Shown here: positions 1 through 53,519 of the stretch, piece after piece
Position numbering within the stretch: the stretch's first letter is position 1
Layout of the letters: every line of letters begins with the position of its first letter
Assembly: GCA_001795615.1 (NCBI GenBank)
Contig: MGKI01000008.1
Location: 1-53,519, forward strand
Direction of reading: 5' to 3'
Origin: Candidatus Yanofskybacteria bacterium RIFCSPLOWO2_01_FULL_42_49
GTDB taxonomy: Bacteria > Patescibacteriota > Minisyncoccia > 2-02-FULL-40-12 > GWA2-44-9
Length of the DNA stretch: 53,519 nt
Translations under genes and position numbers: made by a program
The notes under the pieces: generated by a model
What the model saw: the letters and a program-made list of their open reading frames with translations, nothing else
What the model was told of the DNA's origin: nothing
Databases searched by the model: none

Positions 1-171
1 GTTGACAGAAACGACTCGCAAGTTTTTATTAATCACCAAAAACGGCTCTCTTAATGTAGCGATAATATTATCAGCATAGTTCAAGGCTATTCTAACTTCT
101 TTTTCCTTGGCCAAAGCTTTGTGCTTGATGATTATTTTATCTGATGGGGAAATAATATTTTTTTTGTTCAT
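1..171 (-). CDS. 5' part of a sensor-type protein (PAS-like N-terminus); runs off the left edge
   Basis: The reverse-complement ATG is at 171-169. Translation MNKKNIISPSDKIIIKHKALAKEKEVRIALNYADNIIATLREPFLVINKNLRVVSVN stays open to position 1. The TLREPFLVINKNLRVVSVN stretch resembles the start of a PAS fold. Confidence 0.4.
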   Translation of the reverse strand, partial: MNKKNIISPSDKIIIKHKALAKEKEVRIALNYADNIIATLREPFLVINKNLRVVSVN

Positions 172-232
172 AACAAAAACTGCCAACGCAAAAGTTGGTA
201 GAATAATTTAATTCTATTGGGTGGGTCTTTAC

Positions 233-256
233 GAGAGAGAGAGAGAGAGAGAGAGA
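233..256. repeat. (GA)12 dinucleotide microsatellite
   Basis: Twelve perfect GA units were read directly. They lie 62 nt upstream of the minus-strand start codon at 171. Confidence 0.95.
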
Positions 257-383
257 AGTTGCCCGATTGAAATTGCGTTCGTGAACATATGTCTACATTT
301 TACCATAAAACAAAACGAATAGCAAAAGAAGATACCATGTGGACATTTATGACACTAAAAACCCTTTAAAACCCGTCATCGAG

Positions 384-534
384 GCCGCACCCGCCGCCAT
401 GCTCGTTCAGAGCAGAATACCACAGAAAAGTTTTGTTTTTCTTTTAGAAGAAAATCTGTCGCGCGCAAAATCAAAATCGCAAACAAAACTTTTCTTTGGT
501 GTGGCGAGCGTTAGCGAGCGGCAGCGGGACGGCT
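384..534. repeat. Long imperfect inverted repeat (about 150 nt hairpin)
   Basis: accacagaaaagttttgttt (419-438) pairs with aaacaaaacttttctttggtgtgg (481-504). The GC-rich outer arms gccgcacccgccgcc... (385-) and ...gcggcagcgggacggc (-534) are partly complementary. A small tttctt/aagaaa palindrome sits in the centre. Confidence 0.55.
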
Positions 535-591
535 TCCTTTGGTCAGAGATTTTTGATAAAATGAGTTCTAATCTGTTCGTATAATCCCTCT

Positions 592-615
592 AAACAAAAA
601 GCGGCATTACGCCGC
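592..615 (-). terminator. Rho-independent terminator of pyrH
   Basis: The minus strand reads gcggc-gtaat-gccgc followed by tttttgttt, directly after the pyrH stop. Confidence 0.7.
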
Positions 616-618
616 GCT

Positions 619-1383
619 CTACCGAATCACTGATCCGATGTTTTTACCTACAAGGACTTGCCTTAAGTTTCCCTCTTTAAAAAAGTTAAAAACTCTAATT
701 GGTATATGATGTTCTCGAGCAAATCCAACAGCTTCAAAGTTAATTATTTTCAGATTAAGAGCCAAATAATCATCGTGGCTTATTTGTGGAATGAACACGG
801 CGTTTAAGTTATTAATTGGATTTTCCGTATAGATACCGTCAACTTTTGTGCCCTTCAACACTGTCTGGATTTCCAGTTCTTTGGCCCGCATGACCATGGT
901 CATATCAGTTGATAAATTGGGCATCCCGCTTCCACCGGCCAAAATCACTACTCGGCCTTTTTCAAGATGAGATAGAGCCACTTCATAATGGTACGGCTCA
1001 CAAACATCATCACATCTGATCGCGCTCATTACTCTGCTTTCAACGCCGTGTTGTTTCAATTTTTTCTTAAAACCTACGCAGTTGATCATGGTGGCCAGCA
1101 TCCCCATATAATCGGCTGCAGCCGTATCTTCTTCAAAAACATTTTTTTTCAAATCCGCGCCTCGCAGTATGTTGCCGCCGCCGATTACAATCGCCAAACC
1201 GATGTTTAATGTCTCCATGGCCGTTTGTATCTCATGGATCATAAATTCCAGGGGCGGCCGGCTTATACCGAATTTACCTTGGCCCGACAGAGACTCTCCG
1301 CTTATTTTTAAAAGAACTGTCTCTTTTTCTTGGTTCACAAAAACCCCACTAGCGTTATGCTTGAGGAAATGTGCCAAATTCAA
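619..1383 (-). CDS. pyrH: Uridylate (UMP) kinase
   Basis: 254 aa. The amino-acid-kinase fold carries the VIGGGNILRG motif and an overall PyrH-like sequence (LKISGESL..., MATMINC). Confidence 0.9.
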   Translation of the reverse strand: MNLAHFLKHNASGVFVNQEKETVLLKISGESLSGQGKFGISRPPLEFMIHEIQTAMETLNIGLAIVIGGGNILRGADLKKNVFEEDTAAADYMGMLATMINCVGFKKKLKQHGVESRVMSAIRCDDVCEPYHYEVALSHLEKGRVVILAGGSGMPNLSTDMTMVMRAKELEIQTVLKGTKVDGIYTENPINNLNAVFIPQISHDDYLALNLKIINFEAVGFAREHHIPIRVFNFFKEGNLRQVLVGKNIGSVIR

Positions 1384-1402
1384 TAGAGTTTGTCAAAAGC
1401 CG

Positions 1403-2743
1403 CTAGAGAGGTTTTAATTTGCAGGTGAAATGTCTAAGGGAGGAGGGTTGCCAGATTATTTTAAATCCACGGTATTCTTTTTTATTGGCTATGATTTTCT
1501 TAAACACCTCAACCACGAAATCAAAATGAGACTGAGTGTAAGTCCTTCGCGGAATAGCCAAACGGACAAGGTCTGGTTTAGCTTTCTGACCGAGCATAAG
1601 GAAACCTATCTCTACGCTTCTTATTCCGCCTTCCTGATAAAGCGCGGCGGCCAGAGCTTGTCCTGGAAATTCGTTTTGGGGTATGTGGGAAAATAATTTA
1701 CCGGCATCTACATAGACGGCGTGCCCGCCCGGAGGATTAATTAACGGTATGGCTATTTTAGATAACTCACTGTGGAGATAAGCAACTTGGCCGATTCTGT
1801 GTTCAAGATAAGTCGGTTCAACAACTTCTTCCAGACCACGGGCGATTGTTTCCATTTCTCTGCCGGCCATTCCGCCATAAGTGACAAACCCTTCATAAAG
1901 CACCGCTAACTCTTTCAACTTGGCGGCTAATGATTTATCGTTAGTAACAATGAAACCTCCGCTGTTCGCCAAGCCGTCTTTTTTGGTGCTCATGTAGGCA
2001 ATGTCAGCCGAAGCAAAAAGTTTGCGGATAATACTTTTGATACTACCTTGCCTTTTTTGTTCAGTAAGCCATATGAAATAGGCGTTTTCAGCTATCCGGC
2101 AAGCGTCAACTATAAATTTAAGTCCCCTTTTGCCGGTTATGGAAGCGGCAAGTTCTACATTTTTTAGAGAAGCCGGCTGTCCGCCGCCGGTGTTATTGGT
2201 TAATGTCATTAAAACAAACTTAGCCCGTTTCCCATAACGGCTTAAAAGTTTCCTGAGTTTTTTCCCGTCGATATCGCCTTTGAATAATTTTGGCTTCGAG
2301 AGGTCGGCTGATTTTTCCGTTGGAACATCTATACACATTGCTCCTCGATGTTCAAAATTCGCCCGAGTAGTGTCAAAAAAACTATTTGAGAAAGCAATAT
2401 CATTTTTCTCTAAAAGCGCCTCGGCGATAATCTTTTCTGCTGCTCTGCCTTGATGTACCGGGATGACTTCTTTTTTGCCGGTAAAATTTTTAACCGCGGT
2501 CTCAAATCTCTCCCAACTTTTCGCTGACGCGTAAGATTCGTCCCCAAGCATCATTTGAGACCATTGCCCTTGAGATAAAGCTGAAGTGCCAGAGTCAGTA
2601 AGAAGATCTATGGTTACTTTTTCGGATGGAATTTTAAAAAGATTATAATCGGCTTCCTGTAACATTTTAACGCGCTCCGATTTATTGAGAATTTTGACCG
2701 ATTCCAGCACCTTGATTTTATACGGTTCAAAGGGATAAAACAT
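1403..2743 (-). CDS. Tryptophanase / tyrosine phenol-lyase family (PLP beta-eliminating lyase)
   Basis: 446 aa. The N-terminus FEPYKIKVLE...DLLTDSGTSA and the PLP-lysine block STKKDGLANSGGF are typical of TnaA/Tpl. Confidence 0.85.
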   Translation of the reverse strand: MFYPFEPYKIKVLESVKILNKSERVKMLQEADYNLFKIPSEKVTIDLLTDSGTSALSQGQWSQMMLGDESYASAKSWERFETAVKNFTGKKEVIPVHQGRAAEKIIAEALLEKNDIAFSNSFFDTTRANFEHRGAMCIDVPTEKSADLSKPKLFKGDIDGKKLRKLLSRYGKRAKFVLMTLTNNTGGGQPASLKNVELAASITGKRGLKFIVDACRIAENAYFIWLTEQKRQGSIKSIIRKLFASADIAYMSTKKDGLANSGGFIVTNDKSLAAKLKELAVLYEGFVTYGGMAGREMETIARGLEEVVEPTYLEHRIGQVAYLHSELSKIAIPLINPPGGHAVYVDAGKLFSHIPQNEFPGQALAAALYQEGGIRSVEIGFLMLGQKAKPDLVRLAIPRRTYTQSHFDFVVEVFKKIIANKKEYRGFKIIWQPSSLRHFTCKLKPL

Positions 2744-2806
2744 GCTGTCAGGTTATGTAAATTCAGGCAATTTGTCAAAACAAAAAGCCCGTTGTAGTGG
2801 GCTCGA

Positions 2807-3886
2807 CTAATTATTCTTAAGTTTCTCCGCATTCGTAAGAATTTCTTCCACCATTTTATCAGCCACGCTGTGGGTAGGAACTTGTTCGCAAGCGCTGCGT
2901 TCAAATATATTTTTAAGCGTATCATAGATGCACGCAACCTTGCGAAGCGTACGTTCGCGTTCATAGCCGTTGAGCTCACGCTCACCCGCTATGTTTATGA
3001 GTCCGCCGGCGTTAATCGCGTAGTCAGGCGCATAGAGGATACCGCGAGTAAAAAGAGTATCGCCGTGTGTCGGAGTGGCAAGTTGATTATTCGCTGCGCC
3101 TGCCACAATACGACACTGAAGCTCGGGAATCGTTGCGTCATTTAAAACTGCTCCCAGGGCACAGGGTGAATAGACATCCACTTTTTGGCAATGAATAATA
3201 TGTGGCTCTACAACTTGAGCACCTTGGAATTTAGCCAAGGCTCGTTCTACCAAGCGATTATCGGTATCCGCGATTATGAGCCGCGCGCCTTGCTCGTAAA
3301 GAAGGTTGGCGAGACAAAAGCCGACTTTACCAAGACCTTGAATGGCAACAGAGCGGTCAGAAATAGTGTCATTTCCAAAAATTGTTTCAAGACATGCCCG
3401 AATGCCATAAAGCACGCCAAGCGAAGTAACCGGTGAAGGATCACCAGAACCTTTCACGTCGCCATGGAGACCTTCGGAGCGGCCATTTACGAAAAGCGTT
3501 TCTTTAGCAATAACCTCAATGTCTGCAACTGTAATACCCACATCTTCACCCGTGAAAAATGCACCATTAAAATAGTTCAGGTACTGCCCATAAACACGGA
3601 GGTAGGCCTCGGTCTTGTTCTTTTTGGGATCGCCGACCAAAACCGCTTTGCCACCGCCGAGTTTAAGTCCGGCAAGTGCAGCTTTATAAGTCATGCCACG
3701 TGAGAGGCGAAGTGCGTCAGTGATGGCCGCAAGATCATTTGGGTAAAGATACATCCGTGTCCCGCCAAGCGCGGGTCCGAGGATATCATTGTGAATCGCA
3801 ACGAAACCGTGAAGTCCTGTCTGCTCATCATTGATCATGGTCAGTAACTTGTGACCCTTGAAGTCGGGAAGTGTCCGGAAATCCAT
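2807..3886 (-). CDS. Leucine dehydrogenase (Glu/Leu/Phe/Val dehydrogenase family)
   Basis: 359 aa. Contains the GPALGGTRMY and KAALAGLKLGGGKAV motifs and a GLGKVG Rossmann signature. Confidence 0.85.
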   Translation of the reverse strand: MDFRTLPDFKGHKLLTMINDEQTGLHGFVAIHNDILGPALGGTRMYLYPNDLAAITDALRLSRGMTYKAALAGLKLGGGKAVLVGDPKKNKTEAYLRVYGQYLNYFNGAFFTGEDVGITVADIEVIAKETLFVNGRSEGLHGDVKGSGDPSPVTSLGVLYGIRACLETIFGNDTISDRSVAIQGLGKVGFCLANLLYEQGARLIIADTDNRLVERALAKFQGAQVVEPHIIHCQKVDVYSPCALGAVLNDATIPELQCRIVAGAANNQLATPTHGDTLFTRGILYAPDYAINAGGLINIAGERELNGYERERTLRKVACIYDTLKNIFERSACEQVPTHSVADKMVEEILTNAEKLKNN

Positions 3887-4037
3887 AAATTCCCTTTCAT
3901 TTGTTAGAATAAAAATGTACCGTTTTTATTCTAGTCCTGTTTCAAGAAATAGGCAACATCGCGTCCAGTTAACCATATGAGGTAACAAATCTGATAAGAT
4001 GGGGTAACCAAGGTTAACCATCTTAATTAAATCCCCA

Positions 4038-6239
4038 TTATTGGGGATTTTGGATATATGCATCTATGCTTTTTTCAATTTGATCAGGAAAATTTGCTGC
4101 CGGTTCAACTAAATTTCTTCCGTAAATTTCCCTTACAATCGTCTTAAACACTGGCAATGCCGCTTTAGCGCCGGTCTCGCTACCGCCAAGTTTTCTATTA
4201 TCATCATAACCGATTCTTACGGCCACAGTAATGCCAGTAGGGCCATATGTAGACCCAACAAAGAGAGCGTCTCTGAAGTCATTAGTAGTTCCCGTTTTTC
4301 CCATGACCGGAACGGGGAAATTCTCAAGAGTCAAAGAATAAGCCGTTCCACCCGGGATTCTCACCGTACCTCTTAGACCTTCTTGTATAAGTTCCAGATG
4401 GGCTTCGTAGAATGGGGCGACTATCGTTTGGAGATTTGCCTCAAAAATAACCTCGTTCGCATTGCCGGTAACCTTTCTGATTATGTAGGGTTCGGCAAGC
4501 ATGCCCGATGCCATGGCCCGATAAGCATTCGCCAGTTCAAGAAGATTTACTTCCGACGCGCCTATTGCGGTTGTAACATACGGCTGAAGCTCTGTTTTGA
4601 TTCCTAAAACTTTGGCAATGCTTATGATATCCTTAATGCCACCAACTTGCAGGGTCAACCCCACTGTTGCAGCATTTCTAGATTCAAATAGTGCTCTGCG
4701 CAAAGTCACACTTCCTTTGTATTTGCCATCATAGTTATGAATTATGTGTCTTGGCCTGTTCGGGCCCATATATAAGAACAGGGGAATATCCGGAATAGTA
4801 TCTTCCAGCGTCCAAAAATGGGTTATTGCGGCAAAAAATACGAATGGCTTAAAAGCTGATCCGGGCTGTCTTAATGAGTGTCTCGCGCGATCCAGATCAG
4901 AATAAACAAGGCCCTTTGATTTATAATTTTTCCTCCCGCCGACTTCCGCAAGAATCGCAGCATCGCTGTTTCTTAAAACAATAACCGACCCCTGAATAAT
5001 ATCTTTGCCCTCAGGGTGGCGCCCTTCAAAAAGTCTAAGTCCTTCTTCAAGAGCATCATTGGTGATTTTCTGGATTTCAAGGTCGCTTGTGGAAAAAATC
5101 TTAACTCTTCCATCAAACAGATTATCTGTGTTTACTCCGGTCAAAGATAATTCCTGGAGAATATTACCCACAACTGACGGAGCATCAGTGAAACCGCGTT
5201 TATCTTCCGGTAATGGCGGATTTTCCTGTTTAAATTTTTCCGATTCGTTAGAGCTTAAATAATTATTCTTGACCATGAGGTCAAGAATCTCATTTCTCCG
5301 GCTTATGCGGTTTAAATTTTCAGAGAAATCGGAAGTCGGGGCATATCTGCTGGGATTTTTAACGATACCAGCCAGCAAAGCCGCTTCGCCATGATTCAGT
5401 TGACTCACCTCTTTCTTAAAGTAATAGAGAGAGGCGGCTTTTATCCCGTATACTTTTCGAAAATATGTATAACTTAAAAATCTGGCCAAAATTTCATCTT
5501 TTGTCCTAAGTTTAGAGCCGAAGTATTGCGGTTTTGCAAGTTCTGCTTCCAACCATATAGCCAATCGTAATTCCTCGAGCTTAATGAGGTACCTTCTTGG
5601 AAGCAAGCTCCACGAACTGCTTTCTGTTTTATTGACGGTGTAGTTAATATGGTTCCTATAATAAAGGCCAACGATCTGGTCAGTGATTGTAGAAGCTCCT
5701 TGCTGAACGATAATCGTGATCTCTCCTTTTTGAATTAATGTTCTTAACGAACTGTTGGAATTTCTGCCGACCGCCCTTAACAACAACGCATCCCAATCTA
5801 CCCCGTTGTGTTGGTAAAAATCCTTATCTTCGGCAGACAAAAAAGCGTTTCTAACGGGAACGGTAATTTCGCTCGGTCTGATTATCAGTCTGTATTCTCT
5901 GGCTAAATTTATTATCGGTTTTTCTCGAGCATCATAGATCACGCCGATCTGGGGCACATCGAAATTAACAAACGACTGGAGGTCTGGCACATTGTCACGA
6001 TTATAAAATATGTAATGAGCAATAAGACCGATGGAAATTAGTCCAGTTGTCAGGCTCATCAAAAGAATCCAGACAATGACAATGCCAGGCCATCCGAGAC
6101 AATAGAACAAAGACCAGATGAATTTTCCCAGAGTCATGCCGGGAGGGCCTTTTTGAGGGATCAATATTTTTCCCTTTTCAAAGAGCTTATAACATGAGTA
6201 AGTACCACATTTCATTGTTAAAGTAAATGCGATAAACAA
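4038..6239 (-). CDS. Class A penicillin-binding protein (glycosyltransferase GT51 plus transpeptidase)
   Basis: EDKDFYQHNGVD and QGASTITDQ (GT51) are present, with SAFKPF (SxxK) and KTGTTND (KTG). There is an N-terminal TM segment. The true start may be an internal Met (M9 or M35). Confidence 0.9.
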   Translation of the reverse strand: MFIAFTLTMKCGTYSCYKLFEKGKILIPQKGPPGMTLGKFIWSLFYCLGWPGIVIVWILLMSLTTGLISIGLIAHYIFYNRDNVPDLQSFVNFDVPQIGVIYDAREKPIINLAREYRLIIRPSEITVPVRNAFLSAEDKDFYQHNGVDWDALLLRAVGRNSNSSLRTLIQKGEITIIVQQGASTITDQIVGLYYRNHINYTVNKTESSSWSLLPRRYLIKLEELRLAIWLEAELAKPQYFGSKLRTKDEILARFLSYTYFRKVYGIKAASLYYFKKEVSQLNHGEAALLAGIVKNPSRYAPTSDFSENLNRISRRNEILDLMVKNNYLSSNESEKFKQENPPLPEDKRGFTDAPSVVGNILQELSLTGVNTDNLFDGRVKIFSTSDLEIQKITNDALEEGLRLFEGRHPEGKDIIQGSVIVLRNSDAAILAEVGGRKNYKSKGLVYSDLDRARHSLRQPGSAFKPFVFFAAITHFWTLEDTIPDIPLFLYMGPNRPRHIIHNYDGKYKGSVTLRRALFESRNAATVGLTLQVGGIKDIISIAKVLGIKTELQPYVTTAIGASEVNLLELANAYRAMASGMLAEPYIIRKVTGNANEVIFEANLQTIVAPFYEAHLELIQEGLRGTVRIPGGTAYSLTLENFPVPVMGKTGTTNDFRDALFVGSTYGPTGITVAVRIGYDDNRKLGGSETGAKAALPVFKTIVREIYGRNLVEPAANFPDQIEKSIDAYIQNPQ

Positions 6240-6302
6240 TTTTACTTATCGATATTTTTATGATAAAATAAACAAAATAGTTGCTAGCTGCATAGTTTCT
6301 AT

Positions 6303-6374
6303 CCCTTCGTAGCTTAATGGATAAAGCAGGGCTCTTCTAAGGCCTTGATGGGGGTTCGATTCCCTCCGAAGGGA
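6303..6374 (+). tRNA. tRNA-Arg (anticodon UCU)
   Basis: Manual cloverleaf. Acceptor cccttcg/cgaaggg, D stem gctt/aagc, anticodon stem gggct/ggcct with loop cTTCTaa, T arm ggggg-ttcgatt-ccctc, discriminator A. Confidence 0.9.
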
Positions 6375-6384
6375 CATAAAAAAC

Positions 6385-6416
6385 AAAAAACAGGTTATCT
6401 TGATAATCTGTTTTTT
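6385..6416 (+). terminator. Hairpin with T-run after tRNA-Arg
   Basis: aaaaaacag...ctgtttttt with inner gttatc/gataat pairing, followed by gttttc. Confidence 0.6.
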
Positions 6417-6518
6417 GTTTTCTCATCGGAGAAAATAAACTATTCCATTGCGTAAAATCGCAGATAGTAATACTATTTTCTTTAGTTCTGGATACGGTAA
6501 GACAGAGGCAGGGTTCGA

Positions 6519-6869
6519 GTGGAAAGAAAAAACCGCGCTGAAACGATCGGCAGAAAATCAGAGAATAAAGTTCACCGCGCTCTTGATATTTTACGGTATC
6601 GTTGGAAAGAAGTTGTGAGGTTTATTCACGCTGAAAAAAATGGGGAACTCGATCGGGAACACATTGACTTTCTCATCATACTTCGTTCCAATCTGTCACT
6701 GGCATTGCAAGTTAAGTCCTCCCGCTGGCGCGCAAAGATTCATCTAAAAAAGTATCCCCATATTAAGGGCGTCATCTGGATAAGAGAACAGGACACGCCG
6801 CAAGAAATAGCAGAACGAATTAAAAAAATTATCCTTTTATACTACAAAAAGATAAAAAGGGTCAGTTAA
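6519..6869 (+). CDS. Hypothetical small protein, possible PD-(D/E)XK nuclease fold
   Basis: 116 aa with a GTG start. The pattern GRKSE...HIDFLII...LQVKSS fits E...D...(Q)xK of YraN/Hjc-like nucleases. Similarity is weak. Confidence 0.45.
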   Translation: MERKNRAETIGRKSENKVHRALDILRYRWKEVVRFIHAEKNGELDREHIDFLIILRSNLSLALQVKSSRWRAKIHLKKYPHIKGVIWIREQDTPQEIAERIKKIILLYYKKIKRVS

Positions 6870-6947
6870 CCAACTCCGCCAATGCGGAGTATTTATTCAA
6901 CTTCATTACTAGTGTATGATTATTGGATAGAATATTAGAGCAATAAC

Positions 6948-7018
6948 CGGGCCGTAGTGTAACGGTAGCACGAGTCCTTTGGGAGGATTTAGTCCGAGTT
7001 CAAATCTCGGCGGCCCGA
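6948..7018 (+). tRNA. tRNA-Pro (anticodon UGG)
   Basis: Acceptor cgggccg/cggcccg, D stem gtgt/gcac, anticodon stem agtcc/ggatt with loop ttTGGga, T arm ccgag-ttcaaat-ctcgg, discriminator A. Confidence 0.9.
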
Positions 7019-7035
7019 CAAGAGTAAATAAAACT

Positions 7036-7899
7036 ATGCCAAAAGAAGAAATAACAATGCTTCAAATTGGAGTTGAGAGTACGCAAGATCACATTCAGGA
7101 GTTATTTAAAGAACTCGGTGTTAATTTTGAAGAAATAAATCCAAATATCATAAAAAAGCTTCGGTTGCTTAGCGAACGAACTGAGACATTTAGGGACGAG
7201 GAGAGATCGCTGGGCATAGCCCACGCCCTTTTTCAATACTACGAAGAGAAGCTGTCCGATGAGAAATTTACAGAAGATGAGCAGAGGACGGTTCTTGTCG
7301 GTACGATTTTTACCGATATCGGCAAAACCGGTCCGCGAAATGCCACTCTGGAACAGGAAACAATTATACTCGACATTTATAATGTTGAAAATCTTATAGC
7401 CCCGGAAAAAACATCTCTGTTGGAATTCATCCATAATAACTTTCCGGAAGACGGAGAAGAAAGATTATCTGCCATAGAAGCCATAGACGGGATAAGCCGG
7501 AACATGACGATGAGAGAATTTTACAATCTGCATCCCAGGTGGACATTAGAAATAGTAAGCGGAGACGGAGTGCCTCCGGAAGCCGTTGCGGCGGCGGCGA
7601 CTCACCATATGCTTGAGGGCATAAATCCAGAAGAAATAGTAGACAAAGACGGCCGATTTACGAAGTATTTTGGCGACAATATGTTTTTTGACCGAGCTGA
7701 AAAATTAATAATAATTCTGGATAAATATGATGCATTTAGAAGAAGGGGAGGGAAAGAACATAAGAAAGCAATAGAATTAGTCAAAGACAAGATTGAGTCA
7801 AACCCAAATTTTACCGGAGACAAGGAATTTGAAGAATTGTTGAACAACTTGGACACAATGATATCAACAAACGCAAAAACATATCAGAGCAATAAATAA
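7036..7899 (+). CDS. Hypothetical protein with a degenerate HD-domain-like core
   Basis: The tracked ORF (6979-) overlaps tRNA-Pro, so I start at ATG 7036 (MPKEEITMLQ). GTIFTDIGKTG resembles the HDIGK block with H replaced by T. AATHHMLEG lies downstream. Confidence 0.5.
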   Translation: MPKEEITMLQIGVESTQDHIQELFKELGVNFEEINPNIIKKLRLLSERTETFRDEERSLGIAHALFQYYEEKLSDEKFTEDEQRTVLVGTIFTDIGKTGPRNATLEQETIILDIYNVENLIAPEKTSLLEFIHNNFPEDGEERLSAIEAIDGISRNMTMREFYNLHPRWTLEIVSGDGVPPEAVAAAATHHMLEGINPEEIVDKDGRFTKYFGDNMFFDRAEKLIIILDKYDAFRRRGGKEHKKAIELVKDKIESNPNFTGDKEFEELLNNLDTMISTNAKTYQSNK

Positions 7900-7958
7900 T
7901 TTACAATAAGGCCATTATGTTGTATAATATAAATTGTCTTTTTAGCGCATAGCATAAT

Positions 7959-8030
7959 GGGGACTATGGTGAAATGGGATCACAGCTCTCTGTGGAAGAG
8001 CGGTCGCGGGATCGAAACCCGCTAGTCCCC
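7959..8030 (+). tRNA. tRNA-His (anticodon GUG) with encoded G-1
   Basis: An extra 5' G pairs with discriminator C73. Acceptor gggacta/tagtccc, D stem gtga/tcac, anticodon stem gctct/agagc with loop ctGTGga, T arm gcggg-atcgaaa-cccgc. Confidence 0.88.
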
Positions 8031-8110
8031 CAAAACAATAAAACAGAACATCCTACAAAATTATCAACTTTTCTCCTTTACTTAGTTTTTTAAAATTCTA
8101 AAATTAGATT

Positions 8111-8365
8111 ATGAGTTTTCGTATGAAGGCATCTCTAGTAGTAATAATTTTAGTTGTATTTGTTGTCATTGGATTTTTATGGTGGCAAACTACTCAAAAA
8201 CAACCCAGTGAAACACAGGGAGGACTGGGAAGCGAGCTTTATCAAAATACCGAAAACCCGGCTGAAAACCTTCCGGCAGTTAACCCTTTAGAAAACAAAC
8301 CGGAAGTTAATCCTTTAAGCGATACAAACCCCTTTTCCGACATAAAAACTAACCCGTTTAAATAA
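8111..8365 (+). CDS. Small membrane-anchored protein with a NP-rich tail
   Basis: 84 aa. Has an N-terminal TM segment (LVVIILVVFVVIGFLWW) and repeated NPL/NPF motifs. It sits directly upstream of the Cys-rich protein. Confidence 0.5.
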   Translation: MSFRMKASLVVIILVVFVVIGFLWWQTTQKQPSETQGGLGSELYQNTENPAENLPAVNPLENKPEVNPLSDTNPFSDIKTNPFK

Positions 8366-8371
8366 CTTACC

Positions 8372-10204
8372 GTGAAACCAAATAAAATCATCGCCGTATT
8401 TTTCTTAGCTGGAGTCAGTGTGTTGTCTTTTTTTACCGTTAAAGCATTGGCTGATATTTCCGATATCCAATACCCCGTCTCCCAGCTTGGAAATTGCACA
8501 AGTGAAACCGACTGCCGAAGCTATTGCGATAAACCCGAAAACATTACGGCTTGTTTGAATTTTGCCGAACAGAACAATTTGATGTCTAAAGAAGAGATCG
8601 AAATGGCTAAAAAGTTCTCGGCCGTTGGTAATAAAGGCCCCGGCGGATGCACGGGTAAGGATTCTTGTGAAACATATTGCAACGATATTTCTCATATCGA
8701 CGAGTGCGTTTCGTTTGCCGAACAAAACAACTTAATGCCGCCGGACAAATTACGCGAAGCTCAAAAGGTCCGCGATGCTATAAAGCGGGGTGCCAAACCT
8801 CCGGCTTGCGGCAGCAAAAAATCCTGTGACAGTTACTGTGAAGATCCAAGCCACATGGAAGAATGCATTACCTTTGCCTCTGAGGCCGGCCTGATGGAAG
8901 GCAAGGAGAAAGAAGACGCCCAAAAAATGCTATCAGCCATGAAAAAAGGAATTAAACCACCGCCTTGCCGAGGCAAACAGGCTTGCGATGAATATTGCCA
9001 ACAGCCGGACAACATGGAAACATGCATGAATTTTGCAATTGAAGCCGGATTTATGGGCGATAAAGAAAAAGAAGACGCCCAAAAAATGCTATCAGCGATC
9101 AAGAAAGGAGTAAGGCCGCCTAATTGCAGAGGGCGGGAGGAATGCGACAGTTATTGCCAAAGCGATGAACATTTTGAAGAATGCACTAATTTTGCGGAAG
9201 CGGCCGGTTTTATGAATGCCAGTGACGCGGAAATGGCGAGAAAAACAAAAGGCAAGGGCCCCGGCGGATGCAAGGGTAAAGAAGAGTGCGAATCATTTTG
9301 CAATAATCCGTCCAACCAGGAAACGTGTTTTAAGTTCGCTGAAGAGAATGGCATGATACCGGAAGAAGAACTCCAAAAAATGAAAGAGGGGATGAGCCGA
9401 ATGCGCGAAGATGTTGATAAAATTCCGAGTGAAGCAAAAGACTGTCTGAAATCTGCTCTGGGAGAAGAAACGGTTAATAAAATCCGGTCGGGAGAACTTA
9501 CGCCTGGACCTCAACTGGGAAATGCAATTCAAGATTGTTTCCGAAAAATGCCTCAGCAACCGGAAAATATGCGCCTGCCTGCCGGCAGGCAGGGCGGGCA
9601 AGGTGAACAAGAAGGAATGCCGCCACCGGAAGGAAGAGAGTTTCGCGGCGGTCCCGGAGGTTGTTCTACTCCCGAAGAATGTCAAGATTACTGCTCCCAA
9701 AATCCGGAAGCTTGTCAAAATTTTCAAGAACCTGAACATGGACAAAGACCGATGGGTCCACCCGGTCCGGATCAAAATTTCCAACCGCCGAGAGGGCCAA
9801 GAGAAGGGGAAGAACCGCACGAGCCGCCTTTATTTGAACGGCGGATGCCATCTGGTGAACAGATGCCTCCGAAATTTCAGCGGCCAGAACAAGAGATGTA
9901 TAGACCCGGCACTGAGGAAGGATCTTACCCTCCAAGTTATGATGGCCAGCGGCCACCACAAGAATTCAATCAGCCCATGATGCCCAACCAACCGCCGATT
10001 GGAAGTGGGGTAATTCCGCCACCTGAATTTGACCGTCAGGTACCCATGGAACAATTCCAGCCATCCGAACCCATGCCACAGATAGAACAGCAACCGCAAG
10101 GAGAGATAGCGCCACCACCTCCTCCACCGTCAGAGCCGGCGCCTCAATCTCTGTTAAACAACAAATACCTCGGGGCTATTTTCAGACTCCTTTCGGGTAA
10201 CTGA
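8372..10204 (+). CDS. Secreted cysteine-rich tandem-repeat protein with a Pro/Gln/Glu-rich tail
   Basis: 610 aa with a GTG start and a signal/TM segment. About 7 repeats of about 52 aa follow the pattern C-x6-C-x3-C-x9-C-x2-FAE(Q/A)N.LM. The C-terminal 200 aa are P/Q/E-rich. Confidence 0.75.
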   Translation: MKPNKIIAVFFLAGVSVLSFFTVKALADISDIQYPVSQLGNCTSETDCRSYCDKPENITACLNFAEQNNLMSKEEIEMAKKFSAVGNKGPGGCTGKDSCETYCNDISHIDECVSFAEQNNLMPPDKLREAQKVRDAIKRGAKPPACGSKKSCDSYCEDPSHMEECITFASEAGLMEGKEKEDAQKMLSAMKKGIKPPPCRGKQACDEYCQQPDNMETCMNFAIEAGFMGDKEKEDAQKMLSAIKKGVRPPNCRGREECDSYCQSDEHFEECTNFAEAAGFMNASDAEMARKTKGKGPGGCKGKEECESFCNNPSNQETCFKFAEENGMIPEEELQKMKEGMSRMREDVDKIPSEAKDCLKSALGEETVNKIRSGELTPGPQLGNAIQDCFRKMPQQPENMRLPAGRQGGQGEQEGMPPPEGREFRGGPGGCSTPEECQDYCSQNPEACQNFQEPEHGQRPMGPPGPDQNFQPPRGPREGEEPHEPPLFERRMPSGEQMPPKFQRPEQEMYRPGTEEGSYPPSYDGQRPPQEFNQPMMPNQPPIGSGVIPPPEFDRQVPMEQFQPSEPMPQIEQQPQGEIAPPPPPPSEPAPQSLLNNKYLGAIFRLLSGN

Positions 10205-10250
10205 TACTTAACGCAATAAGTCAGATTTGACCGCAGGAACAAAAATTACA

Positions 10251-10283
10251 AAAAACCGTCCGCTGGGTTAGGACGGTTTTTAA
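10251..10283 (+). terminator. Rho-independent terminator
   Basis: aaaaaccgtcc-gctgggtta-ggacggttttt followed by aatt. Confidence 0.8.
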
Positions 10284-10343
10284 TTTGCCGTCATAAAATA
10301 ATTGTGGCAAACTTCGAAAAAGTTCATTGACAGAGTAAAGGTC

Positions 10344-11093
10344 ATGAAGAAAGCCGTTCTGCCGATGTTTTTATTGTCGTTAGTTTCATTGCTGACTATG
10401 CCTGCGATAGGTCAGGATAAAGAACCCAGGATCATCAGCCGTTCCAGAGAATTATTTGAAAACACGAATTGCATAGCAACAAACACTTGCGACTTAAAAC
10501 AGATAAGATACCTGGCTGAGGATTACGAAATTATGGTTGATGGCGGTTATCATTATGGAACTCGACTGTTTGCTTGGTATATCACAGAAACCGTTGAAAA
10601 TTTAGAAAATTATGCCTTCGTGCAGTTTATTAAAGGCTGCCAATATCAATCTACAGATAACAACAATACGACATGGGTTGCTCGTGACTATTTTCTCGAA
10701 AGAATTTTGTTTAAACATAAAAATTGGGTAATTGATTCCATCGACTCCGACCCTGTTTATTACTCAACTCCGAACTCCAGACATTTTAATTACAAACAGG
10801 ATGAAGAGAAAACATACGGTGCAAATAAGCCAACGCTACCGGAATTGTACATAACTGACCGGCCGGGGACTGCTTTTTATATCAGCCCCACCGCCAAAAA
10901 CATATCTTTAGCCTTTAAGACTTGCCTCTACAGGACATCCGATGTGCCGATTAAAACTACTCCCGACAACATAAACTTTGCGGAACCAATCTCTTGTTTT
11001 TACTGGTCTAGTTCTTGGGTTTATAACCACGACAAAGACAAGTTTGAAAATCCTCCTCAAATATCACCGGTCTGTGATAAACCTGATGATTAA
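10344..11093 (+). CDS. Hypothetical secreted protein
   Basis: Start moved to MKKAVLPMFLLSLVSLLTMPAIGQ, a signal-peptide-like stretch. No family recognised. Confidence 0.6.
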   Translation: MKKAVLPMFLLSLVSLLTMPAIGQDKEPRIISRSRELFENTNCIATNTCDLKQIRYLAEDYEIMVDGGYHYGTRLFAWYITETVENLENYAFVQFIKGCQYQSTDNNNTTWVARDYFLERILFKHKNWVIDSIDSDPVYYSTPNSRHFNYKQDEEKTYGANKPTLPELYITDRPGTAFYISPTAKNISLAFKTCLYRTSDVPIKTTPDNINFAEPISCFYWSSSWVYNHDKDKFENPPQISPVCDKPDD

Positions 11094-11100
11094 TGAATAG

Positions 11101-11118
11101 CCCCGCATAAAAGCGGGG
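11101..11118. terminator. Hairpin between convergent genes
   Basis: ccccgc-ataaaa-gcgggg flanked by A/T runs. It lies between the stops at 11093 (+) and 11128 (-). Confidence 0.65.
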
Positions 11119-11127
11119 TTTGTAACA

Positions 11128-12180
11128 CTAAAATTCATGTTTCTTTCTGTTGCCGAAGCGAGTTAGCCAAGCATTTCGCCTCAACTGGCTTATCTGTTCA
11201 TCTGTAAAATTATATGCCCTACAGCATTTCCAAAAAACAGTATGGATGTCATCCATAAACAAATCGTCATCCGGGTGCAAAGAAACCTTAACTCCTCTTT
11301 CAAACAAGACATCCAGTTCCAGTTCACGGATATCTCTTATAAGCCCCGAATAAAGATAACTTCCAGGACAGCTTGAAACTCCGATATCATTGTCAACCAT
11401 ATATTTGCAAAGTTCAGAGTCTCGGGAAAGCAAGCGAAAATGACTGCCTCGGTTTATTTTTAGCATATGGACTGCCGTTCTCATGTTTTCCATAAGTTTC
11501 GCCGGGCTACTGGCCCATTCTCCGGCATGAGCATCTGTCATCACGCCTCGTTCATGCGCATAATTAAAAATCTCAATATGCATCTCCGGCGGATATGTTA
11601 ACTCATCGCACACCAAACCAATTCCCACCAACCGACTTCTGTCTCCGTCGGCCACGATATCAACTATCTTTTTAGCTCTTTCCACTCCACCCCATTCTAA
11701 GTGTTTGGGGTCTACAATCTCTCTGCCGATGGCAATCAGCACATTGGCCTCAATTTTTGGGTATTCTTTTTCTGCCGCTTCCACTCCTGCCAAAAGCGCG
11801 CTGACAGCTTCTTTTTCAGTTAACCTGGCTCTGGACTTATTGTCTCCCCGCGTATGGTACTGAGGTGCAAAAGTGCCTTCGCAGTACCGCATTTCTTGGC
11901 CAGCCCGAACCTTGACATATTGGTGACCGAAAAGAAAAAGGGTGTCAGGATTTTGTAAAACATCTGTAAGCAGTCTGAATTTAGTGACGATGTCTATTTG
12001 AGGATTCGCATACCATGCGGTTGTTCTGTGTTTTAAGTCGTCGAGATTTAGAATATCTTTGAAATGAGCCGGCATCTCAAAGCCGCTGAGTTTATAGTAG
12101 TCCTCAATCGCTTCTAAGTTTGTTATTGCGCCATCCATGTGATCATGGTGCAAACAATCAAGTCCGGATGGAATAGGCAC
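11128..12180 (-). CDS. add: Adenosine deaminase family metallo-hydrolase
   Basis: 350 aa. Contains LHHDHMDG (HxHxDG-type), DAHAGEW (HAGE) and SLHPDDDLF (TDDP-like). Confidence 0.8.
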   Translation of the reverse strand: MPIPSGLDCLHHDHMDGAITNLEAIEDYYKLSGFEMPAHFKDILNLDDLKHRTTAWYANPQIDIVTKFRLLTDVLQNPDTLFLFGHQYVKVRAGQEMRYCEGTFAPQYHTRGDNKSRARLTEKEAVSALLAGVEAAEKEYPKIEANVLIAIGREIVDPKHLEWGGVERAKKIVDIVADGDRSRLVGIGLVCDELTYPPEMHIEIFNYAHERGVMTDAHAGEWASSPAKLMENMRTAVHMLKINRGSHFRLLSRDSELCKYMVDNDIGVSSCPGSYLYSGLIRDIRELELDVLFERGVKVSLHPDDDLFMDDIHTVFWKCCRAYNFTDEQISQLRRNAWLTRFGNRKKHEF

Positions 12181-12232
12181 GGATATCCCTTTTTTAAAAA
12201 ACCGTTGAGTGGTATACTATCATAAACAAATT

Positions 12233-12385
12233 AAAATCTCTAATCTCGAAACCCTAATCTCTAAATAATATCAAAATTCAAAATTATGTCCCCTTGGGAC
12301 ATCTCCCGAAGGGAGAAAAATTTTAAAACTTTTGAGATTTGACATTTGAGTTTATTTAGAAATTAGAGATTAGAATTTAGAGATT
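12233..12385. repeat. AT-rich palindromic 'word' element, family I copy 1, with two GC mini-hairpins at its centre
   Basis: The left arm aaatctctaatctcgaaaccctaatctctaaa is complementary to the right arm tttagaaattagagattagaatttagagatt. The centre holds atgtccc-ctt-gggacat and ctccc-gaa-gggag. Its arms are almost identical to those of 33314-33435. Confidence 0.85.
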
Positions 12386-12395
12386 ATCGTATAAC

Positions 12396-12650
12396 ATGTT
12401 AATTGAATTTTACGGGAAAGAGTGCGGCCACTGCAAAAAAATGGATCCACTGATAGAGAAACTAGAGAACGAGCTGGGAATTAATGTCCAGCGAATGGAA
12501 ATATGGCATGACGAGAGTAATGAGAAAAAATGGGCGGATGAATCTAGGGGTATTTGTATGGGTGTGCCTTTCTTTGTAAACACCGATACGCAAAAAACCA
12601 TCTGCGGCGAGGCGTCGTACGAGGAACTCAAAGAATGGGCCAGGAAGTAG
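12396..12650 (+). CDS. Small thioredoxin-fold protein (CxxC)
   Basis: 84 aa. Has the CGHC active-site motif at residues 10-13 and a glutaredoxin/thioredoxin-like length. Confidence 0.8.
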   Translation: MLIEFYGKECGHCKKMDPLIEKLENELGINVQRMEIWHDESNEKKWADESRGICMGVPFFVNTDTQKTICGEASYEELKEWARK

Positions 12651-12733
12651 CTAACAACCAGAAAATTTGACATCGAGTGAATTTTATAATAAAATAACAC
12701 TAAATTGTTCCTGAATATCACAGGAAGGAAATC

Positions 12734-12925
12734 ATGAGGAGACTGATCGCTCCTTTTAAGTTTCTGATTTGGCTTGCCGCCGGATTTTTTTTGCTGAGAA
12801 ACACCGAACAAAAAGAGAATGAGCCAACCGTACATTCAAAACGCTCTAAAGCGCTGAAAAAGCAAGTCCGCAAAGTAAAAGAATTAAAAGAATTTCAAAG
12901 AAAATTCCGCCATGGCGAAGAATAA
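12734..12925 (+). CDS. Small membrane protein, hypothetical
   Basis: 63 aa. An aggaagga SD lies 5 nt before the ATG. One TM segment (FKFLIWLAAGFFLL) is followed by a basic tail. Confidence 0.5.
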   Translation: MRRLIAPFKFLIWLAAGFFLLRNTEQKENEPTVHSKRSKALKKQVRKVKELKEFQRKFRHGEE

Positions 12926-13006
12926 CTGGCAGGCGCGACTACAAGTAAATCATTAGAGGGGCTCCGGTCTCTTTTTTATTTGCTTTGAGTTTGGTATCTT
13001 AAATTA

Positions 13007-14863
13007 ATGACCCACTCGGAAATTAGAAAAAAATTCCTAAAATTTTTTGTGGAAAGAGGACACAAGATAGTGCCTTCGTCTTCGCTTGTGCCGGAGAATG
13101 ATCCGACTACGCTTTTTACCGGCTCGGGCATGCAGCCGATGATGCCGTATTTATTAGGCGAGAAACATCCTCTTGGAACACGCCTTGCTGATTCCCAAAA
13201 AAGCTTCCGCGCAGAAGACATTGAAGAAGTAGGTGATAACCGCCATACTACATTTTTTGAAATGCTCGGTAACTGGTCTTTTGGAGACCCCGACGCTTCG
13301 GATAAGGTCGGGGCAGGTTACTGGAAAAAAGAACAATTGTCTTGGATTTATGAATTTTTAACAAAAGAGGTTGGATTAGATCCGAGCCGATTATATGTAT
13401 CTGTGTTTTCGGGAGGATCAGGAATCAGCCGAGACGATGATTCCATTCAAATTTGGCAGGATATTTTTCAATCTGCCGGCATTTCTTATAAATATTCCCA
13501 ACTGGAAACATTAGAAAAAGCTGGCAACAAAGGTGTGGAAAAAGACGCAAGAATTTTTGGCTATGGAATAGATAAAAACTGGTGGAGCCGTGCCGGAAAA
13601 CCCGAAAATATGCCTGTCGGCGAGCCGGGCGGCCCAGATTCAGAAATCTTCTTTGATTTTCAAACCCCACACGATATAAAGTTTGGCAAAAAATGCCATC
13701 CCAACTGCGATTGCGGGAGATTTCTGGAAATCGGTAATTCTGTATTCATGGAATATAAGAAAAAATCCGACGGAGATTTTGAACCACTGCCTCAAAGAAA
13801 TGTAGACTTCGGCGGAGGACTGGAGAGAATTATCGCCGCATCCAACGATAATTCGGACATATTTAATATCGATGCACTTTATCCAATCATAATAAAAATA
13901 AGGGGGCTGGTACCCAAAGTAGACTCCAGGTCCGAAAGAATTATTGCCGATCACATGCGCGCGGCAACATTTTTAATTGCCGACGGGGTGACGCCTTCCA
14001 ATAAGGTCCAAGGATATTTCTTGAGAAGAGTAATCCGCAGAGCTTTAACTTATGTGAGGAAATCCGGCGTTGAGAATAATATCGCGGCAGAACTCGGAAA
14101 AACAGTCTCTAAAATTTACGAGAAAGAATATCCTGAACTGCAGAATCCCCAGATCGCGGATGTTTTAAATGCCGAAGAATCTAAATTTAGAAAAACCCTT
14201 AACAACGGACTAAAAATCCTGGAGTCAAAAACAGAGATCACGGGAAAAGAAGCTTTTGACTTATTCCAAACCTATGGTTTTCCTTTTGAACTGACTCAGG
14301 AGCTGGTTAGGGTGATGGAGCCGGAAGAGTTCAAAAAATACGCTCTCGAACATTCAGAATCTTCCACCACTGCCTCGGCCGGAATATTCAAAGGCGGACT
14401 TGCCGATCATTCTGAAAAAGTAATTCGTTTGCACACGGCAACTCATCTGATAAATGCCGCTTTGCGCAAGATTCTTGGGGATCAGGTTTGGCAGAAAGGT
14501 TCTAACATTACCGGCGAAAGAACCCGTTTTGACTTTACTCATCCTGAAAAACTTACAGACGAGCAGAAAAAAGAAGTAGAAGATATGGCCAACAAATGGG
14601 TAAAAAGAAATCTTGAGGTCAAAAAGGATATTATGCCGTTGGAAGAAGCCAGAAAGCTTGGAGCGATAGGAGTATTCGGTGAAAAATATCCCGACACAGT
14701 AAATATCTATTCCATCTTGGACCCTAAAACCGGAGAGGTTATCAGCCGAGAATTTTGCGGAGGACCCCATGTTTCTTATACCGGTAAAATCGGAAAAATT
14801 AAAATTACCAAGGAAGAAGCCGTCTCAGCCGGAGTTAGAAGAATCCGCGCAATCGTGGAATAA
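13007..14863 (+). CDS. alaS: Alanyl-tRNA synthetase, short form (no C-Ala domain)
   Basis: Contains FLKFFVERGHKIVPSSSLVP.NDPTLLFTGSGM, RHTTFFEMLGNWSFGD, the editing-domain HTATHLINAAL and CGGPHV. It ends right after AGVRRIRAIVE. Confidence 0.92.
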   Translation: MTHSEIRKKFLKFFVERGHKIVPSSSLVPENDPTTLFTGSGMQPMMPYLLGEKHPLGTRLADSQKSFRAEDIEEVGDNRHTTFFEMLGNWSFGDPDASDKVGAGYWKKEQLSWIYEFLTKEVGLDPSRLYVSVFSGGSGISRDDDSIQIWQDIFQSAGISYKYSQLETLEKAGNKGVEKDARIFGYGIDKNWWSRAGKPENMPVGEPGGPDSEIFFDFQTPHDIKFGKKCHPNCDCGRFLEIGNSVFMEYKKKSDGDFEPLPQRNVDFGGGLERIIAASNDNSDIFNIDALYPIIIKIRGLVPKVDSRSERIIADHMRAATFLIADGVTPSNKVQGYFLRRVIRRALTYVRKSGVENNIAAELGKTVSKIYEKEYPELQNPQIADVLNAEESKFRKTLNNGLKILESKTEITGKEAFDLFQTYGFPFELTQELVRVMEPEEFKKYALEHSESSTTASAGIFKGGLADHSEKVIRLHTATHLINAALRKILGDQVWQKGSNITGERTRFDFTHPEKLTDEQKKEVEDMANKWVKRNLEVKKDIMPLEEARKLGAIGVFGEKYPDTVNIYSILDPKTGEVISREFCGGPHVSYTGKIGKIKITKEEAVSAGVRRIRAIVE

Positions 14864-14887
14864 TTACTTGATATACCAAAACCAATC

Positions 14888-15859
14888 ATGGATAACTTCT
14901 GGCAAAAACTGGAGAGGCCCTTTTTTGTTTTAGCGCCGATGGCAGATGTGACGGATATGGCATTCCGCCAAATTATCGTCTCCTGCGGCAAACCGGATGT
15001 TTTATATACTGAATTCGTGTCATGCGATGGATTGTGCTCAGAAAAAGGCAAGCTTAAATTAATGCCGCATCTAAGATTCAAAGAAAACGAAAGGCCTATT
15101 GTGGCTCAGTTTTTTGGTTCAAAGCCGGAGAATTTCTACACATGCGCTCAACTGGCGGTGGAGCTTGGTTTTGACGGAATTGACATAAACATGGGTTGTC
15201 CCGACAAAAGCGTAGAGAAACAAGGTGCGGGAGCTATGTTAATAAACAATCCTAAACTTGCCCAAGAGATAATAAGGGAGACGAAAAAAGGCGGAGACAA
15301 GTTGCCAGTGTCTGTTAAAACTCGCCTCGGTTACAACAAAATAATCACAAAAGAGTGGGTATCTTATTTATTAGAATCTGAACCCGCCGCAATTATCATT
15401 CACGGCCGGACAAGAAAAGAAGTGTCATCCGTTCCCGCTCATTGGGATGAAATAGGGGTTGCTAAAGAAATAGCTAAAAATGCTAAAACATTGATAATTG
15501 GCAATGGCGATGTCGTGGATTTGAACGACGCAAAGAAAAAAGCCAGAGATTATAACTTAGACGGTATTATGGTTGGTAGGGGAATATTTACAAATCCATG
15601 GTTTTTTTCCGACGAAGGCGGACCCGTCTTTAGCGGAAGTGACTCTTTTAAGAAGACACCCGAGCAAAGAATAGAATTAATGCTTGAACATTTAGATAAT
15701 TTCGAAAAGTTGTGGGGTTCTAACGGAAAATTCGATACGATGAAAAAGTTTTTTAAGGTTTATATATCTGGATTTGACGGAGCTAAAGAATTAAGAACGA
15801 AACTGATGGTAGTTAAAAACAAACAAGAAGTTGTGGATATATTGGCAAAGACGATGTGA
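14888..15859 (+). CDS. tRNA-dihydrouridine synthase
   Basis: LAPMADVTDMAFRQI, DINMGCP and the TIM-barrel Dus pattern (HGRT). Confidence 0.88.
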   Translation: MDNFWQKLERPFFVLAPMADVTDMAFRQIIVSCGKPDVLYTEFVSCDGLCSEKGKLKLMPHLRFKENERPIVAQFFGSKPENFYTCAQLAVELGFDGIDINMGCPDKSVEKQGAGAMLINNPKLAQEIIRETKKGGDKLPVSVKTRLGYNKIITKEWVSYLLESEPAAIIIHGRTRKEVSSVPAHWDEIGVAKEIAKNAKTLIIGNGDVVDLNDAKKKARDYNLDGIMVGRGIFTNPWFFSDEGGPVFSGSDSFKKTPEQRIELMLEHLDNFEKLWGSNGKFDTMKKFFKVYISGFDGAKELRTKLMVVKNKQEVVDILAKTM

Positions 15860-15873
15860 TACACTAAGGGTAA

Positions 15874-17925
15874 ATGAGTGCTACCAAAATAATCAATGTT
15901 CTAAGGGGTGATAAGTTTGAAGAACTTTTAGGTATTGTAAAAGACACCGAGGCTTCGGAAGTGATATTTGTATTGCCTAAAAAAACTAAAGCCTTCGGAA
16001 CGGAAAAACAGTTTGCCCTGCTTAGCAAGGAAATAAAAGACAGCGGCAAGCTGGTTGCTTTCTTGTGTTCTAACCCTGAAACAAACGACTTGGCTAAAAA
16101 ATATAACTTTGACACTCTGTCTACCAAAACAGAATCCGGTTCCTTAAGAAGAGTCAGACAAGCCCAGCCGAGTATAGTTGCAACTGCTGCCAAAAACAAC
16201 GGCACGAGTGATGACGATACGGAGGAGATAGACGATTCCGAAGAAACAGACGAAGAACATAAAGAATCAGAAAATGAACTTGGGGAATTTGTAAAAGACG
16301 AGGAAACGCTCCCAGAAATTTCTGACGAACAAATAAAAAACGAGGAATCCTATGACGACGAAGAAAAAGACCTTAAAGAGGAGGAGGAGGAGGCGCCATT
16401 CGGAACAAAAGTAGATGACGATGGAAATGTCATATACGATGAAGGAGAGGAAAATATTGCCGAAGAGACAGCCTCCTCAGACAATACTGGAGAATTCCAA
16501 GTTATCGGAGCGGTTTCTAAAAAAATGGGAGATGTAATTCCGCCCACATTCGGTAAAAACATAAAAATCATCCAAAAAAGCAAGCGACCGGTTAAACTTG
16601 AGACTAAAATTGGACAGTCGGGCCTTGATTGGAATAAGGGGGAAGAATCAGAAAATATATGGAGCGGAATCTCAAAACCATCCGTGCCTCGGTCTTCGGT
16701 TTTTAAAAAATTTAAATTATTCAAAAACCGAATACCTAAAAGTGGTCTTTTAAAATTCAACCGCGATAATTCGCAAAGACGGTGGATCGGGGTTTTATCT
16801 CTGGCATCAATACTTATTTTAGCTTCTATCGTTTTCTTTACGACCGGAAGCGCCAAAATAAACATCAAGCCAAGGTCAGAAAAACTCGACCTTCAGCTGA
16901 AGGTCGCCATTTCGCCTAACTTTGCATCTGTTGACGATTCTTTCAATCGAATACCGGGCCAGCTTTTCAAAATAAACAAATCCGCAGTTGACGAATTCAA
17001 CGCTACTGCCGAGAAAGATGCTGTTCAGAAATCAAGGGGAACGCTGACTATATATAATGAGTACGGTACCTCGCCCCAGCCGCTGGTTGCCACTACCCGA
17101 TTTGAGTTTATTCAAGAAGATAAAGTGTCTGGTTTTGTCTTTAGAACGCTTCAGTCCGTTATCGTGCCAGGGATGAAAGTTGAAAATGGCATAATCACTC
17201 CAGGAAAAATTAGCGTAGAGGTCATCGCCGACAAAGCCGGACAAGCATACAATATTCCGGCCGGCAGTTTTGGTATCGTAGCTTGGAGAGAAAAAGGCGA
17301 TACGGCAAGATACGAAAAAATATACGGCAAATCATCCGAACCCATGCATGGGGGAATACTTGGAAAAGCAAAAGTAGTTTCAGAGTTTGACTACAACAAT
17401 GCCAAGGATCAGCTTACCGCCAAGGTTAAAAACGAAATCAACGAGTCACTGAAGTCTCAATCAGCCAGCCTTGAATTGCCGCCTGGTATTGAAGCAAAAA
17501 TAGATTCAGCAGAATCAACCGCTGGAATTGATGATGCCGCCGATACTTTTACTGTCACAGTTGAAGGTTCCATTGTCACCATCGGTTACAAAAAGGAGGA
17601 CTTAATGGCTCTTGTCACCCAATATGTAGATCGGACTAAAGATCTGATGGCCGTTCCTGAAAAACTTGAATTATCATATACGGATGTTGCCATAAATTCA
17701 GCCGATAATACTCTCAGGATCACGGTAAATATAAGCGGAAACGGTTATGCGAAAATAGATAAAGAAGATGTAATTGGCAACCTAGCGGGCAAGAACGAAG
17801 CCCAAATAAAAGACTACCTGGGTTCTATAAATAATATTGATTCCGCAAAAGTAGTCCTCTCTCCGTTTTGGGTCAAAAAAATTCCCAGAAATCCACAAAG
17901 GGTAGATATATTATTGACTTTCTAG
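15874..17925 (+). CDS. Large hypothetical membrane protein with an acidic low-complexity segment
   Basis: 683 aa. A D/E-rich stretch includes the DNA repeat (gag)5 at about 16379-16393. A single TM segment (WIGVLSLASILILASIVFF) precedes a large extracytoplasmic domain. No family recognised. Confidence 0.65.
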   Translation: MSATKIINVLRGDKFEELLGIVKDTEASEVIFVLPKKTKAFGTEKQFALLSKEIKDSGKLVAFLCSNPETNDLAKKYNFDTLSTKTESGSLRRVRQAQPSIVATAAKNNGTSDDDTEEIDDSEETDEEHKESENELGEFVKDEETLPEISDEQIKNEESYDDEEKDLKEEEEEAPFGTKVDDDGNVIYDEGEENIAEETASSDNTGEFQVIGAVSKKMGDVIPPTFGKNIKIIQKSKRPVKLETKIGQSGLDWNKGEESENIWSGISKPSVPRSSVFKKFKLFKNRIPKSGLLKFNRDNSQRRWIGVLSLASILILASIVFFTTGSAKINIKPRSEKLDLQLKVAISPNFASVDDSFNRIPGQLFKINKSAVDEFNATAEKDAVQKSRGTLTIYNEYGTSPQPLVATTRFEFIQEDKVSGFVFRTLQSVIVPGMKVENGIITPGKISVEVIADKAGQAYNIPAGSFGIVAWREKGDTARYEKIYGKSSEPMHGGILGKAKVVSEFDYNNAKDQLTAKVKNEINESLKSQSASLELPPGIEAKIDSAESTAGIDDAADTFTVTVEGSIVTIGYKKEDLMALVTQYVDRTKDLMAVPEKLELSYTDVAINSADNTLRITVNISGNGYAKIDKEDVIGNLAGKNEAQIKDYLGSINNIDSAKVVLSPFWVKKIPRNPQRVDILLTF

Positions 17926-17964
17926 GACATATTTGCTAACATATTTAAGCTTTTAACATTAGAT

Positions 17965-18177
17965 TTGAACAACAGCGACAAACAAAAAACAGAAGGTCAG
18001 GTTATTGAAGCTTTACCCAATACGACTTTTAAGGTTACACTAAATGACGGAAGAGAGGTATTGGCATATCTTTCGGGCAAAATGCGCCTGAACTATATTA
18101 AAGTTATGATAGGCGACAGGGTGACCCTCGAATTAAGTCCGGACGGAAAAAGAGGAAGGATAGTGCGACGGCTATAG
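17965..18177 (+). CDS. infA: Translation initiation factor IF-1
   Basis: 70 aa with a TTG start. The S1-like sequence is [32 protein letters not shown]...GDRV. Confidence 0.92.
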
Positions 18178-18180
18178 CCG

Positions 18181-18260
18181 TTTTAGGGATTAGGTTTTAG
18201 GGATTAGGTTTTAGGTTTTCATTGACCCTAACACCTAACACCTAAAAGCTAACAACTAAC
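18181..18260 (+). repeat. Intergenic word-repeat hairpin
   Basis: The G/U-rich left arm (ttagggattaggtt x2, ttaggtttt) faces a C/A-rich right arm (ccctaaca cctaaca cctaaaa). Complementarity is imperfect. Confidence 0.7.
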
Positions 18261-18374
18261 ATTAAAGTTCGTGCTTCGGTTAAAAAAATGTGTATTAATT
18301 GTAAGTTAGTAAGGCGAAAAGGTCGCCTCTATTGTTTGTGCAAAAACCCTAAACACAAGCAACGACAAGGATAA
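18261..18374 (+). CDS. rpmJ: Ribosomal protein L36, copy 1 (ATT in the start position)
   Basis: Not in the ORF track because it is under 60 aa. The reading ATT AAA GTT CGT ... gives (I/M)[36 protein letters not shown]. There is no in-frame ATG, GTG or TTG upstream before a stop. Confidence 0.7.
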
Positions 18375-18388
18375 ATAATGTGTAACAC

Positions 18389-18454
18389 AAATCTACGAAT
18401 GGCATGCGAATACTACGAATAACTATTTGTAGCATTCGTGTAAATTTGTAGATT
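18389..18454 (+). repeat. Word-repeat hairpin between the two rpmJ copies
   Basis: aaatctacgaat...gcgaatactacgaata pairs with tatttgtagcattcgt...atttgtagatt. Several pairs are G-U, so the hairpin is better in plus-sense RNA. Confidence 0.7.
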
Positions 18455-18482
18455 AGAGTTATATTGTGAGCCAAAGTGAACA

Positions 18483-18596
18483 ATGAAGGTACGAGCTTCG
18501 GTTAAAAAAATGTGTATTAATTGTAAATTAGTAAGGCGAAAGGGTCGCCTCTATTGTTTGTGTAAAAATCCTAAACACAAGCAACGACAAGGATAA
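18483..18596 (+). CDS. rpmJ: Ribosomal protein L36, copy 2 (ATG start)
   Basis: [37 protein letters not shown]. Has the Zn-ribbon CxxC...CxC...H pattern. Confidence 0.9.
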
Positions 18597-18636
18597 ACTC
18601 GATATTTCGAAATTTCGATATGTCGATATTTCAATA

Positions 18637-19023
18637 ATGCCACGCATTAGCGGTATCGTTATTCCCGATAATAAAAAAATACTGTATTCATTGCCATATC
18701 TATATGGCATAGGTTTGCTTTCGAGCAGAATTATTCTTAAGACAGCCAACATTGACCCCAATAAAATAGCAAAGGATCTTTCGTCTGATGAACTGAACAA
18801 GATACAAAAAATTATAGATAAAACTTATAGGGTAGAGGGTGACCTTAAAAAAGAGATAAGCCAAAACATTAAACACCTGAAAGAAGTCGGATCATGGCGT
18901 GGTTTAAGGCATTCCAGACGTCTTCCTATTAAAGGAAGAAGCAAAACAAATTCCAGAACAACAAGAGGTAATGTGAGAAGGACCATGGGTTCTGGCAGAA
19001 AATCAACATCGGAAAAGACTTAA
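18637..19023 (+). CDS. rpsM: Ribosomal protein S13
   Basis: MPRISGIVIPDNKKILYSLPYLYGIGL... with a basic C-terminus. Confidence 0.93.
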   Translation: MPRISGIVIPDNKKILYSLPYLYGIGLLSSRIILKTANIDPNKIAKDLSSDELNKIQKIIDKTYRVEGDLKKEISQNIKHLKEVGSWRGLRHSRRLPIKGRSKTNSRTTRGNVRRTMGSGRKSTSEKT

Positions 19024-19113
19024 CGCCCCGCTGCCGAAATTGAACCGAGTCGCGTTGAGCGGCAGTCCCAAAAGGGACCGGTTTCAACAAAAGGCAACGT
19101 CGGCACTGGGACG
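19024..19113 (+). promoter_or_regulatory. GC-rich structured spacer between rpsM and rpsK (candidate translational operator)
   Basis: Helices gctgccg/cggcagt and gtccc-aaaa-gggac are present. The loop sequence ttgaaccg pairs with the downstream cggtttcaa, which is pseudoknot-like. ccccgctgccga can alternatively pair with tcggcactggg next to the rpsK ATG. Confidence 0.45.
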
Positions 19114-19551
19114 ATGGGACAGAAGAAAGTCATTACAAAAACTGAAATCACCGAAGGAGCTGCACAAGCTCCGGTTGAGGTTTCTAAGAAATCTTTAAAA
19201 CGGCAGGTTATAAATGGTGTCGCCTATATTACTGTTTCATACAACAATACGATGATAGTCGTCGCTGATACGCGAGGCGAAATAATTGCCTGGTCTTCGG
19301 CCGGAGCTTTGGGGTTTAAGGGCGCAAAGAAATCAACTCCTTATGCCGCTAATCTTGTGGCTAAATCCTGCGTTGAAAAAGCAAAGAAATATAATTTAAC
19401 TAATATTAAGATAATAGTTAAGGGTGTCGGCCCGGGGAGAGAATCGGCTATTCGGGGATTAGCTGGAAGCGGATTGAATGTCACAGCTCTAATGGATAAA
19501 ACTCCAGTAGCTCATAATGGGGTAAGGGCATCAAAACCCAGACGAGTTTAA
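19114..19551 (+). CDS. rpsK: Ribosomal protein S11
   Basis: 145 aa. GVAYITVSYNNTMIVVADTRGE...GFKGAKKSTPYAA is the typical S11 core, here with an N-terminal extension. Confidence 0.93.
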   Translation: MGQKKVITKTEITEGAAQAPVEVSKKSLKRQVINGVAYITVSYNNTMIVVADTRGEIIAWSSAGALGFKGAKKSTPYAANLVAKSCVEKAKKYNLTNIKIIVKGVGPGRESAIRGLAGSGLNVTALMDKTPVAHNGVRASKPRRV

Positions 19552-19583
19552 ACTTGATATTTCGACATATCGATATATTCATA

Positions 19584-20225
19584 ATGGCACGCTACACTGG
19601 TCCAAAAGAAAAAATAGAGCGACGATTAGGTGAACGGCTTCTTCTTAAAGGAGAGCGTTCGCTTTCGCCCAAATCAGCAATTGTCAAAAAACCATATCCG
19701 CCCGGCATTCACGGTAACAAAAGACGGAGCCCCAGGAAAATGTCCGAATACGGACAGCAATTACATTCCAAGCAGAAAATAAGAAATACTTACAGGTTGA
19801 TGGAAAGACAATTTAAAAATTATGTAAAGTCGGCCCTTGCTTCCAAAAAAGATCTCTCCGAAGCCGTTATGAATAAATTGGAGTACCGCCTGGATAATGT
19901 AGTCTATAGATTGGGCATTGCTCAATCTAGAGACCAGGCAAGACAAATCGTTAACCATGGCCATATCCTTGTAAACGACAGGAAGGTCTCTATTCCATCA
20001 TATGAAGTAAAGATGGGCGACACAATAAAGATTAGAGAAGGGAGCAAGAAATCTCCATTTTTTGCTATATTATCACCGCAATGGATTGCAAAACACGAAG
20101 CGCCGCCATGGCTGGAATTAGACAAAAATCAAATGACGGGAAGAATCAAGGGTCGCGTAAGTATGGATGAAAGCGGAATTAATCCAAATGACCTACAGGC
20201 AATAATTGAGTTTTATAGTAGATAA
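19584..20225 (+). CDS. rpsD: Ribosomal protein S4
   Basis: Start chosen at MARYTGPKEKIERRLG. The S4 domain reads LDNVVYRLGIAQSRDQARQIVNHGHILVN. Confidence 0.93.
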   Translation: MARYTGPKEKIERRLGERLLLKGERSLSPKSAIVKKPYPPGIHGNKRRSPRKMSEYGQQLHSKQKIRNTYRLMERQFKNYVKSALASKKDLSEAVMNKLEYRLDNVVYRLGIAQSRDQARQIVNHGHILVNDRKVSIPSYEVKMGDTIKIREGSKKSPFFAILSPQWIAKHEAPPWLELDKNQMTGRIKGRVSMDESGINPNDLQAIIEFYSR

Positions 20226-20228
20226 AAA

Positions 20229-20299
20229 GTTTCTAGTGTCTAGCTTTTAGTTTCTAGTGATTTCTAAACTAGCCAACTAAAATCTAGCAACTAAAAACC
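20229..20299 (+). repeat. Intergenic word-repeat hairpin
   Basis: gtttctagtgtctagcttttagtttctagtg faces ctagccaactaaaatctagcaactaaaaac. Complementarity is imperfect. Confidence 0.65.
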
Positions 20300-20305
20300 A
20301 AAGTC

Positions 20306-21046
20306 ATGATACAGTTACCCGAACAAGTAAAAATACTAAAAAAAGAGGGGCATCGGTCCACTTTTGAAATTTCGCCGCTCATGCCTGGTTACGGCGCCAC
20401 TATCGCCAATCCCTTAAGGCGTATCCTTTTGTCTTCTCTTGAAGGCGCCGCCATTACATCCATAAAAATAAAAGGCGTTGATCATGAGTTTTCCAGTGTT
20501 CCTGGAGTAGCTGAAGATATAATTCAAATAATCTTAAATGTTAAAAAAATAAGGTTTAGGCTCCATTCGGGAGAGCCTGTTAAATTAACCGTGAGCGCAA
20601 AGGGGGAAAAAGAAGTTACCGCAGGAGACATCAAGACGACTTCAGATGTCGAAATTATCAATACTGATCAGCACATTGCCACTTTAACCGATAAAAAAGC
20701 TGATTTTGAAATGGAACTAGACATAGAAAAAGGAGTAGGCTATGTACCAGTTGAGCAGAGACAAAAAGAAAAATTAGCCATAGGTGCAATCGCTATAGAT
20801 GCTATTTTTTCACCTGTTAAGGTGGTTAATTTCACGATAGAGAATGTCCGTGTCGAACAGAGAATTGACTTCAATAAAATAACCATGGATGTTGAAACTG
20901 ACGGTTCCATTGAGCCGGAGGAGGCCTTGAATAAAGCATCAGAAATACTTGTAAGCCATTTTGAAATTACGGGTTCGGTTGAAGTGCCAGTGAAAAAAGA
21001 AAAAGGAGAGAAGGCAAAGAAAAAGACGGCAAAGAAGAAGAGATAA
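20306..21046 (+). CDS. rpoA: RNA polymerase alpha subunit, N-terminal domain only
   Basis: 246 aa. The alpha-NTD sequence is GYGATIANPLRRILLSSLEGAAITSIKIKGV.HEFS. It ends in the Lys-rich tail VKKEKGEKAKKKTAKKKR with no alpha-CTD. Confidence 0.9.
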   Translation: MIQLPEQVKILKKEGHRSTFEISPLMPGYGATIANPLRRILLSSLEGAAITSIKIKGVDHEFSSVPGVAEDIIQIILNVKKIRFRLHSGEPVKLTVSAKGEKEVTAGDIKTTSDVEIINTDQHIATLTDKKADFEMELDIEKGVGYVPVEQRQKEKLAIGAIAIDAIFSPVKVVNFTIENVRVEQRIDFNKITMDVETDGSIEPEEALNKASEILVSHFEITGSVEVPVKKEKGEKAKKKTAKKKR

Positions 21047-21167
21047 CCAATACTCAACATCCAATCAAACTACAAAATATTAAAAAATTAAAAAAAGTTT
21101 AAAGAATTGGTTATTGAGTTATTGATTATTGCCTGCCTGACCTCCGATAGGCGGGCCGGTAGGCAGG
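21047..21167 (+). repeat. Intergenic AT-rich inverted words plus a GC hairpin
   Basis: ccaatactcaacatccaatc faces gaattggttattgagttattg. The GC hairpin cctgcct...aggcagg follows at 21132-21167. Confidence 0.65.
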
Positions 21168-21178
21168 ATGATTAAATC

Positions 21179-21526
21179 ATGAGAAGAGGTAAAAATAGAA
21201 AATTTGGAAAAAAGAAGCGCTTAAGAGAAGCATTATATAAATCGCTGGCAACAGCCCTTGTTGATCGCGGCAAAATAAAGACGACGACAGCCAAGGCGAA
21301 GTCATTATCTGCTTTTGCCGATAAATTGGTTACCACAGCCAAAAAACAGAACATGGCCTCGCGGAGAGAATTAGCAAAAACATTTCACGCAAAAATTGTT
21401 AAGAAATTAGTCGATGAGATAGCGCCTAAGTTTAGTGAAAGAAAGGGCGGATATACCCGTGTAATAAGATTGGGTCAAAGAAAATCAGATGGAGCAGAAA
21501 TGTCCATCATAGAATTTACACAATAA
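21179..21526 (+). CDS. rplQ: Ribosomal protein L17
   Basis: 115 aa. Contains R.LATALVDRGKIKTTTAKAK and GGYTRVIRLGQRKSDGAEM. Confidence 0.92.
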   Translation: MRRGKNRKFGKKKRLREALYKSLATALVDRGKIKTTTAKAKSLSAFADKLVTTAKKQNMASRRELAKTFHAKIVKKLVDEIAPKFSERKGGYTRVIRLGQRKSDGAEMSIIEFTQ

Positions 21527-21603
21527 TGCGAAACTACGAACAAATTATGCGAACACTACGAACGGTTCGCACAGTTCGCATTTAAGTTCGCGATGTTCGC
21601 ATT
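21525..21603 (+). repeat. Intergenic word-repeat hairpin (gcgaac/gttcgc words)
   Basis: aatgcgaa-acta-cgaac-aaatt-atgcgaac-acta-cgaac folds onto gttcg-caca-gttcgcat-ttaa-gttcg-cgat-gttcgcatt. Paired words alternate with internal loops. Confidence 0.7.
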
Positions 21604-21618
21604 ATATATTTTATAGAT

Positions 21619-21963
21619 ATGACCAAAGTAGAAATTGATGCAACAAATGAACCATTAGGACGGCTATCAAGCAGAATTGCCGTGCTTTTGCGCGGTAAAC
21701 ATCTGCCTGCCTACCAGCCGAATGTTTTGCCTCAGGTTGAAGTGAGCGTTAAGAATCTGAAAAAGATTAAATTTACCGGCAAGAAATTCACAGATAAAAT
21801 TTATTATAAATATTCCGGATATCACAGCGGTATTACATCAAGGACATTGGAACAGAGATGGGAGAAAGATCCGGCTGAGGTTTTGCGATATAGCGTGTAC
21901 AGAATGCTTCCGAAGAATAAAACCCGTGATAAGATAATAAAAAACTTAAAAGTCGTCAGTTAA
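21619..21963 (+). CDS. rplM: Ribosomal protein L13
   Basis: IDATNEPLGRLSSRIAVLLRGKHLPAYQPN. Short form of 114 aa. Confidence 0.9.
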   Translation: MTKVEIDATNEPLGRLSSRIAVLLRGKHLPAYQPNVLPQVEVSVKNLKKIKFTGKKFTDKIYYKYSGYHSGITSRTLEQRWEKDPAEVLRYSVYRMLPKNKTRDKIIKNLKVVS

Positions 21964-21974
21964 TTTTAATTACA

Positions 21975-22520
21975 ATGCCCAAAAAAACGACAGTAAAAAA
22001 AGGGGTTAAAAAGACTCTCAAAAAAGAAGTTCAAGTTAAGGTTGAAACTCTGGTACCGGAGGAGCCGGTAAAACCAGCTACAAGAGAGAAATACTACGAA
22101 GCTAGGGGCGGGAGAAAAGAATCGGTCGCGCGTGTCCGTCTTTATACTAAAAAAGCCACCGATTTGTCTGCGCAGGCAGGTGCCGCTACAACTGAAGAAA
22201 AAGCTCTTATTATCGTTAACGGCAAAGATTACCGCGAGTATTTTACTGATGCTAATCTGTGGGAAGTAGTTGAGTCGCCGTTAAAAAAATTAAAATCCAT
22301 AAATCGGTTTAAGGTTACCGTCGTCGTCCACGGCGGAGGCAAATCAGGCCAGGCCGGTGCTATTAAACATGGCATTGCCCGAACCTTGGTGGAATTTGAC
22401 GCAAATTTTAGAAAAAAACTCAAAAAATCCGGTTACTTAACCCGCGACCCCCGCGCCAAAGAACGCCGCAAGTATGGTCTGAAGAAAGCTCGCAAAGCCC
22501 CAAGATGGGCAAAAAGATAG
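21975..22520 (+). CDS. rpsI: Ribosomal protein S9 with an N-terminal extension
   Basis: GGGKSGQAGAIKHGIARTL and the C-terminus RDPRAKERRKYGLKKARKAPRWAKR. Confidence 0.92.
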   Translation: MPKKTTVKKGVKKTLKKEVQVKVETLVPEEPVKPATREKYYEARGGRKESVARVRLYTKKATDLSAQAGAATTEEKALIIVNGKDYREYFTDANLWEVVESPLKKLKSINRFKVTVVVHGGGKSGQAGAIKHGIARTLVEFDANFRKKLKKSGYLTRDPRAKERRKYGLKKARKAPRWAKR

Positions 22521-22538
22521 TTTTCGTTTGTTTGTTTC

Positions 22539-22565
22539 AAACGGCTCACCTGGGGTGAGCCGTTT
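22539..22565 (+). terminator. Hairpin after rpsI
   Basis: aaacggctcac-ctggg-gtgagccgttt. The T-run is short. Confidence 0.6.
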
Positions 22566-22646
22566 ATGTTGAGCTCATCGAAGTATTGAATTTTGAGCGG
22601 GGGAATGGTAGTTTATTTGAGGTTCATTTTGGAGATTTTTTCAGCT

Positions 22647-22874
22647 ATGAAACTGTGCCGAAAACCCCCTAAGTCTAGAAAAGCAAAAATTGTTTTGCAT
22701 CACGACGACCCTCCGTGCGAAGCGCGTCTGGATCCAGATAATTTTTGCTCGAAGTGCCAACTACATCCGGATACGCAAAGCACGGCCTTCTATCTTTACT
22801 GCCCGTCCTGCGACATCCCACTGAAAAATCTAATTTGCCTAAATTGTAATGAAACATTTGAAAGACCCGTTTAG
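22647..22874 (+). CDS. Small Cys-rich (three CxxC) zinc-ribbon-like protein
   Basis: Start chosen at MKLCRKPP. Contains CSKC, CPSC and CLNC pairs. No family recognised. Confidence 0.45.
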   Translation: MKLCRKPPKSRKAKIVLHHDDPPCEARLDPDNFCSKCQLHPDTQSTAFYLYCPSCDIPLKNLICLNCNETFERPV

Positions 22875-22927
22875 GGTCTTTTTAAATGAGAAGTCCATTA
22901 GAAAAAGAAGCGGGGTTTTCGCTTGCT

Positions 22928-23737
22928 TTAAACCTCCACAATATTTATGCCGCCCCTTGTATCTATTTCTAGTATTCTATAAGTGCCGGAATCAACTTGT
23001 GGTGAGCTCGTCGAATCCACAATTAGGTGGTCATCATCTCTGAACCAGGCCACCTTTTTTATTTGCGTTGAAAATCGAGTAATAAGCTCTTTGTCTCCCT
23101 TTTTATGATACGGCTGATAATCGGCGTCATTAAGCCACATCACCCAGACCTCGTTGGCCGTCCACCAGGCAAGTTTATGTTTATCTTTTGAAAGAGCGAA
23201 ACCCTTAACACCGTTGGCAACCTTCTCGGGTGTTTCGCCGGTGGTTAAGAGAACTCCCTTTTTGATTACAAACAACTCAGCCGCCGGTGCCGGTGACGGA
23301 CTTACCGAACCCTTCGTAGTTTTTGGCGCCGGAGAAGGGAATAGTGAAATAATCTCTTCATCTAATTCCTCCGAATCGCTCTCATCTTTGGAAATTATTA
23401 ATATTTTTGAAAATTCGCTTACAAAACCCTCATCTACTGTTATCTGTTTTTGCCAAGTCGAATAGTTATTTCTTTGAATTCTTATTGCGTACTTATCGGG
23501 CAAAAGACCTTCTATCCGATATGAATTACCGAAAAATGAAGTATTGCCGAGCAGTTTGTCATCCATATAAACATCGGCGCCAGTATTAACTTTTAAATAA
23601 ACAGCACCCGTTTTGAAAAATCTATTTTCTGAAAAGCTGTATTTATATCCTTGCGCGTAAAGAATGACGACATAGCTCAAAACCAAAAAAACCGCCACCG
23701 CGGAATAAAAAAGGGTCCGTTTAAATCTCTTGGTCAT
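22928..23737 (-). CDS. Membrane-anchored PEGA-domain protein
   Basis: Start chosen at MTKRFKRTLFYSAVAVFLVL (TM). ADVYMDDKLLGNTS...LLPDKYAIRIQRNNYSTWQKQITV is PEGA-like. The longest ORF would start at 23776. Confidence 0.6.
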   Translation of the reverse strand: MTKRFKRTLFYSAVAVFLVLSYVVILYAQGYKYSFSENRFFKTGAVYLKVNTGADVYMDDKLLGNTSFFGNSYRIEGLLPDKYAIRIQRNNYSTWQKQITVDEGFVSEFSKILIISKDESDSEELDEEIISLFPSPAPKTTKGSVSPSPAPAAELFVIKKGVLLTTGETPEKVANGVKGFALSKDKHKLAWWTANEVWVMWLNDADYQPYHKKGDKELITRFSTQIKKVAWFRDDDHLIVDSTSSPQVDSGTYRILEIDTRGGINIVEV

Positions 23738-23835
23738 TTCGCTGTTGATTTTAGCATAAAAATAGTTTAACTTCAACTAAGAAAATTAGAACACAACTGG
23801 TTTGGCCAAGATTGAGGTGGCCGGCAAATTGTAAT

Positions 23836-24837
23836 ATGGCAAAGATAGGAATTGACCTAGGCACAACTAATACCGTAGTATTCGTCCCCAAAAAGGGGAT
23901 AGTGATAAATGAACCATCCGTCGTGGCCATTTCGGTTTTGGATAACAAAATAATCGCCGTCGGAAATATGGCCAAAGAAATGATAGGCCGTACTCCGGAT
24001 AGCATTATCGTTTCAAAACCGCTTGTTGACGGCGCGATCGCGGATTATCGGATAACGGAGGCGATGATCAAACATTTTATAAAAAAATCCGGAGGATTTT
24101 TAAGTTTTGTGAAACCGGAAGTCCTTATTTCCGTACCGGCCGGTATTACTTCAACCGAAAAAAGAGCCGTGATAGAAGCCGCTTTAAATGCGGGAGCAAA
24201 GTCGGTGTACCTCGTTAAAGAACCGGTCCTTGCGGCAATCGGCGCAAAAATTCCGATAAACAGCCCTGCGGGCAATATGATTTTGAATATCGGCGGCGGC
24301 ACTACGGAGCTGGCCGTCATTTCCCTCGGAGGCATAGTAAGCTGGTCATCGGTAAGAATTGGCGGGAATAAATTGGATCAGGCGATTGTTGGATACATCA
24401 AGAAAAAACACGGACTCGCTATAGGAGAGAGAACGGCTGAATTGATAAAAATCAACATCGGCAGCGCCATCAAAGAATCCCAGGAAGATAGAATTAACAT
24501 TAAAGGAAGAGACCTGGCCACTGGCTATCCCAAGACAGTAGAAATAACTTCAAATGAAATAACCGAGGCCATAAGCGAGCATTTAACCGAAATAGTGCAG
24601 ATTATAAAAAGCGTCCTTGAAGTTACGCCTCCGGAATTATGCTCTGATATTATGGACAGAGGAATTATGATATCAGGCGGGGGAGCAATGTTAAAAAATA
24701 TCTCTACGCTTATAACCAGAGTTACGGGCGTACCGGCCCGGGTCGCCGACGACCCGTTATTCTGCGTCGCCCGAGGAACGGGAATTGTGTTGTCCAACTT
24801 GGATAGTTATAAGAGGAATGTGATGGCGAAAAGGTAA
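23836..24837 (+). CDS. mreB: Rod-shape protein MreB
   Basis: MAKIGIDLGTTNTVVFV, an actin-fold phosphate motif, with later GGGTTELAVISLGG and ISGGGAML. Confidence 0.93.
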   Translation: MAKIGIDLGTTNTVVFVPKKGIVINEPSVVAISVLDNKIIAVGNMAKEMIGRTPDSIIVSKPLVDGAIADYRITEAMIKHFIKKSGGFLSFVKPEVLISVPAGITSTEKRAVIEAALNAGAKSVYLVKEPVLAAIGAKIPINSPAGNMILNIGGGTTELAVISLGGIVSWSSVRIGGNKLDQAIVGYIKKKHGLAIGERTAELIKINIGSAIKESQEDRINIKGRDLATGYPKTVEITSNEITEAISEHLTEIVQIIKSVLEVTPPELCSDIMDRGIMISGGGAMLKNISTLITRVTGVPARVADDPLFCVARGTGIVLSNLDSYKRNVMAKR

Positions 24838-24856
24838 CTGCTTTGTGTTGTGGTCT

Positions 24857-25112
24857 CGAGGCCATCAGATAATTTTTTACGCCTTACGCTCCATTAACAA
24901 ATCCAGCGATAATTTCTCATTGTTCAGACAAAAATTTAGCATCCGTTCCTCCTTCGGCAAGCTCAGGATTTTCCGGCTAAATTTTATGGAAGATTAGGTA
25001 AAATTAACATATGTTAATTTTACCTAATCTTTGCTTACCTGAACAATTTCTAAATTATCTTGGATTTGTGATAAAGGAGCGTAAACGCTAGAAAAATTAT
25101 CTGATGGCCTCG
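24857..25112. repeat. 256-bp compound inverted repeat (MITE-like or large RNA hairpin)
   Basis: The outer arms 24857-24927 and 25039-25112 begin with a perfect 21-bp match (cgaggccatcagataattttt) and are otherwise about 80% complementary. The centre 24990-25031 is a perfect 42-bp palindrome. A side hairpin spans 24931-24985. Confidence 0.85.
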
Positions 25113-25191
25113 TTCCCTGGACGGTTTAATTTAATCGATGAAAATTCTATGGTGTATTCACTTTGATACATCAAAGTATCATGGTGTTATT

Positions 25192-25247
25192 AGAAATAGA
25201 AAAGCCCCACACGGATGAAGCATTGTGTGTTGCTTCTCCATGCGGGG
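25192..25247 (-). terminator. Terminator of the sixA-like gene
   Basis: The minus strand reads ccccgcatggagaagca-acacaca-tgcttcatccgtgtgggg followed by cttttctattt. Confidence 0.7.
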
Positions 25248-25256
25248 TCTACCGCA

Positions 25257-25679
25257 TTACGGCTGAAAGAGCCGTGCCACCGTTCTTGATTGAAACTCGA
25301 TCTCATGCACGGAACCGTTGCCGGCGGCTCCGTTGAAGCCAAGCTTGCCGAGAAGATTCTCGATCTCCGGCATATGGCTCACCGCAATGACGGCGGTGAA
25401 GTCCGCGTTATCGACGGCGAATTGCGCCAAACTTGTCGCCGTATTCTCGGATGTCCCGCATCTCAGCCACGACTTGGGCAGAACTTCGCCCAATCCCAAG
25501 GTCTGCCGGATGATCTCCGCGGTCTCAACAGCTCTGGGAAGTTGAGATGTGAGTAGAACGGTCTTGGAAGCGTCAAGCCCCAGTGACTTGAAGAAATCGG
25601 CCGTCCTGGAAATTTGACCTCGTCCGAAATCCATCAGCCCACCCATCGCATCGCCGTGTCGCACTAAAAAGATTCTCAT
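25257..25679 (-). CDS. sixA: Phosphohistidine phosphatase SixA-like (histidine phosphatase superfamily), GC-rich
   Basis: 140 aa. Contains MRIFLVRHGDA (the RHG motif), SQLPRAVETAEI and VSHMPEI. G+C by hand count is 32/60 and 36/60 in 25261-25380, against about 19/60 in neighbouring genes. Confidence 0.8.
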   Translation of the reverse strand: MRIFLVRHGDAMGGLMDFGRGQISRTADFFKSLGLDASKTVLLTSQLPRAVETAEIIRQTLGLGEVLPKSWLRCGTSENTATSLAQFAVDNADFTAVIAVSHMPEIENLLGKLGFNGAAGNGSVHEIEFQSRTVARLFQP

Positions 25680-25727
25680 TTTCCCTGCTCCCTTTTGTAA
25701 AGGTTACCGAAGCCTAACTATGCTTAC

Positions 25728-25756
25728 ATTATAGCAAATTAGAGATACCTTGTCAA
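25728..25756 (-). promoter_or_regulatory. Consensus sigma70-type promoter for sixA
   Basis: The minus strand reads TTGACA-aggtatctctaatttgc(17)-TATAAT. A gggag SD lies before the ATG at 25679. Confidence 0.7.
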
Positions 25757-25790
25757 TATCACCATTTCGCTAAAAAATTGGTATAAATAG

Positions 25791-25910
25791 ATTAGAAAAA
25801 TTAACCTAATTATTCTAATTAATCTAATTATTCTAAACTTTTGAAATTTATAATTTGAGATTCCTGCCTGCCGGCAGGCAGGTGTTTAGAAATTAGAAAT
25901 TAGAAATTTA
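25791..25910. repeat. AT-rich word hairpin with a central 20-bp GC palindrome
   Basis: ctaattattctaattaatctaattattctaaa faces tttagaaattagaaattagaaattt. The centre is cctgcctgccggcaggcagg (25863-25882). Confidence 0.8.
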
Positions 25911-25911
25911 A

Positions 25912-27042
25912 GTGCGTTTAGCACTTGTCCATGATTGGTTAAACACTCTTGGGGGCGCGGAACGCGTTTTAATTGAGTTGCACAAAATTTTCCCCGACGC
26001 TCCGATTTATACGCTTTTTTATAACAAAAAATTCAGGTCCCAGTATTTGCCTAACGCTGACATTAGACCAAGTTTTCTCCAAAAATTTCCTCTGATCACT
26101 AGGCACCATAAACTATTCGCTATCTTGATGCCAAGCGCCATAGAGTCATTTGACCTGTCGGATTTTGATACGGTGATTTCATCATCGGTCTTTTTTTCAA
26201 AAGGCTTAGTATTAAGACCGAAAACAAGACACATCTGCTACTGTTACAGCCCGACTCGTCAGCTTTGGGATTTAAATAAATTAGATACTAAAATTGGAAA
26301 TTTAAACTTGGAAATTGGAACTTCCGTAGCAAAACATTTGCTACGGCTATGGGATCGTCAAGCAGCGGACAGGGTTGATGAATTCGTTGCCATTTCCGAA
26401 ATAGTGCGATCGAGGATACAAAAGTACTATAAACGGGATGCCAAAGTTATTTACCCCCCCATTACCCTAAATCCTAAACTCGAAACTCTAAACTCTAAAC
26501 CCCAGTACCAGGGCAAAGCACGGTACGGGGCACGGCAAACTCAAAACGACTATTACTTAATTGTCTCAAGATTATATCCTCACAAAAATATTGATGTTGC
26601 CGTTGAAGCATTTGCTAAGCTTAATTTACCGCTTATCATAATCGGCGACGGACCAGAATATAAAAATCTCAAATCTCAAATCTCAAATCTCAAATCCATC
26701 ATAATTACGGGTTTTGTGCCTGATGAAAAATTGCCTTTTTACTATCAAAATTGCCGAGCTTTTATAATGCCACAAGAAGAAGACTTCGGCTTAACGCCGC
26801 TTGAGGCAATGTCATTCGGTAAGCCGATTTTAGCTCTGCGCAAAGGCGGAGCGCTTGAGACGATTCGGGAAGGAGTAACCGGAGAATTCTTTGACAACCC
26901 GATACCGGAAGCGCTAGCCGATGGAGTAAGGCGATTGAATGAAAATTATCCTAATTATCGTCCGGAGGTAATTCAATCCCACGCCAAACAATTCTCGGTA
27001 GAAATTTTTAAGAAAAAGATCCTGGAATTAATTTCTGCTTAA
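25912..27042 (+). CDS. Glycosyltransferase family 4 (GT-B)
   Basis: 376 aa with a GTG start. Has the typical GT4 C-terminal half (YLIVSRLYPHKNID..., IIGDGPE, E.FGLTPLEAMSFGKPILA). Contains in-frame word repeats. Confidence 0.85.
   Translation: MRLALVHDWLNTLGGAERVLIELHKIFPDAPIYTLFYNKKFRSQYLPNADIRPSFLQKFPLITRHHKLFAILMPSAIESFDLSDFDTVISSSVFFSKGLVLRPKTRHICYCYSPTRQLWDLNKLDTKIGNLNLEIGTSVAKHLLRLWDRQAADRVDEFVAISEIVRSRIQKYYKRDAKVIYPPITLNPKLETLNSKPQYQGKARYGARQTQNDYYLIVSRLYPHKNIDVAVEAFAKLNLPLIIIGDGPEYKNLKSQISNLKSIIITGFVPDEKLPFYYQNCRAFIMPQEEDFGLTPLEAMSFGKPILALRKGGALETIREGVTGEFFDNPIPEALADGVRRLNENYPNYRPEVIQSHAKQFSVEIFKKKILELISA
26664..26696 (+). repeat. Heptanucleotide tandem repeat (aaatctc) x4.7 inside the GT4 CDS
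   Basis: Units at 26664-70, 71-77, 78-84 and 85-91, plus a partial aaatc. Encodes KNLKSQISNLKS. Confidence 0.95.
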
Positions 27043-27086
27043 ATTATTAATTGCACAAAAATCATAAATTTTGATAAAATCGACTG

Positions 27087-27971
27087 ATGCACATCAGCAT
27101 TGTAACCCTCAATTATAACGGTTCAAAGGAGACGCTTGAACTGCTCAAATCTCTTAGAGAACAAGCCGACCAAGATTTTGAAATAATTGTAGTAGACAAC
27201 GGCTCGGAAGAGACCGATTTCGCCAACCTTCAGTCACTTATCCACTCAACGCCACCAGGTGGCGTTTATCCACAGGCAGTTAAAAATGAAGAGAATCTGG
27301 GGTTTTCGGGGGGTAATAATGTTGGTATTCGCCACGCTCTCGAAAACGGCTCCGATTGGGTTGTTTTGCTCAATAACGATACTTGGGTAGAAAAGGACTT
27401 TATGGAGCGTTTAAGGGCTGTTTTAGAAGGCAAAAGGGGGATTGTGGGGTTGCCCATGGATGAGGGTCAGAGAATTTGTTATGCGGGTAGAGTAAGGTGG
27501 CTAAAAAGACCTCGCAAGTTTCATATTAATAGTTTAGAAGAAGCAAAGAAAAATAAAAATATTTATGCAATTGGAGGGGGAATGGCTATACATTGTAGTG
27601 TCTTTGAAAAAATAGGTTTTCTGGATGAAGAATATTTTTTATATTTTGAAGATATTGATTACTCTGTTAGGGCAAGGATAAAAAATGTCGTCATAGAAAT
27701 AACAGATAAACCGGTTATACATCATGCCGTTTCGTCAACCACAAAAAAACTTGGCAGTTCAACAATCCTAAGATACCACTATCGCAATGCTTTATATTTT
27801 AACCTCAAGAATGGCCCATGGTATGTTAAGTTTCTCGTCTGGCTGTGGAGTTGGGTAATAGTAATTAAGCAATTGAGCAAAATAGTAATTGGGAAAAATG
27901 TTAAAGAATCAAAAGCGATATTGGCAGGAGTAATAGATTTTTATAAAAATAAAATGGGAAAGATTAACTAG
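27087..27971 (+). CDS. Glycosyltransferase family 2
   Basis: ISIVTLNYNGSKETLELLKSL, IIVVDNGS, GFSGGNN, and a DxD-like FEDIDYS. Confidence 0.88.
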   Translation: MHISIVTLNYNGSKETLELLKSLREQADQDFEIIVVDNGSEETDFANLQSLIHSTPPGGVYPQAVKNEENLGFSGGNNVGIRHALENGSDWVVLLNNDTWVEKDFMERLRAVLEGKRGIVGLPMDEGQRICYAGRVRWLKRPRKFHINSLEEAKKNKNIYAIGGGMAIHCSVFEKIGFLDEEYFLYFEDIDYSVRARIKNVVIEITDKPVIHHAVSSTTKKLGSSTILRYHYRNALYFNLKNGPWYVKFLVWLWSWVIVIKQLSKIVIGKNVKESKAILAGVIDFYKNKMGKIN

Positions 27972-28007
27972 ATATTAGCTTCTAGGTGATAGCTTTTAGA
28001 AAAAGGG

Positions 28008-28035
28008 CTAAAACCTAAAACCTAAAACCTAAAAC
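28008..28035 (+). repeat. Heptanucleotide tandem repeat (ctaaaac) x4 abutting a start codon
   Basis: Four perfect units end 1 nt before the TTG start at 28037. Confidence 0.95.
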
Positions 28036-28036
28036 C

Positions 28037-29212
28037 TTGCTAAAGATCGGAATTGAGTGTGAAAATCTGGAGGACCCCAAGTCGCGTTGGGGGATAGGCA
28101 AGATAACTTTGAATTTGCTCAAAGAATTCGCAAAAAATCCCGAATGGCAGAAGAAATATAAGTTATACTTATACTTCAAAAGTCGTATTCCTAATGATGA
28201 AGTTCTCAAAAGCCCAATATTTGTAAAGAGGGTATCGGGTTTTCCTTCGTTTAATATTTTCTACCACATCTTAATGCCCCTGCGAGCCATGGTAGACAGA
28301 GTGAATTGGATGTTTTTCCCGGCCTATCAGTTGCCGCCGCTATATTTAGGTAAATCTATTGTTGTACTAACAGAAGACGCTTATTACGAATATAAATACG
28401 GCACTTTACCATTTCGTTATAAATTATCCTACAGAATATTTACGAACTGGGCGGCAAAATTTGCGACAAAAATTTTAGCAATTTCCGAGACATCTAAAAA
28501 AGAGTTGGCAAGGATATATAAAATAAATCCGGATAAGATTTTTGTAAATTATTTGGGAATTGATACATTGCCCTTCTTCGCGCAAAGCTTCGAAGGACGA
28601 CAAACACAAGGTAATTACCTTTTGTTTGTCGGGCAGATGTTTCCGCGCCGCCACGCTAAAGAAACCATCCTGGCATTTGAAAAACTCCTTCGACAAAGCT
28701 CAGGACAAGTCCTCACAGAACATTCCAACATTCTGCAGAATGTTGGAATGTCAGAATTAAAATTAATTTTAATCGGACCGGATAAATATCCCGATCTGAT
28801 TATTAACCCGCTTGTGGCACAGGTGAATAAGCAGCTGGGCCGAGAGGCAATCGTACACAAAGATTATGTAAAAGATGAAGAACTTGTCGAATTATATGCT
28901 AGAGCAAGAGCATTGGTCTATGTCTCCGACAGGGAAGCGTTCGGGTTACCGCCAATGGAAGCTTTGTCATTTGGCGTCCCGCCGATTGTGATGGATAATG
29001 AATTGGGCCACGAACTTTTCGAGGACCACGCTTTTTATTCAAAAAGTGGAGAAGTTGACGATATCGCGGATACGATAAAGCAAGCATTAAGTGATGATAA
29101 CCCTTCGGCAGAGCTCAGGGCAAGAATAAAATCCGACGGCTCGGAATTTGTGAAGAAATACAATTGGAAAAGTTTCGCGGATTGTTGGTTCCAAATTATA
29201 AATGAAAAATAA
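28037..29212 (+). CDS. Glycosyltransferase family 4
   Basis: 391 aa with a TTG start. Contains YLLFVGQMFPRRH, LILIGPD and EAFGLPPMEALSFGVPPIV. Confidence 0.85.
   Translation: MLKIGIECENLEDPKSRWGIGKITLNLLKEFAKNPEWQKKYKLYLYFKSRIPNDEVLKSPIFVKRVSGFPSFNIFYHILMPLRAMVDRVNWMFFPAYQLPPLYLGKSIVVLTEDAYYEYKYGTLPFRYKLSYRIFTNWAAKFATKILAISETSKKELARIYKINPDKIFVNYLGIDTLPFFAQSFEGRQTQGNYLLFVGQMFPRRHAKETILAFEKLLRQSSGQVLTEHSNILQNVGMSELKLILIGPDKYPDLIINPLVAQVNKQLGREAIVHKDYVKDEELVELYARARALVYVSDREAFGLPPMEALSFGVPPIVMDNELGHELFEDHAFYSKSGEVDDIADTIKQALSDDNPSAELRARIKSDGSEFVKKYNWKSFADCWFQIINEK
28720..28751. repeat. Perfect 32-bp palindrome inside the GT4 CDS
   Basis: acattccaacattctg|cagaatgttggaatgt. An 18-bp palindrome attaaaatt|aattttaat follows at 28756-28773. 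Confidence 0.95.
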
Positions 29213-30767
29213 TTTTTTAAATTGGTTTTTCGCAGTTGAGGTTATTTTGTTTAGCTTAATAATCACTGGTATTTTGCCGCGAGAGATAGCACTTTATCTG
29301 GGTGCGGCTTTGGTTATATATTTTTTGGCCGCGCCACTTGATGATTCTCTGGTATTTTTTGTGAGGTCAATTCCGCTATTTTTGGCACTGCCGATTACAG
29401 CAGGGTTTGATAATTTTAATGTGTGGAGGATACTCGCCGCAATACTATTTTTGAAATGGCTCTTCAAAAATAGTATTAAGTATTATGTATTATGTATTAA
29501 GGATTGGGTCAAAAATTTCAGTTATAAAAAACCGCCCTTTTTGCTTATCATTTTATTGATCCTCGCGGTTTTATCCGTAATTCCGGCGCCGGATAAGATG
29601 GCAGCAATAAAGCGAATAATATTTTTCTTAAATTTTGCTGTACTCGGAGTAGTTATTTGTGATAAAGCAGAAAACCAAGAGTTCGTAAAAAGACTAATCA
29701 AAAATTCAATTATTCCCGTCATTATCGTTGCCACAGTCGGATATATTCAAGTTATCTCAACCTACTTTATTGATATTTACCAATTCATGAGAATCTGGGG
29801 CGAGGGGATACAATGCCGCCAGTTCGGCGAACAGTGGTGCAACATCGCCGTCCAGCTTGGCAACACTTGGTTCGCGTATTTTGGAGAACAGTTATCGTTG
29901 AGGGTTTTTTCTCTGTTCCCTGATTCACATTCATTCCCGCAGTTCGTATTGCTTGGAATTCCAGCCATACTCGCAATGCTATTGCGAAAAAACACAAATC
30001 ACAAAACACAAATCACAAATAAAACCCAAAAAATAAAAGCACAAATCCCCAGAATAATCATTTTATCGTCGTTGTTCTTAATAATAATATTGAGCGGAAC
30101 ACGAGGAATTTGGGCGGCAAGCGTGGGGGTAATTTTACTTGCCTTAGCAATAATTTTCTACACAAATAGACAAATGCCAACAAAATCTGCAATTGCGGAA
30201 AATGTTGGCACTTTCAAAAATTTAACACGGTATTTAGTTATATTTTTCGTAATGTTTGCGGTCGCCTTTCCCATATTCTCCTCTCCGCAATTCTTAGTAG
30301 GAAAGAGTGATGATATTCTAAAAAACCGAATTAAATCGATAATTGACTTCGGAGAAACATCCAACGCCCAGCGGATAGAAATTTGGAAGAAGACATTATC
30401 GTCAATTAAAGAAAAGCCGTTTCTTGGTGTTGGCATAGGCAATTATCCGGTCGTGTTGGAACAGGACATACGTTTAGCCAAAGCCGGTTCATCGGCGCAT
30501 AATTTGTATCTTCATATTACGGCAGAAATGGGAATTCTGGCCGGAATAATTTTCATCTGGTTTTTGTGGCTTTTGTTCAAGAGAAATTATGATATTTTTA
30601 CTAAAGAAGGTGATAAGCAACTTGGAATCTACTTTGCCGCTACACTTTTATTCGTGCCTTGGGTTTTGATATATTCTCTCACCGATATTGCGATTTTTGA
30701 CGAAAGGTCTTTTTTGATGTTTGTGACTACAACGGCTTTAATTTTGGGAACAAAAAAGCCCGATTAA
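29202..30767 (+). CDS. O-antigen ligase / Wzy-like polytopic membrane protein
   Basis: 521 aa with many TM segments. Contains LSGTRGIWAAS and GSSAHNLYLHITAEMGILAG (Wzy_C-like). Confidence 0.8.
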   Translation: MKNNFLNWFFAVEVILFSLIITGILPREIALYLGAALVIYFLAAPLDDSLVFFVRSIPLFLALPITAGFDNFNVWRILAAILFLKWLFKNSIKYYVLCIKDWVKNFSYKKPPFLLIILLILAVLSVIPAPDKMAAIKRIIFFLNFAVLGVVICDKAENQEFVKRLIKNSIIPVIIVATVGYIQVISTYFIDIYQFMRIWGEGIQCRQFGEQWCNIAVQLGNTWFAYFGEQLSLRVFSLFPDSHSFPQFVLLGIPAILAMLLRKNTNHKTQITNKTQKIKAQIPRIIILSSLFLIIILSGTRGIWAASVGVILLALAIIFYTNRQMPTKSAIAENVGTFKNLTRYLVIFFVMFAVAFPIFSSPQFLVGKSDDILKNRIKSIIDFGETSNAQRIEIWKKTLSSIKEKPFLGVGIGNYPVVLEQDIRLAKAGSSAHNLYLHITAEMGILAGIIFIWFLWLLFKRNYDIFTKEGDKQLGIYFAATLLFVPWVLIYSLTDIAIFDERSFLMFVTTTALILGTKKPD

Positions 30768-30776
30768 AATCGGGTT
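30756..30776. terminator. Hairpin shared by convergent genes
   Basis: aagcccgat-taaa-atcgggtt overlaps both stop codons. Confidence 0.55.
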
Positions 30777-31101
30777 AAAAATCAAATCCATCTAATACTG
30801 TCGGCGGGGGAACTGCCCTGAACACCGCTTCAACACTAAGCATGTCGGTTTTTACCCTGAAAGATACTCTTACAGTATCGGCCTCACTAAGTTTATTCAT
30901 GGCAATCAAAACTAAACCCAAGTCGTTATGGCTTATATTATACGGTTCGCTCATTAGACATCCAGTTAATTCTTGCATCGTCATGCTTTGATGTCTAAGC
31001 AACTCATATATCGTGTTCTTTAAAACCACAATTTTAGGTAAATTTACATTACTAAGTGATTGTCCTGCCTTTAGCATTTTATTTACCTCTCGTGTTTTCA
31101 A
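30775..31101 (-). CDS. Hypothetical protein (opposite strand within the glycan locus)
   Basis: 108 aa with no recognisable motif. Confidence 0.45.
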   Translation of the reverse strand: MKTREVNKMLKAGQSLSNVNLPKIVVLKNTIYELLRHQSMTMQELTGCLMSEPYNISHNDLGLVLIAMNKLSEADTVRVSFRVKTDMLSVEAVFRAVPPPTVLDGFDF

Positions 31102-31135
31102 AAATCCTCTAAAATGTTAGGATATTTTCTGTATT

Positions 31136-32263
31136 ATGTCAAATCCTTTGGTCACAATAAACCTCGTGGTTCTCAACGGTGAAAAGTACATCCGCCATTG
31201 TTTGGATGCGGTTTTGGCGCAGACATATCCGCATAAGCTGATCGAACTAAACATTTTAGATAACGGCTCAACGGATAAAACAAAGGAAAATATTAGAGAT
31301 TCGAAATTAGAGATTAGAGATTCCGAGTTTTTCACTTTCAATCTCATTGAAAGTCCGAAAAATCTCGGTGTTTGGCCGGGACAAGAAGAATTACTAAAAC
31401 ACACGAGTGGCAAATATATAGTATCCTTGTGCGTTGATGTATTAATGGACAAGGACTTTATTAAAAATGCGGTAGAAGTAATGGGGAAGGATGAAAAAAT
31501 CGGCGCGCTCCAGCCGAAGATATACAGCTTCGAATTGGGAATTATGAATAAAGAATCAAGAAGTGAAAACCATAATTCATTATTCCCTATTCATTATTCA
31601 CGCATTATTGACACTTGTGGTTTTAAAATTTTCCGATCACGCCGTGTCATAAACATTGGCCACGGCGAGAAAGACCATGGCCAGTACGACAACCTCGGAG
31701 AAATTTTTGCCGTTGAAGGAGCAGCGCCGGTATTCCGCAAAGAAGCCCTAAAAGACTGTCAAATTAAATTAACGACATCGGATGGCCGTTGGACATCCGA
31801 TGTCCCCGCAACTGAAATCACCGACCACGACTACTTCTGGTACGGCGACGATCTGGATCTGGCTTGGCGGATGAGGTTATTCGGATGGAAAGAAGTATTC
31901 GCGCCCAATGTAATCGCATGGCATGACAGACAGACAACGAAATCGATCAAGAAAAGCTGGTCCGACTACATCACCAGAGTTCCGGTGCGCAGGCAAATTC
32001 CCATCAAAAAACGCCGTCTCGACTGGAGAAATTTGCGTTGGACATTAGTTAAAAATGATTATATAATAAACATTCTGAAAGACTTGCCCCAGATCATGTT
32101 AAGAGAGATAGCCGTGCTTGGATACGCAGTTTTATTTGAACCGGCGGTGCTTAAAGAAATACCGGCATTTTTCCGATATTTACCCAAAATGCTGAGAAAA
32201 AGAAAAGAGATAATGAGGCGGACAATCATAACGCCAAGAGAAATAAGGAAATGGATCAATTAG
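31136..32263 (+). CDS. Glycosyltransferase family 2
   Basis: VTINLVVLNGEKYIRHCLDAVLAQTY, LDNGSTDKT and a DxD-like YGDDLDLAWR. Several in-frame repeats and hairpins. Confidence 0.85.
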   Translation: MSNPLVTINLVVLNGEKYIRHCLDAVLAQTYPHKLIELNILDNGSTDKTKENIRDSKLEIRDSEFFTFNLIESPKNLGVWPGQEELLKHTSGKYIVSLCVDVLMDKDFIKNAVEVMGKDEKIGALQPKIYSFELGIMNKESRSENHNSLFPIHYSRIIDTCGFKIFRSRRVINIGHGEKDHGQYDNLGEIFAVEGAAPVFRKEALKDCQIKLTTSDGRWTSDVPATEITDHDYFWYGDDLDLAWRMRLFGWKEVFAPNVIAWHDRQTTKSIKKSWSDYITRVPVRRQIPIKKRRLDWRNLRWTLVKNDYIINILKDLPQIMLREIAVLGYAVLFEPAVLKEIPAFFRYLPKMLRKRKEIMRRTIITPREIRKWIN

Positions 32264-33315
32264 ATTTTAACTCCCATGATTTTCAAAATAAAAAGAAGCG
32301 AAAATGGGGTCGCTTTTTTTTGCTTGCCGGATTTTTAGCCGTAAGCTATATAATTTTTAACACGGCTCTATTTAATAAAGAATTTGAAATAAAAAACGAA
32401 TTCGCCGAAGAAGATAAGTTTGAAGCGGCCTGGCTCAAGAAATTTGCCGGTTTATTGTTCTTCAATCAAAACCACGCCGAAGAAATAGACAAGAACTACA
32501 TCATGCCAGAAAAAGAGCCAAACCGACTGGACATACTGATCCTCGGCATAAGGGGAGAAGGCGACGAGAACGCTGAAGAAGGCGGAGCATTGCTTACCGA
32601 TACAATGATGGTGTTTAGCCATGACCAACTTACCAAAAAATCTTCTCTAGTTTCAATCCCCCGGGATTTCTATGTCAAAATAGGCTCAAATAAAAATAAA
32701 ATAAACTCCGCTTACGAATACGGACTTCTGAGAAAAGAAGGGGCTGATTACGCAAAGAAATTAGTATCTCAAATAACAGGCGTTTATATAGATAACGCCG
32801 TCGTGGTAGATTTCTCTTCGTTTGAAAAATTAATAGACCAGCTCAGAGGCATAGATATAACTCTGACCAAATCATTCCGCGAAGAAGGCCAGTGGGGATA
32901 TGCTTTTGAACTGCCGGCAGGCGAAAACCACCTGAACGGACAAAATGCTTTGTATTATGTCCGCTCGAGATATTCGTCTAACGATTTTGACCGCGCATTC
33001 AGACAACAGCAGGTATTGTTCGCGATAAAAAACAAAGTAACAACCCTGCATTTGATTTCTGATCCTATAAAAATTCTATCCGTAATTAATACATTAAGCC
33101 AAAACATAAAAACCGACATCAACATCTGGGATGTGAAAGAAATAATTGATCTTGCCAAAGAAGTGGACACCTCGCCGGCCATGTTTAAGAAAGAAGTCTT
33201 GTCAACGGAAAACCTTCTCTACCAGTCAACTGGCCCTCAAGGAGCTTATATTCTATTGCCGCAAGGAGATAGTTTTGACCAAATCAAGCAGTTATTTCAA
33301 GAAATAATAAAATAA
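32251..33315 (+). CDS. LytR-CpsA-Psr (LCP) family protein
   Basis: An N-terminal TM segment, then LILGIRGEG...ALLTDTMMV...SIPRDFYV and Y.RSRY. Confidence 0.85.
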   Translation: MDQLDFNSHDFQNKKKRKWGRFFLLAGFLAVSYIIFNTALFNKEFEIKNEFAEEDKFEAAWLKKFAGLLFFNQNHAEEIDKNYIMPEKEPNRLDILILGIRGEGDENAEEGGALLTDTMMVFSHDQLTKKSSLVSIPRDFYVKIGSNKNKINSAYEYGLLRKEGADYAKKLVSQITGVYIDNAVVVDFSSFEKLIDQLRGIDITLTKSFREEGQWGYAFELPAGENHLNGQNALYYVRSRYSSNDFDRAFRQQQVLFAIKNKVTTLHLISDPIKILSVINTLSQNIKTDINIWDVKEIIDLAKEVDTSPAMFKKEVLSTENLLYQSTGPQGAYILLPQGDSFDQIKQLFQEIIK

Positions 33316-33435
33316 ATCTCTAATCTCAAAACCCTAATCTCTAAACAAATCCAAAAACCCAAATCTCAAAAACGTTTTGAATTTTGATATTTGAGATTAT
33401 TTAGAGATTAGAAATTAGAATTTAGAGATTAGAAT
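33314..33435. repeat. AT-rich palindromic 'word' element, family I copy 2
   Basis: The left arm aaatctctaatctcaaaaccctaatctctaaa is 30/31 identical to 12234-12264. The right arm is ...tttagagattagaaattagaatttagagattagaat. It fills the whole spacer from stop codon to start codon. Confidence 0.9.
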
Positions 33436-33436
33436 A

Positions 33437-34237
33437 GTGACTTCCATCATCATCGTCAACTACAAAAATCCGCCGTTATTGAGATTGTGTTTGTCGTCGT
33501 TAAAAAGAGCCCTCTCTGCTAACTTCAAACACGAGATATTGGTCGTTGATATTGCTTCTATTCCCGAAACAAGAAATGTGATCAAAGAATTTCCAGGGGT
33601 CAAAATAACAACATTCAAAGAAAACATCGGCTACACAAAAGGCGTTAATGAGGGGGTCAAGGCTTCATCTGGAGACTATATACTGATACTTAATCCCGAC
33701 ATCGTGCCCATGACAAAATCCATTGAGGGGCTTACTTCATACCTGGCAGCCAATACCAATATCGGCCTTGCCGGACCTCGACTCTTAAATTTTGACGGTT
33801 CGGTCCAAAATTCCGCCTTCCGATATTATACGCCCTTAACAGTACTCTGCCGGCGCAGTCCTTTAGGCCATACCCCTTTCGGTAAAAAAATATTGAACAA
33901 ATTCGTAATGGCAGATAAAAAATTAAACGCACCCTCGGAAGTTGAATGGCTGATGGGTTCTGCTATGCTGGCTTCTCGAAAGGCAATAGATAAGGTGGGA
34001 CTGATGGACGAAAATTTTTTTATGTACATGAGCGATGTTGACTGGGCAAGGCGGTTCTGGGAAAATGGATTCAAGGTGGCATATTATCCGTTTTCGGAAA
34101 TGTACCATTATCACAAGAGAAGTTCGAAAGGCCGCTTCGGTCCATTAGATATTTTCATGAATAAACAGAGCAGATTGCATTTAGTTGATGCGGTAAGATA
34201 CTTTAGGAAATACGGAATAAAAATTTCTAATACCTAA
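33437..34237 (+). CDS. Glycosyltransferase family 2
   Basis: GTG start. Contains TSIIIVNYKNPPLLRLCLSSL, ILVVD and GYTKGVNEG. Confidence 0.85.
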   Translation: MTSIIIVNYKNPPLLRLCLSSLKRALSANFKHEILVVDIASIPETRNVIKEFPGVKITTFKENIGYTKGVNEGVKASSGDYILILNPDIVPMTKSIEGLTSYLAANTNIGLAGPRLLNFDGSVQNSAFRYYTPLTVLCRRSPLGHTPFGKKILNKFVMADKKLNAPSEVEWLMGSAMLASRKAIDKVGLMDENFFMYMSDVDWARRFWENGFKVAYYPFSEMYHYHKRSSKGRFGPLDIFMNKQSRLHLVDAVRYFRKYGIKISNT

Positions 34238-34343
34238 TATCTAATTACTAATGAAATGTCTAATGCTCAAATGTCCAATTAGAGATTTGAAATTAAACAT
34301 TTAGAATTTTATTAGAAACTAGGAATTAGAAATTAGATATTTT
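34221..34343. repeat. AT-rich palindromic 'word' element, family II copy 1
   Basis: aaatttctaata...ctaattactaatgaaatgtctaat faces ...attagaaactaggaattagaaattagatatt. The left arm begins inside the last codons of the GT2 gene. It shares words with 42513-42630. Confidence 0.8.
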
Positions 34344-34359
34344 GGTTGTATTTTAAGCC

Positions 34360-35598
34360 ATGCTAACTATTTCAAAAAAACTTTTTATTCCGTTGTTGCT
34401 GGTCGTTTTGATTGTTGGTTTTGCCGGCGGTCTTTTCTTTGAACGCTTCAACGGAGTCGAGTCCAATCCGGTTAAAATATTACTCAACAAAGACCTCGGC
34501 CAGCCTGATTATGTCGACTTCTCTTTATTCTGGGACAATTGGAATTCTTTACATAACAAATATGTAGATCAGGAGAAATTAGACACCAAAAAACTCCTCT
34601 ACGGAGCGATACAGGGAATGGTAAACAGTGTCGGCGATCCGTACACGGTATTTTTTGAACCGCCGGAAAGTAAGAAATTCCAGGAAGAAATATCGGGCAG
34701 TTTTGGAGGAATAGGCATTGAAATCGGAAAAAGAAACGGCGCGCTTACGGTTATTGCGCCCATTAAAGATACGCCCGCCTTCAAGGCTGGTTTGCAGGCG
34801 GGAGACAAAATACTGCGCATAGACAGCAAGTCAACAACCGACTTGTCTATTGAAGAAGCGGTTAATCTGATAAGGGGCAAGAAGGGGACGCCTGTGGTTT
34901 TGACGATATCTTCCAACGGTTCGGACACCCGAGATGTTGAAATTGTGAGAGATACGATTAAAATACCGACCGTCGAGTGGCGGATAATAGAATCCGGCCA
35001 AAACAAAATAGCATACCTGCAAATATTTACCTTTAATCAGAATGTCGACTCTGAAGTTCAAAAAGCGGCGCAGGAAATATTAAAATCTGAAGCCAATAAA
35101 CTAATTGTGGATTTGAGGAACAACCCGGGCGGTTTGCTGGATTCGGCAATCAACATCGCCGGCTGGTTTTTGGACAAAGACCAGATCGTCACAGTGGAAG
35201 CGTTCAGAGACGGCTCAAGGAATGAATTTAAGAGCAGCGGTAACGGATCATTGAAAGTTTATCCGACAATCATTCTGATAAACAACGGCTCGGCGTCTGC
35301 TTCGGAAATTTTAGCCGGCGCGCTGCACGATAACAGAAAAATAAGACTAGTCGGAGAAAAGACATTCGGCAAGGGTTCGGTTCAGGAACTGGAAAAATTT
35401 AAAGACGGCTCATCGCTTAAGGTAACCGTGGCCAAGTGGCTCACTCCGAACGGAATATCCATTTCCGATACCGGGATTGAGCCTGACACGAAAGTTGAGC
35501 TTCCGAAAGAGAAAATCGATAAAGAAGAATTTGAATTTGAGTTGGGCAAAGAGGGCAAAGACCCACAGTTGGATAAAGCCCTTGAATTATTGGAATAA
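34360..35598 (+). CDS. ctpA: Carboxy-terminal processing protease (S41) with a PDZ domain
   Basis: FGGIGIEIG, PDZ (AGLQAGDKILRID), DLRNNPGG and NNGSASASEILAGAL. Confidence 0.9.
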   Translation: MLTISKKLFIPLLLVVLIVGFAGGLFFERFNGVESNPVKILLNKDLGQPDYVDFSLFWDNWNSLHNKYVDQEKLDTKKLLYGAIQGMVNSVGDPYTVFFEPPESKKFQEEISGSFGGIGIEIGKRNGALTVIAPIKDTPAFKAGLQAGDKILRIDSKSTTDLSIEEAVNLIRGKKGTPVVLTISSNGSDTRDVEIVRDTIKIPTVEWRIIESGQNKIAYLQIFTFNQNVDSEVQKAAQEILKSEANKLIVDLRNNPGGLLDSAINIAGWFLDKDQIVTVEAFRDGSRNEFKSSGNGSLKVYPTIILINNGSASASEILAGALHDNRKIRLVGEKTFGKGSVQELEKFKDGSSLKVTVAKWLTPNGISISDTGIEPDTKVELPKEKIDKEEFEFELGKEGKDPQLDKALELLE

Positions 35599-35648
35599 TT
35601 CAATATAATGCAAATCTACGAATTTATGCGAATGCAACGAATAGTTAT

Positions 35649-36137
35649 ATGAAAATTATTATACTTCAAAATATTAAAGGACTCGGACAGATAGGGGACA
35701 TTAAGAATGTCTCTGACGGTTATGCCAGAAATTTTTTGTTACCGAGAAAAATGGCTAAACTGGCAACTGAAGCTTCAATAAAAGAAGTTGACGCGTTAAA
35801 GAAAAAACTAGAAGTGGCTCAGAAGCTAGAGAAAGAAAATGCTTCAAAGGTAGCCGAACAATTGAAAGATGTCGTGTTGGAATTTACAAGGAAAGCGACC
35901 AAGACTGGCAAAATCTATTCGGCTGTTACCAAGGAGGATATCGCTGAAATACTGACCAAACAACTCTCCGCCGAAGGCGGGCCAGCCTTTGGCTGGAAGA
36001 TTGAACCAAACTCAGTTAATCTTGAGGGGCATGATGGAGGCCACATCAAACAGCTCGGTGAACATCTCGTCAAAATAGAACTCGCGCCAGACGTGGTTGC
36101 GGAGGTCAAGGTCAAAATTTCACAGGAAGAAAAATAA
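35649..36137 (+). CDS. rplI: Ribosomal protein L9
   Basis: MKIIILQNIKGLGQIGDIKNVSDGYARNFLLPRKMA. At 162 aa it is longer than usual because of an in-frame hairpin segment. Confidence 0.92.
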   Translation: MKIIILQNIKGLGQIGDIKNVSDGYARNFLLPRKMAKLATEASIKEVDALKKKLEVAQKLEKENASKVAEQLKDVVLEFTRKATKTGKIYSAVTKEDIAEILTKQLSAEGGPAFGWKIEPNSVNLEGHDGGHIKQLGEHLVKIELAPDVVAEVKVKISQEEK

Positions 36138-36157
36138 TTCCGCCTTCTTTTCGCTTC

Positions 36158-36306
36158 AGACTCTAGCCATCCTCGACACGCCTCCGGTTCCCCCGCGAGG
36201 GACCTCGGCTACTTTCGCCCAACCTTTTCTCGGGCAGTTAAACGATTATACTGCCCTCGACCGTGCAAAAGGTTGGATCTCTAGTGTCTCGTCATGACTA
36301 GAGTCT
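36158..36306 (+). ncRNA. Structured element 'A' (unknown class), homologous to 46599-46762
   Basis: Closing stem agactctag/ctagagtct, with inner helices cccaacctttt/aaaaggttgg and gggcagt/actgccc. The 118-nt core is about 80-85% identical to the reverse complement of 46621-46738, and differences are concentrated in paired positions. Stops occur in all frames shared by the two copies. Confidence 0.6.
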
Positions 36307-36781
36307 TAAGCTACCTTGCTTGGCGTTCGACAGAAACTTCTCTGAAAACCTGTCACTATTGGAATCCATCGCCAGCTGGCGGACCGGTTAAACCTCGTCC
36401 TCTTCCTCAACTCATCAAGTGATTCGAAGATAATAAGGCCTCGCTTCCTTGATGGCTTAGCTTGTACTTGTTGGCCAGCGAGAAGCCATCCCTATTTGAA
36501 TCACTATGACAAATAGATAGCAGTTGCAGATGAGCGACGCGATTTTTCTGGGAAACCGAGTCGGGGATGTCAGGTTCGGTCGAGCTCAGCTCGATCCGCA
36601 TGGCCTGACAGGGGTGACCCCGAGCGGTCAGAAAAATTAGGAGTGAATCGCAACTGCTCTATGAGGAGTCCGTGATGAAAATGAGGATGGCTTCGAACGA
36701 AAGATGAGGAATCGTGATGAGAAGACGACAAGGTCGAACAAAAATATATATCTTTTACGCTATTCATTGTATAATTAAATC
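36307..36781 (+). other. ORF-free, GC-enriched, highly self-complementary region (candidate ncRNA or long leader)
   Basis: No credible ORF. Hand count in 36541-36600 is 34/60 G+C. Nested long-range helices are agcagttgc/gcaactgct, atttttctg/cagaaaaat, tgtcagg/cctgaca and tcgagc/gctcga. Four tgaGGA/ttaGGA motifs lie in 36638-36712. Confidence 0.5.
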
Positions 36782-37696
36782 ATGCGAAAAGAATTCCAGA
36801 CAAACGGTTTGAGATGGATTCATATATCTAAGCCAACCGGGGAAGATGCTGAATTTGTAAATACGCTTTTCCCTTTTAACCCTTTCGTCATTGAGTCTAT
36901 CACCGCCCCGACCCTACATCCTTTGGTAGATGATTTTGACGATCATCTTTTTCTCATAATGCACTTCCCGATCATCTATAAGGACTGGCAGTCAAATGAA
37001 ACTGCCGAAGTTGATTTTCTTATAACTAAAAACTTGCTTATCACCGTTACTTATTCGGACTTTGAGCATATTGAACAAATCTTCGGCTTTCTTAACAGCA
37101 ACGAGAAATTAAAAAAACAAGTAACCCGCCACCATACCGGTTTTATGCTCCACCATATAATTGACTATATGTTTCAGAAACTCGTCAGCCATCTTGATTT
37201 TATGGAAGGGGAAATCACGGAAATCGAAGACAGGATTTTTGAAAAAAGAAATGTCAGGATGATAGAAGAAATTTCTCACATCCGAAGGGATATATTGGAT
37301 TTCAGGAGACCGCTTAAACCGCAGTCAGCCGTTCTCAAAATGTTTGCGGAAAAAGCTGAAAAGTTTTTCGGCAAACCGATGGCGCCGTACTTAACCGATA
37401 TAATCGTAACCGAAGACAGGATAATGAGCATCATCGATAACCAAAAAGAAACCGTCGACGCTCTTTACCAAACAAACGAGTCGCTGATGTCATCCAATAT
37501 TTCAAGCATCATTACCATCCTTACAATATTTTCAGCGGTCATAATGCCGCTTAATCTCATGGCATCTCTTTGGGGAATGAATCACCAGACCATGCCGTTG
37601 CGCGACGGACAGTTTGATTTTTGGATAATCATGGGGATTATGGCTATCATCGCAGTATCACTGCTTGTCCTGTTCAAGAAAAAAAGGTGGTTATAA
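36782..37696 (+). CDS. corA: CorA-family magnesium/cobalt transporter
   Basis: 304 aa. Two C-terminal TM segments and the LWGMNHQ (GMN) signature. Confidence 0.9.
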   Translation: MRKEFQTNGLRWIHISKPTGEDAEFVNTLFPFNPFVIESITAPTLHPLVDDFDDHLFLIMHFPIIYKDWQSNETAEVDFLITKNLLITVTYSDFEHIEQIFGFLNSNEKLKKQVTRHHTGFMLHHIIDYMFQKLVSHLDFMEGEITEIEDRIFEKRNVRMIEEISHIRRDILDFRRPLKPQSAVLKMFAEKAEKFFGKPMAPYLTDIIVTEDRIMSIIDNQKETVDALYQTNESLMSSNISSIITILTIFSAVIMPLNLMASLWGMNHQTMPLRDGQFDFWIIMGIMAIIAVSLLVLFKKKRWL

Positions 37697-37734
37697 CTTC
37701 ACAAAAATAGGAAAATAGGGTCTAAATTGAACTA

Positions 37735-37764
37735 TTGACAAGATGGTTTTTTTTATGTTATAAT
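37735..37764 (+). promoter_or_regulatory. Consensus sigma70-type promoter
   Basis: TTGACA-agatggttttttttatgt(18)-TATAAT, lying in AT-rich DNA just before the GC-rich island. Confidence 0.65.
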
Positions 37765-37931
37765 TAAAGGGTAGTTATGTTGACAACAGCTTTGCTGGGC
37801 CGGTCGTCGAGTCGAACTCGACTAATCGCATAGTGCGAGCCGGTTTAGCGAAGCACAGCCCCGGCCAGCTCAGCTGGCCCCGTAAACCCCGCAAAATGGC
37901 CAGGCCATCGCGGGGGACGAAGGAGACAGAA

Positions 37932-38366
37932 ATGCAGCGTTTTCAAATCGTTCGGCAGATCTCGGGCGAACGGAAGCAGATCGACGGCCGGCTAGTCGAC
38001 ACACTAATGGCCATCGTCCGATTCCCGGACAGTGACACGACCCGCCACCTCCAGCGGCACGACGGCCGCTGGACGGGTTGGAACTCGGACCGCGCTCGTC
38101 GTGAGCGCGCCGGGATTCTGGAAACACGCCAGAACTACGACGAAGCCGTCGCGGACGGCGAGTCGTTGGTCAGCAAGCTCGAGGCAAAGCTCGCCGATCT
38201 GAAAGGCAAGCGAGGCACCAAGGCCACAGCGGAGCGCAAGCGTCTCCGAGAACTGATCAAGGGCAACAAAGCGACGCTCGCGGTTCTCAAGACAGGACAA
38301 GCCCACGCCGTCGCGATCGCAGACAAGGTCGACGAGACCCACCCCGAAATCGTCGAGTTCGCGTAA
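37932..38366 (+). CDS. Orphan GC-rich protein, no recognisable family
   Basis: Start chosen at MQRFQIVRQ, preceded by the gaaggaga SD. 144 aa, basic and coiled-coil-like (LEAKLADLKGKRGTKATAERKRLRELIK). G+C is 42/60 in 37861-37920 and 35/60 in 38161-38220. Confidence 0.65.
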   Translation: MQRFQIVRQISGERKQIDGRLVDTLMAIVRFPDSDTTRHLQRHDGRWTGWNSDRARRERAGILETRQNYDEAVADGESLVSKLEAKLADLKGKRGTKATAERKRLRELIKGNKATLAVLKTGQAHAVAIADKVDETHPEIVEFA

Positions 38367-38423
38367 CCCATGAATTCGACCCCACCACACAAGACGCACC
38401 TGCCACAGGCAGAGCCAGCGCCG

Positions 38424-38452
38424 CCCCGACCACAAGTCGGGGTTCCTTTTTT
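38424..38452 (+). terminator. Rho-independent terminator of the GC-rich orphan gene
   Basis: ccccgac-cacaa-gtcgggg followed by ttcctttttt. Confidence 0.8.
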
Positions 38453-38462
38453 ATATCAAACT

Positions 38463-38487
38463 AAAACCCGCCTCTTCGGCGGGTTTT
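38463..38487. terminator. Hairpin at the 3' end of rpmA
   Basis: aaaacccgcc-tcttc-ggcgggtttt. It has A/T runs on both sides, so it could act in both directions. Confidence 0.75.
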
Positions 38488-38764
38488 AGTTTGCAACCAC
38501 ATTCACTATTTTTACTAATCGCCTCTGACCGTTGAAGAGTTTCTTTTTCTTGGTGGTAAATTTAACCTTGCCGACGACTACGGCATAGATAGTATAATCA
38601 TGGCCGAGACGAACGCCGTCTCCGGCGAGAAATTTAGAACCTCTTTGGCGGACGATAATATTGCCCGGTTTTGCAATTTGACCAGCGTATAATTTTACGC
38701 CAAGATATTTGGGTTGCGAATCTCTGCCTAATTGTGTACTGCCGATGGCTTTGGTATGTGCCAT
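38486..38764 (-). CDS. rpmA: Ribosomal protein L27
   Basis: [45 protein letters not shown]. Confidence 0.93.
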
Positions 38765-38853
38765 TTTTGCCTACGAGTGCAGCGAATAGCTGCAAACATG
38801 AGCATCTCGCCGAAGTCTGTAAGACGTAGGCGGACGCCAATGTTTTCATAATT

Positions 38854-39261
38854 ATGAAGTATACCCTATCAAAATTCCTCAACTTAATCAAGTCCCATCA
38901 GCACCATCTTTTTCTTGCCGCTTGTATCGGCTTAATTAGCATGATCAGCTATAACTTGGGTCAAATTAACTCACTAGAGAAAACACCCATCAGCATTAAA
39001 AATTCAGCGAACAACAAAGCTGAAATTTTTGATGCCGTAAACCCTAAGTCCCAAACTCTAAATTCTAAACAAACTCAAAACTCAAAACCTCAAACCCAAA
39101 AACTAGATACAAGGGTTGTTGTTTCTAAAAATTTCGATAAGTACCACTATTCTTGGTGCTCCGGCGGGAAAAGAATCAAACCGGAAAATCAGATATGGTT
39201 TAACTCCGCTCAAGAAGCAGAATCAAAAGGATATGTTTTGGCAGGGAATTGTGCTAAATAA
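38854..39261 (+). CDS. Membrane-anchored protein with a C-terminal YH..C...GY....C metal-binding-like motif
   Basis: 135 aa. One TM segment, the in-frame low-complexity segment NPKSQTLNSKQTQNSKPQTQK, and the C-terminus YHYSWCSGGKRIKPENQIWFNSAQEAESKGYVLAGNC. Confidence 0.6.
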   Translation: MKYTLSKFLNLIKSHQHHLFLAACIGLISMISYNLGQINSLEKTPISIKNSANNKAEIFDAVNPKSQTLNSKQTQNSKPQTQKLDTRVVVSKNFDKYHYSWCSGGKRIKPENQIWFNSAQEAESKGYVLAGNCAK

Positions 39262-39265
39262 GAAG

Positions 39266-39294
39266 TTGACATAAAACTAAGGCCGTGCTAACAT
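39266..39294 (+). promoter_or_regulatory. Sigma70-type promoter
   Basis: TTGACA-taaaactaaggccgtgc(17)-TAACAT. An aaaggaga SD lies before the ATG at 39332. Confidence 0.6.
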
Positions 39295-39331
39295 ATTGGC
39301 ACAGTTTTCGGTTCGTTGAAAAGGAGACAGA

Positions 39332-39556
39332 ATGTCAAAATTAGATAAAAAATACCTCAAGGAAGTGTGTAAACTTGGTGGAGGGACATTTGCTTGTAGT
39401 TATTTAGGGATGGAGGCCGGAGGAGCTGAGTGTCTAAAAGGCACTAGTTTCCAAAGAATAATTGACCAGAGACGCGCTGAAAAAAGCATGTGGGCTATGG
39501 GAGATAATTGTTCTGGTCATCCAGATTTCAAATTGACTCAAGAAACTATTAACTAA
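39332..39556 (+). CDS. Small Cys-containing hypothetical protein
   Basis: 74 aa with a good SD and its own promoter and terminator. Confidence 0.6.
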   Translation: MSKLDKKYLKEVCKLGGGTFACSYLGMEAGGAECLKGTSFQRIIDQRRAEKSMWAMGDNCSGHPDFKLTQETIN

Positions 39557-39572
39557 AAAATTCGATTACTTA

Positions 39573-39597
39573 GCGCGGCAACCCCGCGCATTTTTTT
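39573..39597 (+). terminator. Rho-independent terminator
   Basis: gcgcgg-caacc-ccgcgc followed by atttttttatt. Confidence 0.85.
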
Positions 39598-39659
39598 ATT
39601 TGACAAATTATAATTTTTAGCTTAAAATATATATTCTGTTATGTTTTAATATCTAGCCA

Positions 39660-41531
39660 ATGCAAATCAGAAACATCGCAATTATTGCTCACGTTGACCA
39701 TGGGAAAACAACCCTTACTGATGCCCTAATGAAACAAACAGGTATGGTTGAGGAGGGATTCAGTATGGACATAAACGCGCTTGAGAAAGAGCGCGGTATT
39801 ACTATTTATGCCAAGAACGCCTCTCTTTTTTACAAAGATACGAAAATAAATATCGTCGACACTCCCGGCCATGCGGATTTCGGTTCAGAAGTAGAGCGAG
39901 TCTTAAGATCAATTGACTCTGTGTTACTTATCGTGGACGCCCAAGAGGGACCGATGCCCCAGACCAAATTTGTTTTAAAAAAGTCTCTGGAACTGGGGCT
40001 AAAGCCGATACTGGTTATAAACAAGATAGACAAGCCGGCGGCTAAGCCCAATGAAGCCCACGAAAAAGTTCTGGAACTTTTCATGGATCTAGGGGCCAAC
40101 GACGAACAGCTGGACTTTAAAACCATCTATGCCAACGGACGAGCGGGAATAGCAAAATTAAAAATGAAGGACGAGTCAAAGGATTTGTCTCCTTTGCTTG
40201 ATCTGATACTCAAAGAAGTGCCGCCGGCGCCTTCTGATACTTCAGCTCCGTTGCGTTTTCAGCCATTTAATCTTGGGTACGATAATTTTTTGGGCCGGCT
40301 TGGTATCGGCAGAGTTTGGTTCGGGACTATGAAGGTAGGGGATAGTGTATTTATAAAAAAGCCGACAGAGATTCTAGGGGCGGCTAAAGCACACCCCCAA
40401 GAAACTTCTCCGAGCACTGGTGAAACTCGCACGGGAAAAATAACTAAATTATTTAATTTCCGAGGGATGGAGAGGAAAGAAACCGATGAAGCACAAGCCG
40501 GCGATATCGTCATGATTGCCGGACTTCCGGACATATACATCGGAGAAACCGTATGCGCCTCTCCTGATGTGGAGCCCTTGTCGGCTATCAGCGTAGATGA
40601 GCCGACCATATCTTTGAACTTTCTGGTTAACGACTCTCCGTTCGCCGGAAGAGACGGAAAGTTCGTGACCAACAGACAATTAAAAGAACGACTGGAAAGA
40701 GAGCTTGAGGTCAATATCGGGCTGAAAATTTCCGCCGAAGGCGGATCCGCCTCTGGCGGAGATTTTTCAAGTACTGCTTACAAAGTTTACGGCCGAGGAG
40801 AACTCCACATCGCTATCCTGCTTGAAAATATGAGAAGAGAGGGCTATGAGCTTCAGGTCTCACAACCGCAGGTGATTATCAAGGAAATAGACAACCAAAA
40901 AATGGAACCATTTGAAGAGGCGCTTATTGACGTTCCTGAAAATCTGTCCGGAGTGGTTATACAAAAACTCGGCAAGCGAGCCGGAAAAATGATGAATATG
41001 GTCCAACACCACGGCGAAGTTCGCATTACTTTTGAAATACCGACACGCGGTCTTTTGGGCTTCAGGAACGAGTTTATGATTGATACTAAAGGCGAGGGGA
41101 TACTCGCAAGCCACTTCATCGGCTTTCGACCCTATGCTGGGGAAATAAAAAAGAGAAGCGTCGGTTCTATGGTTTCTATGGAAACAGGCAAGGCGCTTGG
41201 TTTTTCGTTATATAACCTCCAGGACAGAGGCAAGTTATACATCGGGCCGACTGCCGAGGTCTATGAGGGGATGGTCATTGGTGATGTATCAAAAGGAAAC
41301 GACATGTCCGTTAACCCTATCAAAGGTAAAAAATTAACGAATATGCGGGCTTCGGGTTCAGATGAAAATATAATTCTCGTCCCTCCGTCTCCGATAACCC
41401 TTGAGACCGGTCTGGAAATTATGCAAAACGACGAATACCTCGAAGTAACGCCTAACAACGTCCGGCTGAGAAAAAGATACCTTACGGAAAATGACAGAAT
41501 AAGAGCAGCCAGAAGTTCAGCTTCTCAATAA
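39660..41531 (+). CDS. typA: Translational GTPase BipA/TypA
   Basis: IRNIAIIAHVDHGKTTLTDAL, DTPGHADFG, NKID and GRGELHIAILLENMRREG. Confidence 0.93.
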   Translation: MQIRNIAIIAHVDHGKTTLTDALMKQTGMVEEGFSMDINALEKERGITIYAKNASLFYKDTKINIVDTPGHADFGSEVERVLRSIDSVLLIVDAQEGPMPQTKFVLKKSLELGLKPILVINKIDKPAAKPNEAHEKVLELFMDLGANDEQLDFKTIYANGRAGIAKLKMKDESKDLSPLLDLILKEVPPAPSDTSAPLRFQPFNLGYDNFLGRLGIGRVWFGTMKVGDSVFIKKPTEILGAAKAHPQETSPSTGETRTGKITKLFNFRGMERKETDEAQAGDIVMIAGLPDIYIGETVCASPDVEPLSAISVDEPTISLNFLVNDSPFAGRDGKFVTNRQLKERLERELEVNIGLKISAEGGSASGGDFSSTAYKVYGRGELHIAILLENMRREGYELQVSQPQVIIKEIDNQKMEPFEEALIDVPENLSGVVIQKLGKRAGKMMNMVQHHGEVRITFEIPTRGLLGFRNEFMIDTKGEGILASHFIGFRPYAGEIKKRSVGSMVSMETGKALGFSLYNLQDRGKLYIGPTAEVYEGMVIGDVSKGNDMSVNPIKGKKLTNMRASGSDENIILVPPSPITLETGLEIMQNDEYLEVTPNNVRLRKRYLTENDRIRAARSSASQ

Positions 41532-41757
41532 AACCGTTCAGCCAACAATTATCATCGAGATGTCAGAAATTTCCCAGCAGAAATTCCTAATTCATTCTCC
41601 GGTTTTCGCTCCCCTTCACTATGTTCAAGAACCGGCCCGCTCAAACCTGCGGTGCTCTCTAATAACAGTCGGCCTCACTCGATAATAATCAAGCGAGGCC
41701 TTGGTTCTATGAAGAAACTTACGAAGGCTGTAACGGGTAGAGTTCGAGCGGTAGCAT
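41532..41757. other. 226-nt spacer between convergent genes, moderately GC-rich
   Basis: No SD-preceded ORF. Contains the direct repeat cagaaatt(t)cc x2 and the hairpin ggcctcactcga-taataa-tcaagcgaggcc. Function unknown. Confidence 0.3.
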
Positions 41758-42498
41758 TTATATTATTTTACTTAACCAAAACTCATTCTCCCAACTCCAT
41801 AGTTCCTTACAGGCGAGGAATGCCTTAATATCGTTTTCAAAGGTGGTTAACTCCTTCAATTCGACTTCGCCCTGCATCGGGCCCCATTCGTGCTGGCACT
41901 GGCCTTTCTCGCCACGAATTTTTTCACGACCGCCCTTGTCTCGCAAAGTTGCGGGACATTTAAGGCAATGCTTTGACTGGTCAAGACGCAATATCCAACG
42001 GGTCAGGGGAGGCATAGACGGATCTTCTTTCAACGCTTCAATATAAGCTGATGTCTGCACATTATAATCCCGATAAATCGCCATTGAGGTTTTAATGTCT
42101 AGAACGCCGAGTTTACCGTTGAGTTCGGCAAGTACATCCATCGTACCAGCATAATGATGTTTTTTACTTACCACTCGTTCTTCCACTTTATGAGCGACGA
42201 GTTCATTCTGGCCGTAAAAATCCATAAAGGCCGACACTGCTGGCTTCACGGAATCTGGGATAACTACCGGCTCTTTGCGCAATATAGCCTCGACTGTTTC
42301 ATGAAGCAAGGTTCCTTCTTCTGCCGACTTTGCTTTAATTGCTTCTCCGGTTTTAAAATCAGGCAAAGCGGCATAATACATATATAAAGCCGGCTTGGCT
42401 TTTATGCCGACAATAGCCGTCACGCGAGGATACCAAAGGTCGTCAATGACATAACCGTTCGCATCCATGAAACTTTGTTTGTCTTTGTACCACTGCAT
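41758..42498 (-). CDS. PD-(D/E)XK nuclease (Cas4/RecB-like exonuclease fold) with a C-terminal Cys cluster
   Basis: GTLLHETVE, AGTMDVLAE...LGVLDIKTS and QTSAYIEAL match the RecB-nuclease motifs. C-terminal cysteines occur in HCLKCP...GQCQH. Confidence 0.7.
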   Translation of the reverse strand: MQWYKDKQSFMDANGYVIDDLWYPRVTAIVGIKAKPALYMYYAALPDFKTGEAIKAKSAEEGTLLHETVEAILRKEPVVIPDSVKPAVSAFMDFYGQNELVAHKVEERVVSKKHHYAGTMDVLAELNGKLGVLDIKTSMAIYRDYNVQTSAYIEALKEDPSMPPLTRWILRLDQSKHCLKCPATLRDKGGREKIRGEKGQCQHEWGPMQGEVELKELTTFENDIKAFLACKELWSWENEFWLSKII

Positions 42499-42512
42499 AT
42501 TACAAGTTTAGC

Positions 42513-42630
42513 AAATTTCTAATTACTAATTCCTAATTTCTAAATATAATGTCTAATCCTTAAATTTCTAAAATTGGTCATTAGAAATTGGGGATTTGAT
42601 TAGAAATTAGATATTAGAAATTAGTAATTC
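42513..42630. repeat. AT-rich palindromic 'word' element, family II copy 2
   Basis: aaatttctaattactaattcctaatttctaaatataatgtctaat faces attagaaattagatattagaaattagtaatt. It shares aaatttctaat, ctaattactaat, atgtctaat and attagaaattagatatt with 34221-34343. Confidence 0.8.
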
Positions 42631-42646
42631 ATCAAATAAACCTTGT

Positions 42647-43342
42647 TTATTTGATGTTAATGTATTTTTCCCAACACTCATAAAGTTTCTCTGTTGCCAA
42701 AACATCATCAAAACAATATTCGGCGATTTTCATATATTCTTTGTCCTTGAATAATTGTGCGACATCTTCACCTGATATTCCTTCCGACTTGGGACTTTTG
42801 ATACCAAAGGCCCGACACCACATGTGTAAACCGCCCTTGCGCCTCACCGCGCCAAAAAATGTCAGACGGTCCAGCAAATCAAGATGTGTTATTATTTTGC
42901 CGTATTGCTCCGATTCATATCTATATGTCATTAAATTCTTGGCCGGTTTAATTTTATTTATCGCTGAACGAATCATCAGATACGGAGCATCAAAACCGCG
43001 TCCGTTGAATGTGATGAATTGATCGTAGTGAGCGGACGCGTCCCAGAAGCTCTTCAGGAGGTCTTTTTCGGTTTTATGGCGAATGTATTGGACATTATCG
43101 TTTTCTGTTTTTTCATAACTTCCGTCAGGAGAAAGAAAGTAAACAGCACCCTTACTTGTTTCGGGATTTAATACTCCTATTGCCACCACCTGCCCCGTTA
43201 GGGGAGAGAAGCCAAGCCCGTCTTTGACCGCTTCAACGTCTTCAGGTGTTTCGGCAAAACGCAAAAGCAGTTCCTGTGACTTGTTGTCCAGGGAATCAAA
43301 TTCAACACCAACGGTCTCAATATCGAAAATCAGTTTAGGCAT
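42647..43342 (-). CDS. DnaQ-fold 3'-5' exonuclease related to the PolB exonuclease domain
   Basis: KLIFDIETVG (ExoI), FNGRGFDAPYL (ExoII) and YCFDDVLAT (ExoIII). Confidence 0.75.
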   Translation of the reverse strand: MPKLIFDIETVGVEFDSLDNKSQELLLRFAETPEDVEAVKDGLGFSPLTGQVVAIGVLNPETSKGAVYFLSPDGSYEKTENDNVQYIRHKTEKDLLKSFWDASAHYDQFITFNGRGFDAPYLMIRSAINKIKPAKNLMTYRYESEQYGKIITHLDLLDRLTFFGAVRRKGGLHMWCRAFGIKSPKSEGISGEDVAQLFKDKEYMKIAEYCFDDVLATEKLYECWEKYINIK

Positions 43343-43529
43343 TTGTTAGCCACTAGCAACTAGCCAATAGCGATTAGAAAAGCGATAAGCAATACTTATT
43401 GTAAAATTTTATTTTACAAATGACAAACCTAGATATTCAAAAACCGACAGGGGAATGCCGGCTTTAATCTTGATAGTACGTCGCGCAATATACCTTTTCA
43501 GACGTTCAAATACTGGCCTAATTGAGACG

Positions 43530-43973
43530 TTACCTTAAAAACCCCAATATGAGCTTAAGTATTTGAGAAGTTATAGATATAACTACAAGAAATATTTCAA
43601 TTACTAGAGTAACTACCGCTTTTACTGCCCCCACAAAATCGTCTGAAGATATATCTCTGGGCGTTAAAAACTGCCTTAAGTTAATATCCGGCAGATCTTG
43701 TGATTCGTTAAATTTGGGGCTTATGGGTATATTCGTATCTATGTTTATCTTATTAAAGTTAAGCGGCAGATTAAATTTAAACCTTTCCAGTGTGTCTCCG
43801 GCACCTATGCTCTTGATACCGGCTTTATTTATGTTATCCAGCGGATTTAAATTTAAAGAAGATTCGGAATTTAAATTTAGTTCATCCCCTGCCGCAAAAT
43901 TAAAATTTAGTAATGAAAAAGCACTTAGAACAATCACACAAATCCGAATATTGGTTTTTGACGATTTAACCAT
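43530..43973 (-). CDS. Hypothetical secreted/membrane protein
   Basis: 147 aa. N-terminal signal-like and C-terminal TM segments, N/L-rich. No family recognised. Confidence 0.5.
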   Translation of the reverse strand: MVKSSKTNIRICVIVLSAFSLLNFNFAAGDELNLNSESSLNLNPLDNINKAGIKSIGAGDTLERFKFNLPLNFNKINIDTNIPISPKFNESQDLPDINLRQFLTPRDISSDDFVGAVKAVVTLVIEIFLVVISITSQILKLILGFLR

Positions 43974-44049
43974 GAATTAAATTATACTACTCCCCCACCC
44001 TAGCCAGCAAACTTGACTAAATTTAGTAAATATTGTGTAAATATAATCC

Positions 44050-45369
44050 CTAATCGTTCTTGATGAAAAGCGTTATCTCCTGCCACATCAATGCTATTGC
44101 TGCCTTAACGGGAAGAATTGACAACATGTATTTTAAATCAACTAACTCTCTAATCACCCAGCCCCAGAAACCTTTTACATTTACGCCTCCCCAAAGATGG
44201 GCAAGTGCATATTTGCCGCCAACGGGGGCTATCCAAACATCAAAGAAGGGGTTATAGCTTACTAGCTTATCAGATTTTAGCGACCGCAAAATGTTTTTGG
44301 CTGCTATTTTGCCCTGCTCCACGGCAACATAAGCCAAAGCCGGAACTAATCTTCCGGTTTTCTGATCTTGAAATTCAACATTATCCCCCGCCGCGAAAAC
44401 ATTCGATAAGCCGGCAACCTTAAGACTGTCGTCAACGACTATTTTCCCGTTGCCGGCCAAAGACATGCTCGGCAAGTTTTTGAGAATATCCAGCGGTTTT
44501 ACTCCGGTAGTCCACACTACCAAATCAACATCTATGGTTTTTCCGTTCTTTAGTTTTATGTAATCGCTTCTGACTTCTTCAACCGCCGCTCCTTCCGTTA
44601 CCTCAACACCTAACCGGGTAAGCCGCTCCATTATAACAATCCGCTCTTTGTCTGAAATCATCGGCAATATTTTTGGAGCCGCTTCTATTAGAAGCACTCT
44701 CTCGCAACGACCCTTGATCCCGCGTGCTTGAGTAAATTTTTTGACGCAGCAAGTAAGTTCGGCGGCAACTTCAATTCCAGTGAAACCGGCGCCGATGACT
44801 GCAATTTTTACCCCGTAGTGAATTTTCCGAAATTCTTTTGGCGACTTCGTCGCAGTCGGAAAATCTACTACGGGGTTTATAGGCTCGCTTTTGACATCGC
44901 CTTCGCGTTGAGTTGCAAAAACCAACTCGTTTATTTTTTGATTCAGCGCCAGTCCGTTTTCTAAACTTTTAAAACTAAAGGCGTATTCTTTAACTCCGGG
45001 AACTCCAAAATCAGATGACTGGCTGCCGAGCGCGATTATCATATAGTCATAATCGAGTATCTCCCCTCCCCTGGTGGCAACTTTTTGATTCTCAACATCT
45101 ATGGAAAATATCTCCGCTTGGATAAATCTAATTTTCTTAGCAGAAAAAATATCCGAATATGGGATACATATCGTTTTCTTTAACCGAATGGCGAACGGAT
45201 CTTGTTTTAACCCATAAGCCGACGCCACTTCATATAAAGCTGGGACAAATAGGTGATAGCTGTTTTTGTCTACTAAAGTTATCTCGGCTTTACTTCCAAT
45301 CTTTTTTTCCAAATCTAAAGCGCAACGAATGCCACCAAATCCTCCCCCCAATATCAAAATTTTATGCAT
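44050..45369 (-). CDS. ndh: Type II NADH dehydrogenase (FAD/NAD pyridine-nucleotide disulfide oxidoreductase)
   Basis: KILILGGGFGGI, a second Rossmann motif KIAVIGAGFTGIE, and FAAGD. Confidence 0.88.
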   Translation of the reverse strand: MHKILILGGGFGGIRCALDLEKKIGSKAEITLVDKNSYHLFVPALYEVASAYGLKQDPFAIRLKKTICIPYSDIFSAKKIRFIQAEIFSIDVENQKVATRGGEILDYDYMIIALGSQSSDFGVPGVKEYAFSFKSLENGLALNQKINELVFATQREGDVKSEPINPVVDFPTATKSPKEFRKIHYGVKIAVIGAGFTGIEVAAELTCCVKKFTQARGIKGRCERVLLIEAAPKILPMISDKERIVIMERLTRLGVEVTEGAAVEEVRSDYIKLKNGKTIDVDLVVWTTGVKPLDILKNLPSMSLAGNGKIVVDDSLKVAGLSNVFAAGDNVEFQDQKTGRLVPALAYVAVEQGKIAAKNILRSLKSDKLVSYNPFFDVWIAPVGGKYALAHLWGGVNVKGFWGWVIRELVDLKYMLSILPVKAAIALMWQEITLFIKND

Positions 45370-45386
45370 AAAATTTACAACCCCTA

Positions 45387-46766
45387 CTACAAGTAGTCAT
45401 TTGGATTTACTGTATTATTATAATTGAAATACAGTTGACCATTCTTTTCATTAATATAGGTGAAAAACTCTTTATATATGCTCAAGTGGACATGAGAACC
45501 AGTTGAAAATCCAGTTGAGCCCTCATAACCAATTATATCACCGGCTTTAACCTGGCTGCCAACTCTTACAAACTCAAAAGCGCTCAGGTGGCCGTAAACA
45601 CTGACTAAATCATACGGCGGATGCTTGATAGCCACCCAATTTCCCCATCCGTCATTTTTGCCGTTAGCAACAACCTCTCCGTCGCCTATCGCCTTAACCG
45701 GGCTACCGTAACCGGAAGCCATATCAATGCCGTTGTGAGGCGCTCCGCCGTAAGGTCCGCGCCTTGAGTTACATCGAGCATATCTGGTACATCCGTATCC
45801 TTGAGTAATTCTATAGTCTTCTTCCGGCCACTTGAAAAGATCGGTTCCCTTTTTAGGCAAGTTGTGCGCTTCCACACGAAGAATATACAGTCCACCCTGT
45901 ATAATCTTGGTCTCAATCTCTTTCATCTCCGTAAAAAAGAGCGACTGTTTTCTCTCCACTTCTTCAAGCAGCCTTTGATACTCGGCTTCCTGTCCTTTGG
46001 TAACTTTTAGCAAGCCATCTTTTTCTTTTTGGGTACCGCCTAAAGCTAGTTTCTGACTAGACTGCTGGCGATTTAAATTTTCAAGTTCCCGCTTTTTATT
46101 TTCCAGGTTAGATTTATGGTTTTCGTAAGCGTTTTTTGTGGAACGCAAATCGTTGACTAACGAAAGCAGACTTTCGCTGACACTGGTTGCCTGCTGAACC
46201 CGGTTGAGAAAATCAGAGATGTTGGCATTCTTCATCATGGCAACAAGCAGGCTCTCTCTGTCTTGCCGATAAAGTTCAAGCAATAGTTCCCCAATTGCGC
46301 TTTTCTGATATTCAATCCTGCCTTGAGTGGTATATATTTCGTCAGTCGTGTTTTGTATTTCTATGCCCGTGCTGTTGATTTTTTTTATAGTGATATTTAT
46401 TTGGGTTTTAAGGCTATTTATCTGATTCTGGAGAATTGAAATTTCTTTATTCAACGATTCAGCATTGGCGTGTTCTTTAGCAATATTCTGGCGATATTGT
46501 TCGGCTTGCTGTTCAAGCCGTTCTATCTCCTGGCGCAATTGGGAGATTCGTTCATCGTCGGTTTGGGCAGTAGCTGCTGGCACAAAAAAAATCAGCGCAA
46601 AAAAAAGAAGCAAGCCAATTAGAGACACTAGAGACCCAGCCCTTTGCATGGTCGAGGATAGTATAATCGTTTCACTGTCCGAGAAAGGGCTGGGCGAAAG
46701 TAGCCGAGGTTGCACGCTGGGCAACCGGAGGCGTGTCGAAAATTGGCTTGCTTCTTTTTTTTTCAT
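45387..46766 (-). CDS. M23 (LytM-type) peptidase with a coiled-coil region
   Basis: HNGIDMA, GWGNWVAIKH, YGHLS and GSHVHLSI. The longest ORF starts at 46766, where its ATG overlaps the gltX TGA as ATGA. An alternative start at 46649 (MQRAGSLVSLIGLLLFF) would exclude structured element B. Confidence 0.85.
   Translation of the reverse strand: MKKKEASQFSTRLRLPSVQPRLLSPSPFSDSETIILSSTMQRAGSLVSLIGLLLFFALIFFVPAATAQTDDERISQLRQEIERLEQQAEQYRQNIAKEHANAESLNKEISILQNQINSLKTQINITIKKINSTGIEIQNTTDEIYTTQGRIEYQKSAIGELLLELYRQDRESLLVAMMKNANISDFLNRVQQATSVSESLLSLVNDLRSTKNAYENHKSNLENKKRELENLNRQQSSQKLALGGTQKEKDGLLKVTKGQEAEYQRLLEEVERKQSLFFTEMKEIETKIIQGGLYILRVEAHNLPKKGTDLFKWPEEDYRITQGYGCTRYARCNSRRGPYGGAPHNGIDMASGYGSPVKAIGDGEVVANGKNDGWGNWVAIKHPPYDLVSVYGHLSAFEFVRVGSQVKAGDIIGYEGSTGFSTGSHVHLSIYKEFFTYINEKNGQLYFNYNNTVNPNDYL
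46599..46762 (-). ncRNA. Structured element 'B', second copy of the 36158-36306 module
   Basis: A perfect 22-bp closing stem (aaaaaaaagaagcaagccaatt / aattggcttgcttctttttttt) encloses the conserved core. The inner helix is cccagcccttt/aaagggctggg. It lies between the gltX stop and the M23 signal peptide, in the same sense relative to its flanks as copy A. Confidence 0.6.
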
Positions 46767-48145
46767 GGCAACTTATTGATTGCTGTGTCTATTCTTCTCA
46801 AGACGGTCTCTTTTGTCAGTATAGCCGCTACATCAACCGGATCCGGAGACTTTTCTTTGCCTGTTAACGCAACCCTGAACGGCCAATATACCAATCCCCT
46901 GCTTGCCCCGAGTGGAATCGAGGGATCGCCCAGTTTTTTGCTTAAATCATCCAGAGCCAACCGCAAGGAGTCTTTATCAGAACCGTTCCAATTTTCAATA
47001 ACCCTTTTTGTTTCATTCAAGGAGTTTGTAATTTCATCTTTTGTGAATTTTTTCCAATTCAAAAGTTCAGAATCATAACTTGGCTCTTTCCATAAGTAAC
47101 TAAAATCATTTATGTCAGACAACTTATTTAACCGTTCCGTGATAAGCGGTATAGCCACGTCAAGCATTTCCGGCAGATTTGTTAATTGTTTAATTGTTAA
47201 ATTGTTTAATTGTTTTATGTATTGCGAATTTATCCAGTTCAATTTTTCTACATTAAAAACTGCGCCAGCCTTGTGGATTTTTCCGAGCTCAAACTCGTTT
47301 ACCATTTCCTCTTTTGTTATGATTTCTTTACTGAAGGTGTAACTTAATCCCCCGAGAAAATTTAAAAGCGCTTCCGGTAAATAATCTTGTTTATAATCCA
47401 AAGTTCCCGTACCGCCATGGCGTTTAGAAAGTTTTGACCGATCTAATCCTAAAACAAGAGGAAGGTGGGCAAAGAAAGGAATTTTAAAACCAAGAGCTTC
47501 GTATATTAAAATTTGCTTAGGAGTATTGGAGATATGATCCTCTCCTCGAATGACATGGGTAATGCCCATCTCAGCGTCGTCCGCCACAACAGCAAAATTA
47601 TAAAGCGGATCTTCAATAGCTCGAGCAATCGAAAAATCACCCAACAACGCCTCCTGAAACTCTATTCTCCCTCTGATCTGATCGTCGAAGGAAATAATGC
47701 GGCCAGAGCTTTCATTTACCGCTAAGCGAATAATGCCGCCGGGTATTTTATTTTTGTCCGTATTTTTATGCTCGCAGAAATGGCGAGGCGCCTCTTTTCT
47801 GGCTTCTTGCTGTTGCCGTTCCGCTTCCAGATCTTCTTGGCTGTGGTGACAATAAAATGCTTTCCCTTCGCTAAGTAATCTCTCCAACAACTCTTTATGT
47901 TTATGTAAATTGTCGCTTTGCCTGACAAAATCTCCGTTTGGCATTAAATCTAACCAAGCCAGTGCCTCTCTTATGCCGTTTTCGGACTCTTTGGTTGAGC
48001 GAATTTTGTCTGTGTCCTCAATCCGCACATAAAAATCTCCGCCATTTTTACGGGCAAAGAGCCAGTTATAAAGCGCAGATTGAGCATTGCCGACATGGAA
48101 AGATCCGGTCGGCGACGGAGCTATCCGTACTTTAACTTTATCCAT
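46763..48145 (-). CDS. gltX: Glutamyl-tRNA synthetase
   Basis: VRIAPSPTGSFHVGNAQSALYNW (HIGH-type), RIEDTD and KLSKRHG (KMSKS). Confidence 0.93.
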   Translation of the reverse strand: MDKVKVRIAPSPTGSFHVGNAQSALYNWLFARKNGGDFYVRIEDTDKIRSTKESENGIREALAWLDLMPNGDFVRQSDNLHKHKELLERLLSEGKAFYCHHSQEDLEAERQQQEARKEAPRHFCEHKNTDKNKIPGGIIRLAVNESSGRIISFDDQIRGRIEFQEALLGDFSIARAIEDPLYNFAVVADDAEMGITHVIRGEDHISNTPKQILIYEALGFKIPFFAHLPLVLGLDRSKLSKRHGGTGTLDYKQDYLPEALLNFLGGLSYTFSKEIITKEEMVNEFELGKIHKAGAVFNVEKLNWINSQYIKQLNNLTIKQLTNLPEMLDVAIPLITERLNKLSDINDFSYLWKEPSYDSELLNWKKFTKDEITNSLNETKRVIENWNGSDKDSLRLALDDLSKKLGDPSIPLGASRGLVYWPFRVALTGKEKSPDPVDVAAILTKETVLRRIDTAINKLP

Positions 48146-48186
48146 GTTGTAATTTTACTCTAAAACGACAGTATCCTCAACCTTTT

Positions 48187-48228
48187 AAACACGAAAACCC
48201 CCGGCGCGCATTTAACTGCACCGAGGGG
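48187..48228 (-). terminator. Intrinsic-terminator-like hairpin inside the gltX leader (attenuator candidate)
   Basis: The minus strand reads cccctcggtgc-agttaaat-gcgcgccggggg followed by ttttcgtgttt. It lies between the promoter and the gltX ATG (48145). Confidence 0.6.
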
Positions 48229-48229
48229 T

Positions 48230-48262
48230 TCAGAGCTCATCTTCCACTTTCATTGATCTCAT
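48230..48262 (-). CDS. 10-codon leader ORF (MRSMKVEDEL)
   Basis: An aggagg SD lies 6 nt before the ATG. The TGA stop is 3 nt before the 5' arm of the terminator hairpin. Translation is hypothetical. Confidence 0.35.
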   Translation of the reverse strand: MRSMKVEDEL

Positions 48263-48282
48263 GTCGCACCTCCTGTGTTTTA

Positions 48283-48311
48283 ATTATACACCTTAATAAC
48301 CATTTTGTCAA
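48283..48311 (-). promoter_or_regulatory. Consensus sigma70-type promoter of gltX
   Basis: The minus strand reads TTGACA-aaatggttattaaggtg(17)-TATAAT. Confidence 0.7.
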
Positions 48312-48375
48312 CTTCTTTTGTTTTGATTTATCTAGAATAATTAGGTTAATTAGGATAATTGGAAGTTTTCACCTT

Positions 48376-50379
48376 ATGTTCATCGTCGAAGTTATTCCTT
48401 TAACGCTTCTCCCTCCCAATGTGCCTCAAATTTTGAGTTACTTTTGTGATTCTCGACTGGCAAAGGGGGCAATAGTCGAAGTAACTCTAAACAAAAGAAA
48501 AGTTAAAGCCGCAGTCATATCTTCAAGTTCTTTAGAAAAAGAAAAGTTAGCGCTAAAAAAAGTCGATTTTCAAATCAAAAAAATAAGTAAGGTATTGTTT
48601 GAAAAACCCCAGATAAGCGATTACCAATTAAAACTTGCCATCTGGATCGCAAAATACTATCACGCTCCGCTTGGTTATACTCTCAAAACCATTCTCCCCC
48701 CTTTCGCCTTCAAAAAGAAATACCCAATAACTCCGCAAACCCCGCTTATCCACAATTTTTCATTAACGACACGGAATGTCGTTAATCCGCAGTTGTGGGT
48801 TTATAAGACAAAGGGACTAATTACTCACCTTGAGTCATTAATAAAAAAAACAGTTGATGATTCAAAACAAGTTCTGATAACGGTCTCGGAAAAAGCGTCG
48901 ATTAAGTATTTTTTTGAGAACCTTTCAAAAAAATTTGACGTTTCAGTCATATCTTCCGACTTACCGAACGAGAAGCTATACGATGCTTGGAGAAAAGCCG
49001 GAACAGGAGAGGCAAAAGTAATTATAGGAACGCGCCAGTCTTTAAATATGCATTTCAAAGATCTCGGTCTGATCATAGTCGATGACCCGTCTCATGAATT
49101 TTATAAATCTGATATGGTTCCGCGCTATAACGCCGTTAAACTGGCAGATAAAGTAGCCGAACTAAACGGGGCTCGGCTTGTGCTCACATCGGTTCTTCCA
49201 AGCGTTGAGGATTACCACAAAATTAAAAATGGCTCTTACGAATTTAAAAATCTGGAAAATCGGCCGAAATTCGAAACAGAGATTGTCGACATGTCTCAGG
49301 AAATAAAAAATTCAAACTGGTCGCCTATCAGTAAAAAACTGGGCGAAAAACTTCTTGAATACCTTAAAAACAACAAAAAGATCCTAGTCTTATCCCCTCG
49401 AAGGGGCTATGCCGGAATCCTGATATGCGGCAACTGCGGTTCGGCCGTGAAATGCCCTCAATGCGAGGTCGCCATGCGCACACACAGATCAGTTGAAATG
49501 ATTTTGGCTTGCCACCATTGCGGAATATCCAAATCAATGCCTGAAAATTGCCCCACATGTGGAAGCCATAGCCTGAAAACCGTCGGTCCTGCCGGCACTC
49601 AGAAAATATATGAAGAAATAAGACGCCGTCTCATCGCCGCTGACATTAAGTCTCCCGTATTAGCTCTTGATACGGATATAGTAAAGAACGAAACGGAAGA
49701 AGAGGAGATAATTTCGGAAATACTTGCCCCGCACCAAGCCCGCCCCTCATCCGTCAATAAGACGGATTGGCGGTCAGCGGAGAAGCTTGGTGCGGGGTCT
49801 AAACCAGGGCCATCAGTTCTTGTCGCTACGCAAATGGTTTTCTCCCACCGTTTCTATCTTAACTTTGACTTGATAGGCATTGCTAACGCGGACGCTCTCA
49901 TAAATATGCCAGATTTCCGATCTGAAGAAAATTTATTTTACCACATAGAAAAACTTGTCGGCTTCGAACCAAAAAAATTACTGATACAGACATACAATCC
50001 TGAAAGTATAATAATCGGAAAAGCAGCCCGCAACGATTATGTGGAATTTTATGATAATGAGCTCAAACTTAGAGAAGCATTAAATTATCCTCCGTTTTAC
50101 CGGCTGGTTAAATTAACCTTCCGGCACAATGACAAAACCAAGGCGTCTTACGCCGCCAGAATAACAACGGAAAAATTAAAAATGGCTGTTGCGAGATCGC
50201 GACTGGGCGAAGAAATAAAAGTCATAGAAGCAACCCCAGCATACATAGAAAAGGAAAGGAATCTGTACGCCTATAACATTTTTCTGAAAGTACGAGAAAA
50301 CTATCAGAACATCAACGAATTACTTAAATACGCCGGCCCAGGGTGGATTATAGACGTCGAACCAAGAACGCTCCTATAA
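48376..50379 (+). CDS. priA: PriA-like primosomal protein N' with degenerate ATPase motifs
   Basis: Start chosen at MFIVEVIPLTLLP. The Zn-binding region CGNCGS..CPQC...CHHCG...CPTCGS is present. Where PriA normally has GSGKT and DEEH, this protein reads YKTKGLIT and DDPSH. Confidence 0.75.
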   Translation: MFIVEVIPLTLLPPNVPQILSYFCDSRLAKGAIVEVTLNKRKVKAAVISSSSLEKEKLALKKVDFQIKKISKVLFEKPQISDYQLKLAIWIAKYYHAPLGYTLKTILPPFAFKKKYPITPQTPLIHNFSLTTRNVVNPQLWVYKTKGLITHLESLIKKTVDDSKQVLITVSEKASIKYFFENLSKKFDVSVISSDLPNEKLYDAWRKAGTGEAKVIIGTRQSLNMHFKDLGLIIVDDPSHEFYKSDMVPRYNAVKLADKVAELNGARLVLTSVLPSVEDYHKIKNGSYEFKNLENRPKFETEIVDMSQEIKNSNWSPISKKLGEKLLEYLKNNKKILVLSPRRGYAGILICGNCGSAVKCPQCEVAMRTHRSVEMILACHHCGISKSMPENCPTCGSHSLKTVGPAGTQKIYEEIRRRLIAADIKSPVLALDTDIVKNETEEEEIISEILAPHQARPSSVNKTDWRSAEKLGAGSKPGPSVLVATQMVFSHRFYLNFDLIGIANADALINMPDFRSEENLFYHIEKLVGFEPKKLLIQTYNPESIIIGKAARNDYVEFYDNELKLREALNYPPFYRLVKLTFRHNDKTKASYAARITTEKLKMAVARSRLGEEIKVIEATPAYIEKERNLYAYNIFLKVRENYQNINELLKYAGPGWIIDVEPRTLL

Positions 50380-50402
50380 TGTAAAGAGTCATGATCGCTG
50401 CT

Positions 50403-51023
50403 TTAATTTTGAGTTTCTATATTAAGCGGGGCCACTTCTATGATCTTTTTATTTTCCGGATTGTAGAGAATCGCTTTTTTATTATTGGGATAGATGAGCA
50501 CCTTATCCCCCGCTTTGGCTTTAGTGAAAAAGGGCTGATTGGATAGTTTTACCGGATCGTTGACGGTAGCTATAACAGGAATTTCGTTATTAGGCAAAAC
50601 AATGATTTTTGATATTTCAGCTAACAATTTGATGGTTTCTTCTTGAGCCACTCTTTCGGGATCTTTGACCACACTCTGAACTCCATACCAGTAAAAAATA
50701 GATAAGCCTATGGCCATTGCCACTAACCAAACCAAAACAGGCCGTTCCGTGACAATTGCTTTGAGCAAGTTGAATTTAGGAACTAGAATATTGTTAAAAG
50801 CTCGGTTTTTAACAATTCGCGACGGCCAAGTCTCTTCTGTTTCTAGTTCAGTTATCACATCGGGGGTATTTTTAGAAACCAAAGTTTCAGACAGTAACTC
50901 CTGGGGCGATTCTAAAACCGGCCTTAAAACCGGCTCTACGACAAATTCAGGCACTTCTTTTTTGACCGTTCTTGTCTTTCTCGGTTTTTTAATTAGCACT
51001 GCTGAAATGTCTTTTTTAAGCAT
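50403..51023 (-). CDS. Hypothetical single-pass membrane protein
   Basis: 206 aa with one TM segment (VLVWLVAMAIGLSIFYWY). No family recognised. Confidence 0.55.
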   Translation of the reverse strand: MLKKDISAVLIKKPRKTRTVKKEVPEFVVEPVLRPVLESPQELLSETLVSKNTPDVITELETEETWPSRIVKNRAFNNILVPKFNLLKAIVTERPVLVWLVAMAIGLSIFYWYGVQSVVKDPERVAQEETIKLLAEISKIIVLPNNEIPVIATVNDPVKLSNQPFFTKAKAGDKVLIYPNNKKAILYNPENKKIIEVAPLNIETQN

Positions 51024-51059
51024 GAGGATTTTGGTGCCCTCCTCTAATTTTTAGTATCA

Positions 51060-51332
51060 TCAGACCTGCTTACTCAATACCCTGACAGCTCTTTCGAGAA
51101 TTTGAACTCGTTTTTGTAGATTAAGAATATCACTTTTCTCAAAGCGTTCCACGATTTCTTTGACTTCATCTATTTGGTATTCCAGTTTACTGAATCGCCT
51201 GTCATGTTCTGATAGTTTAGCTTCAACTCGATCCAGCCTTTTGTCTGTACCCTCAAATCCTCTTGCAACCATTACGGCTAATTTTTCCAGAGTCATTTTC
51301 CCGTTTTTATTTTCTTTTTTGTTTTTCATCAT
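51060..51332 (-). CDS. Small coiled-coil hypothetical protein
   Basis: 90 aa. The start is possibly at the internal MTLEKL (51296). Confidence 0.45.
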   Translation of the reverse strand: MMKNKKENKNGKMTLEKLAVMVARGFEGTDKRLDRVEAKLSEHDRRFSKLEYQIDEVKEIVERFEKSDILNLQKRVQILERAVRVLSKQV

Positions 51333-51477
51333 TCTTTTTAATTTTATTCAGAAAATTTAATACCGGCTTACCGCATTTTAAACAAAAAGTTTGTCTAGAA
51401 AAGTAGGCGTCTGCTCCAGCTAACACCACATCGCCCTTAATTTCTTTTTTACAAACATCGCATTTAGTGACAAACAT
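51307..51477 (-). CDS. Small zinc-ribbon-like protein
   Basis: Start chosen at MFVTKCDVCKKEI...FCLKCGK (two CxxC). The upstream part of the tracked ORF overlaps the neighbouring gene. Confidence 0.45.
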   Translation of the reverse strand: MFVTKCDVCKKEIKGDVVLAGADAYFSRQTFCLKCGKPVLNFLNKIKKNDEKQKRK

Positions 51478-51529
51478 GCTGACAATATAACAAAAGGAGA
51501 TATCCTTGCAAGTGGACAATGATGTCGGT

Positions 51530-53519
51530 CTATTCCGCAAGTATTTCAGCCGATGTTTCCGGGGTACTTTCGGGTGATGCTTCGAGAGTAGGAGTTGGTT
51601 CTGGCGTTGCTTCCGGCGTCGGTTCGGCGGCATCAGAAGATGTCGGCGCGACATCTTCTGATGCCGTTAATTCTGGCTCTGGCTCAGGAGTTGGCAATTC
51701 AGAAGGACTTGGCGTTAGTTCAGGCTCTGGAGAAGGCGTCGGGCTTTCTAAAGGCGCAGGCGTGTTTACCGGCTCGTTTTCCCCAGTAGTAGAAGTTCCG
51801 GTTACGGCTTCGCCGAAGACCTGTCTAAACTTTTCTCTGGTAACACAGATGTCATCAACGCAAAGTTCGTTTGTCTTTACTTTTTGGAAAGTTCCGACAG
51901 TTGCCGTAACGTTTTCCGCCACCACATGCGCCACTCTCAGCAGCCCCTTTTCAAACACGATATTAAACGCATCTTTAAACATAGAAATAACGGCGTTGAA
52001 TATTAAACTGCCATTTACCGTGTTGCCATTAATAACCATCTCATCAGGCACCAGCTGGCCGTTGGCTGCTTCCAAGACCGTGATCTTGTCATTGAGTTCC
52101 TGAATGGCTTTAACAATTAATGGGGTCAGGCGTCCGTAATCAACTGACCATGGATTCATTTTTGGATCATCGCCGCCGACAGTAACCGCATACGGGTATA
52201 TTTCATACAGTTCTTGAGCAATGAGTCCTTGTGTTTTGGCTTTATTTGGGTCGCTGATAAAGTTAAACTCACGGACTGATATCTCTATTAACTCATTTAG
52301 ACCAAGCCCTGAATCAATGATATTTTCCTTGAGACGCCGGTCTGAAGTGGTATTATATGTCACAGCCGCAGCGCCTGAATTTTGCGTGACACTGCCTATG
52401 ATTGAATTAGCCGCGTTTCGAAAGATAATATATGTCCCTGCTTCAACATCAGCGCTTGGAAGTAAGTCAAGATGTGCGCCAAATGTACCTTTAATAGTGA
52501 GGATTGAGCCTGAGTTAAAACTCGTCGTCCCGATGCTGACGTTGCCGCCAAGTGGATTTAAGGCAATAGGATAGGAGTTGCCGCTTGAAGAAGTATGACG
52601 ATGTTGAATTGAGGCGGCAAATGGGGTTGTGGTGTCAATAGTAAATGCCAAATCTGTTAATCCGTTGTCAATGTTCAATAATGCGGCGGTATCCACTGTA
52701 AGTGATGGGTCAGTATCGCCACCCACTATTGATAATTTTGAATATGGCCCCGTCGTCCCGATGCCGACGTTGCCGGTGGAAGCGATTCTGACCATTTCGG
52801 TATCGCCTACAAAAAGACGAATAGAATTTGTATCTGTTGTGCCGGTTGTGCCGGCATGAAGTTCTAATAAACCGCCGGCCCCGCTTCTGTTGGTGCCGCT
52901 CATGCTAATTCTTGCGCCACGAGCTGACGAATCGGCGCCGGCAGCTGATAACACAATATATCCATCATCAGCCCCATTGGTAGTGGCCAGACCGATTACA
53001 TTGTTTTTGGCTATGGACAGTAGTGTTTGCGGGCTTGTTGTCCCAATCCCCATGTATCCCGTTGAGGCAATCGTCACAATCGGACTATTGTCGTTGTTGA
53101 AAATATTGAGTCGTTCAGTGCCGTTGCCCAATCCGATTGAGAAGTTACTTTGGTTAACTGCGCCGGAACCATTGCCTCTAAAGAAAGCCGAGGCGCTGGC
53201 GGTGTTGTTGGCGATGAATATCTGGGAGATGGAAGCGAATTGAGCAGAGATGGAACCGTCAACTTCCAAGTCCCCGGAAACAAGCAAGTCATTGCTTGCC
53301 GAGATGTAATTTGCATGGCCGGTAGTTGATGTCCCGAATCTGTTGTAGCTTTGCGAGCTGAAGCCCCCGACTTGCAATGCTCCGAAGAGGCCGTAGCTAG
53401 CCGAGGCCGTGCCTTGGACTTCAAGGACCGTAACCGGGACTGTTCCAAGGCCGAGTCTGGCGAATTGGGGGGTGGCCGAAGTATGAATATCCTGGGGTGT
53501 TGACAGAGTGACGGTTCCG
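51530..53519 (-). CDS. Tail-fibre-like surface protein with a peptidase-S74 intramolecular chaperone domain; 5' end outside the window
   Basis: Repeated GIGTT motifs are present. TSDRRLKENI...GLIAQELYEIYPYAV...WSVDYGRL is typical of S74 and lies at about 52060-52345. The tail is P/E/T-rich. The frame stays open upstream of the tracked start (53377) to the window edge. Confidence 0.75.
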   Translation of the reverse strand, partial: GTVTLSTPQDIHTSATPQFARLGLGTVPVTVLEVQGTASASYGLFGALQVGGFSSQSYNRFGTSTTGHANYISASNDLLVSGDLEVDGSISAQFASISQIFIANNTASASAFFRGNGSGAVNQSNFSIGLGNGTERLNIFNNDNSPIVTIASTGYMGIGTTSPQTLLSIAKNNVIGLATTNGADDGYIVLSAAGADSSARGARISMSGTNRSGAGGLLELHAGTTGTTDTNSIRLFVGDTEMVRIASTGNVGIGTTGPYSKLSIVGGDTDPSLTVDTAALLNIDNGLTDLAFTIDTTTPFAASIQHRHTSSSGNSYPIALNPLGGNVSIGTTSFNSGSILTIKGTFGAHLDLLPSADVEAGTYIIFRNAANSIIGSVTQNSGAAAVTYNTTSDRRLKENIIDSGLGLNELIEISVREFNFISDPNKAKTQGLIAQELYEIYPYAVTVGGDDPKMNPWSVDYGRLTPLIVKAIQELNDKITVLEAANGQLVPDEMVINGNTVNGSLIFNAVISMFKDAFNIVFEKGLLRVAHVVAENVTATVGTFQKVKTNELCVDDICVTREKFRQVFGEAVTGTSTTGENEPVNTPAPLESPTPSPEPELTPSPSELPTPEPEPELTASEDVAPTSSDAAEPTPEATPEPTPTLEASPESTPETSAEILAE

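Follow-up and report, generated by a model that had tools for sequence, protein, structure and literature searches.

We find that a perfect 20-bp palindrome, CCTGCCTGCCGGCAGGCAGG, hereafter PAL, represents a genuine inserted element, shared by numerous bacterial phyla and by phages, and that it is the hallmark of small tRNA-gene-associated cassettes carrying a UPF0213/SLX1-like GIY-YIG nuclease. The window, i.e. the whole 53.5-kb stretch of DNA that was analyzed, holds two perfect copies and one degenerate copy. The window PALs are classed as orphans and not as cassettes, since the window contains no GIY-YIG ORF of the cassette family and tRNA-like flanks are absent at both perfect copies. The explanation that we favor, with moderate confidence, is that PAL is an ultra-short insertion defined by its sequence and the cis-signature of the GIY-YIG/tRNA cassettes, and that its copies in the window are probably neutral or selfish orphans whose insertion would have involved a nuclease acting in trans.

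PAL copies in the window and their surroundings

An identical 20-mer had been reported at 9574-9593 and 25863-25882, and both positions proved to be exact. When up to three mismatches were allowed, these two remained the only matches in the window versus 0.00 expected from 100 dinucleotide shuffles, none of which gave a match. The genome had also been described as AT-rich, which holds in a moderate sense, but its GC content still amounts to 38-46%. Coordinates are collected in Table 1.

Table 1. Features of the window that carry or surround PAL
Feature	Position	Strand	Description
PAL copy 1	9574..9593	.	perfect 20-bp palindrome CCTGCCTGCCGGCAGGCAGG, in coding frame
Host gene of copy 1	8372..10204	+	610-aa protein, hydrophobic N-terminus, Cys-rich repeats, Pro-rich tail
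30-nt in-frame insertion	9573..9602	+	PAL plus ~10 further nt; boundaries +/- ~3 nt
Degenerate third copy	21132..21167	.	between rpoA and rplQ; CCTGCCTG + [ACCTCCGATAGGCGGG] + CCGGTAGGCAGG
His_Phos_1/SixA-like gene	25257..25679	-	left neighbor of the copy 2 spacer
AT-rich imperfect inverted repeat	25805..25909	.	ttagaaa/ttctaat heptamer-like units, PAL at tip
PAL copy 2	25863..25882	.	identical 20-mer CCTGCCTGCCGGCAGGCAGG, spacer of divergent genes
GT4 glycosyltransferase gene	25912..27042	+	right neighbor of the copy 2 spacer

Copy 1 is read as R-L-P-A-G-R-Q-G within the Cys-rich protein gene, as the preliminary description had it. The host protein belongs to no Pfam family and is widespread across Patescibacteria. 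DNA alignment with L160 and L161 revealed a 30-nt insertion in a low-complexity linker of this repeat protein, and in the protein alignment none of the 119 other listed homologues has it. The LPAGRQ residues, whose absence from orthologues had been proposed as a check, are confined to the window protein among the 120 homologues listed; together with the genome and virus counts given below, this comparison supports the earlier suggestion that the palindrome was copied or is mobile and did not arise by chance. Due to its 10 extra nucleotides and the G on both sides of PAL, the coding copy follows neither the clean insertion nor the 'A before PAL' rule that we describe for the cassettes. As the host protein is probably secreted and the linker disordered, the insertion would be tolerated there, with the ~10 extra nucleotides preserving the reading frame. 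We note that, among partial homologues of the Cys-rich protein, the closest one (P0013) misses the whole segment and is hence uninformative.

Copy 2 lies in the 232-bp spacer between the divergent His_Phos_1/SixA-like and glycosyltransferase genes. It had been placed at the center of an AT-rich spacer element, and indeed an AT-rich inverted repeat has PAL at its apex and folds at -21.6 kcal/mol (z = -4.15). Upstream of the repeat, a block (ttgtca..taaaaa..tataaat) conserved in relatives L256-L258 resembles a promoter, so that the repeat probably serves the glycosyltransferase operon as its 5' leader. The spacer copy is identical across five independent assemblies from different samples (L121-L124, L255), whereas L256-L258, whose glycosyltransferase is 75-77% identical, have no PAL in the corresponding spacer. 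A base-exact empty site was not found for this copy: the nearest relative, L255, is filled identically, and the spacers of L256-L258 are too diverged. Rfam searches of the window and of five cassette loci returned tRNAs as the sole matches, with nothing significant at 25600-26000.

The related hairpin that had been pointed out between rpoA and rplQ is a nested degenerate form of PAL, in which the loop of a one-mismatch variant, CCTGCCTGCCGGTAGGCAGG, has taken up a 16-nt hairpin. The whole structure stops 11 nt short of the rplQ start codon. The pattern CCTGCCT-N(4-34)-AGGCAGG has three matches in the window versus 0.00 expected, and other loci (L038, L231, L252, L189, L199, L206) carry this one-mismatch variant or comparable nested structures. 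Two shorter look-alikes that had been counted as relatives did not withstand comparison. In the LCP gene, CTGCCGGCAG(GC) is present at 32911-32922, but it encodes part of a conserved F-x-LPAG-x-NHL motif that shows no indel among 120 homologues, and we rejected it as a decayed PAL. In rpsI, ctgcgcaggcagg is present at 22168-22180 but at chance level, as the likeness rests on an 8-mer for which we estimate ~1-2 chance occurrences per window of this size; this match was also rejected.

Occurrence of PAL in genomes and viruses

A genome scan for the exact 20-mer identified at least 120 loci, from at least 120 different assemblies. Among the matches listed, hosts include Patescibacteria, Bacteroidota, Omnitrophota, Planctomycetota and Thermodesulfovibrionales, as well as delta- and gammaproteobacterial MAGs, Chloroflexi, Elusimicrobia, Verrucomicrobia and Ignavibacteria; at least seven cultured Bacteroidota isolates also carry PAL, and cultured carriers include Agriterribacter humi YJ03 and Winogradskyella echinorum KCTC 22026. 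The exact sequence was found in 35 viral contigs, versus 0, 1 and 0 viral matches for three control palindromes of the same composition, so that the proposed count against composition came out well in favor of PAL. One of these three controls, an equally repetitive (CCGT)n palindrome, had no viral match. When the four central bases were left free, only 12 loci were added to the 35, and the central CCGG thus belongs to the element. In PAL variants, pairing is mostly broken and not compensated. The fixed CCGG center and these non-compensating variants indicate that the DNA sequence is conserved, and not only an RNA hairpin.

At least 57% of the classifiable PAL sites are intergenic, and gene orientations around them (14 head-to-head versus 9 tail-to-tail) display no terminator-like bias. 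Most genomes have a single site (among the matches listed, 120 assemblies), and so few copies in each genome would not normally be expected of an element that transposes actively. Multiple copies do exist: one viral contig bears six PALs, and ~95% of its length was searched and lacks a GIY-YIG ORF, PAL is nested inside PAL in L018, L042 and L189, and L158 contains a 21-bp tandem array.

Approximately 90% of the sites in the loci retrieved are solo PALs, with a GIY-YIG ORF within 8 kb in 10 of ~155 PAL loci. Solo sites are flanked 5-fold more often than expected by inverted repeats with a minimum length of 7 nt, and PAL can be located at palindrome centers or loop edges (for example in L079, L019, L067 and L084). 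When the flanks were folded without PAL, the preference of solo sites for hairpin loops was weak (27% versus 20% for shifted controls). PAL flanks are biased toward A at -1 and T at +1. We detected no target-site duplication of fixed length, 70 of 123 solo sites being devoid of any direct repeat; the 7-nt direct flanks seen at a few loci derive from tandem heptamer arrays.

GIY-YIG/tRNA cassettes marked by PAL

A small GIY-YIG ORF, starting 15-40 bp from PAL, is the only recurrent neighbor protein in the ~155 PAL loci. The association was also seen in reverse: among 80 metagenome loci chosen by similarity to the GIY-YIG protein alone, 52 have PAL with up to three mismatches in the 130 bp that precede the ORF, and 44 of the 80 contain the exact 20-mer. 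These cassettes are organized as tRNA fragment with PAL, ORF and intact copy of the same tRNA, or as the mirror image. Ten amino-acid identities are represented among the cassette tRNAs, with five anticodons each for Leu and Arg. Alignment of the interrupted with the intact tRNA copy was possible in 46 cases, and in 45 of them PAL had been inserted cleanly, neither duplicating nor deleting any tRNA sequence. It interrupts the tRNA copy at nucleotides 9-10, 14-15, 20-24, 31-32, 39 or 64, positions that we read as stem-loop junctions, and the base to the left of PAL is almost invariably A.

The cassette ORF (80-95 aa) matches the Pfam GIY-YIG family, and its closest solved structures are those of UPF0213 proteins (1ywl and 1zg2, E about 1e-13); next comes the structure-specific endonuclease SLX1. 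Residues Y, Y, R, H and E are invariant in the alignment of cassette ORFs, in agreement with the GIY-YIG catalytic set. One cassette nuclease is encoded in the WWE3 genome MEWB01000001 (L037). In 41 cassettes with an exact upstream PAL, protein identity has a median of 52% and a minimum of 38%, while the 20-mer is identical at 20/20 positions. In L219, L244, L190, L209 and L239, GC hairpins that differ from PAL in sequence are found in pseudo-tRNAs, either in the loops used by PAL or in different ones. Besides PAL, cassettes may carry CCCGCCCG-type hairpins.

NCBIfam has no model for the cassette nuclease, and collections of cultured phages and plasmids contained only distant GIY-YIG relatives. 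We could not find a published description of PAL-bearing GIY-YIG/tRNA cassettes. Neither the 20-mer nor three other palindromes appeared in any paper found, and nothing relevant emerged from the literature on GC clusters, on UPF0213/YhbQ or on GIY-YIG in combination with tRNA and palindrome; in that literature, bacterial UPF0213 proteins have no reported function or mobile context. The TAACTGA heptamer repeats are spacer repeats distinct from PAL (PMC4679880).

Origin of the insertions and comparison with known systems

In the scenario that we favor, the cassettes form a very widespread family, each with a minimal UPF0213/SLX1-like nuclease gene set against a tRNA gene, beside a redundant partial or full tRNA copy that is broken by the clean 20-bp insertion of PAL at a stem-loop junction. 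Single-stranded DNA folding as hairpins or as a cloverleaf would expose such junctions, which a structure-specific GIY-YIG nuclease of the cassette family could cut in trans. The predominance of solo PAL sites and the lack of such a nuclease gene in the window speak against this scenario, and action in trans is hence an assumption. The self-complementary 20-mer would then be ligated or copied in, without target duplication. As GIY-YIG enzymes hydrolyze DNA and do not carry out strand transfer, a ligase or polymerase step must be postulated. The copies in the window would probably be neutral or selfish passengers, whose only effect might be that an mRNA leader gains a stable GC hairpin.

A bolder version, which we put forward tentatively and regard as doubtful, is that PAL represents the smallest mobile DNA yet seen, a 20-nt hairpin 'micro-transposon' that a structure-specific, SLX1-like GIY-YIG nuclease would excise from, and admit to, stem-loop junctions of single-stranded DNA. 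tRNA genes would then be preferred landing pads on account of their cloverleaf folding, and such universal targets could account for the spread over bacterial phyla and phages. There may also be a wider class of hairpin insertions, in that GGACAGGTCGCGACCTGTCC, CCGCCAGCTGGCGG and CCCGATAGCTATCGGG behave like PAL; this class could contribute to shaping the spacers of Patescibacteria and Bacteroidota that are rich in heptamer repeats and hairpins.

It is unlikely, in our estimation, that no dedicated enzyme is involved and that PAL is captured at breaks or stalled forks by ordinary repair (end joining, template switching or gene conversion), from a self-complementary 20-mer or from another PAL locus. 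The presence of PAL in cassettes would then reflect selection, for instance for a hairpin that blocks the direct-repeat recombination deleting the nuclease gene, or the folding of a toxic pseudo-tRNA. The many copies without a nuclease gene nearby, including the six on the viral contig, speak for such capture, as do the GC hairpins of different sequence in pseudo-tRNA loops and the clean insertions, which are those expected of blunt-DNA capture. Yet it leaves unexplained why PAL, center included, is maintained at 20/20 across phyla and next to proteins that are only 38-52% identical, why 52 of 80 GIY-YIG loci carry it, and why it is consistently placed at stem-loop junctions after A. Less probable still is a cis-regulatory hairpin that benefits the host, whose copies in the window would act on the glycosyltransferase leader and on rplQ expression by stabilizing mRNA, by offering an RNase processing site, by attenuating or terminating transcription, or by binding a conserved protein dimer. 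The mostly intergenic location of PAL is in line with this, and so are the very stable fold of the spacer copy downstream of the conserved promoter-like block and the proximity of the degenerate copy to the rplQ start, its 3' arm AGGCAGGA resembling a ribosome-binding site. However, an RNA hairpin needs no self-complementary loop, yet the CCGG is strongly fixed, and this center and the absence of compensation in variants weaken any explanation by an RNA hairpin alone. In addition, one copy is a lineage-specific insertion in a coding region, relatives have the same operon with a PAL-less spacer, and no Rfam family matches. The terminator function was rejected, since PAL is followed by tgtttag or gcgggca and not by a T-run, the spacer separates divergent genes, and there is no overall orientation bias.

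Coincidence or artefact, in the form of a (CCTG)n/(CAGG)n low-complexity palindrome generated by slippage or of a sequencing or assembly error, was considered as the half-site amounts to 2.5 CCTG units and tandem (L158, 21 bp) and nested (L018, L042) forms exist. Against this, no shuffle reproduces PAL, the (CCGT)n control remains at zero versus 35 viral matches, five assemblies built independently from different samples agree exactly at the window loci, PAL is present in cultured isolates, the coding copy is frame-compensated, and the flanks form continuous tRNA sequence with no chimeric joins. We regard such an origin as effectively refuted.

If the link between palindrome and nuclease holds, the two would constitute a new and extremely compact selfish system, composed of a nuclease reduced to its catalytic domain and a 20-bp sequence that is letter-perfect from Patescibacteria to Flavobacteria to phages, and the uncharacterized UPF0213 family would gain a first biological context. 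It would also explain pseudo-tRNA fragments, tRNAs with 20-nt 'introns' and spurious PACRQAG or LPAGRQ peptides in metagenome annotation, and would show that such insertions enter protein-coding genes. In practical terms, the cultured Bacteroidota that bear PAL would allow direct tests of a nuclease whose target is 20 bp long or defined by structure, along with its cognate site.

Among known systems, REP/REPIN sequences and their RAYT transposases share with PAL short (20-40 bp), GC-rich extragenic palindromes, dispersed as non-autonomous copies, a presumed mobilizer gene that is itself flanked by palindromes, and insertion without target duplication. A GTAG or CGTC tetranucleotide at one palindrome end is the defining feature of REP/REPIN sequences (PMC3733652), and this head is absent in PAL. 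PAL is further distinguished by one to few copies per genome versus tens to hundreds, by identity across phyla versus species specificity, by a GIY-YIG nuclease versus an HUH Y1 transposase, and by cassettes situated in tRNA-gene duplications. Membership among MITEs was rejected, as there is no target-site duplication of fixed length (45/46 insertions clean; 70/123 solo sites without a direct repeat).

Yeast mitochondrial GC clusters and the fungal PstI palindromes or double-hairpin elements are small GC-rich palindromes in AT-rich spacers, which occasionally lie in frame in genes (var1) and display presence/absence polymorphism; to our knowledge, they have no settled mechanism. They are organellar, measure 30-50 bp, fall into several sequence classes and generate an AG or TAG target duplication, and we know of no linked nuclease gene or tRNA-copy architecture. 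PAL resembles the yeast clusters in behavior only, and its bacterial setting and lack of target duplication oppose membership. Rickettsia palindromic elements (RPE) span 100-150 bp and are present at high copy number in one genus, and we are aware of no nuclease associated with them.

On the nuclease side, free-standing GIY-YIG homing genes (T4 Seg/Mob, I-TevI-like) are small selfish cassettes beside or inside conserved genes, as the PAL cassettes would be, and the occurrence on phage contigs is a further likeness. However, the cassette proteins comprise the catalytic domain alone, their 80-95 aa leaving no room for the DNA-binding domain of I-TevI or Seg, and the cassettes add a part-duplicated tRNA gene and an invariant palindrome. 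The sequence relatives of the cassette nuclease, whose own activity is putative, are SLX1 and UPF0213 (PDB 1ywl, 1zg2), and SLX1 cuts branched or stem-loop DNA at the junctions of single and double strands, which matches the placement of PAL.

Two copies of the palindrome in the window

The 20-bp palindrome (hereafter PAL) is present in the window in both a coding frame and a spacer, as the preliminary description had claimed. A search allowing up to 3 mismatches returned these two sites only, and 0 of 100 dinucleotide-preserving shuffles of the window (GC content 38-46%) gave a match. Judging by the sources named for its homologues, the window probably comes from Candidatus Yanofskybacteria, which belongs to the Patescibacteria. 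The looser pattern CCTGCCT-N(4-34)-AGGCAGG has three matches versus 0.00 expected. The third, suspected earlier to be a related hairpin, proved to be a common one-mismatch variant of PAL with a 16-nt hairpin nested in its loop, and nested forms were found in other genomes too. Two shorter proposed relatives had to be set aside. The LCP gene encodes LPAG within a motif (F-x-LPAG-x-NHL) that is conserved and free of indels across the 120 homologues listed, and the 12-nt DNA match is unusual by composition, yet this conserved peptide explains it; the match in rpsI is an 8-mer only, for which approximately 1-2 chance occurrences are estimated in DNA of this size.

PAL and other structured features of the window
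Feature	Position	Sequence	Context
PAL copy 1	9574-9593	CCTGCCTGCCGGCAGGCAGG	in ORF 8372..10204(+), read RLPAGRQG
PAL copy 2	25863-25882	CCTGCCTGCCGGCAGGCAGG	in 232-bp spacer of divergent genes
Third hairpin	21132-21167	CCTGCCTG + ACCTCCGATAGGCGGG + CCGGTAGGCAGG	between rpoA and rplQ
Long imperfect inverted repeats	12181-12410, 18190-18270, 20226-20305, 21527-21618, 33316-33436, 34238-34359, 42499-42646		spacers
rpmJ tandem copies	18261-18374, 18483-18596		
GC-richer stretch, 640 bp	36138-36781	contains CGCCAGCTGGCG	
Perfect 42-bp AT-rich palindrome	24990-25031		between mreB and SixA-like gene
Perfect 32-bp palindrome	28720-28751		inside glycosyltransferase gene 28037..29212

The gene that holds copy 1 encodes a Cys-rich repeat protein of 610 residues, which is hydrophobic at its N-terminus and has a Pro-rich tail. 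The suggested check of whether orthologues lack the LPAGRQ residues came out in favour of an insertion: among the 120 homologues listed, the window's own protein included, it alone carries them, and the alignment places a 10-residue gap at this position in its nearest relatives. At the DNA level, the window has 30 nt more than the orthologues in two comparison loci (L160, L161), corresponding to PAL plus approximately 10 nt, and the frame is kept; as read from the sequence, deletion of PAL alone would cause a frameshift into a stop codon.

Copy 2 is located between a His_Phos_1/SixA-like gene (-) and a GT4 glycosyltransferase gene (+), at the tip of an AT-rich inverted repeat built from ttagaaa-like units (fold of -21.6 kcal/mol, z = -4.15). 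Five independent assemblies, each from a different sample, share this PAL-bearing spacer without a single difference, which rules out an assembly artefact. In relatives whose glycosyltransferase is 75-77% identical, a promoter-like block is kept and PAL is absent from the spacer; these spacers carry an analogous AT-rich inverted repeat of different units, and have diverged beyond a base-exact empty site.

Many spacers of the genome are such long imperfect inverted repeats; these consist of degenerate, heptamer-like, stop-codon-rich units (ttagaaa, ttagaga, ttaggga, ctagtgt, gcgaaca), with a small GC hairpin at the tip in some; similar heptamer arrays also flank PAL in other phyla (comparison loci L045, L082, L101, L125, L133, L143). 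An inverted repeat separates the rpmJ copies (ribosomal protein L36), whose products are identical from MCINCK onward; the first lacks an ATG at the usual start. In the GC-richer stretch, no ORF reaches 80 aa and Rfam gives no match, even with a permissive threshold; the sequence listed for it forms the core of a different palindrome, one that is also recurrent in other phyla at loci carrying PAL.

Distribution and sequence constraint

Scanning one genome per species revealed exact PAL in at least 120 loci from 120 different assemblies. These include Patescibacteria of many classes, another Yanofskybacteria among them, and Bacteroidota, with the cultured isolates Winogradskyella echinorum, Flagellimonas yonaguniensis, Longitalea luteola, Flavivirga sp., Aquiflexum lacus, Agriterribacter humi and Aestuariivivens sediminis, as well as Omnitrophota, Planctomycetota, Thermodesulfovibrionales, Chloroflexi, Elusimicrobia, Verrucomicrobia, Ignavibacteria, and delta- and gammaproteobacterial MAGs. 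In IMG/VR, PAL occurs in 35 stretches versus 0, 1 and 0 for three control palindromes of the same half-site composition, one of which, the (CCGT)n form, is just as repetitive. PAL is an insertion defined by its sequence, shared by different phyla and by phage contigs; its occurrence relative to the controls, together with the in-frame 30-nt insertion, supports the proposal that it is copied or mobile.

Freeing the four central bases added only 12 loci to the 35 in IMG/VR, and variants among the fetched loci are mostly single, non-compensated changes. The fixed centre and these variants thus indicate that the conserved unit is the DNA sequence including its centre, rather than an RNA stem alone. 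Of the sites that could be classified, at least 57% fall between genes, and flanking repeats of 7 nt or more, inverted or direct, are approximately five times as frequent at PAL as at random positions of these loci.

Several other GC-rich perfect palindromes are likewise recurrent in PAL loci of different phyla: GGGACAGGTCGCGACCTGTCCC, (T)CCGCCAGCTGGCGG(A) and TCCCGATAGCTATCGGGA (L259-L265). GGACAGGTCGCGACCTGTCC has 7 viral-contig matches versus 0-1 for controls. At the end of a viral contig (L158, 3916-4142), a 21-bp unit consisting of a PAL variant with two mismatches (CATGCCTACCGGCAGGCAGG + C) is repeated in tandem at least 10 times. In an Ignavibacteria MAG (L086, 3950-5200), two copies of a longer repeat (..attattggcagttgtt-CCTGCCTACCGGCAGGCAGG-ttttaagtg..) enclose an alpha/beta-hydrolase-like gene, with three different GC palindromes in a row downstream, in a layout suggestive of a cassette.

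GIY-YIG cassettes at tRNA genes

When the ORFs located up to 1 kb from PAL were compared all against all, only a single family recurred: a small GIY-YIG protein, with 15-40 bp between PAL and its start codon. In a reverse test, 80 metagenome loci were fetched by similarity to this protein alone (at least 548 of 600 candidate stretches were confirmed relatives); PAL, with up to 3 mismatches, was found within 130 bp upstream of the ORF in 52 of the 80, and the exact 20-mer in 44. The protein belongs to Pfam GIY-YIG; among solved structures it is closest to the UPF0213 proteins EF2693 and BH0048 (E ~1e-13), and then to the structure-specific endonuclease SLX1. The residues that never vary in its alignment (Y, Y, R, H, E) are consistent with the catalytic set of GIY-YIG enzymes.

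The usual cassette consists of a tRNA 5' fragment with PAL, an ORF of approximately 230 nt and, beginning 0-25 nt past the stop codon, an intact copy of that tRNA. Mirror forms carry the intact tRNA first and, after the ORF, a 3' fragment or second full copy with PAL; some cassettes have PAL on both sides or a tandem duplication. The tRNAs are Leu and Arg (five anticodons each), Lys, Phe, Asn, Met, Val, Gln, Thr and Gly. Set against the intact copy of the same locus, 45 of the 46 PAL-bearing copies compared differ by a clean 20-bp insertion of PAL, with nothing duplicated or deleted. PAL enters at tRNA gene positions 9-10, 14-15, 20-24, 31-32, 39 or 64, which we read as stem-loop junctions of the D, anticodon and T arms, and the base to its left, on the sense strand of the tRNA, is nearly always A. 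PAL is tightly coupled to these cassettes, and within them it splits the redundant copy of the tRNA at structural junctions. The 41 cassettes that have an exact PAL upstream are spread over the whole protein tree (pairwise protein identity: median 52%, minimum 38%), with PAL conserved 20/20, which implies either a very strict DNA constraint or continual re-insertion from a conserved source. The window holds no GIY-YIG ORF, and no tRNA-like sequence flanks its PAL copies, which are orphans.

Variations were also observed. In L060 (3780-4250), one long ORF joins PAL, the GIY-YIG domain that follows it and a gene resembling that for type I restriction specificity (HsdS); PAL and the domain are placed between two copies of the conserved HsdS repeat ELLKEIEAEKQ. 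Full-length tRNA genes can carry a PAL-type hairpin (L149 2239-2330; L200, L232, L235): among them are a phage tRNA-fMet whose variable loop contains PAL, called by ARAGORN as a 92-nt tRNA, a tRNA-Arg(TCT) with the hairpin after the anticodon loop, and tRNA-Gly copies with it in the T loop or after the D stem. In a viral contig (L156, 820-900), the tRNA copy downstream of the GIY-YIG ORF is apparently interrupted after the anticodon stem by a structured insert that could be a group I intron.

Proposed mechanism and known systems

We propose that PAL would enter hairpin-forming DNA in a single-stranded state, with the GIY-YIG nuclease family making the target cuts or recognising PAL; solo copies, away from a nuclease gene, would be made in trans, and those of the window would be neutral or selfish. 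Weak points of this scheme are that approximately 90% of PAL sites are solo, with a weak loop preference, that copy number per genome is very low, that the coding copy departs from the clean-insertion rule and that GIY-YIG enzymes are not known to join DNA. In the main rival reading, repair captures the palindrome without a dedicated enzyme, its presence in cassettes being due to selection; PAL may, for instance, break up direct tRNA repeats through which the nuclease gene would otherwise be deleted. A hairpin with a host function is less likely; the terminator reading was rejected because head-to-head neighbouring genes (14) are as frequent as tail-to-tail ones (9). Also less likely is an origin by chance or artefact, considering the shuffled windows and the identical spacers.

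Rfam has no family matching PAL, NCBIfam has no model for the cassette nuclease, and PHROGs gave weak 'endonuclease' and 'homing endonuclease' matches only; the literature searched contained neither the 20-mer nor a description of PAL/GIY-YIG/tRNA cassettes. PAL leads to a cross-phylum palindrome-nuclease-tRNA system that is apparently undescribed. In behaviour it is most reminiscent of REP sequences and their RAYT genes, but it lacks the REP/RAYT head motif and differs in copy number, and the associated gene is of another enzyme class. Free-standing GIY-YIG homing endonuclease genes resemble the cassette gene, whose product, however, has no DNA-binding domain. By analogy, PAL may also be likened to the mobile GC clusters of yeast mitochondria and to the Rickettsia palindromic elements, which insert in frame into genes. 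It may be regarded as a short mobile palindrome with an associated nuclease, of a kind already known in outline, and there is a real chance that it represents something more distinct than these known elements.

Follow-up and report, generated by a model that had tools for sequence, protein, structure and literature searches.

The window, meaning the whole analysed stretch of 53,519 nt from the genome of a groundwater bacterium of the Yanofskybacteria whose sample names point to the Rifle aquifer, carries two long palindromes in spacers between genes (Table 1). The first (copy 1) is probably placed in the 5′ UTR of the thioredoxin gene; upstream of it, at about 12210-12217, lies a box, GGTATACT, which looks by eye like a −10 motif, is absent from the motif-scan list, and has GGTATAAT as its counterpart in the relative L127. 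The second (copy 2) extends from the TAA stop (33313-33315) of the preceding gene to 1 nt short of the GTG start (33437) of the next, with arms at 33315-33364 and 33381-33430 and a loop of 16 nt. The arms of both copies are 48-50 nt long and 74-79% complementary (48 nt and 79% in copy 1), the elements measure 120-155 nt, and the GC content of the two spacers is 0.25-0.28.

Table 1. Palindromes, heptamer hairpins, and in-frame heptamer arrays of the window, in order of position.
Feature	Positions	Strand	Units, reading, or setting
Copy 1, AATCTCT-type heptamer palindrome	12233-12387	.	divergent adenosine deaminase/thioredoxin spacer
Copy 1, left (C-rich) arm	12235-12282	.	AATCTCT AATCTCG AAACCCT AATCTCT AAATAAT ATCAAAA TTCAAA
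Copy 1, apex with two GC mini-hairpins	12286-12316	.	ATGTCCCCTTGGGACAT and TCTCCCGAAGGGAGA
Copy 1, right (G-rich) arm	12338-12386	.	TTAGAAA/TTAGAGA units
Heptamer hairpin, G-arm first	18180-18261	.	GTTTTAGGGATTAG ... CCTAACA; begins 2 nt past the stop of gene 17965-18177
Heptamer hairpin	20228-20298	.	AGTTTCT units/CTAAAAT, CTAGCAA units; fills rpsD-rpoA spacer
Degenerate heptamer hairpin	21052-21119	.	rpoA-rplQ spacer; followed by GC hairpin 21122-21175
AT-rich repeat hairpin	25799-25908	.	upstream of GT4 gene; ends (TTAGAAA)3.3; apex GC palindrome CCTGCCTGCCGGCAGGCAGG
In-frame array	~26464-26506	+	CTAAACT/CTCGAAA units; GT4 hypervariable interdomain linker
Perfect (AAATCTC)4.7 array	26661-26699	+	GT4 gene; encodes NLKSQISNLKS
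Hairpin with perfect 3′ arm	27975-28036	.	(CTAAAAC)4.3 arm (28008-28037) reaches next start codon
In-frame array	29472-29505	+	AGTATTA units; Wzy_C (O-antigen ligase-like) gene
In-frame array	29989-30020	+	AAATCAC/AAAACAC units; Wzy_C gene loop; read KNTNHKTQITNK
Single-arm in-frame array	31292-31322	+	ATTAGAG ATTCGAA ATTAGAG ATTAGAG ATT; GT2 gene; read ENIRDSKLEIRDS
Small in-frame heptamer hairpin	31532-31600	+	GAATTGG GAATTAT GAATAAA ... CATTATT CCCTATT CATTATT; GT2 gene
Copy 2	33314-33435	.	fills LytR_cpsA_psr-GT2 spacer
Heptamer hairpin	34222-34343	.	AATATCT/AATGTCT ... ATTAGAA; GT2-S41 peptidase spacer
In-frame degenerate array	~39038-39103	+	AAACTCT/AAACTCA units; ORF 38854-39261; read NPKSQTLNSKQTQNSKPQTQK
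AATTTCT-type heptamer hairpin	42511-42632	.	fills spacer between two minus-strand genes

An earlier note on this DNA had proposed that the spacers 12233-12385 and 33314-33435 hold the same element, and the alignment bears this out: the left arms are identical at 30 of 31 positions, and the two copies are collinear across both arms save for a central indel of 35 nt. The pair of GC mini-hairpins that it had seen at the center of copy 1 is there as well (12286-12302 and 12302-12316), inside the 35 nt missing from copy 2. In each arm, the same irregular units follow one another in both copies, so that the resemblance reflects common descent and not convergence. Our view of this genome rests on 61.6 kb, which holds two full copies plus one arm-like stretch; beyond the window, 6.8 kb and 1.3 kb of flanking sequence contained no further copies.

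The recurrent words of the arms, to which the earlier note had drawn attention, do recur, and they are degenerate 7-nt tandem units (AATCTCT/AGAGATT), a basis that it had missed. When the criterion was relaxed to a match at 80% of lag-7 positions over 28 nt, the 53.5-kb window contained 16 period-7 arrays against 0 expected, a density of 30 per 100 kb; 1.06 Mb of sequence from relatives had 3 per 100 kb. Array counts at periods 5, 6, 7, 8, and 9 were 0, 1, 16, 3, and 3 in the window and 0, 3, 32, 6, and 5 in the relatives, where 7 likewise dominates. Strict runs gave the same picture, with 8 at period 7 (0.0 expected from shuffles) and 18 at period 14 (0.2 expected), and Tandem Repeats Finder returned about 25 period-7 rows in the window, among which both arms of both copies are represented. 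As in heptanucleotide LSSRs and STRRs, tandem 7-nt units thus occur beyond chance and period 7 exceeds the neighboring periods. What had been called family I does stand as a dispersed family, but as one of several unit families within a genome-wide period-7 phenomenon. The repeat in gltX (~47181-47215), whose four tttaattg-like words had been assigned to the element, has a period of 8 and was removed from the heptamer class. Array length and unit vary among species-level relatives; no variation in unit number was found among 13 population contigs (98.9-100% identical), indicating that slippage is not fast.

Low-complexity AT-rich spacers can resemble one another by chance, and both spacers are AT-rich; similar AT-rich tandem arrays are, moreover, widespread at periods 7 and 8, viral contigs included. 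Against this, a pattern of 24 specified bases drawn from the arms was found 8 times, exactly at all four arms and with at most 3 mismatches at four other sites, whereas dinucleotide-preserving shuffles gave an expectation of 0.00; TTAGAGATTAGA occurred 18 times at no more than 1 mismatch (0.3 expected), and the period-7 runs exceeded their shuffled expectation as given above. The matches inside genes, whose loss on shuffling the earlier note had named as part of a refutation, survived it. An artefact of assembly is countered by identical sequence across at least six independent assemblies; copy 1 is the same in six, so that it is not such an artefact. Between them, the shuffles and the independent assemblies refute chance likeness and assembly artefact, two explanations to which we give virtually no weight.

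At least seven further spacers hold the same kind of hairpin built from other units. Seven of the eight intergenic array loci are inverted pairs, whereas inside coding sequence the arrays are single-armed except at 31532-31600. Where a co-directional spacer is bounded on both sides (six cases), the hairpin always begins 0-5 nt from the stop codon and ends 0-20 nt from the next start, and such hairpins are present even within the spacers of the rpsD-rpoA-rplQ operon; the next start after the hairpin at 18180 is 375 nt away. A Shine-Dalgarno core was found in only 5 of 44 genes. Copies 1 and 2 are predicted to fold as RNA with energies of −48.9 (z = −7.0) and −33.8 kcal/mol (z = −7.3), respectively. 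When RNAalifold was run on 18 elements, no more than the inner 13 pairs were recovered, as the arms, being repeats, aligned out of register. Provision of stop codons in all frames, considered as the purpose of the CTAA/TTAG core, is not general, as the CAACnAC and CACAAAA units of the relative L216 are stop-free.

Repeats inside genes exist where the earlier note had placed them (31292-31322, 26465-26503, and 39039-39103) and read as it had given. Related repeats are indeed in frame inside real coding sequence: in the interdomain linker and a helix of the GT4 protein, in a variable part of the Pfam GT2 domain match that we judge by eye to be the helix following DNGSTD, and in a loop of the Wzy protein. 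Their description as pieces of the element fared less well, since most are independent single-arm arrays; only 31292-31322 is close to a family-I arm, and the stretches at 26465-26503 and 39039-39103 form heptamer arrays of their own, built of related units. The array at 31292-31322 formed no hairpin on folding, and the unit that would put TAG in frame reads TCG instead; in the GT4-linker array, too, the unit affected has lost its in-frame stop by mutation. In homologues, the GT4 linker resembles translated AATTTCn arrays (for example SNFKFLISNK), and a GC mini-hairpin (26499-26530) follows the linker array in the window. ORF 38854-39261 matched no Pfam family, and the in-frame hairpin at 31532-31600 folds weakly (z = −2.4).

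Within the GT4 gene, the perfect (AAATCTC)4.7 array is built of a stop-free unit one base off the family-I unit. Its DNA is unchanged in strain L214 and in L215, and is kept across orthologues that are otherwise 72% identical, which suggests constraint or recurrent exchange and not neutral drift. All 83 differences between L214 and the window begin at the 3′ end of this array, which marks a strain recombination junction within the glycosylation island. When the in-gene stretches were sought in orthologues, a check put forward by the earlier note, the array at 29989-30020 was absent from the L216 orthologue, and the other sites mostly bore arrays of other units. At both GT2 sites, comparison with L216 and L215 showed arrays of differing units, the L216 orthologue having a GGATTTC/GGATTTA array at the 31292-31322 site and a (CAACAAC CCACAAC) array at the 31532-31600 site.

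Two syntenic Yanofskybacteria, represented by contigs from GCA_016185505.1 and GCA_016203015.1, were compared with the window. Hairpins or arrays of heptamers occur in the rpsD-rpoA, rplQ-rplM, LytR-GT2, and GT2-S41 spacers of L216 and L215, again with different units; the L216 counterpart of the hairpin at 34222-34343, for instance, is built of CACAAAA units. The rplM-rpsI spacer is 11 nt in the window and 167 nt in L216, where a hairpin lies with clean bounds between the stop codon and TAATTA, a conserved pre-start motif, and the L128 spacer corresponding to one of 14 nt in the window measures 92 nt and bears an array. In most relatives, operon spacers are 1-60 nt long and free of hairpins. 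In the comparison with sister genomes, which the earlier note had called for, copy 1 was missing from the closest relative, L127 (AlaRS 89% identical), whose orthologous spacer measures 116 nt and holds a short AATAACC array but no palindrome; the two spacers are too diverged to align and so to place the insertion point of copy 1 exactly. L216 also contains two CAACnAC hairpins, 17 kb apart, that are 90% alike, loop included. Pairs of units at a distance of at most 1 made up 28.7% of pairs within genomes and 20.7% between genomes, a weak test given the low complexity of the units (permutation p = 0.03).

A scan across the genome collection yielded at least 120 stretches, spread over many phyla. 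Control viral contigs showed similar arrays at period 7 in 75 contigs, period 8 in 46, and period 6 in 7, from which we conclude that most of the cross-collection matches are generic AT-rich tandem repeats, and a specific mobile family spanning phyla was rejected. The detailed inner-arm motif TTTGAGATTnTTTAG is common to only some CPR matches (L025, L050, and L134).

The earlier note had called the element MITE- or REP-like, a label that is borne out for the dispersed palindromic family but not for the defining features of a MITE or for those of a REP. One explanation along these lines is a true non-autonomous mobile element, moved whole by a transposase or RAYT-type enzyme encoded elsewhere, with the heptamers serving as repeated binding sites. 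Near-identical whole copies in unrelated spacers (copies 1 and 2, and the two L216 hairpins) would fit such an element, as would presence or absence varying among relatives at orthologous spacers, the clean bounds of the L216 rplM-rpsI hairpin, and families proper to each genome; insertion in operons, and in frame within genes, is known for prokaryotic MITEs (PMC10969869). The 48-50-nt arms also qualify as terminal inverted repeats. However, neither copy has a target-site duplication, the flanks (...CAAATTA/TCGTATA and ...ATAAAAT/GAATAGT) being unrelated, although short duplications are hard to exclude in such AT-rich flanks with boundaries set by the alignment of copy 1 with copy 2. Empty orthologous spacers exist in relatives and are too diverged to fix exact insertion points. 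No transposase, integrase, or Y1 transposase was detected in the 39 of about 57 window ORFs scanned against Pfam (mostly the longer ones) or among the genes called in the 6.8-kb extension, and no RAYT (Y1 transposase) gene was found in 61.6 kb of the genome. The ends of the elements are fuzzy and their unit variants locus-specific, the occurrences inside genes are single arms or other units and not whole insertions, and the same 7-nt period is seen in perfect arrays that are clearly products of slippage. The form of a REP, at 20-40 nt, GC-rich, and with a conserved 5′ tetranucleotide, was not found in these elements, nor were the single arms inside genes whole in-frame insertions absent from orthologues, as RPEs would be. 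Taken together, we consider a true mobile element unlikely.

Alternatively, the hairpins could be selected RNA structures that set operon expression from between cistrons, through RNase III or other processing, as 3′ stabilizers of the upstream cistron, as partial attenuators, or as fold-out bridges by which termination on one gene would be coupled to initiation on the following one. The strong folds point this way, as do the pairing of intergenic but not coding arrays, the stop-to-start placement in operon spacers including rpsD-rpoA-rplQ, hairpins in the same spacers of L215, L216, and the window although their units have turned over completely, and the rare use of Shine-Dalgarno sites by this organism. 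On the other side, the minimum free energy of sense and antisense strands did not differ at 24 co-directional loci (9 versus 9, mean difference −0.4 kcal/mol, with gene orientation from a crude ORF heuristic); sense folds are no better than antisense, and G-U wobble therefore shows no RNA-level selection. Copy 1 sits in a divergent spacer. It is missing from the closest relative, and the short spacers of most relatives are hairpin-free, which argues that the hairpins are dispensable. No U-tract follows the hairpins: copy 2 has no terminator-like site, the only site in copy 1 is a minus-strand mini-hairpin inside the element, in the divergent spacer, and intrinsic termination was rejected because the U-tract is missing and elements lie within the rpsD-rpoA-rplQ operon. 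Searches of Rfam 15 at the gathering threshold identified only three tRNAs in the window; the elements gave sub-threshold matches to eukaryotic miRNA precursors (17-34 bits against thresholds of 70-150). The TIGR arrays of CPR bacteria and phages, ~36-nt repeat-spacer units beside a Nop-domain Tas gene (PMC12045711), were likewise rejected, since the period is 7 and not ~36 nt and the elements occur one by one at dispersed sites; the scanned window ORFs gave no Nop-domain match. We regard selection for an RNA structure as improbable.

As proposed for the TAACTGA repeats of Beggiatoaceae, the arrays might instead be binding sites for a genome-specific nucleic-acid-binding protein that reads the 7-nt unit and coevolves with it. 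Genome-specific unit families common to genic and intergenic sites would agree with this, as would arrays directly before start codons in a Shine-Dalgarno-poor genome, and a proposal of this kind already exists for other heptamer repeats (PMC4679880). Several unit families coexist in one genome, however, the units of an array are degenerate, no protein was identified as a candidate, and arrays inside unrelated proteins are hard to reconcile with regulatory sites; such a role would seem very unlikely.

The reading that we favor, with confidence somewhat above even, is that the element is the AATCTCT/AGAGATT subfamily of a genome-wide set of palindromes with degenerate heptanucleotide arms, a hairpin-forming relative of LSSRs and STRRs whose mechanism and tolerance we infer as follows. 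Replication slippage in 7-nt steps would create and homogenize arrays anywhere; intrastrand template switching would then mirror one arm onto the other; and ectopic copying, by gene conversion or non-autonomous transposition, would spread whole hairpins among spacers and so give each genome its own unit families. The copying step is required because slippage alone explains neither the inverted pairing nor near-identical hairpins in unrelated spacers. Elements in spacers would persist because the transcribed palindrome folds out, which would rejoin the upstream stop with the downstream start in an organism that rarely uses Shine-Dalgarno sites, and within genes only stop-free single-arm versions would survive, in linkers only. 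On this favored reading the elements are probably largely selfish or neutral, with long AU-rich mRNA hairpins and short identical tracts usable as recombination junctions as possible side effects. Selection for a functional hairpin could account just as well for the pairing rule together with the hairpins in the same spacers of three genomes.

The combination of shared sites and genome-specific units may also be read as the trace of an active, genome-specific homogenizing or "writing" process (ectopic templated repair, a dedicated enzyme, or a coevolving heptamer-binding factor), with the hairpins as functional fold-out spacers, which we hold to be quite doubtful. If true, stop-to-start hairpins would let ribosomes terminate and reinitiate across 70-150 nt, a new form of CPR operon organization, and would give a way to approach the preference of bacteria for repeats of 7 nt.

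Full-text searches of the literature found no description of these repeat sequences or of CPR heptamer repeats. The system is a compact CPR one in which arrays have been turned into spacer-filling hairpins, even in the ribosomal-protein/rpoA operon, and peptide segments would be written into enzyme linkers by the same process that makes the spacer hairpins. Its unit families are genome-specific while their sites are shared between relatives, and one array lies at a recombination junction of the glycosylation island. If the hairpins are functional or a dedicated copying process exists, they bear on gene expression in Shine-Dalgarno-poor reduced genomes and on repeat-driven variation of surface glycans; if neither holds, the case clearly illustrates repeats evolving as selfish or neutral DNA and calls for care in the annotation of CPR spacers and low-complexity protein linkers.

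REPs are species-specific dispersed palindromes of operon spacers that form mRNA hairpins, with positions partly conserved and sequences that differ between species; they are 20-40 nt long and GC-rich, share a conserved 5′ tetranucleotide, and go with a RAYT gene that REPs flank. In behavior, the present family may be likened to them, both REP/BIMEs and these elements being dispersed intergenic palindromes within operons whose positions are partly conserved and whose sequence differs between species. The palindromes described here are, in contrast, 70-150 nt long and AT-rich, their arms are 7-nt periodic, and no RAYT was found in the 61.6 kb. REPs are also mentioned in PMC10969869, together with prokaryotic MITEs such as Chunjie and ERIC, which like these elements are small, AT-rich, non-coding, mostly intergenic, and variable in copy number, and have terminal inverted repeats; a Chunjie MITE is inserted in an operon without disrupting it (PMC10969869). 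Unlike MITEs, the present elements have no target-site duplication, their termini are not fixed, and their arms are tandem arrays; no parent insertion sequence or transposase was found in the 61.6 kb. Rickettsia palindromic elements (RPEs) are similarly palindromes of 100-150 nt found in spacers and in frame in unrelated genes, where they add surface peptide segments to proteins (PMC10969869). RPEs insert whole and encode a conserved peptide, whereas the in-gene repeats here are mostly single-armed and locus-specific, with only 31532-31600 an in-frame hairpin.

Inverted pairs of GGGAATC and GGGGA(T/C)T heptamers have been noted in Xanthomonas and Nostoc (PMC4692102), and stem-loops are possible there because the arrays occur once on each strand. 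As here, they lie between the same genes in related species and vary extensively in length and sequence (PMC4692102); they are, however, G-rich, studied as quadruplex formers, and mostly single arrays, whereas the present ones are AT-rich and paired. The TAACTGA repeats of Beggiatoaceae, Cyanobacteria, and Bacteroidetes also are stop-containing heptamers directly upstream of starts where Shine-Dalgarno sites are rare, are now and then found inside ORFs, and are distributed patchily across the phylogeny (PMC4679880). They use a single fixed unit per genome in direct orientation, with one inverted case reported, in contrast to the many units and inverted pairs found here.

Heptanucleotide LSSRs were reportedly described by Mrazek et al. 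in 2007, and to our knowledge the over-representation of heptanucleotide repeats in bacteria, known since that year, is still unexplained. These repeats are the most abundant LSSR class, with a sporadic distribution for which slippage has been proposed (PMC4679880). They and the cyanobacterial STRRs of Calothrix and Nostoc resemble the present arrays in being tandem 7-nt repeats that are mostly intergenic, exceed other periods, are sporadic and lineage-specific, and may be generated by slippage, as has been proposed for them (PMC4679880, PMC4692102). The arrays described here differ in being short (3-5 units), degenerate, AT-rich, and almost always organized as spacer-filling inverted pairs, and whole hairpins are dispersed as families, in a host belonging to the CPR/Patescibacteria.

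The element that the earlier note had reported in two spacers is present in both, as imperfect palindromes with arms of 48–50 nt and 74–79% complementarity, the left arms being identical at 30 of 31 positions (copies 1 and 2, family I; see table). The copies align collinearly across both arms and preserve the order of the irregular units AATCTCG/A, AAACCCT, and AAATTCT; they differ substantially only at the center, where copy 1 alone has 35 nt containing the two GC mini-hairpins described in that note. A degenerate pattern for the arms, specifying 24 bases, matched all four of them exactly, against 0.00 expected from shuffles, and matched four further sites in the window at three or fewer mismatches. 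As RNA, copy 1 folds at −48.9 kcal/mol (z = −7.0) and copy 2 at −33.8 kcal/mol (z = −7.3); modeled as single-stranded DNA, copy 2 likewise gives a good fold (z = −6.3). An identical copy 1 occurs in contigs of six independent aquifer metagenome assemblies (ANAN16/Rifle-type sample names). Given the arm matches relative to shuffles, the folding z-scores, and the six assemblies, the palindromes are real and not due to chance. Copies 1 and 2 descend from one sequence. The copy 1 spacer is divergent, with the element downstream of a GGTATACT box that is −10-like by eye, has the counterpart GGTATAAT in a relative, and was not listed by a sequence scan; we infer that copy 1 lies within the thioredoxin 5′ UTR. 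Copy 2 runs from the LytR_cpsA_psr TAA to 1 nt short of the GTG start of a GT2 gene whose Pfam domain begins at residue 3.

The earlier description of recurring words missed that the arms are tandem arrays of degenerate 7-nt units, AATCTCT in the 5′ arm and AGAGATT in the 3′ arm. The window contains 8 strict period-7 runs (0.0 expected) and 18 period-14 runs (0.2 expected), with the remaining periods near zero; at a looser threshold (at least 80% lag-7 matches per 28-nt window), 16 period-7 arrays were found across the 53.5 kb. Further spacer hairpins share the architecture of the two copies and are built from units other than those of family I. An inverted partner is present at seven of the eight intergenic array loci, and arrays in coding sequence lack one, with the sole exception of the hairpin at 31532–31600, inside a GT2 gene. 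Replication slippage has been proposed as the cause of a general heptamer excess (PMC4679880; PMC4692102), but pure slippage is hard to reconcile with inverted pairing at nearly all intergenic loci, with the dispersal of near-identical copies, and with a clonal population that shows no unit-number polymorphism.

Positions of palindromes, hairpins, arrays, and other repeats in the window
Feature	Position	Location or description
Copy 1, family I	12233-12387	adenosine deaminase–thioredoxin spacer
Copy 2, family I	33314-33435	LytR_cpsA_psr–GT2 spacer
Spacer hairpin, other units	18180-18261	
Spacer hairpin, other units	20228-20298	
Spacer hairpin, other units	21052-21119	
Spacer hairpin, other units	25799-25908	
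Spacer hairpin, other units	27975-28036	
Spacer hairpin, other units	34222-34343	
Spacer hairpin, other units	42511-42632	AATTTCT-type
Predicted PolB-type 3′-5′ exonuclease (PF10108/RNase_H_2)	42647-43342	adjoins hairpin 42511-42632
In-gene array	26464-26506	GT4 interdomain linker
In-gene array	26661-26699	encodes NLKSQISNLKS, inside GT4 Pfam Glycos_transf_1 match; helix by eye
In-gene array (GT2 site 1)	31292-31322	inside GT2 Pfam Glycos_transf_2 match, directly after DNGSTD; following helix by eye
In-gene hairpin (GT2 site 2)	31532-31600	GT2
In-gene array	29472-29505	Wzy_C protein
In-gene array	29989-30020	Wzy_C protein
In-gene array	39038-39100	small ORF without Pfam family
Period-8 array	47182-47215	gltX, linker joining catalytic and anticodon-binding domains
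Imperfect palindrome, ~265 nt	24857-25120	between convergent mreB (+) and histidine-phosphatase (−)
Direct repeat, 115 nt, 93% identical	18261-18375 and 18483-18597	459-nt spacer upstream of rpsM
Inverted repeat, 30 nt, 90% identical	46599-46628 and 46733-46762	near M23 peptidase/gltX junction
Tandem repeat, 15 nt	21009-21041	rpoA 3′ end
(GA)12	233-256	divergent spacer

Pfam annotation gives the co-directional order rpsM-rpsK-rpsD-hairpin-rpoA-hairpin-rplQ, and more hairpins lie between genes of the glycosyltransferase/O-antigen-ligase cluster. At all six co-directional spacers bounded on two sides, the hairpin base lies 0–5 nt past the stop and 0–20 nt ahead of the next start, and the element is essentially the entire spacer; the hairpin at 18180–18261 starts right past a stop codon yet falls 375 nt short of the next start. 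A Shine-Dalgarno core (GGAG, GAGG, or AGGAG, within ~20 nt ahead of the predicted start codon) precedes only 5 of 44 window genes. RpoA (20306–21046) has 246 aa and is equally long in relatives; compared with the usual RpoA length, this suggests that the protein lacks the alpha C-terminal domain.

The earlier note had likened the behavior of the family to that of MITEs or REPs. Several results speak against a classical MITE or REP: no target-site duplication was found, the ends are fuzzy, each locus has its own units, and neither transposase nor integrase was seen among 39 Pfam-scanned ORFs or among the genes called on a 6.8-kb extension. That extension contained no additional family I copies.

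Other repeats were noted as well. The ~265-nt palindrome has a perfect 42-nt center (24990–25031) and folds at about −122 kcal/mol on both strands. Each copy of the 115-nt direct repeat holds a small GC hairpin (ggcgaaaaggtcgcc) with no Rfam match. A second word family, tgcgaa/ttcgca ("gcgaa"), makes up a hairpin between rplQ and rplM (21527–21618) and recurs at about 18390–18470 and at 35599–35648; in the relative L137, a hairpin of this kind occupies the same spacer (20291–20424). Small GC-rich palindromes (e.g., CCTGCCTGCCGGCAGGCAGG) stand at the apex of or beside AT-rich heptamer arrays at 25862–25881, 21131–21166, 26499–26530, and 12286–12316, in spacers and even in the GT4 linker of the window and of L215, a syntenic Yanofskybacteria contig; these palindromes may represent a small element in its own right, associated with the arrays. 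Just past the window, the longer contig L211 has a (CCTACT)35 hexamer array at its end (20504–20715).

The in-gene stretches listed in the table are truly coding sequence, most of them in Pfam-annotated genes. The earlier interpretation of such stretches as arm fragments stands for GT2 site 1, which has two mismatches to the arm pattern; the others are not close to a family I arm, and the gltX repeat, with its period of 8, is a different repeat (TTAATTGT × 4.2, read IKQLNNLTIKQLTNL, in frame despite the 8-nt period). In GT2 site 1 and the GT4 linker array, the unit with a would-be in-frame TAG/TAA reads TCG/CGA. An alignment of 22 GT4 homologues showed the linker to be hypervariable, from ~12 to 60 residues, with peptides such as SNFKFLISNKIPN being translated AATTTCn arrays. 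Heptamer arrays are tolerated in protein linkers.

The perfect (AAATCTC)4.7 array in GT4 (26661–26699) has one and the same DNA sequence in the window, the strain variant L214, and L215 despite differing flanking synonymous sites, and has a degenerate counterpart in L216, a second syntenic Yanofskybacteria contig. Over 10.8 kb, up to 26694, L214 and the window show 100% identity, and all 83 differences start at 26695 (L214 10784 onward), the 3′ end of the array, with divergence thereafter; a recombination junction therefore falls at the array. This junction appears to border a variable glycosylation island, with the downstream glycosyltransferase cluster apparently strain-variable.

Among named GT4 homologues, the closest are from Candidatus Yanofskybacteria, as is a syntenic contig of assembly GCA_016185505.1; the organism therefore most likely belongs to this Parcubacteria/CPR lineage. 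The closest relative found (L127/L128; AlaRS 89% amino-acid identity, ~78% nucleotide identity) has a 116-nt deaminase-thioredoxin spacer with a short AATAACC array ahead of the ATG and without the palindrome; conversely, one L128 spacer is 92 nt with an array against 14 nt in the window. Operon spacers in most relatives are 1–60 nt and hairpin-free. Across 1.06 Mb from 80 relatives, 7 is still the dominant period, with a patchy distribution and 3 period-7 arrays per 100 kb against 30 in the window. The elements turn over between relatives. They could be purely functional RNA, but the sense strand has no folding advantage and close relatives lack them.

L216 and L215 carry heptamer hairpins at many of the window's hairpin spacers, with different units. 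Those of L216 are CAACnAC/GTTGTAG at rpsD-rpoA and LytR-GT2 (the spacer of copy 2), CACAAAA at rplM-rpsI and GT2-S41, and AAAATGn at rplQ-rplM; those of L215 are ACATTCT at rplQ-rplM and AATTTCT at rplM-rpsI. The L216 CAACnAC hairpins, 17 kb apart and 90% alike, loop included, parallel copies 1 and 2. GT2 site 1 has ATTAGAG units in the window and GGATTTC in L216; GT2 site 2 is occupied in the window by an in-frame GAATTAT...CATTATT hairpin and in L216 by CAACAAC, the unit from which the spacer hairpins of L216 are built. Unit families are genome-specific although sites are shared, units being somewhat more alike within genomes (28.7% of pairs at distance ≤1) than between them (20.7%; p = 0.03).

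In species-representative genomes, a looser arm pattern had at least 120 matches. Among the matches listed, about one-third were from Patescibacteria and many from Bacteroidota, and ~30% had an inverted partner within 250 nt, the C-rich arm coming first in 29 against 10. Several resemble the copies in detail: a Saccharibacteria match (L050) has both the apical GC mini-hairpin and the inner-arm motif TTTGAGATTnTTTAG, an unclassified bacterial MAG (L025) has the motif, and a metagenome contig (L134; AlaRS 56% identical) has the general architecture. Because viral-contig controls (75 contigs with period 7, 46 with period 8, 7 with period 6) show such patterns to be largely generic AT-rich tandem repeats, we make no claim that one specific mobile family spans these phyla.

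A combined origin can be proposed, in which 7-nt replication slippage would create and homogenize arrays, intrastrand template switching would mirror the arms, and ectopic conversion or some non-autonomous transposition would copy whole hairpins from spacer to spacer. The hairpins would be tolerated between tightly packed cistrons because the transcript folds them out, which may bring the stop codon next to the following start in an organism presumably not reliant on Shine-Dalgarno sites. Of most interest are the agent that copies hairpins, the genome-specific units at conserved sites, any effect of stop-to-start hairpins on operon expression, and, for one in-gene array, its conserved DNA sequence together with its match to a recombination junction.

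The elements matched no Rfam family, full-text literature searches returned no account of such elements in CPR bacteria, and TIGR arrays were excluded. In behavior they resemble REP/BIME elements, MITEs such as Chunjie or ERIC, and Rickettsia palindromic elements. By kind, their nearest known counterparts are heptanucleotide LSSR/STRR repeats, the inverted heptamer pairs of Xanthomonas and Nostoc, and the TAACTGA repeats that lie ahead of start codons in SD-poor genomes.

Follow-up and report, generated by a model that had tools for sequence, protein, structure and literature searches.

Background

ArsR/SmtB autorepressors such as SmtB, CzrA, CadC and HlyU have 12-2-12 operators, and the REP sequences of the REP/RAYT system (REPtron) are dispersed palindromes accompanied by a dedicated small gene. 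Rickettsia palindromic elements are ~100-150 bp long and occur in Rickettsia only. MITEs consist of an internal segment enclosed by terminal inverted repeats, with a fixed target duplication. The CIRCE and parS sites arise via point substitution at fixed loci, and parS is often inside genes. The uptake signals of Neisseria (DUS) and Haemophilus (USS) build up in genomes, act as terminators when paired and occur within coding regions in favoured frames. Patescibacteria are naturally competent and have tiny genomes with very few regulators; to our knowledge, their gene control is almost wholly undescribed. The locus that is compared with these systems here is a perfect palindrome inside a glycosyltransferase gene of the window, which is the whole stretch of DNA analysed (53.5 kb).

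Results

The host gene and its palindromes

Three consecutive palindromes in a GT4 gene, at 28702-28713, 28720-28751 and 28756-28773, had been reported by the first-pass annotation. All three were found, and all were in frame in the open reading frame at 28037-29212. The features of the gene are:

28037-29212, + strand: host gene, a GT4/GT-B glycosyltransferase of 391 aa (Pfam Glycos_transf_1, 74 bits; two-Rossmann GT-B fold)
28598-28631, no strand: near-perfect palindrome of 34 nt, 17-nt arms with 1 mismatch (chance estimated at ~1.6e-4 per window)
28688-28711, + strand: separate 8-codon insert, LRQSSGQV, found among the aligned homologues only in the window protein, P0004 and P0006
28702-28713: trivial 12-nt palindrome with 5-nt arms, inside the clade-specific 8-codon insert
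28720-28751, no strand: perfect 32-nt palindrome, ACATTCCAACATTCTG followed by CAGAATGTTGGAATGT, probable solo copy of a dispersed Patescibacteria palindrome
28721-28753, + strand: eleven palindrome-encoded codons, H229-S239 (HSNILQNVGMS), in the loop that joins helix 207-222 to strand 242-246
28722-28734, + strand: left half-site, ATTCCAACATTCT
28735-28736, no strand: central dinucleotide, variable, GC in the window copy
28737-28749, + strand: right half-site, AGAATGTTGGAAT
28756-28773, no strand: AT-only palindrome of 18 nt with 9-nt arms, within conserved ELKLILIG codons

The host gene belongs to a cluster in the window that encodes GT4, GT2, GT4, a Wzy_C-domain protein and GT2. At syntenic loci the next gene after the cluster was LytR_cpsA_psr and the envelope-glycan cluster was conserved. 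The protein was modelled with a mean pLDDT of 88 and a pTM of 0.84, and in the AlphaFold model the insert loop was located in the C-terminal Rossmann domain. The suspicion that this segment had been inserted agreed with the model, in which it forms a low-confidence loop (residues 225-234, pLDDT <50; the blocks 221-230 and 231-240 average 50 and 55). The segment from FEKL to LKL has 23 residues in the window protein versus 6 in P0012, and the insert was absent from some homologues at ~74% identity. Thus, of the earlier proposal that about 20 residues were inserted, the insertion itself stood in comparison with many GT4 homologues, but it comprises two separate events, the 11-codon palindrome and the 8-codon insert.

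The 32-mer had been thought very unlikely to be a chance product, and the simulations bore this out. In a Markov-1 model, palindromes with arms of 12 occurred at 0.005 per window and none longer appeared in 200 runs, while the analytic expectation for 16-nt arms was ~1e-5. Overall, the window contains 7 perfect palindromes whose arms reach 8 nt or more, versus ~1.2 expected. Palindromes of the 28756-28773 type are expected at ~0.35 per window in the Markov-1 simulation, and codon alignments showed that the symmetry was absent in the homologues L111, L001, P0008, P0009 and P0012. Because it is not palindromic in homologues, 28756-28773 is compatible with chance, and it is probably a chance product outside the element. 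The treatment of the three palindromes as one unit was not upheld; the significance lies in the 32-mer alone.

A further near-perfect palindrome in the same gene, at 28598-28631, had been overlooked. In the codon alignment its 3' arm corresponds to conserved YLLFVG codons and its 5' arm (RQTQGN) to the hypervariable inter-domain linker, of which residues 180-189 have a pLDDT <50 in the AlphaFold model. In sequence, the 5' arm resembles the 3' arm copied in inverted orientation.

The concern that the palindrome might be an assembly or cloning artefact was refuted by conservation in homologues and by four independent ENA assemblies; because these share the identical gene, the 32-mer is not an assembly artefact. 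The palindrome-bearing gene was read on 12 contigs.

The orthologous GT4 site in related lineages

Across lineages the orthologous GT4 site was found in perfect, variant-perfect, centre-interrupted or decayed versions, and the presence or absence of the insert was visible in the GT4 alignments. P0024 carries a variant with perfect symmetry at the same codon position. In P0058 perfect arms are kept around a nested second insert, placed precisely at the tip of the hairpin. Retrieval by protein yielded P0008 and P0009, which differ at 1/28 non-centre bases, with a gene-wide nucleotide identity of 0.77-0.78. The exact 32-mer was also present in the homologue P0089, at another site and in another frame. 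The first-pass annotation would have been contradicted by homologues with the same residues but no DNA symmetry. Such residues were encountered only in decayed copies, those of P0068 and the canonical site of P0089, whereas other lineages keep perfect symmetry. Sequence comparison therefore indicates that passive decay is not universal at the GT4 site.

L111, L076/L116 and L079/L098 were collected by means of the exact pattern, so that their identical core is a matter of ascertainment. For the same reason, when the conservation of synonymous sites between L111 and the window was considered as evidence, the core part was discounted.

A dispersed palindrome family

A search for the 32-mer elsewhere in the genome had been proposed earlier; the 32-mer proved to belong to a family that extends across the phylum and is linked to an ArsR-type gene. 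The core, ATTCCAACATTCT-NN-AGAATGTTGGAAT, was present in at least 119 genome contigs, which are spread over many classes of Patescibacteria and include a few Verrucomicrobiota MAGs of high GC. The window sequence at 28720-28751 has 0 mismatches to this 13-2-13 core and is the sole family copy within the window, where isolated half-sites outside the palindrome numbered 0 with at most 1 mismatch and 1 with 2 mismatches. The logo of 173 sites gave the consensus (A)AC-ATTCyNAyATTCT-NN-AGAATrTNrGAAT-GT(T), in which the inner and outer core are invariant, positions 5, 6 and 8 are variable and the centre is free. The 26-base core is AT-rich and invariant across a genome GC of 0.25-0.60. The unit is always a dimer with fixed 2-nt spacing; the centre is GC (57), CA (31), TG (22) or TA (14) and therefore need not be palindromic. 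A free 2-nt centre resembles that of a 12-2-12 type operator. With a GC or CA centre the sequence is stop-free in all six frames. The elements are 28-50 nt long, the symmetry often extending into variable flanks, up to 50 nt.

About one quarter of the copies were intragenic, and the remaining copies were mostly just 3' of stop codons. Most intergenic copies lay at 3' ends or between convergent genes, 59 of 102 (58%) had a T-run on at least one side, and many were flanked by A-runs and T-runs. This placement and the T-runs suit a hairpin, a terminator or a safe landing better than a promoter operator.

The literature searched, with the literal sequence and the peptide included, held no description of the palindrome or peptide. 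No family copies were found in IMG/VR viral contigs, PLSDB plasmids or GenBank phages, and a Rfam search of 13 copy-bearing loci gave tRNAs only, with no family matching the element. There was no transposase or RAYT family among the ORFs within 1.5 kb of 128 copies, and comparison of the flanks of 128 copies with shuffled pairs disclosed no target-site duplication of fixed length or offset. Flanking direct repeats of at least 5 nt showed a mild excess (13 versus ~5 in shuffled pairs). The single 10-bp flanking repeat, in L024, recurs with a 41-nt period and so misfits a simple in-frame insertion.

Copies inside genes

Twenty housekeeping host genes were found, including those for TsaD, PurL, MurC/D, UvrC, PGK and FBA, and in TsaD the palindrome occurred at three different positions. 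The intragenic copies had a frame bias of 19:2:1, nearly all being in the frame that gives HSNILxNVGM. Compared as sequences, they appear as in-frame insertions into protein loops.

An ArsR-type gene bracketed by copies

The sole recurrent neighbour gene family encodes a ~90-aa ArsR/SmtB-fold protein (22 loci, no transposase). When 80 loci were chosen by the winged helix-turn-helix (wHTH) protein alone, an upstream palindrome was present 16-98 nt before the ATG in 73/76 genes and a second palindrome at the 3' end in 77/78, mostly overlapping the stop codon. The upstream copy typically stands about 20-45 nt before the start codon. Consequently, 150 of the 154 testable gene ends carry a site at fixed distances. 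Upstream and stop-overlapping copies were likewise present at the loci found by palindrome. The site encodes both the stop codon and the final residues of the wHTH protein, even in subfamilies that are only 40% identical. In high-GC versions the upstream copy is preceded by a TTGACA -35 box and followed by the start codon, and in L030 and L012 the TTGACA abuts the site. High-GC Kiritimatiellia/Verrucomicrobiota contigs hold both gene and palindrome; the GC content of the gene has drifted upward there, and the site is exact.

Pfam HTH_5 was above its cut-off in 4 of the 5 proteins tested (up to 39 bits versus 22; one scored 21.3), and PDB profiles matched HlyU, CadC and ArsR at 4e-10. The model (pLDDT 93) has the winged-helix arrangement a1-a2-a3-aR-b1-b2-a5, and the ArsR/SmtB sequence signature is present. 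The best Foldseek matches were CadC, SmtB, CzrA, SqrR and HlyU, with a TM of ~0.7 for CadC, SmtB, CzrA and HlyU, and MarR-family regulators ranked alongside the ArsR/SmtB members. The score for NCBIfam NF033788 was 42-46 bits, below the cut-off of 55. In alignments judged by eye for a metal- or metalloid-sensing site (a3 CXC or a5 His/Asp/Glu), no CXC motif and only one semi-conserved Cys were seen. The family has >6,000 clusters under generic names ('winged helix-turn-helix domain-containing protein', 'MarR/ArsR family regulator', 'hypothetical protein'). Covariation between 97 distinct wHTH proteins and the variable half-site positions gave no informative signal; the recognition helix is nearly invariant. 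There is no wHTH gene within the 53.5-kb window.

Discussion

We consider the 32-mer to be, probably, a solo copy of a dispersed, insertion-prone family and the predicted cognate site of the ~90-residue ArsR/SmtB-fold protein, a pairing of protein and palindrome that is predicted by association. A wHTH dimer would bind the palindrome with one monomer per 13-nt half-site, leaving the two central bases uncontacted (13-2-13). Copies may arise by copy-and-paste or templated repair. Selection would spare only those that lie in permissive loops and are read in the frame of the hydrophilic peptide HSNILxNVGM, and an intragenic copy would be maintained at the DNA level, either because it is bound or because other copies convert it. 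If bound, the window copy could be a roadblock within the operon for envelope glycans, ahead of the Wzy-like gene. More tentatively, it is possible that the wHTH protein and the palindrome are a previously unrecognised self-propagating pair that has no recognisable nuclease or recombinase domain, copies its own site genome-wide, moves jointly between phyla and seeds even essential genes. Several other palindrome families in these genomes, for example CCTGCCTGCCGGCAGGCAGG and the SFAKASEG-type inserts, may behave likewise.

Much of the distribution could also be expected of a selfish mobile palindrome like the REP or Rickettsia palindromic elements, of which the GT4 copy would be a passive passenger, functionless in a permissive loop, with the wHTH gene a mere frequent landing neighbour or cargo whose product would contribute neither to the upkeep nor to the dispersal of the copies. 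Such an element would account for in-frame insertions in many unrelated essential genes and at three TsaD positions, a sequence stop-free in all frames, a frame bias of the kind that random insertion followed by selection would leave, the decay of copies in some lineages, the REP-like intergenic preference for 3' ends and convergent pairs, and symmetry that reaches variable flanks, which is not needed by a protein site. It is nevertheless unlikely. Sites lie at fixed distances at 150/154 wHTH gene ends, and the stop codon is site-encoded even in 40%-identical subfamilies, which is not what random landing would produce. Moreover, neither a transposase or RAYT nor a consistent target duplication was found near the copies, the AT-rich core does not vary among genomes whose GC ranges from 25 to 60%, and a perfectly symmetric variant occupies the orthologous GT4 site. 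Perfect symmetry was somewhat more frequent in solo copies (48%) than in gene-flanking copies (32%) (n = 21), a difference that is suggestive only. Symmetry could instead serve a nucleic-acid hairpin, either a terminator that works in both directions or a stem-loop that stabilises mRNA or is a target of RNase, and the GT4 copy would then affect how the operon transcript is translated or degraded. The sequence does fold into a 14-bp stem and a 4-nt loop (DNA -13.6 kcal/mol, z = -6.3; z = -3.4 in RNA context), many intergenic copies with A- and T-run flanks lie close behind stop codons, variable complementary flanks lengthen the stem, and the second insert of P0058 sits exactly at the tip. However, the window copy is within an open reading frame, lacks a T-run and was not called as an intrinsic terminator by the scan. 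Positions 5-6 are frequently different in the two arms of wHTH-flanking sites, and the bases opposed there form C·A and A·G mismatches, not wobble pairs. Arm mismatches were 1.19 within a site versus 1.31 between sites of one locus, so that the arms of one site are no more alike than those of different sites, a pattern that appears to fit protein recognition better than a stem under selection. The stem sequence itself, and not pairing alone, is conserved across phyla, and no Rfam family matched. We regard a hairpin function as quite improbable. Against the proposed protein site, no internal promoter was found on the + strand within 200 nt of the window copy and no promoter-like signal adjoins it.

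Two further explanations have very little probability. Local hairpin-templated (template-switch) synthesis, or an assembly or cloning artefact, would make the 32-mer unique to the GT4 gene. The variable arm of 28598-28631 resembles an inverted copy, and therefore local templated events probably do occur in this gene; the 7 perfect palindromes, against ~1.2 expected, point the same way. For the 32-mer, however, a local origin or artefact was refuted by the identical sequence in at least 119 unrelated contigs and by the four independent assemblies of the gene. Just as remote is a DNA-uptake signal of naturally competent Patescibacteria, comparable to the DUS of Neisseria or the USS of Haemophilus. 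Many genomes do share one short sequence, which forms inverted pairs after genes and has a frame bias in coding regions, but its density is low (1 copy in 53.5 kb), isolated half-sites are not enriched in the window, the unit is always a dimer with fixed 2-nt spacing, and the tight bracketing of a gene for a cytoplasmic wHTH protein would be left unexplained.

As the predicted site of the wHTH protein, the palindrome provides a concrete, testable regulator-site pair for Patescibacteria, with a site that is nearly invariant across the superphylum, and it bears on the way in which networks of binding sites expand. Should the spread prove to require the wHTH protein, DNA mobility would have a new route, and a self-propagating pair would mean that genome-wide protein-bound sites can be built by insertion rather than by point mutation. 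Protein-coding genes, essential ones (TsaD, PurL, MurC/D, UvrC) among them, repeatedly gain the same 11-residue peptide through palindrome insertion at the DNA level. For annotation, the recurring peptides HSNILxNVGM, IPTFCRMLEC and TFQHSAECWNV are to be taken as DNA-derived and not as protein motifs, and the alignment and phylogeny of Patescibacteria proteins are affected by inserts that come and go.

Comparison with known systems

The Neisseria Correia elements and MITEs are likewise small non-autonomous repeats between, and occasionally inside, genes that can carry regulatory signals; unlike them, the Patescibacteria palindrome has neither an internal segment nor a consistent target duplication. 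Rickettsia palindromic elements are similar as in-frame palindromic inserts in housekeeping genes of a reduced-genome bacterium that yield a tolerated surface peptide, but the element described here is 28-50 nt long, is a perfect two-fold site and is linked to a DNA-binding protein gene. With CIRCE/HrcA and parS/ParB it shares a near-invariant inverted repeat kept with a small DNA-binding partner across divergent genomes, whereas the Patescibacteria copies are insertions at many loci with symmetry into the flanks.

REP/RAYT resembles the family in having palindromes of 30-50 nt that are dispersed mostly outside genes near 3' ends, and a dedicated small gene bracketed by copies. Here, however, the bracketed gene encodes a wHTH protein with no HUH/Y1 transposase domain, the sequence is common to classes and phyla whereas REPs are species-specific, and one quarter of the copies are intragenic. 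A GTAG or CGTC tetranucleotide tag at one palindrome end is among the REP/RAYT criteria given in PMC3733652; the Patescibacteria copies start (A)ACATTCC and have no GTAG/CGTC tag.

The ArsR/SmtB autorepressors with 12-2-12 operators (SmtB, CzrA, CadC, HlyU) have the same signature and fold as the wHTH protein and the same inverted repeat with a free 2-bp centre just upstream of their own gene, binding being predicted in the Patescibacteria. Unlike them, the Patescibacteria wHTH has no metal-site motif visible on inspection and scores below the NCBIfam cut-off, and its gene has a second site that overlaps the stop codon. Its sites, moreover, occur genome-wide and in frame within essential genes, and they are near-exact across the superphylum.

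Palindromes of the GT4 gene

The three palindromes reported in the first-pass annotation were all present, in frame, in an open reading frame (28037-29212) encoding a 391-residue Glycos_transf_1 / GT4 protein.

28702-28713: 12-nt palindrome aggacAAgtcct, 5-nt arms
28720-28751: perfect 32-mer ACATTCCAACATTCTG-CAGAATGTTGGAATGT, 16-nt arms
28756-28773: 18-nt palindrome attaaaatt-aattttaat, 9-nt all-A/T arms

Simulating the window with a Markov-1 model gave expectations of 0.85, 0.29 and 0.055 for perfect palindromes whose arms are 8, 9 and 10 nt long, respectively, and 12-nt arms arose in 1 of 200 runs. Since longer arms never arose, the 32-mer is, as claimed, far beyond chance. The 18-mer is not beyond chance and the 12-mer is trivial, so the suggestion that the three form one linked set was unsupported. 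The concern that the 32-mer was an assembly artefact could be excluded, because the gene, read on 12 contigs, was base-for-base the same in four independent ENA assemblies.

A near-perfect 34-nt palindrome in the same gene (28598-28631) had been overlooked. Its 3' arm comprises the conserved YLLFVG codons. The 5' arm, encoding RQTQGN within the hypervariable inter-domain linker, has the look of a templated copy in inverted orientation. In homologues this linker consists of short tandem repeats (for example GATACGA x3 in P0008 and AAACAC-type runs in P0009 and locus L001).

Insertion into a loop of the glycosyltransferase

A search for GT4 homologues gave 434 matches at E <= 1e-10, of which 120 were listed and 48 aligned; those listed with a name came from Patescibacteria, Yanofskybacteria among them. 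Between FEKL and LKLIxxG the 48 sequences were patchy. Many carried HSNIL(Q/E)NVGMS or related peptides, while in many others, from both main clades, the segment was only about 5 residues long. In a codon alignment, homologue P0012, 74% identical to the window protein, lacked the insert, and P0008 and P0009 (74-77% identical) had it with one arm mismatch. Insertion, proposed for about 20 residues, was thus borne out by P0012 and the many other homologues without the insert, with the correction that an 8-codon insert (28688-28711), present in the window protein, P0004 and P0006, is separate from the 32-mer.

The AlphaFold model of the window protein (mean pLDDT 88, pTM 0.84) had a GT-B fold and was low in confidence at only two places, residues 180-189, the inter-domain linker adjoining the 34-nt palindrome, and residues 225-234, the loop bearing the palindrome-encoded peptide. 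The model shows the 32-mer in a predicted disordered loop of the enzyme. The gene belongs to an envelope-glycan operon encoding, in order, GT4, GT2, GT4, a Wzy_C-domain protein and GT2, followed in syntenic loci by LytR_cpsA_psr. No promoter-like signal was found beside the 32-mer.

State of the GT4 site, the place of the peptide HSNILQNVGMS, across lineages
Window and locus L111: perfect CCAAC version
P0008, P0009: a single mismatch, which falls at a variable position
P0024: different, perfectly symmetric version, ATTCTCATATTCT-TG-AGAATATGAGAAT
P0058: a second insert, 33 nt long, exactly midway between perfect CCAAT arms
P0068, and P0089 at its canonical site: decayed copy
P0012, like many other homologues: insert absent

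L111, L076/L116 and L079/L098 were retrieved with the exact pattern, so that core identity there reflects ascertainment. In the unbiased comparison, P0008 and P0009 differed from the window at 1 of 28 non-centre bases, with a gene-wide identity of 0.77-0.78. The P0024 variant was also found adjoining wHTH genes (see below) elsewhere. The insert in the P0058 gene on L208, CCTCCTTCGCATGAAGCTACGGATGGACAAGGT, encodes PPSHEATDGQG and interrupts, exactly midway, what is otherwise a perfect palindrome; similar inserts, SFAKASEGQG and NPSEALAKEG, occur elsewhere in GT4 homologues, and the window's own linker sequence, FAQSFEGRQ, is similar too.

Distribution of the palindrome family

Searches beyond the window placed the 32-mer in a widespread family of palindromes. 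The exact 32-mer occurred in homologue P0089 (52% identical) as part of a perfect palindrome of 46 nt. There it lies elsewhere in the gene, close to the C-terminus, and is read in another frame (NIPTFCRMLEC); a decayed copy occupies the canonical site of P0089. In a scan of one genome per species, ATTCCAACATTCTNNAGAATGTTGGAAT was found in at least 119 contigs. The MAG labels among the matches listed included Saccharibacteria, Paceibacterota, Doudna-, Nomura-, Zambryski-, Wolfe-, Kaiser-, Brenner-, Giovannoni- and Moraniibacteria. At least eight contigs with exact copies (L012, L021, L030, L031, L041, L046, L048 and L054) were from Verrucomicrobiota/Kiritimatiellia MAGs and were genuinely high in GC (0.52-0.59), which suggests that the palindrome and its associated gene moved between phyla, with mis-binning as a possible alternative. 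The wHTH gene was also present on L030 and L012, and L046 had an in-frame copy in a PrmC-like gene.

The central dinucleotide was GC in 57 copies, CA in 31, TG in 22 and TA in 14; because CA and TG occur, the centre need not be palindromic. Symmetry frequently extended into the variable flanks, up to 50 nt. IMG/VR viral contigs, PLSDB plasmids and GenBank phages yielded no copy, no Rfam family matched, and a limited literature search, which included the literal sequence and the peptide, gave no description of the palindrome.

An ArsR-fold gene bracketed by palindromes

When every ORF lying up to 1.5 kb from a copy was clustered, only one family recurred, a protein of about 90 residues (22 loci), and no transposase appeared. 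This winged helix-turn-helix (wHTH) protein matched Pfam HTH_5 (ArsR), and its profile matched the solved structures of HlyU, CadC, ArsR, AspA, CzrA and SmtB with E values down to 4e-10. The structural model (pLDDT 93) has three helices (4-28, 34-41 and 45-57), then a two-stranded wing (61-74) and a last helix (76-89), an arrangement interpreted as that of ArsR/SmtB; Foldseek matched it best to CadC, SqrR, SmtB, CzrA and HlyU, with MarR-family proteins alongside. The protein scored under the cut-off of the NCBIfam ArsR/SmtB model, and NCBIfam had no family specific to it. The family comprised 6,151 clusters at E <= 1e-8, with only generic annotations.

At loci found through the palindrome, one copy was mostly about 20-46 nt upstream of the wHTH ATG. 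The second overlapped the stop codon and thus encoded the last residues of the protein (…KTFQHS* or …FLRMLE*). This layout held even in subfamilies only about 40% identical. In the reverse test, 80 metagenome loci were collected by two peptide patterns, from the N-terminal half and the helix-turn-helix region, with the DNA motif unused. A palindrome (<=6/26 mismatches) lay within 120 nt upstream in 73 of 76 and at the 3' end, mostly at one offset, in 77 of 78; about 0.04 matches of that stringency are expected per Mb by chance. The palindrome family therefore brackets the ArsR-fold gene with near-total regularity. The window itself had no wHTH gene and no second copy of the palindrome.

The logo of 173 sites was (A)AC-ATTC-y-N-A-y-ATTCT-NN-AGAAT-r-T-N-r-GAAT-GT(T). 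ArsR/SmtB operators have a 12-2-12 layout, and the 13-2-13 layout here matches that type. On the high-GC contigs L030 and L012, where the GC content of the wHTH gene reached 0.51-0.53, the AT-rich site was exact and abutted a TTGACA box.

L009 had three copies within 700 nt around one wHTH gene (3709-4397), including a compensated variant, TCTAAC…GTTAGA. A further variant, a 50-nt perfect palindrome, was located at 838 on L009. Paired copies on L057 (6252-6616) and L077 (178-969) were each followed by the same extra sequence, of about 50 and 30 nt, respectively, and may be duplications or recombination between copies; the L077 pair encloses a 268-residue Rossmann-type ORF instead of a wHTH gene.

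Intragenic copies

A simple ORF caller placed 35 of 128 copies inside genes. The others were intergenic, mostly a few tens of bases 3' of a stop codon, between convergent (18), divergent (9) or tandem (47) genes, and 59 of 102 intergenic copies were flanked on one or both sides by a T-rich run. By reading of the sequences, the intragenic hosts were ordinary housekeeping genes: PurL, MurC, MurD, UvrC, dihydroorotase, PGK, class II aldolase, TrmD, MnmA, GltX, another GT4 and, in a Kiritimatiellia contig, PrmC. Copies were thus inserted in frame into many genes. Three TsaD genes had the element at three different positions, each lacking it at the others' positions; the element was therefore acquired repeatedly and independently.

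With a GC centre, as in the window, or a CA centre, the palindrome is stop-free in every frame. The 22 clearly internal copies were read as HSNILxNVGM (19), TFQHSxECWNV (2) or IPTFxRMLEC (1), a bias from which we infer selection on the encoded peptide.

Other palindromes in the window

Perfect palindromes were in excess in the window, with seven having arms of at least 8 nt compared to about 1.2 expected.

9574-9593 and 25863-25882: CCTGCCTGCCGGCAGGCAGG, 20 nt, perfect, a second shared family (also L116 1411-1430, L180 2472-2491)
16887-16906: perfect palindrome CGACCTTCAGCTGAAGGTCG
24990-25031: AAGATTAGGTAAAATTAACATATGTTAATTTTACCTAATCTT, 42 nt, perfect and AT-rich, flanked by convergent ORFs 23812-24837 (+) and 25257-25679 (-)
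45357-45376: perfect palindrome AAATTTTATGCATAAAATTT

Of the two CCTGCCTGCCGGCAGGCAGG copies in the window, one is read in frame within ORF 8372-10204 (peptide LPAGRQGG) and one lies between genes, 30 nt upstream of the first GT4 gene; GT4 homologue P0022 has an insert with a similar peptide, YPPAGRAGYP. The 42-nt palindrome may serve as a terminator in both directions or as a further protein site.

Possible mechanism and relation to known systems

The wHTH protein probably binds the palindrome, and copies may have spread by copy-and-paste or templated repair; no consistent target duplication was found at the copies. Protein may occupy the intragenic GT4 copy, which could then form a roadblock within the envelope-glycan operon. 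Some features would suit a hairpin, as a role or as an origin, and are not explained by protein binding alone: the predicted hairpin is stable, copies lie at 3' ends with T-runs, symmetry continues into the variable flanks and an insert is nested at the hairpin tip. The two arms were about as different within a site (1.19) as half-sites of different sites at the same locus (1.31), and asymmetric sites opposed C·A and A·G, which are not wobble pairs. These two features are better accounted for by a symmetric protein dimer recognising the site than by selection for a stem. At the GT4 site, passive decay of a passenger copy does not account for the perfectly symmetric P0024 variant; that variant would be explained if the site tracks a preference specific to its lineage, is converted from other copies or was re-inserted.

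At the wHTH gene, the palindrome is predicted to work like an ArsR-type autoregulatory operator. Palindrome and gene together resemble the REP/RAYT REPtron in architecture but lack a RAYT gene and the GTAG/CGTC tag. Like Rickettsia palindromic elements, the palindrome enters genes, although it is of the wrong size, and unlike a MITE it has no fixed target duplication; membership of each of these mobile families was rejected on its defining test. The protein-palindrome pairing spans the superphylum and is without description in the limited literature searched. The palindrome was rated a variant of dispersed palindromes combined with ArsR operators, with a substantial chance that its mechanism of spreading is new.

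What the first reader, a model, noticed from the sequence alone, without database searches (positions are those of the whole stretch)
36158..36306. A ~150-nt structured module present twice, with compensatory substitutions: candidate novel RNA or mobile structured element
The plus strand at 36158-36306 (copy A, just after rplI) and the minus strand at 46599-46762 (copy B, just after gltX) share a 118-nt core.

Three blocks are identical:
- tcgacacgcctccgg
- acctcggctactttcgc
- tctctagtgtctc

The differences fall in pairs across predicted stems:
- A has cccaAccTttt / aaaAggTtgg where B has cccaGccCttt / aaaGggCtggg.
- A has ggGcagt/actgcCc where B has ggAcagt/actatCc (the latter with one mismatch).
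- The hairpin ggttcccccgcgagggacc is replaced by ggttgcccagcgtgcaacc.

Each copy is closed by its own unrelated stem: 9 bp in A, and 22 bp perfect in B. No reading frame is shared, because each frame that is open in one copy has a stop in the other. The differences are not adenine-specific, so this is not a DGR template/variable pair. I could not match it to riboswitch or RNA families I know (ydaO, ykkC, M-box, yybP, T-box, 6S, SRP, RNase P, tmRNA).
Basis: seen in the sequence. Interest (0 to 1): 0.8.

Follow-up and report, generated by a model that had tools for sequence, protein, structure and literature searches.

The report
Dispersed structured repeat in a CPR bacterium
The two look-alike ~160-base stretches are real copies of a previously undescribed, non-coding, strongly folding repeat that comes and goes between genes in Candidatus Yanofskybacteria genomes; it most resembles the small structured repeat elements known from other bacteria, and what it does is still unknown.

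Summary
Copy A (36153-36311, +) and copy B (46599-46762, -) share a 118-nt core that is 87% identical. Eight of the 15 differences form four compensatory pairs. No Rfam family matches on either strand.

A metagenome scan and syntenic loci added nine more distinct copies from related Candidatus Yanofskybacteria. Across all copies, 6 core pairs and 5 closing-stem pairs change on both sides while staying paired (0 of 500 shuffles reach this).

The closing stems are homologous and covary, not "unrelated". One reading frame is open in both copies, though the substitutions are not protein-like.

The element is present or absent at syntenic sites in relatives and occurs in either orientation next to unrelated genes. 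It recombines into mosaics, lies beside other repeat modules, and breaks assemblies. Copy B sits in frame inside the 5' end of the M23 peptidase gene.

Best reading: a lineage-specific, non-autonomous structured repeat of the ERIC/bcr1/REPIN kind, probably transcribed. A multi-copy small-RNA gene is the main rival. The transcribed strand, the way it spreads and its function are unresolved.

The parts
36153..36311 (+). Copy A of the element ('X'), complete: closing helix plus three-way-junction core. It starts 16 nt after the rplI stop codon.
   Evidence: (138.9 bits)
36153..36169 (+). Copy A, 5' arm of the closing helix (GCTTCAGACTCTAGCCA). It pairs with 36295-36311 (15 of 17 pairs).
   Evidence: homologous and covarying with other copies
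36295..36311 (+). Copy A, 3' arm of the closing helix (TGACTAGAGTCTTAAGC).
36175..36179 (+). P1 5' strand (GACAC). It pairs with 36284-36288 (GTGTC). Invariant in all 11 copies, so covariation says nothing about it.
36180..36209 (+). P2 domain: GCC/GGC (36180-82 with 36207-09) enclosing the hairpin GGTTCC/GGGACC (36186-91 with 36199-204), which has a 7-nt loop CCNGCGW. This is the most conserved part of the element.
   Evidence: one compensatory pair, C-G to G-C in copy B
36210..36216 (+). Junction J2/3 (TACTTTC), invariant. In locus L139 a 20-nt palindrome is inserted here.
36217..36278 (+). P3 domain: long helix 36217-36229 with 36265-36278 (three covarying pairs), an internal loop, and the apical hairpin GGGCAGT/ACTGCCC (36232-38 with 36250-56; two covarying pairs) with a conserved 11-12-nt loop.
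36279..36283 (+). Junction J3/1 (CTCTA), invariant.
46599..46762 (-). Copy B of the element, complete. It starts 1 nt after the gltX stop codon and lies inside the called 5' end of the M23 peptidase ORF.
   Evidence: 141 bits
46741..46762 (-). Copy B, 5' arm of the perfect 22-bp closing helix (AAAAAAAAGAAGCAAGCCAATT). The inner 16 nt are homologous to the closing stem of other copies. The outer A8 pairs with T8.
   Evidence: (I7)
46599..46620 (-). Copy B, 3' arm (AATTGGCTTGCTTCTTTTTTTT). It also encodes LIGLLLFF of the M23 signal peptide. Stem plus T8 has the form of an intrinsic terminator.
46621..46740 (-). Copy B core between the arms: exactly 120 nt, open in the M23 frame.
46647..46649 (-). 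ATG inside copy B (in the 3' strand of P3). Starting here gives a 420-aa M23 peptidase with an ordinary signal peptide (MQRAGSLVSLIGLLLFFALIFFVPAATAQ), the same length as orthologues (415-426 aa).
36325..36435 (.). 'Module 2', a separate repeat found next to X in either orientation in other loci. The alternative haplotype L122 diverges from the window at 36331.
36470..36700 (.). 'Module Y', a second structured repeat with its own covariation. It also occurs without X (L140, L136).

Best explanation
X is one family of lineage-specific, non-coding, structure-bearing interspersed repeats in Candidatus Yanofskybacteria (Parcubacteria, CPR).

Anatomy: each copy is about 160-190 nt. A 15-22-bp closing helix carries a three-way junction made of P1, a P2 hairpin domain and a long P3 with an apical hairpin.

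Shown:
- Copies are gained and lost at intergenic sites.
- Several copies start at or within a few tens of bases of the stop codon of the upstream gene.
- Copies recombine with each other, giving mosaics.
- Copies cluster with other repeat modules.
- The fold is kept by compensatory change.

Inferred:
- The element spreads as DNA, as a non-autonomous unit whose hairpin is what the machinery (or recombination) recognises. This is the pattern of MITE, REPIN and ERIC-type elements.
- Once in place it is transcribed with the neighbouring gene.
- There the closing helix acts as a stable 3' structure or terminator. In copy B it is 22 bp followed by U8.
- Copy B landed in the first codons of the M23 peptidase gene. 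It was tolerated because the insert is in frame and stop-free and also offers an internal ATG in front of a workable signal peptide.
For: Real family:
- 11 distinct copies score 97-150 bits with the covariance model. There are no other hits in about 230 kb.

Structure kept:
- Core: 97.6% of cells paired, and 6 pairs (17 cells) changed on both sides. None of 500 shuffles reaches this, and slid controls give at most 2.
- With the closing stem included: 9 such pairs, again 0 of 500.

Gain and loss at syntenic sites:
- gltX and M23 overlap or lie 22 nt apart in L140, L141, L144 and L146, but X-B sits between them in the window.
- rplI and corA are 31 nt apart in L139, against 645 nt with X-A in the window.
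- L139 instead has a copy between the S41 peptidase gene and rplI.
- Five relatives have no X in 94 kb.

No fixed context or partner:
- Copies lie in either orientation next to unrelated genes (ligA, priA/def, LOG/MBL, yraN, S1).
- No transposase, reverse transcriptase or other constant partner is nearby.

Mosaic and decaying copies:
- The two P3 variants and the loop variants are shuffled across flank types.
- L139 combines the left half of one variant with the right half of another. This gives broken pairs, and it also carries a 20-nt insertion.

Repeat behaviour:
- Contigs from independent assemblies end inside X-A and X-B.
- An alternative haplotype diverges 20 nt beyond X-A.
- X adjoins other repeat modules in varying order and orientation.

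Copy B in M23:
- Orthologues are 415-426 aa, against the 459-aa ORF here.
- The 120 nt between the arms keep the frame.
Against: - No target-site duplication could be established. The TCGCTC direct repeats flank some copies only.
- No autonomous partner or enzyme was found.
- X copies in different organisms are 81-87% identical, while housekeeping genes are 64-84% identical. The P2 and junction half is almost invariant. This fits purifying selection on a functional RNA as well as recent spread.
- Compensatory change in 'terminal inverted repeats' is not what transposase-bound ends usually show.
- No transcription data are available, and the strand is undecided.
- Arm-to-arm template switching in DNA could mimic RNA covariation.
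- Only about 11 copies are known, from a narrow lineage.
Confidence: 0.5

Rival explanations
1. X is a multi-copy gene for a trans-acting small structured RNA (a riboregulator or the RNA part of a ribonucleoprotein). It duplicates and relocates, and the sequence is conserved because the RNA itself works.
For: - The P1, P2 and junction sequences are invariant in all 11 copies. Variation is concentrated in P3 and the closing stem, where it is compensatory.
- X is at least as conserved between organisms as most housekeeping genes.
- In L128 and L130 a further hairpin followed by a T-run lies downstream.
- Copies antisense to both neighbours (L127, L132, L134) would need their own transcription.
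Against: - X is absent from five related genomes' loci (94 kb) and is present or absent at syntenic sites.
- One copy sits inside a coding region (B).
- One copy (L139) has several broken pairs and an insertion in the invariant junction.
- No conserved promoter was seen upstream on either strand.
- Assemblies break at X.
Confidence: 0.25
2. X is an RNA-level mobile or catalytic element. Examples would be a new self-cleaving ribozyme carried by a repeat, or a small retro-mobile RNA that invades hairpins or stop-codon-proximal sites.
For: - The architecture, a three-way junction with invariant junction strands on a long variable closing helix, resembles small ribozymes.
- The copies are dispersed.
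- Related hairpin elements (Z) and some X copies begin exactly at a TAG stop codon with the motif TAGTCGCTC (5 of 5 sites).
Against: - There is no match to any ribozyme family in Rfam.
- No reverse transcriptase or other partner is nearby.
- No sign of cleavage can be read from DNA.
- The support is entirely by analogy.
Confidence: 0.1
3. X is a cis-regulatory leader or riboswitch for the downstream genes (corA after copy A, the M23 peptidase after copy B).
For: - It is a junctioned fold with conserved unpaired strands.
- Copy A is upstream of a Mg2+ transporter gene.
- Copy B hides the M23 start codon in P3.
Against: - Downstream genes differ at every copy, and three copies are antisense to both neighbours.
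- Copy A is 470 nt from corA, with other repeats in between.
- Orthologous corA and M23 genes in relatives lack X.
Confidence: 0.03
4. X encodes a small protein, or is primarily a coding insertion.
For: - One frame is open in both window copies. In each copy that frame is in phase with the stop codon of the upstream gene.
- Copy B is read through by the called M23 ORF.
Against: - The shared frame has no start codon.
- Codon differences are 9 non-synonymous against 4 synonymous.
- Subtypes differ by a 1-nt indel.
- A search of 5.8 billion proteins with all frames found only the window's own M23 ORF.
Confidence: 0.02

Closest known systems
ERIC/IRU and bcr1-type structured intergenic repeats (Enterobacteriaceae; Bacillus cereus group). 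Comparison from my own knowledge, not tested here.
   Same: - Size of 120-160 nt, non-coding, dispersed copies.
- Present or absent at orthologous intergenic sites.
- Usually within transcribed regions near gene ends.
- A long imperfect palindrome predicted to fold as RNA, with compensatory changes between copies.
- No adjacent transposase.
   Different: - There is no sequence similarity.
- X is not a simple palindrome. It carries a non-palindromic 118-nt three-way-junction core with invariant junction strands.
- It is found only in a narrow CPR lineage.
- Its target duplication is not established (bcr1 has one).
REP / REPIN / BIME elements mobilised by RAYT (Y1/HUH) transposases. Comparison from my own knowledge.
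   Same: - Hairpin-forming extragenic repeats whose stems evolve by compensatory change.
- They occur just after genes, form mosaics with other short motifs in varying orientation, and act as terminators or mRNA stabilisers.
- X likewise sits in mosaics with module 2, Y and W.
   Different: - REPs are 20-40 nt (REPINs about 100 nt), are pure palindromes and have a conserved 5' tetranucleotide.
- X is larger and branched.
- No RAYT gene was looked for or seen.
MITEs such as Correia/NEMIS and RUP. Comparison from my own knowledge.
   Same: - Small, non-autonomous and multi-copy, with inverted termini.
- Insertion polymorphism.
- They can supply terminators or alter neighbouring gene ends.
   Different: - MITE termini are conserved protein-binding sites flanked by a clear target duplication, and they match a parent IS.
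- X's termini vary and covary.
- No duplication or parent element is established.
Rickettsia palindromic elements (RPE). Comparison from my own knowledge.
   Same: A palindromic repeat of about 100-150 nt that can sit in frame inside protein-coding genes. Copy B does this: 120 nt in frame in the M23 peptidase 5' end.
   Different: Only one of 11 X copies is in a coding region. The others are intergenic. There is no sequence relation.

Membership tests
Any Rfam 15 RNA family (riboswitches, ribozymes, 6S, SRP, RNase P, tmRNA, 5S, omega/HEARO RNA, group II intron domains and others) | Score to the family covariance model at or near its gathering threshold | tested here: not met
   No match on either strand at E <= 10 around either copy. 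Nothing at X in the whole window at E <= 1.
MITE | Small, non-coding, multiple dispersed copies | tested here: met
   11 distinct copies of about 160-190 nt in different contexts. Not coding.
MITE | Presence or absence at orthologous sites | tested here: met
   The gltX-M23 and rplI-corA junctions are empty in relatives and filled in the window.
MITE | Conserved terminal inverted repeats | tested here: inconclusive
   Inverted termini exist (the closing helix), but they vary between copies with compensating changes. Only the outermost GCTTCA(A)G / CTTGAAGC is shared.
MITE | Target-site duplication | tested here: inconclusive
   TCGCTC direct repeats flank L128, L130 and the Z elements. They are the same at every site and are weak or absent at A, B, L131 and L139. 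No sufficiently close empty site was available.
MITE | Parent autonomous element with the same ends | not tested
No transposase was found among the neighbours scanned.
REP/REPIN-RAYT | Short (20-40 nt) palindromic units, often as inverted doublets, with a RAYT gene in the genome | tested here: not met
   X has a 118-nt non-palindromic branched core. The presence of a RAYT gene was not tested.
IS200/IS605-derived elements (PATE) | Similar subterminal hairpins at both ends, and insertion 3' of a fixed short target without duplication | tested here: inconclusive
   The two internal hairpins (P2, P3b) are unrelated in sequence. A fixed left-flank motif TCGCTC recurs, and a similar motif ends the element.
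Riboswitch / cis-regulatory leader | Constant position upstream of a functionally coherent gene set | tested here: not met
   Neighbouring genes and orientation differ at each copy.
DGR template/variable repeat | Adenine-specific differences between the two copies, and a reverse transcriptase nearby | tested here: not met
   The 15 differences fall at 5 G, 4 A, 3 C and 3 T of copy A. No reverse transcriptase was found among the neighbours scanned.
Retron msr/msd | Non-coding RNA with flanking inverted repeats immediately upstream of a retron reverse transcriptase | tested here: not met
   The downstream genes are corA and the M23 peptidase. No reverse transcriptase lies near any copy.
Intrinsic terminator | G+C-rich stem directly followed by a U-tract at a gene end | tested here: inconclusive
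   Copy B has a 22-bp stem followed by T8, with A8 on the other side, so it is bidirectional in form. Copy A and most other copies lack a T-run. The enclosed 'loop' of 120 nt is far outside normal terminators.
In-frame palindromic insertion in genes (RPE-like) | The element lies inside an intact ORF without breaking the frame | tested here: met
   Met for copy B only. The 459-aa ORF reads through it, there are 120 nt between the arms, and orthologues are about 40 aa shorter.

The most novel reading that the evidence does not exclude
X, together with the sister modules Y and Z, could represent a new class of small structured RNAs specific to CPR bacteria that propagate themselves. This could be a new self-processing ribozyme, or an RNA or single-stranded-DNA element that targets stop-codon-proximal sites. 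The recurring junction TAG|TCGCTC suggests this: there the element seems to supply the stop codon. On this reading the invariant junction strands are a catalytic or protein-binding core, not just recently copied sequence.
Probability: 0.15. Interest if true: 0.75.

Novelty: new member of a known kind. Interest (0 to 1): 0.45.

Why it matters
CPR/Patescibacteria genomes are about 1 Mb and tightly packed. Intergenic regions of 500-650 nt filled with several families of folding, recombining repeats are therefore unexpected. Almost nothing is published on non-coding or repeat elements in this radiation: three full-text searches found nothing relevant.

- If X is mobile, it marks an unknown mobilisation system in these symbionts. 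It would also explain strain-level rearrangements and assembly breaks in widely used aquifer metagenomes.
- If X is a functional RNA, it is a new family with a well-defined, testable fold.
- In either case copy B shows such an element remodelling the start of an essential-looking cell-wall hydrolase gene.

Tried and rejected
None of the hits carried the other blocks. The scan was wasted.
2. I searched 5.8 billion proteins with a concatenation of all reading frames of X, to catch spurious ORFs over other copies. It found only the window's own M23 ORF.
3. X and Y are absent from IMG/VR viral contigs (exact blocks). X is also absent from GenBank phages and PLSDB plasmids by blastn.
4. The closest M23 orthologue contigs (L142, L143) are rearranged or lack X, so they gave no clean empty site. 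The members of the P0001 cluster were only truncated versions.
5. No strain of the same species lacking X-B was found.
6. L133, a GC-rich metagenome hit, is a chance match: the model does not score it.
7. Rejected as identities for X: small ORF, DGR, retron, riboswitch. The reasons are in the membership table.
8. I also looked by eye for resemblance to 5S rRNA, SRP RNA and 16S helix 45. Only short chance similarities appeared, and the Rfam models are silent.
9. An inversion of the 10.3-kb segment between the inverted copies A and B is rejected, because gene order matches relatives.

Full report
**1. What is in the window**

Copy A lies on the + strand just after rplI (35649-36137). Copy B lies on the - strand just after gltX (46763-48145). 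The shared core, 36173-36290 against 46739-46622, is 118 nt with 15 differences, or 87.3% identity. The conserved blocks occur nowhere else in the window, with about 0 matches expected by chance.

Both copies fold into the same shape: a closing helix, then P1 (GACAC/GTGTC), then a three-way junction. The junction carries a P2 hairpin domain and a long P3 that ends in a second hairpin. The z-scores against shuffles are -4.2 and -8.7. Of the 15 differences:
- eight form four double changes that keep pairs;
- two turn a wobble or mismatch into a Watson-Crick pair;
- one breaks a pair;
- four are in loops or an internal loop.

Rfam 15 has nothing on either strand, even at E <= 10.

**2. More copies**

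A genome-collection scan with a 17-mer returned only chance hits. A two-block pattern scan of the JGI metagenomes returned 12 loci. Eleven are true copies, eight of them distinct sequences, and one is a chance hit.

The M23 peptidase encoded next to copy B has orthologues named Candidatus Yanofskybacteria. Fetching their loci gave one more copy, in L139. A covariance model built on the core scores all 11 distinct copies at 97-150 bits and nothing else in about 230 kb.

**3. The closing stem belongs to the element**

There are two subtypes:
- Type i comprises A, B, L128, L130, L131 and L139.
- Type ii comprises L127, L129, L132, L134 and L136. It has two extra 7-bp helices below P1.

The outermost GCTTCA(A)G ... 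CTTGAAGC is common to both subtypes. Within type i the closing stems align, for example B AAGAAGCAAGCCA with L131 AAGAACCCAGCCA. The 3' arms change in step, TGGCTTGCTTCTT against TGGCTGGGTTCTT. A's stem is 15 of 17 pairs (36153-36169 with 36295-36311). B's 22 bp are the family stem lengthened by A8/T8.

**4. Covariation**

| Alignment | Cells paired | Pairs changed on both sides | Shuffles reaching this | Slid controls |
|---|---|---|---|---|
| 11 cores | 97.6% | 6 (17 cells) | 0 of 500 | at most 2 |
| 6 type-i copies with closing stem | 94.4% | 9 (5 in the closing stem; one position shows C-G, U-A and A-U) | 0 of 500 | not quoted |

P1 and the GCC/GGC part of P2 never vary, so covariation says nothing about them.

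Two caveats apply. The sequences are few and related. In DNA palindromes, arm-to-arm template switching can also keep arms complementary without any RNA-level selection (an inference from general knowledge).

**5. Strand**

Sporadic one-sided changes are mostly C·A on the given strand, which is G·U on the complement (5 events), against 2 G·U events on the given strand. An invariant G·U closes P3 on the given strand. The transcribed or functional strand is therefore undecided.

**6. Not coding, and not a leader**

It lacks a start codon, shows 9 non-synonymous against 4 synonymous codon differences, and is broken by a 1-nt indel between subtypes. A protein search with all frames found only the window's own M23 ORF.

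Neighbouring genes differ at every copy: rplI/corA, gltX/M23, ligA, priA/def, LOG/MBL-fold, yraN, S1 and PIN. Three copies are antisense to both neighbours. No transposase, reverse transcriptase or other constant partner is present.

**7. Gain and loss**

Gene order around both copies is conserved in relatives.
- In L140 and L144 gltX and M23 overlap (TAATG). In L141 and L146 they are 22 and 9 nt apart. The window has X-B there.
- In L139 rplI and corA are 31 nt apart. The window has 645 nt there, starting with X-A.
- L139 instead carries a copy between the S41 peptidase gene and rplI.
- L132 has a copy between priA and def.
- Five relatives have none in 94 kb.

X copies from different organisms are 81-87% identical. 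Housekeeping genes of the same organisms are 64-84% identical at the DNA level. This means either recent spread or strong constraint.

**8. Repeat behaviour**

- Contigs from independent assemblies stop inside X-A (L120, L121, L125, L126) and inside X-B (L150-L152).
- A second haplotype (L122-L124, three assemblies) is identical through X-A and diverges at 36331.
- The P3 variants (AACCUUUU/AAAAGGUU against AGCCCUUU/AAAGGGCU) and the loop variants are shuffled across flank types.
- L139 joins the left half of one variant to the right half of the other. This leaves mismatches, and it also has a 20-nt palindrome inserted in the otherwise invariant J2/3.
- The rest of the 645-nt spacer after X-A consists of other repeats: 'module 2' and a 'Y' module with its own covariation. 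These recur with or without X, in either orientation, in other loci.

**9. Copy B and the M23 peptidase**

The called ORF (459 aa) starts at an ATG overlapping the gltX stop and reads through X-B. Orthologues are 415-426 aa, with a 24-30-residue signal peptide before AQTDDERI.

Two readings fit:
- Translation starts at the ATG inside P3 (46649-46647). This gives MQRAGSLVSLIGLLLFFALIFFVPAATAQ and a 420-aa protein.
- The ancestral, translationally coupled start is kept and X-B is translated as a 40-residue insertion. The 120 nt between the arms are in frame and stop-free, whereas the same frame has a stop in copy A.

Either way, part of the signal peptide (LIGLLLFF) is encoded by the element's 3' arm. 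This is inference; no expression data exist.

**10. A wider chassis**

The 9-mer TAGTCGCTC occurs five independent times in 233 kb of Yanofskybacteria DNA. Each time its TAG is the stop codon of the upstream gene (LOG, rplI of L141, a 245-aa protein, ligA, and an ORF in L128). Each time it is followed by a long hairpin element: X type i, X type ii, or unrelated 'Z' hairpins of about 330 nt. The far side of each ends in TCTYGCTCC.

RplI of L141 ends SQE*, where the window and L139 have SQEEK* and SQEIK*. This fits the element supplying the stop codon. I could not decide whether TCGCTC is a target, a duplication or part of the elements.

**11. Interpretation**

The evidence best fits a lineage-specific, non-autonomous, structure-dependent interspersed repeat of the general kind of ERIC, bcr1, REPIN/BIME and MITEs. 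It is probably transcribed with its neighbours, and in some positions it has terminator-like form (copy B).

The main rival is a multi-copy small-RNA gene. It is favoured by the near-invariance of P2 and the junctions and by the high conservation between organisms. It is disfavoured by the patchy distribution, the copy inside a gene, the decayed copy and the lack of promoters.

A ribozyme-like or RNA-mediated mobile element cannot be excluded. The mobility mechanism, the strand and the function are not shown.

Noticed in passing
window 9574-9593 and 25863-25882; L139 19138-19157; 35 IMG/VR contigs (L155-L189): The 20-nt perfect palindrome CCTGCCTGCCGGCAGGCAGG occurs twice in the window. It is inserted precisely, with no duplication, into the invariant junction of the X copy in L139. 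It also occurs at 42 sites in 35 viral contigs with GC content from 38 to 68%. These sites include the inside of a tRNA D-loop (L186) and a position between the anticodon and T arms of a tRNA-like sequence (L156, L179). It is either a tiny, very widespread palindromic insertion or a library/assembly artefact.
   Followed up: partly
window 36470-36700; L140 16407-16604; L136 2588-2904; L127 2945-3138: 'Module Y' is a second dispersed structured repeat. It has nested helices (UUUUUCUG/CAGAAAAA, CCGAGYCGGRG/CYCCGRGCGG, UGUCAGG/CCUGACA) and an apical hairpin that changes sequence but stays paired. There is no Rfam hit and no IMG/VR hit. It occurs with or without X.
   Followed up: partly
window 36325-36435; L122 5810-5900; L132, L134, L136: 'Module 2' (about 85 nt) lies 40-100 nt from X in several loci, in either orientation. 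On its other side it is followed by either the Y body or another module (W). This gives a BIME-like mosaic.
   Followed up: partly
L140 15698-16030, L141 19150-18830 (-), L134 674-330 (-), L136 353 (-), L128 122: The motif TAGTCGCTC occurs at 5 of 5 sites with its TAG serving as the stop codon of the upstream gene. It is followed by long hairpin elements (X or unrelated 'Z' elements of about 330 nt) that end in TCTYGCTCC. RplI of L141 is two residues shorter than in relatives, as if the element supplied the stop codon.
   Followed up: partly
L122-L124 (from window position 36331 onward): Three independent assemblies carry a second haplotype. It is identical through rplI and X-A, then has a version of module 2 about 75% identical to the window's, and then different genes (a 145-aa protein and a LysM-M23 peptidase) that are absent from the window.
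   Followed up: partly
window 12230-12386, 33315-33430, 34222-34340, 42514-42629, 25799-25909, 18180-18219/28008-28037: Many intergenic regions hold long A+T-rich hairpins built from heptamer-like repeats (TTAGAAA / TTAGAGA and complements). They are probably the usual terminators of this genome. They give weak false hits to plant miRNA models in Rfam.
   Followed up: no
window 18261-18375 and 18483-18597: Two 115-nt copies, 93% identical, 222 nt apart in an apparently non-coding stretch before the ORF at 18637.
   Followed up: no
window 8372-10204: A 610-aa ORF with internal 159-nt tandem repeats (8795-9112) and repeated Cys-rich KGPGGC...C motifs (8633, 9254). The 20-nt palindrome lies inside it, and 20 nt is not a multiple of three.
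   Followed up: no
window 36138-36290 and 46762-46622: In both copies, the frame that is open through the core is in phase with the stop codon of the upstream gene (rplI TAA, gltX TGA). The chance of this is about 1 in 9. It is probably a coincidence, since the substitutions are not protein-like.
   Followed up: yes
L120, L121, L125, L126 (X-A); L150, L151, L152 (X-B): Contigs from JGI, ENA and Logan assemblies end inside or at the edge of the element. X is therefore a recurrent assembly break point in these aquifer metagenomes.
   Followed up: partly
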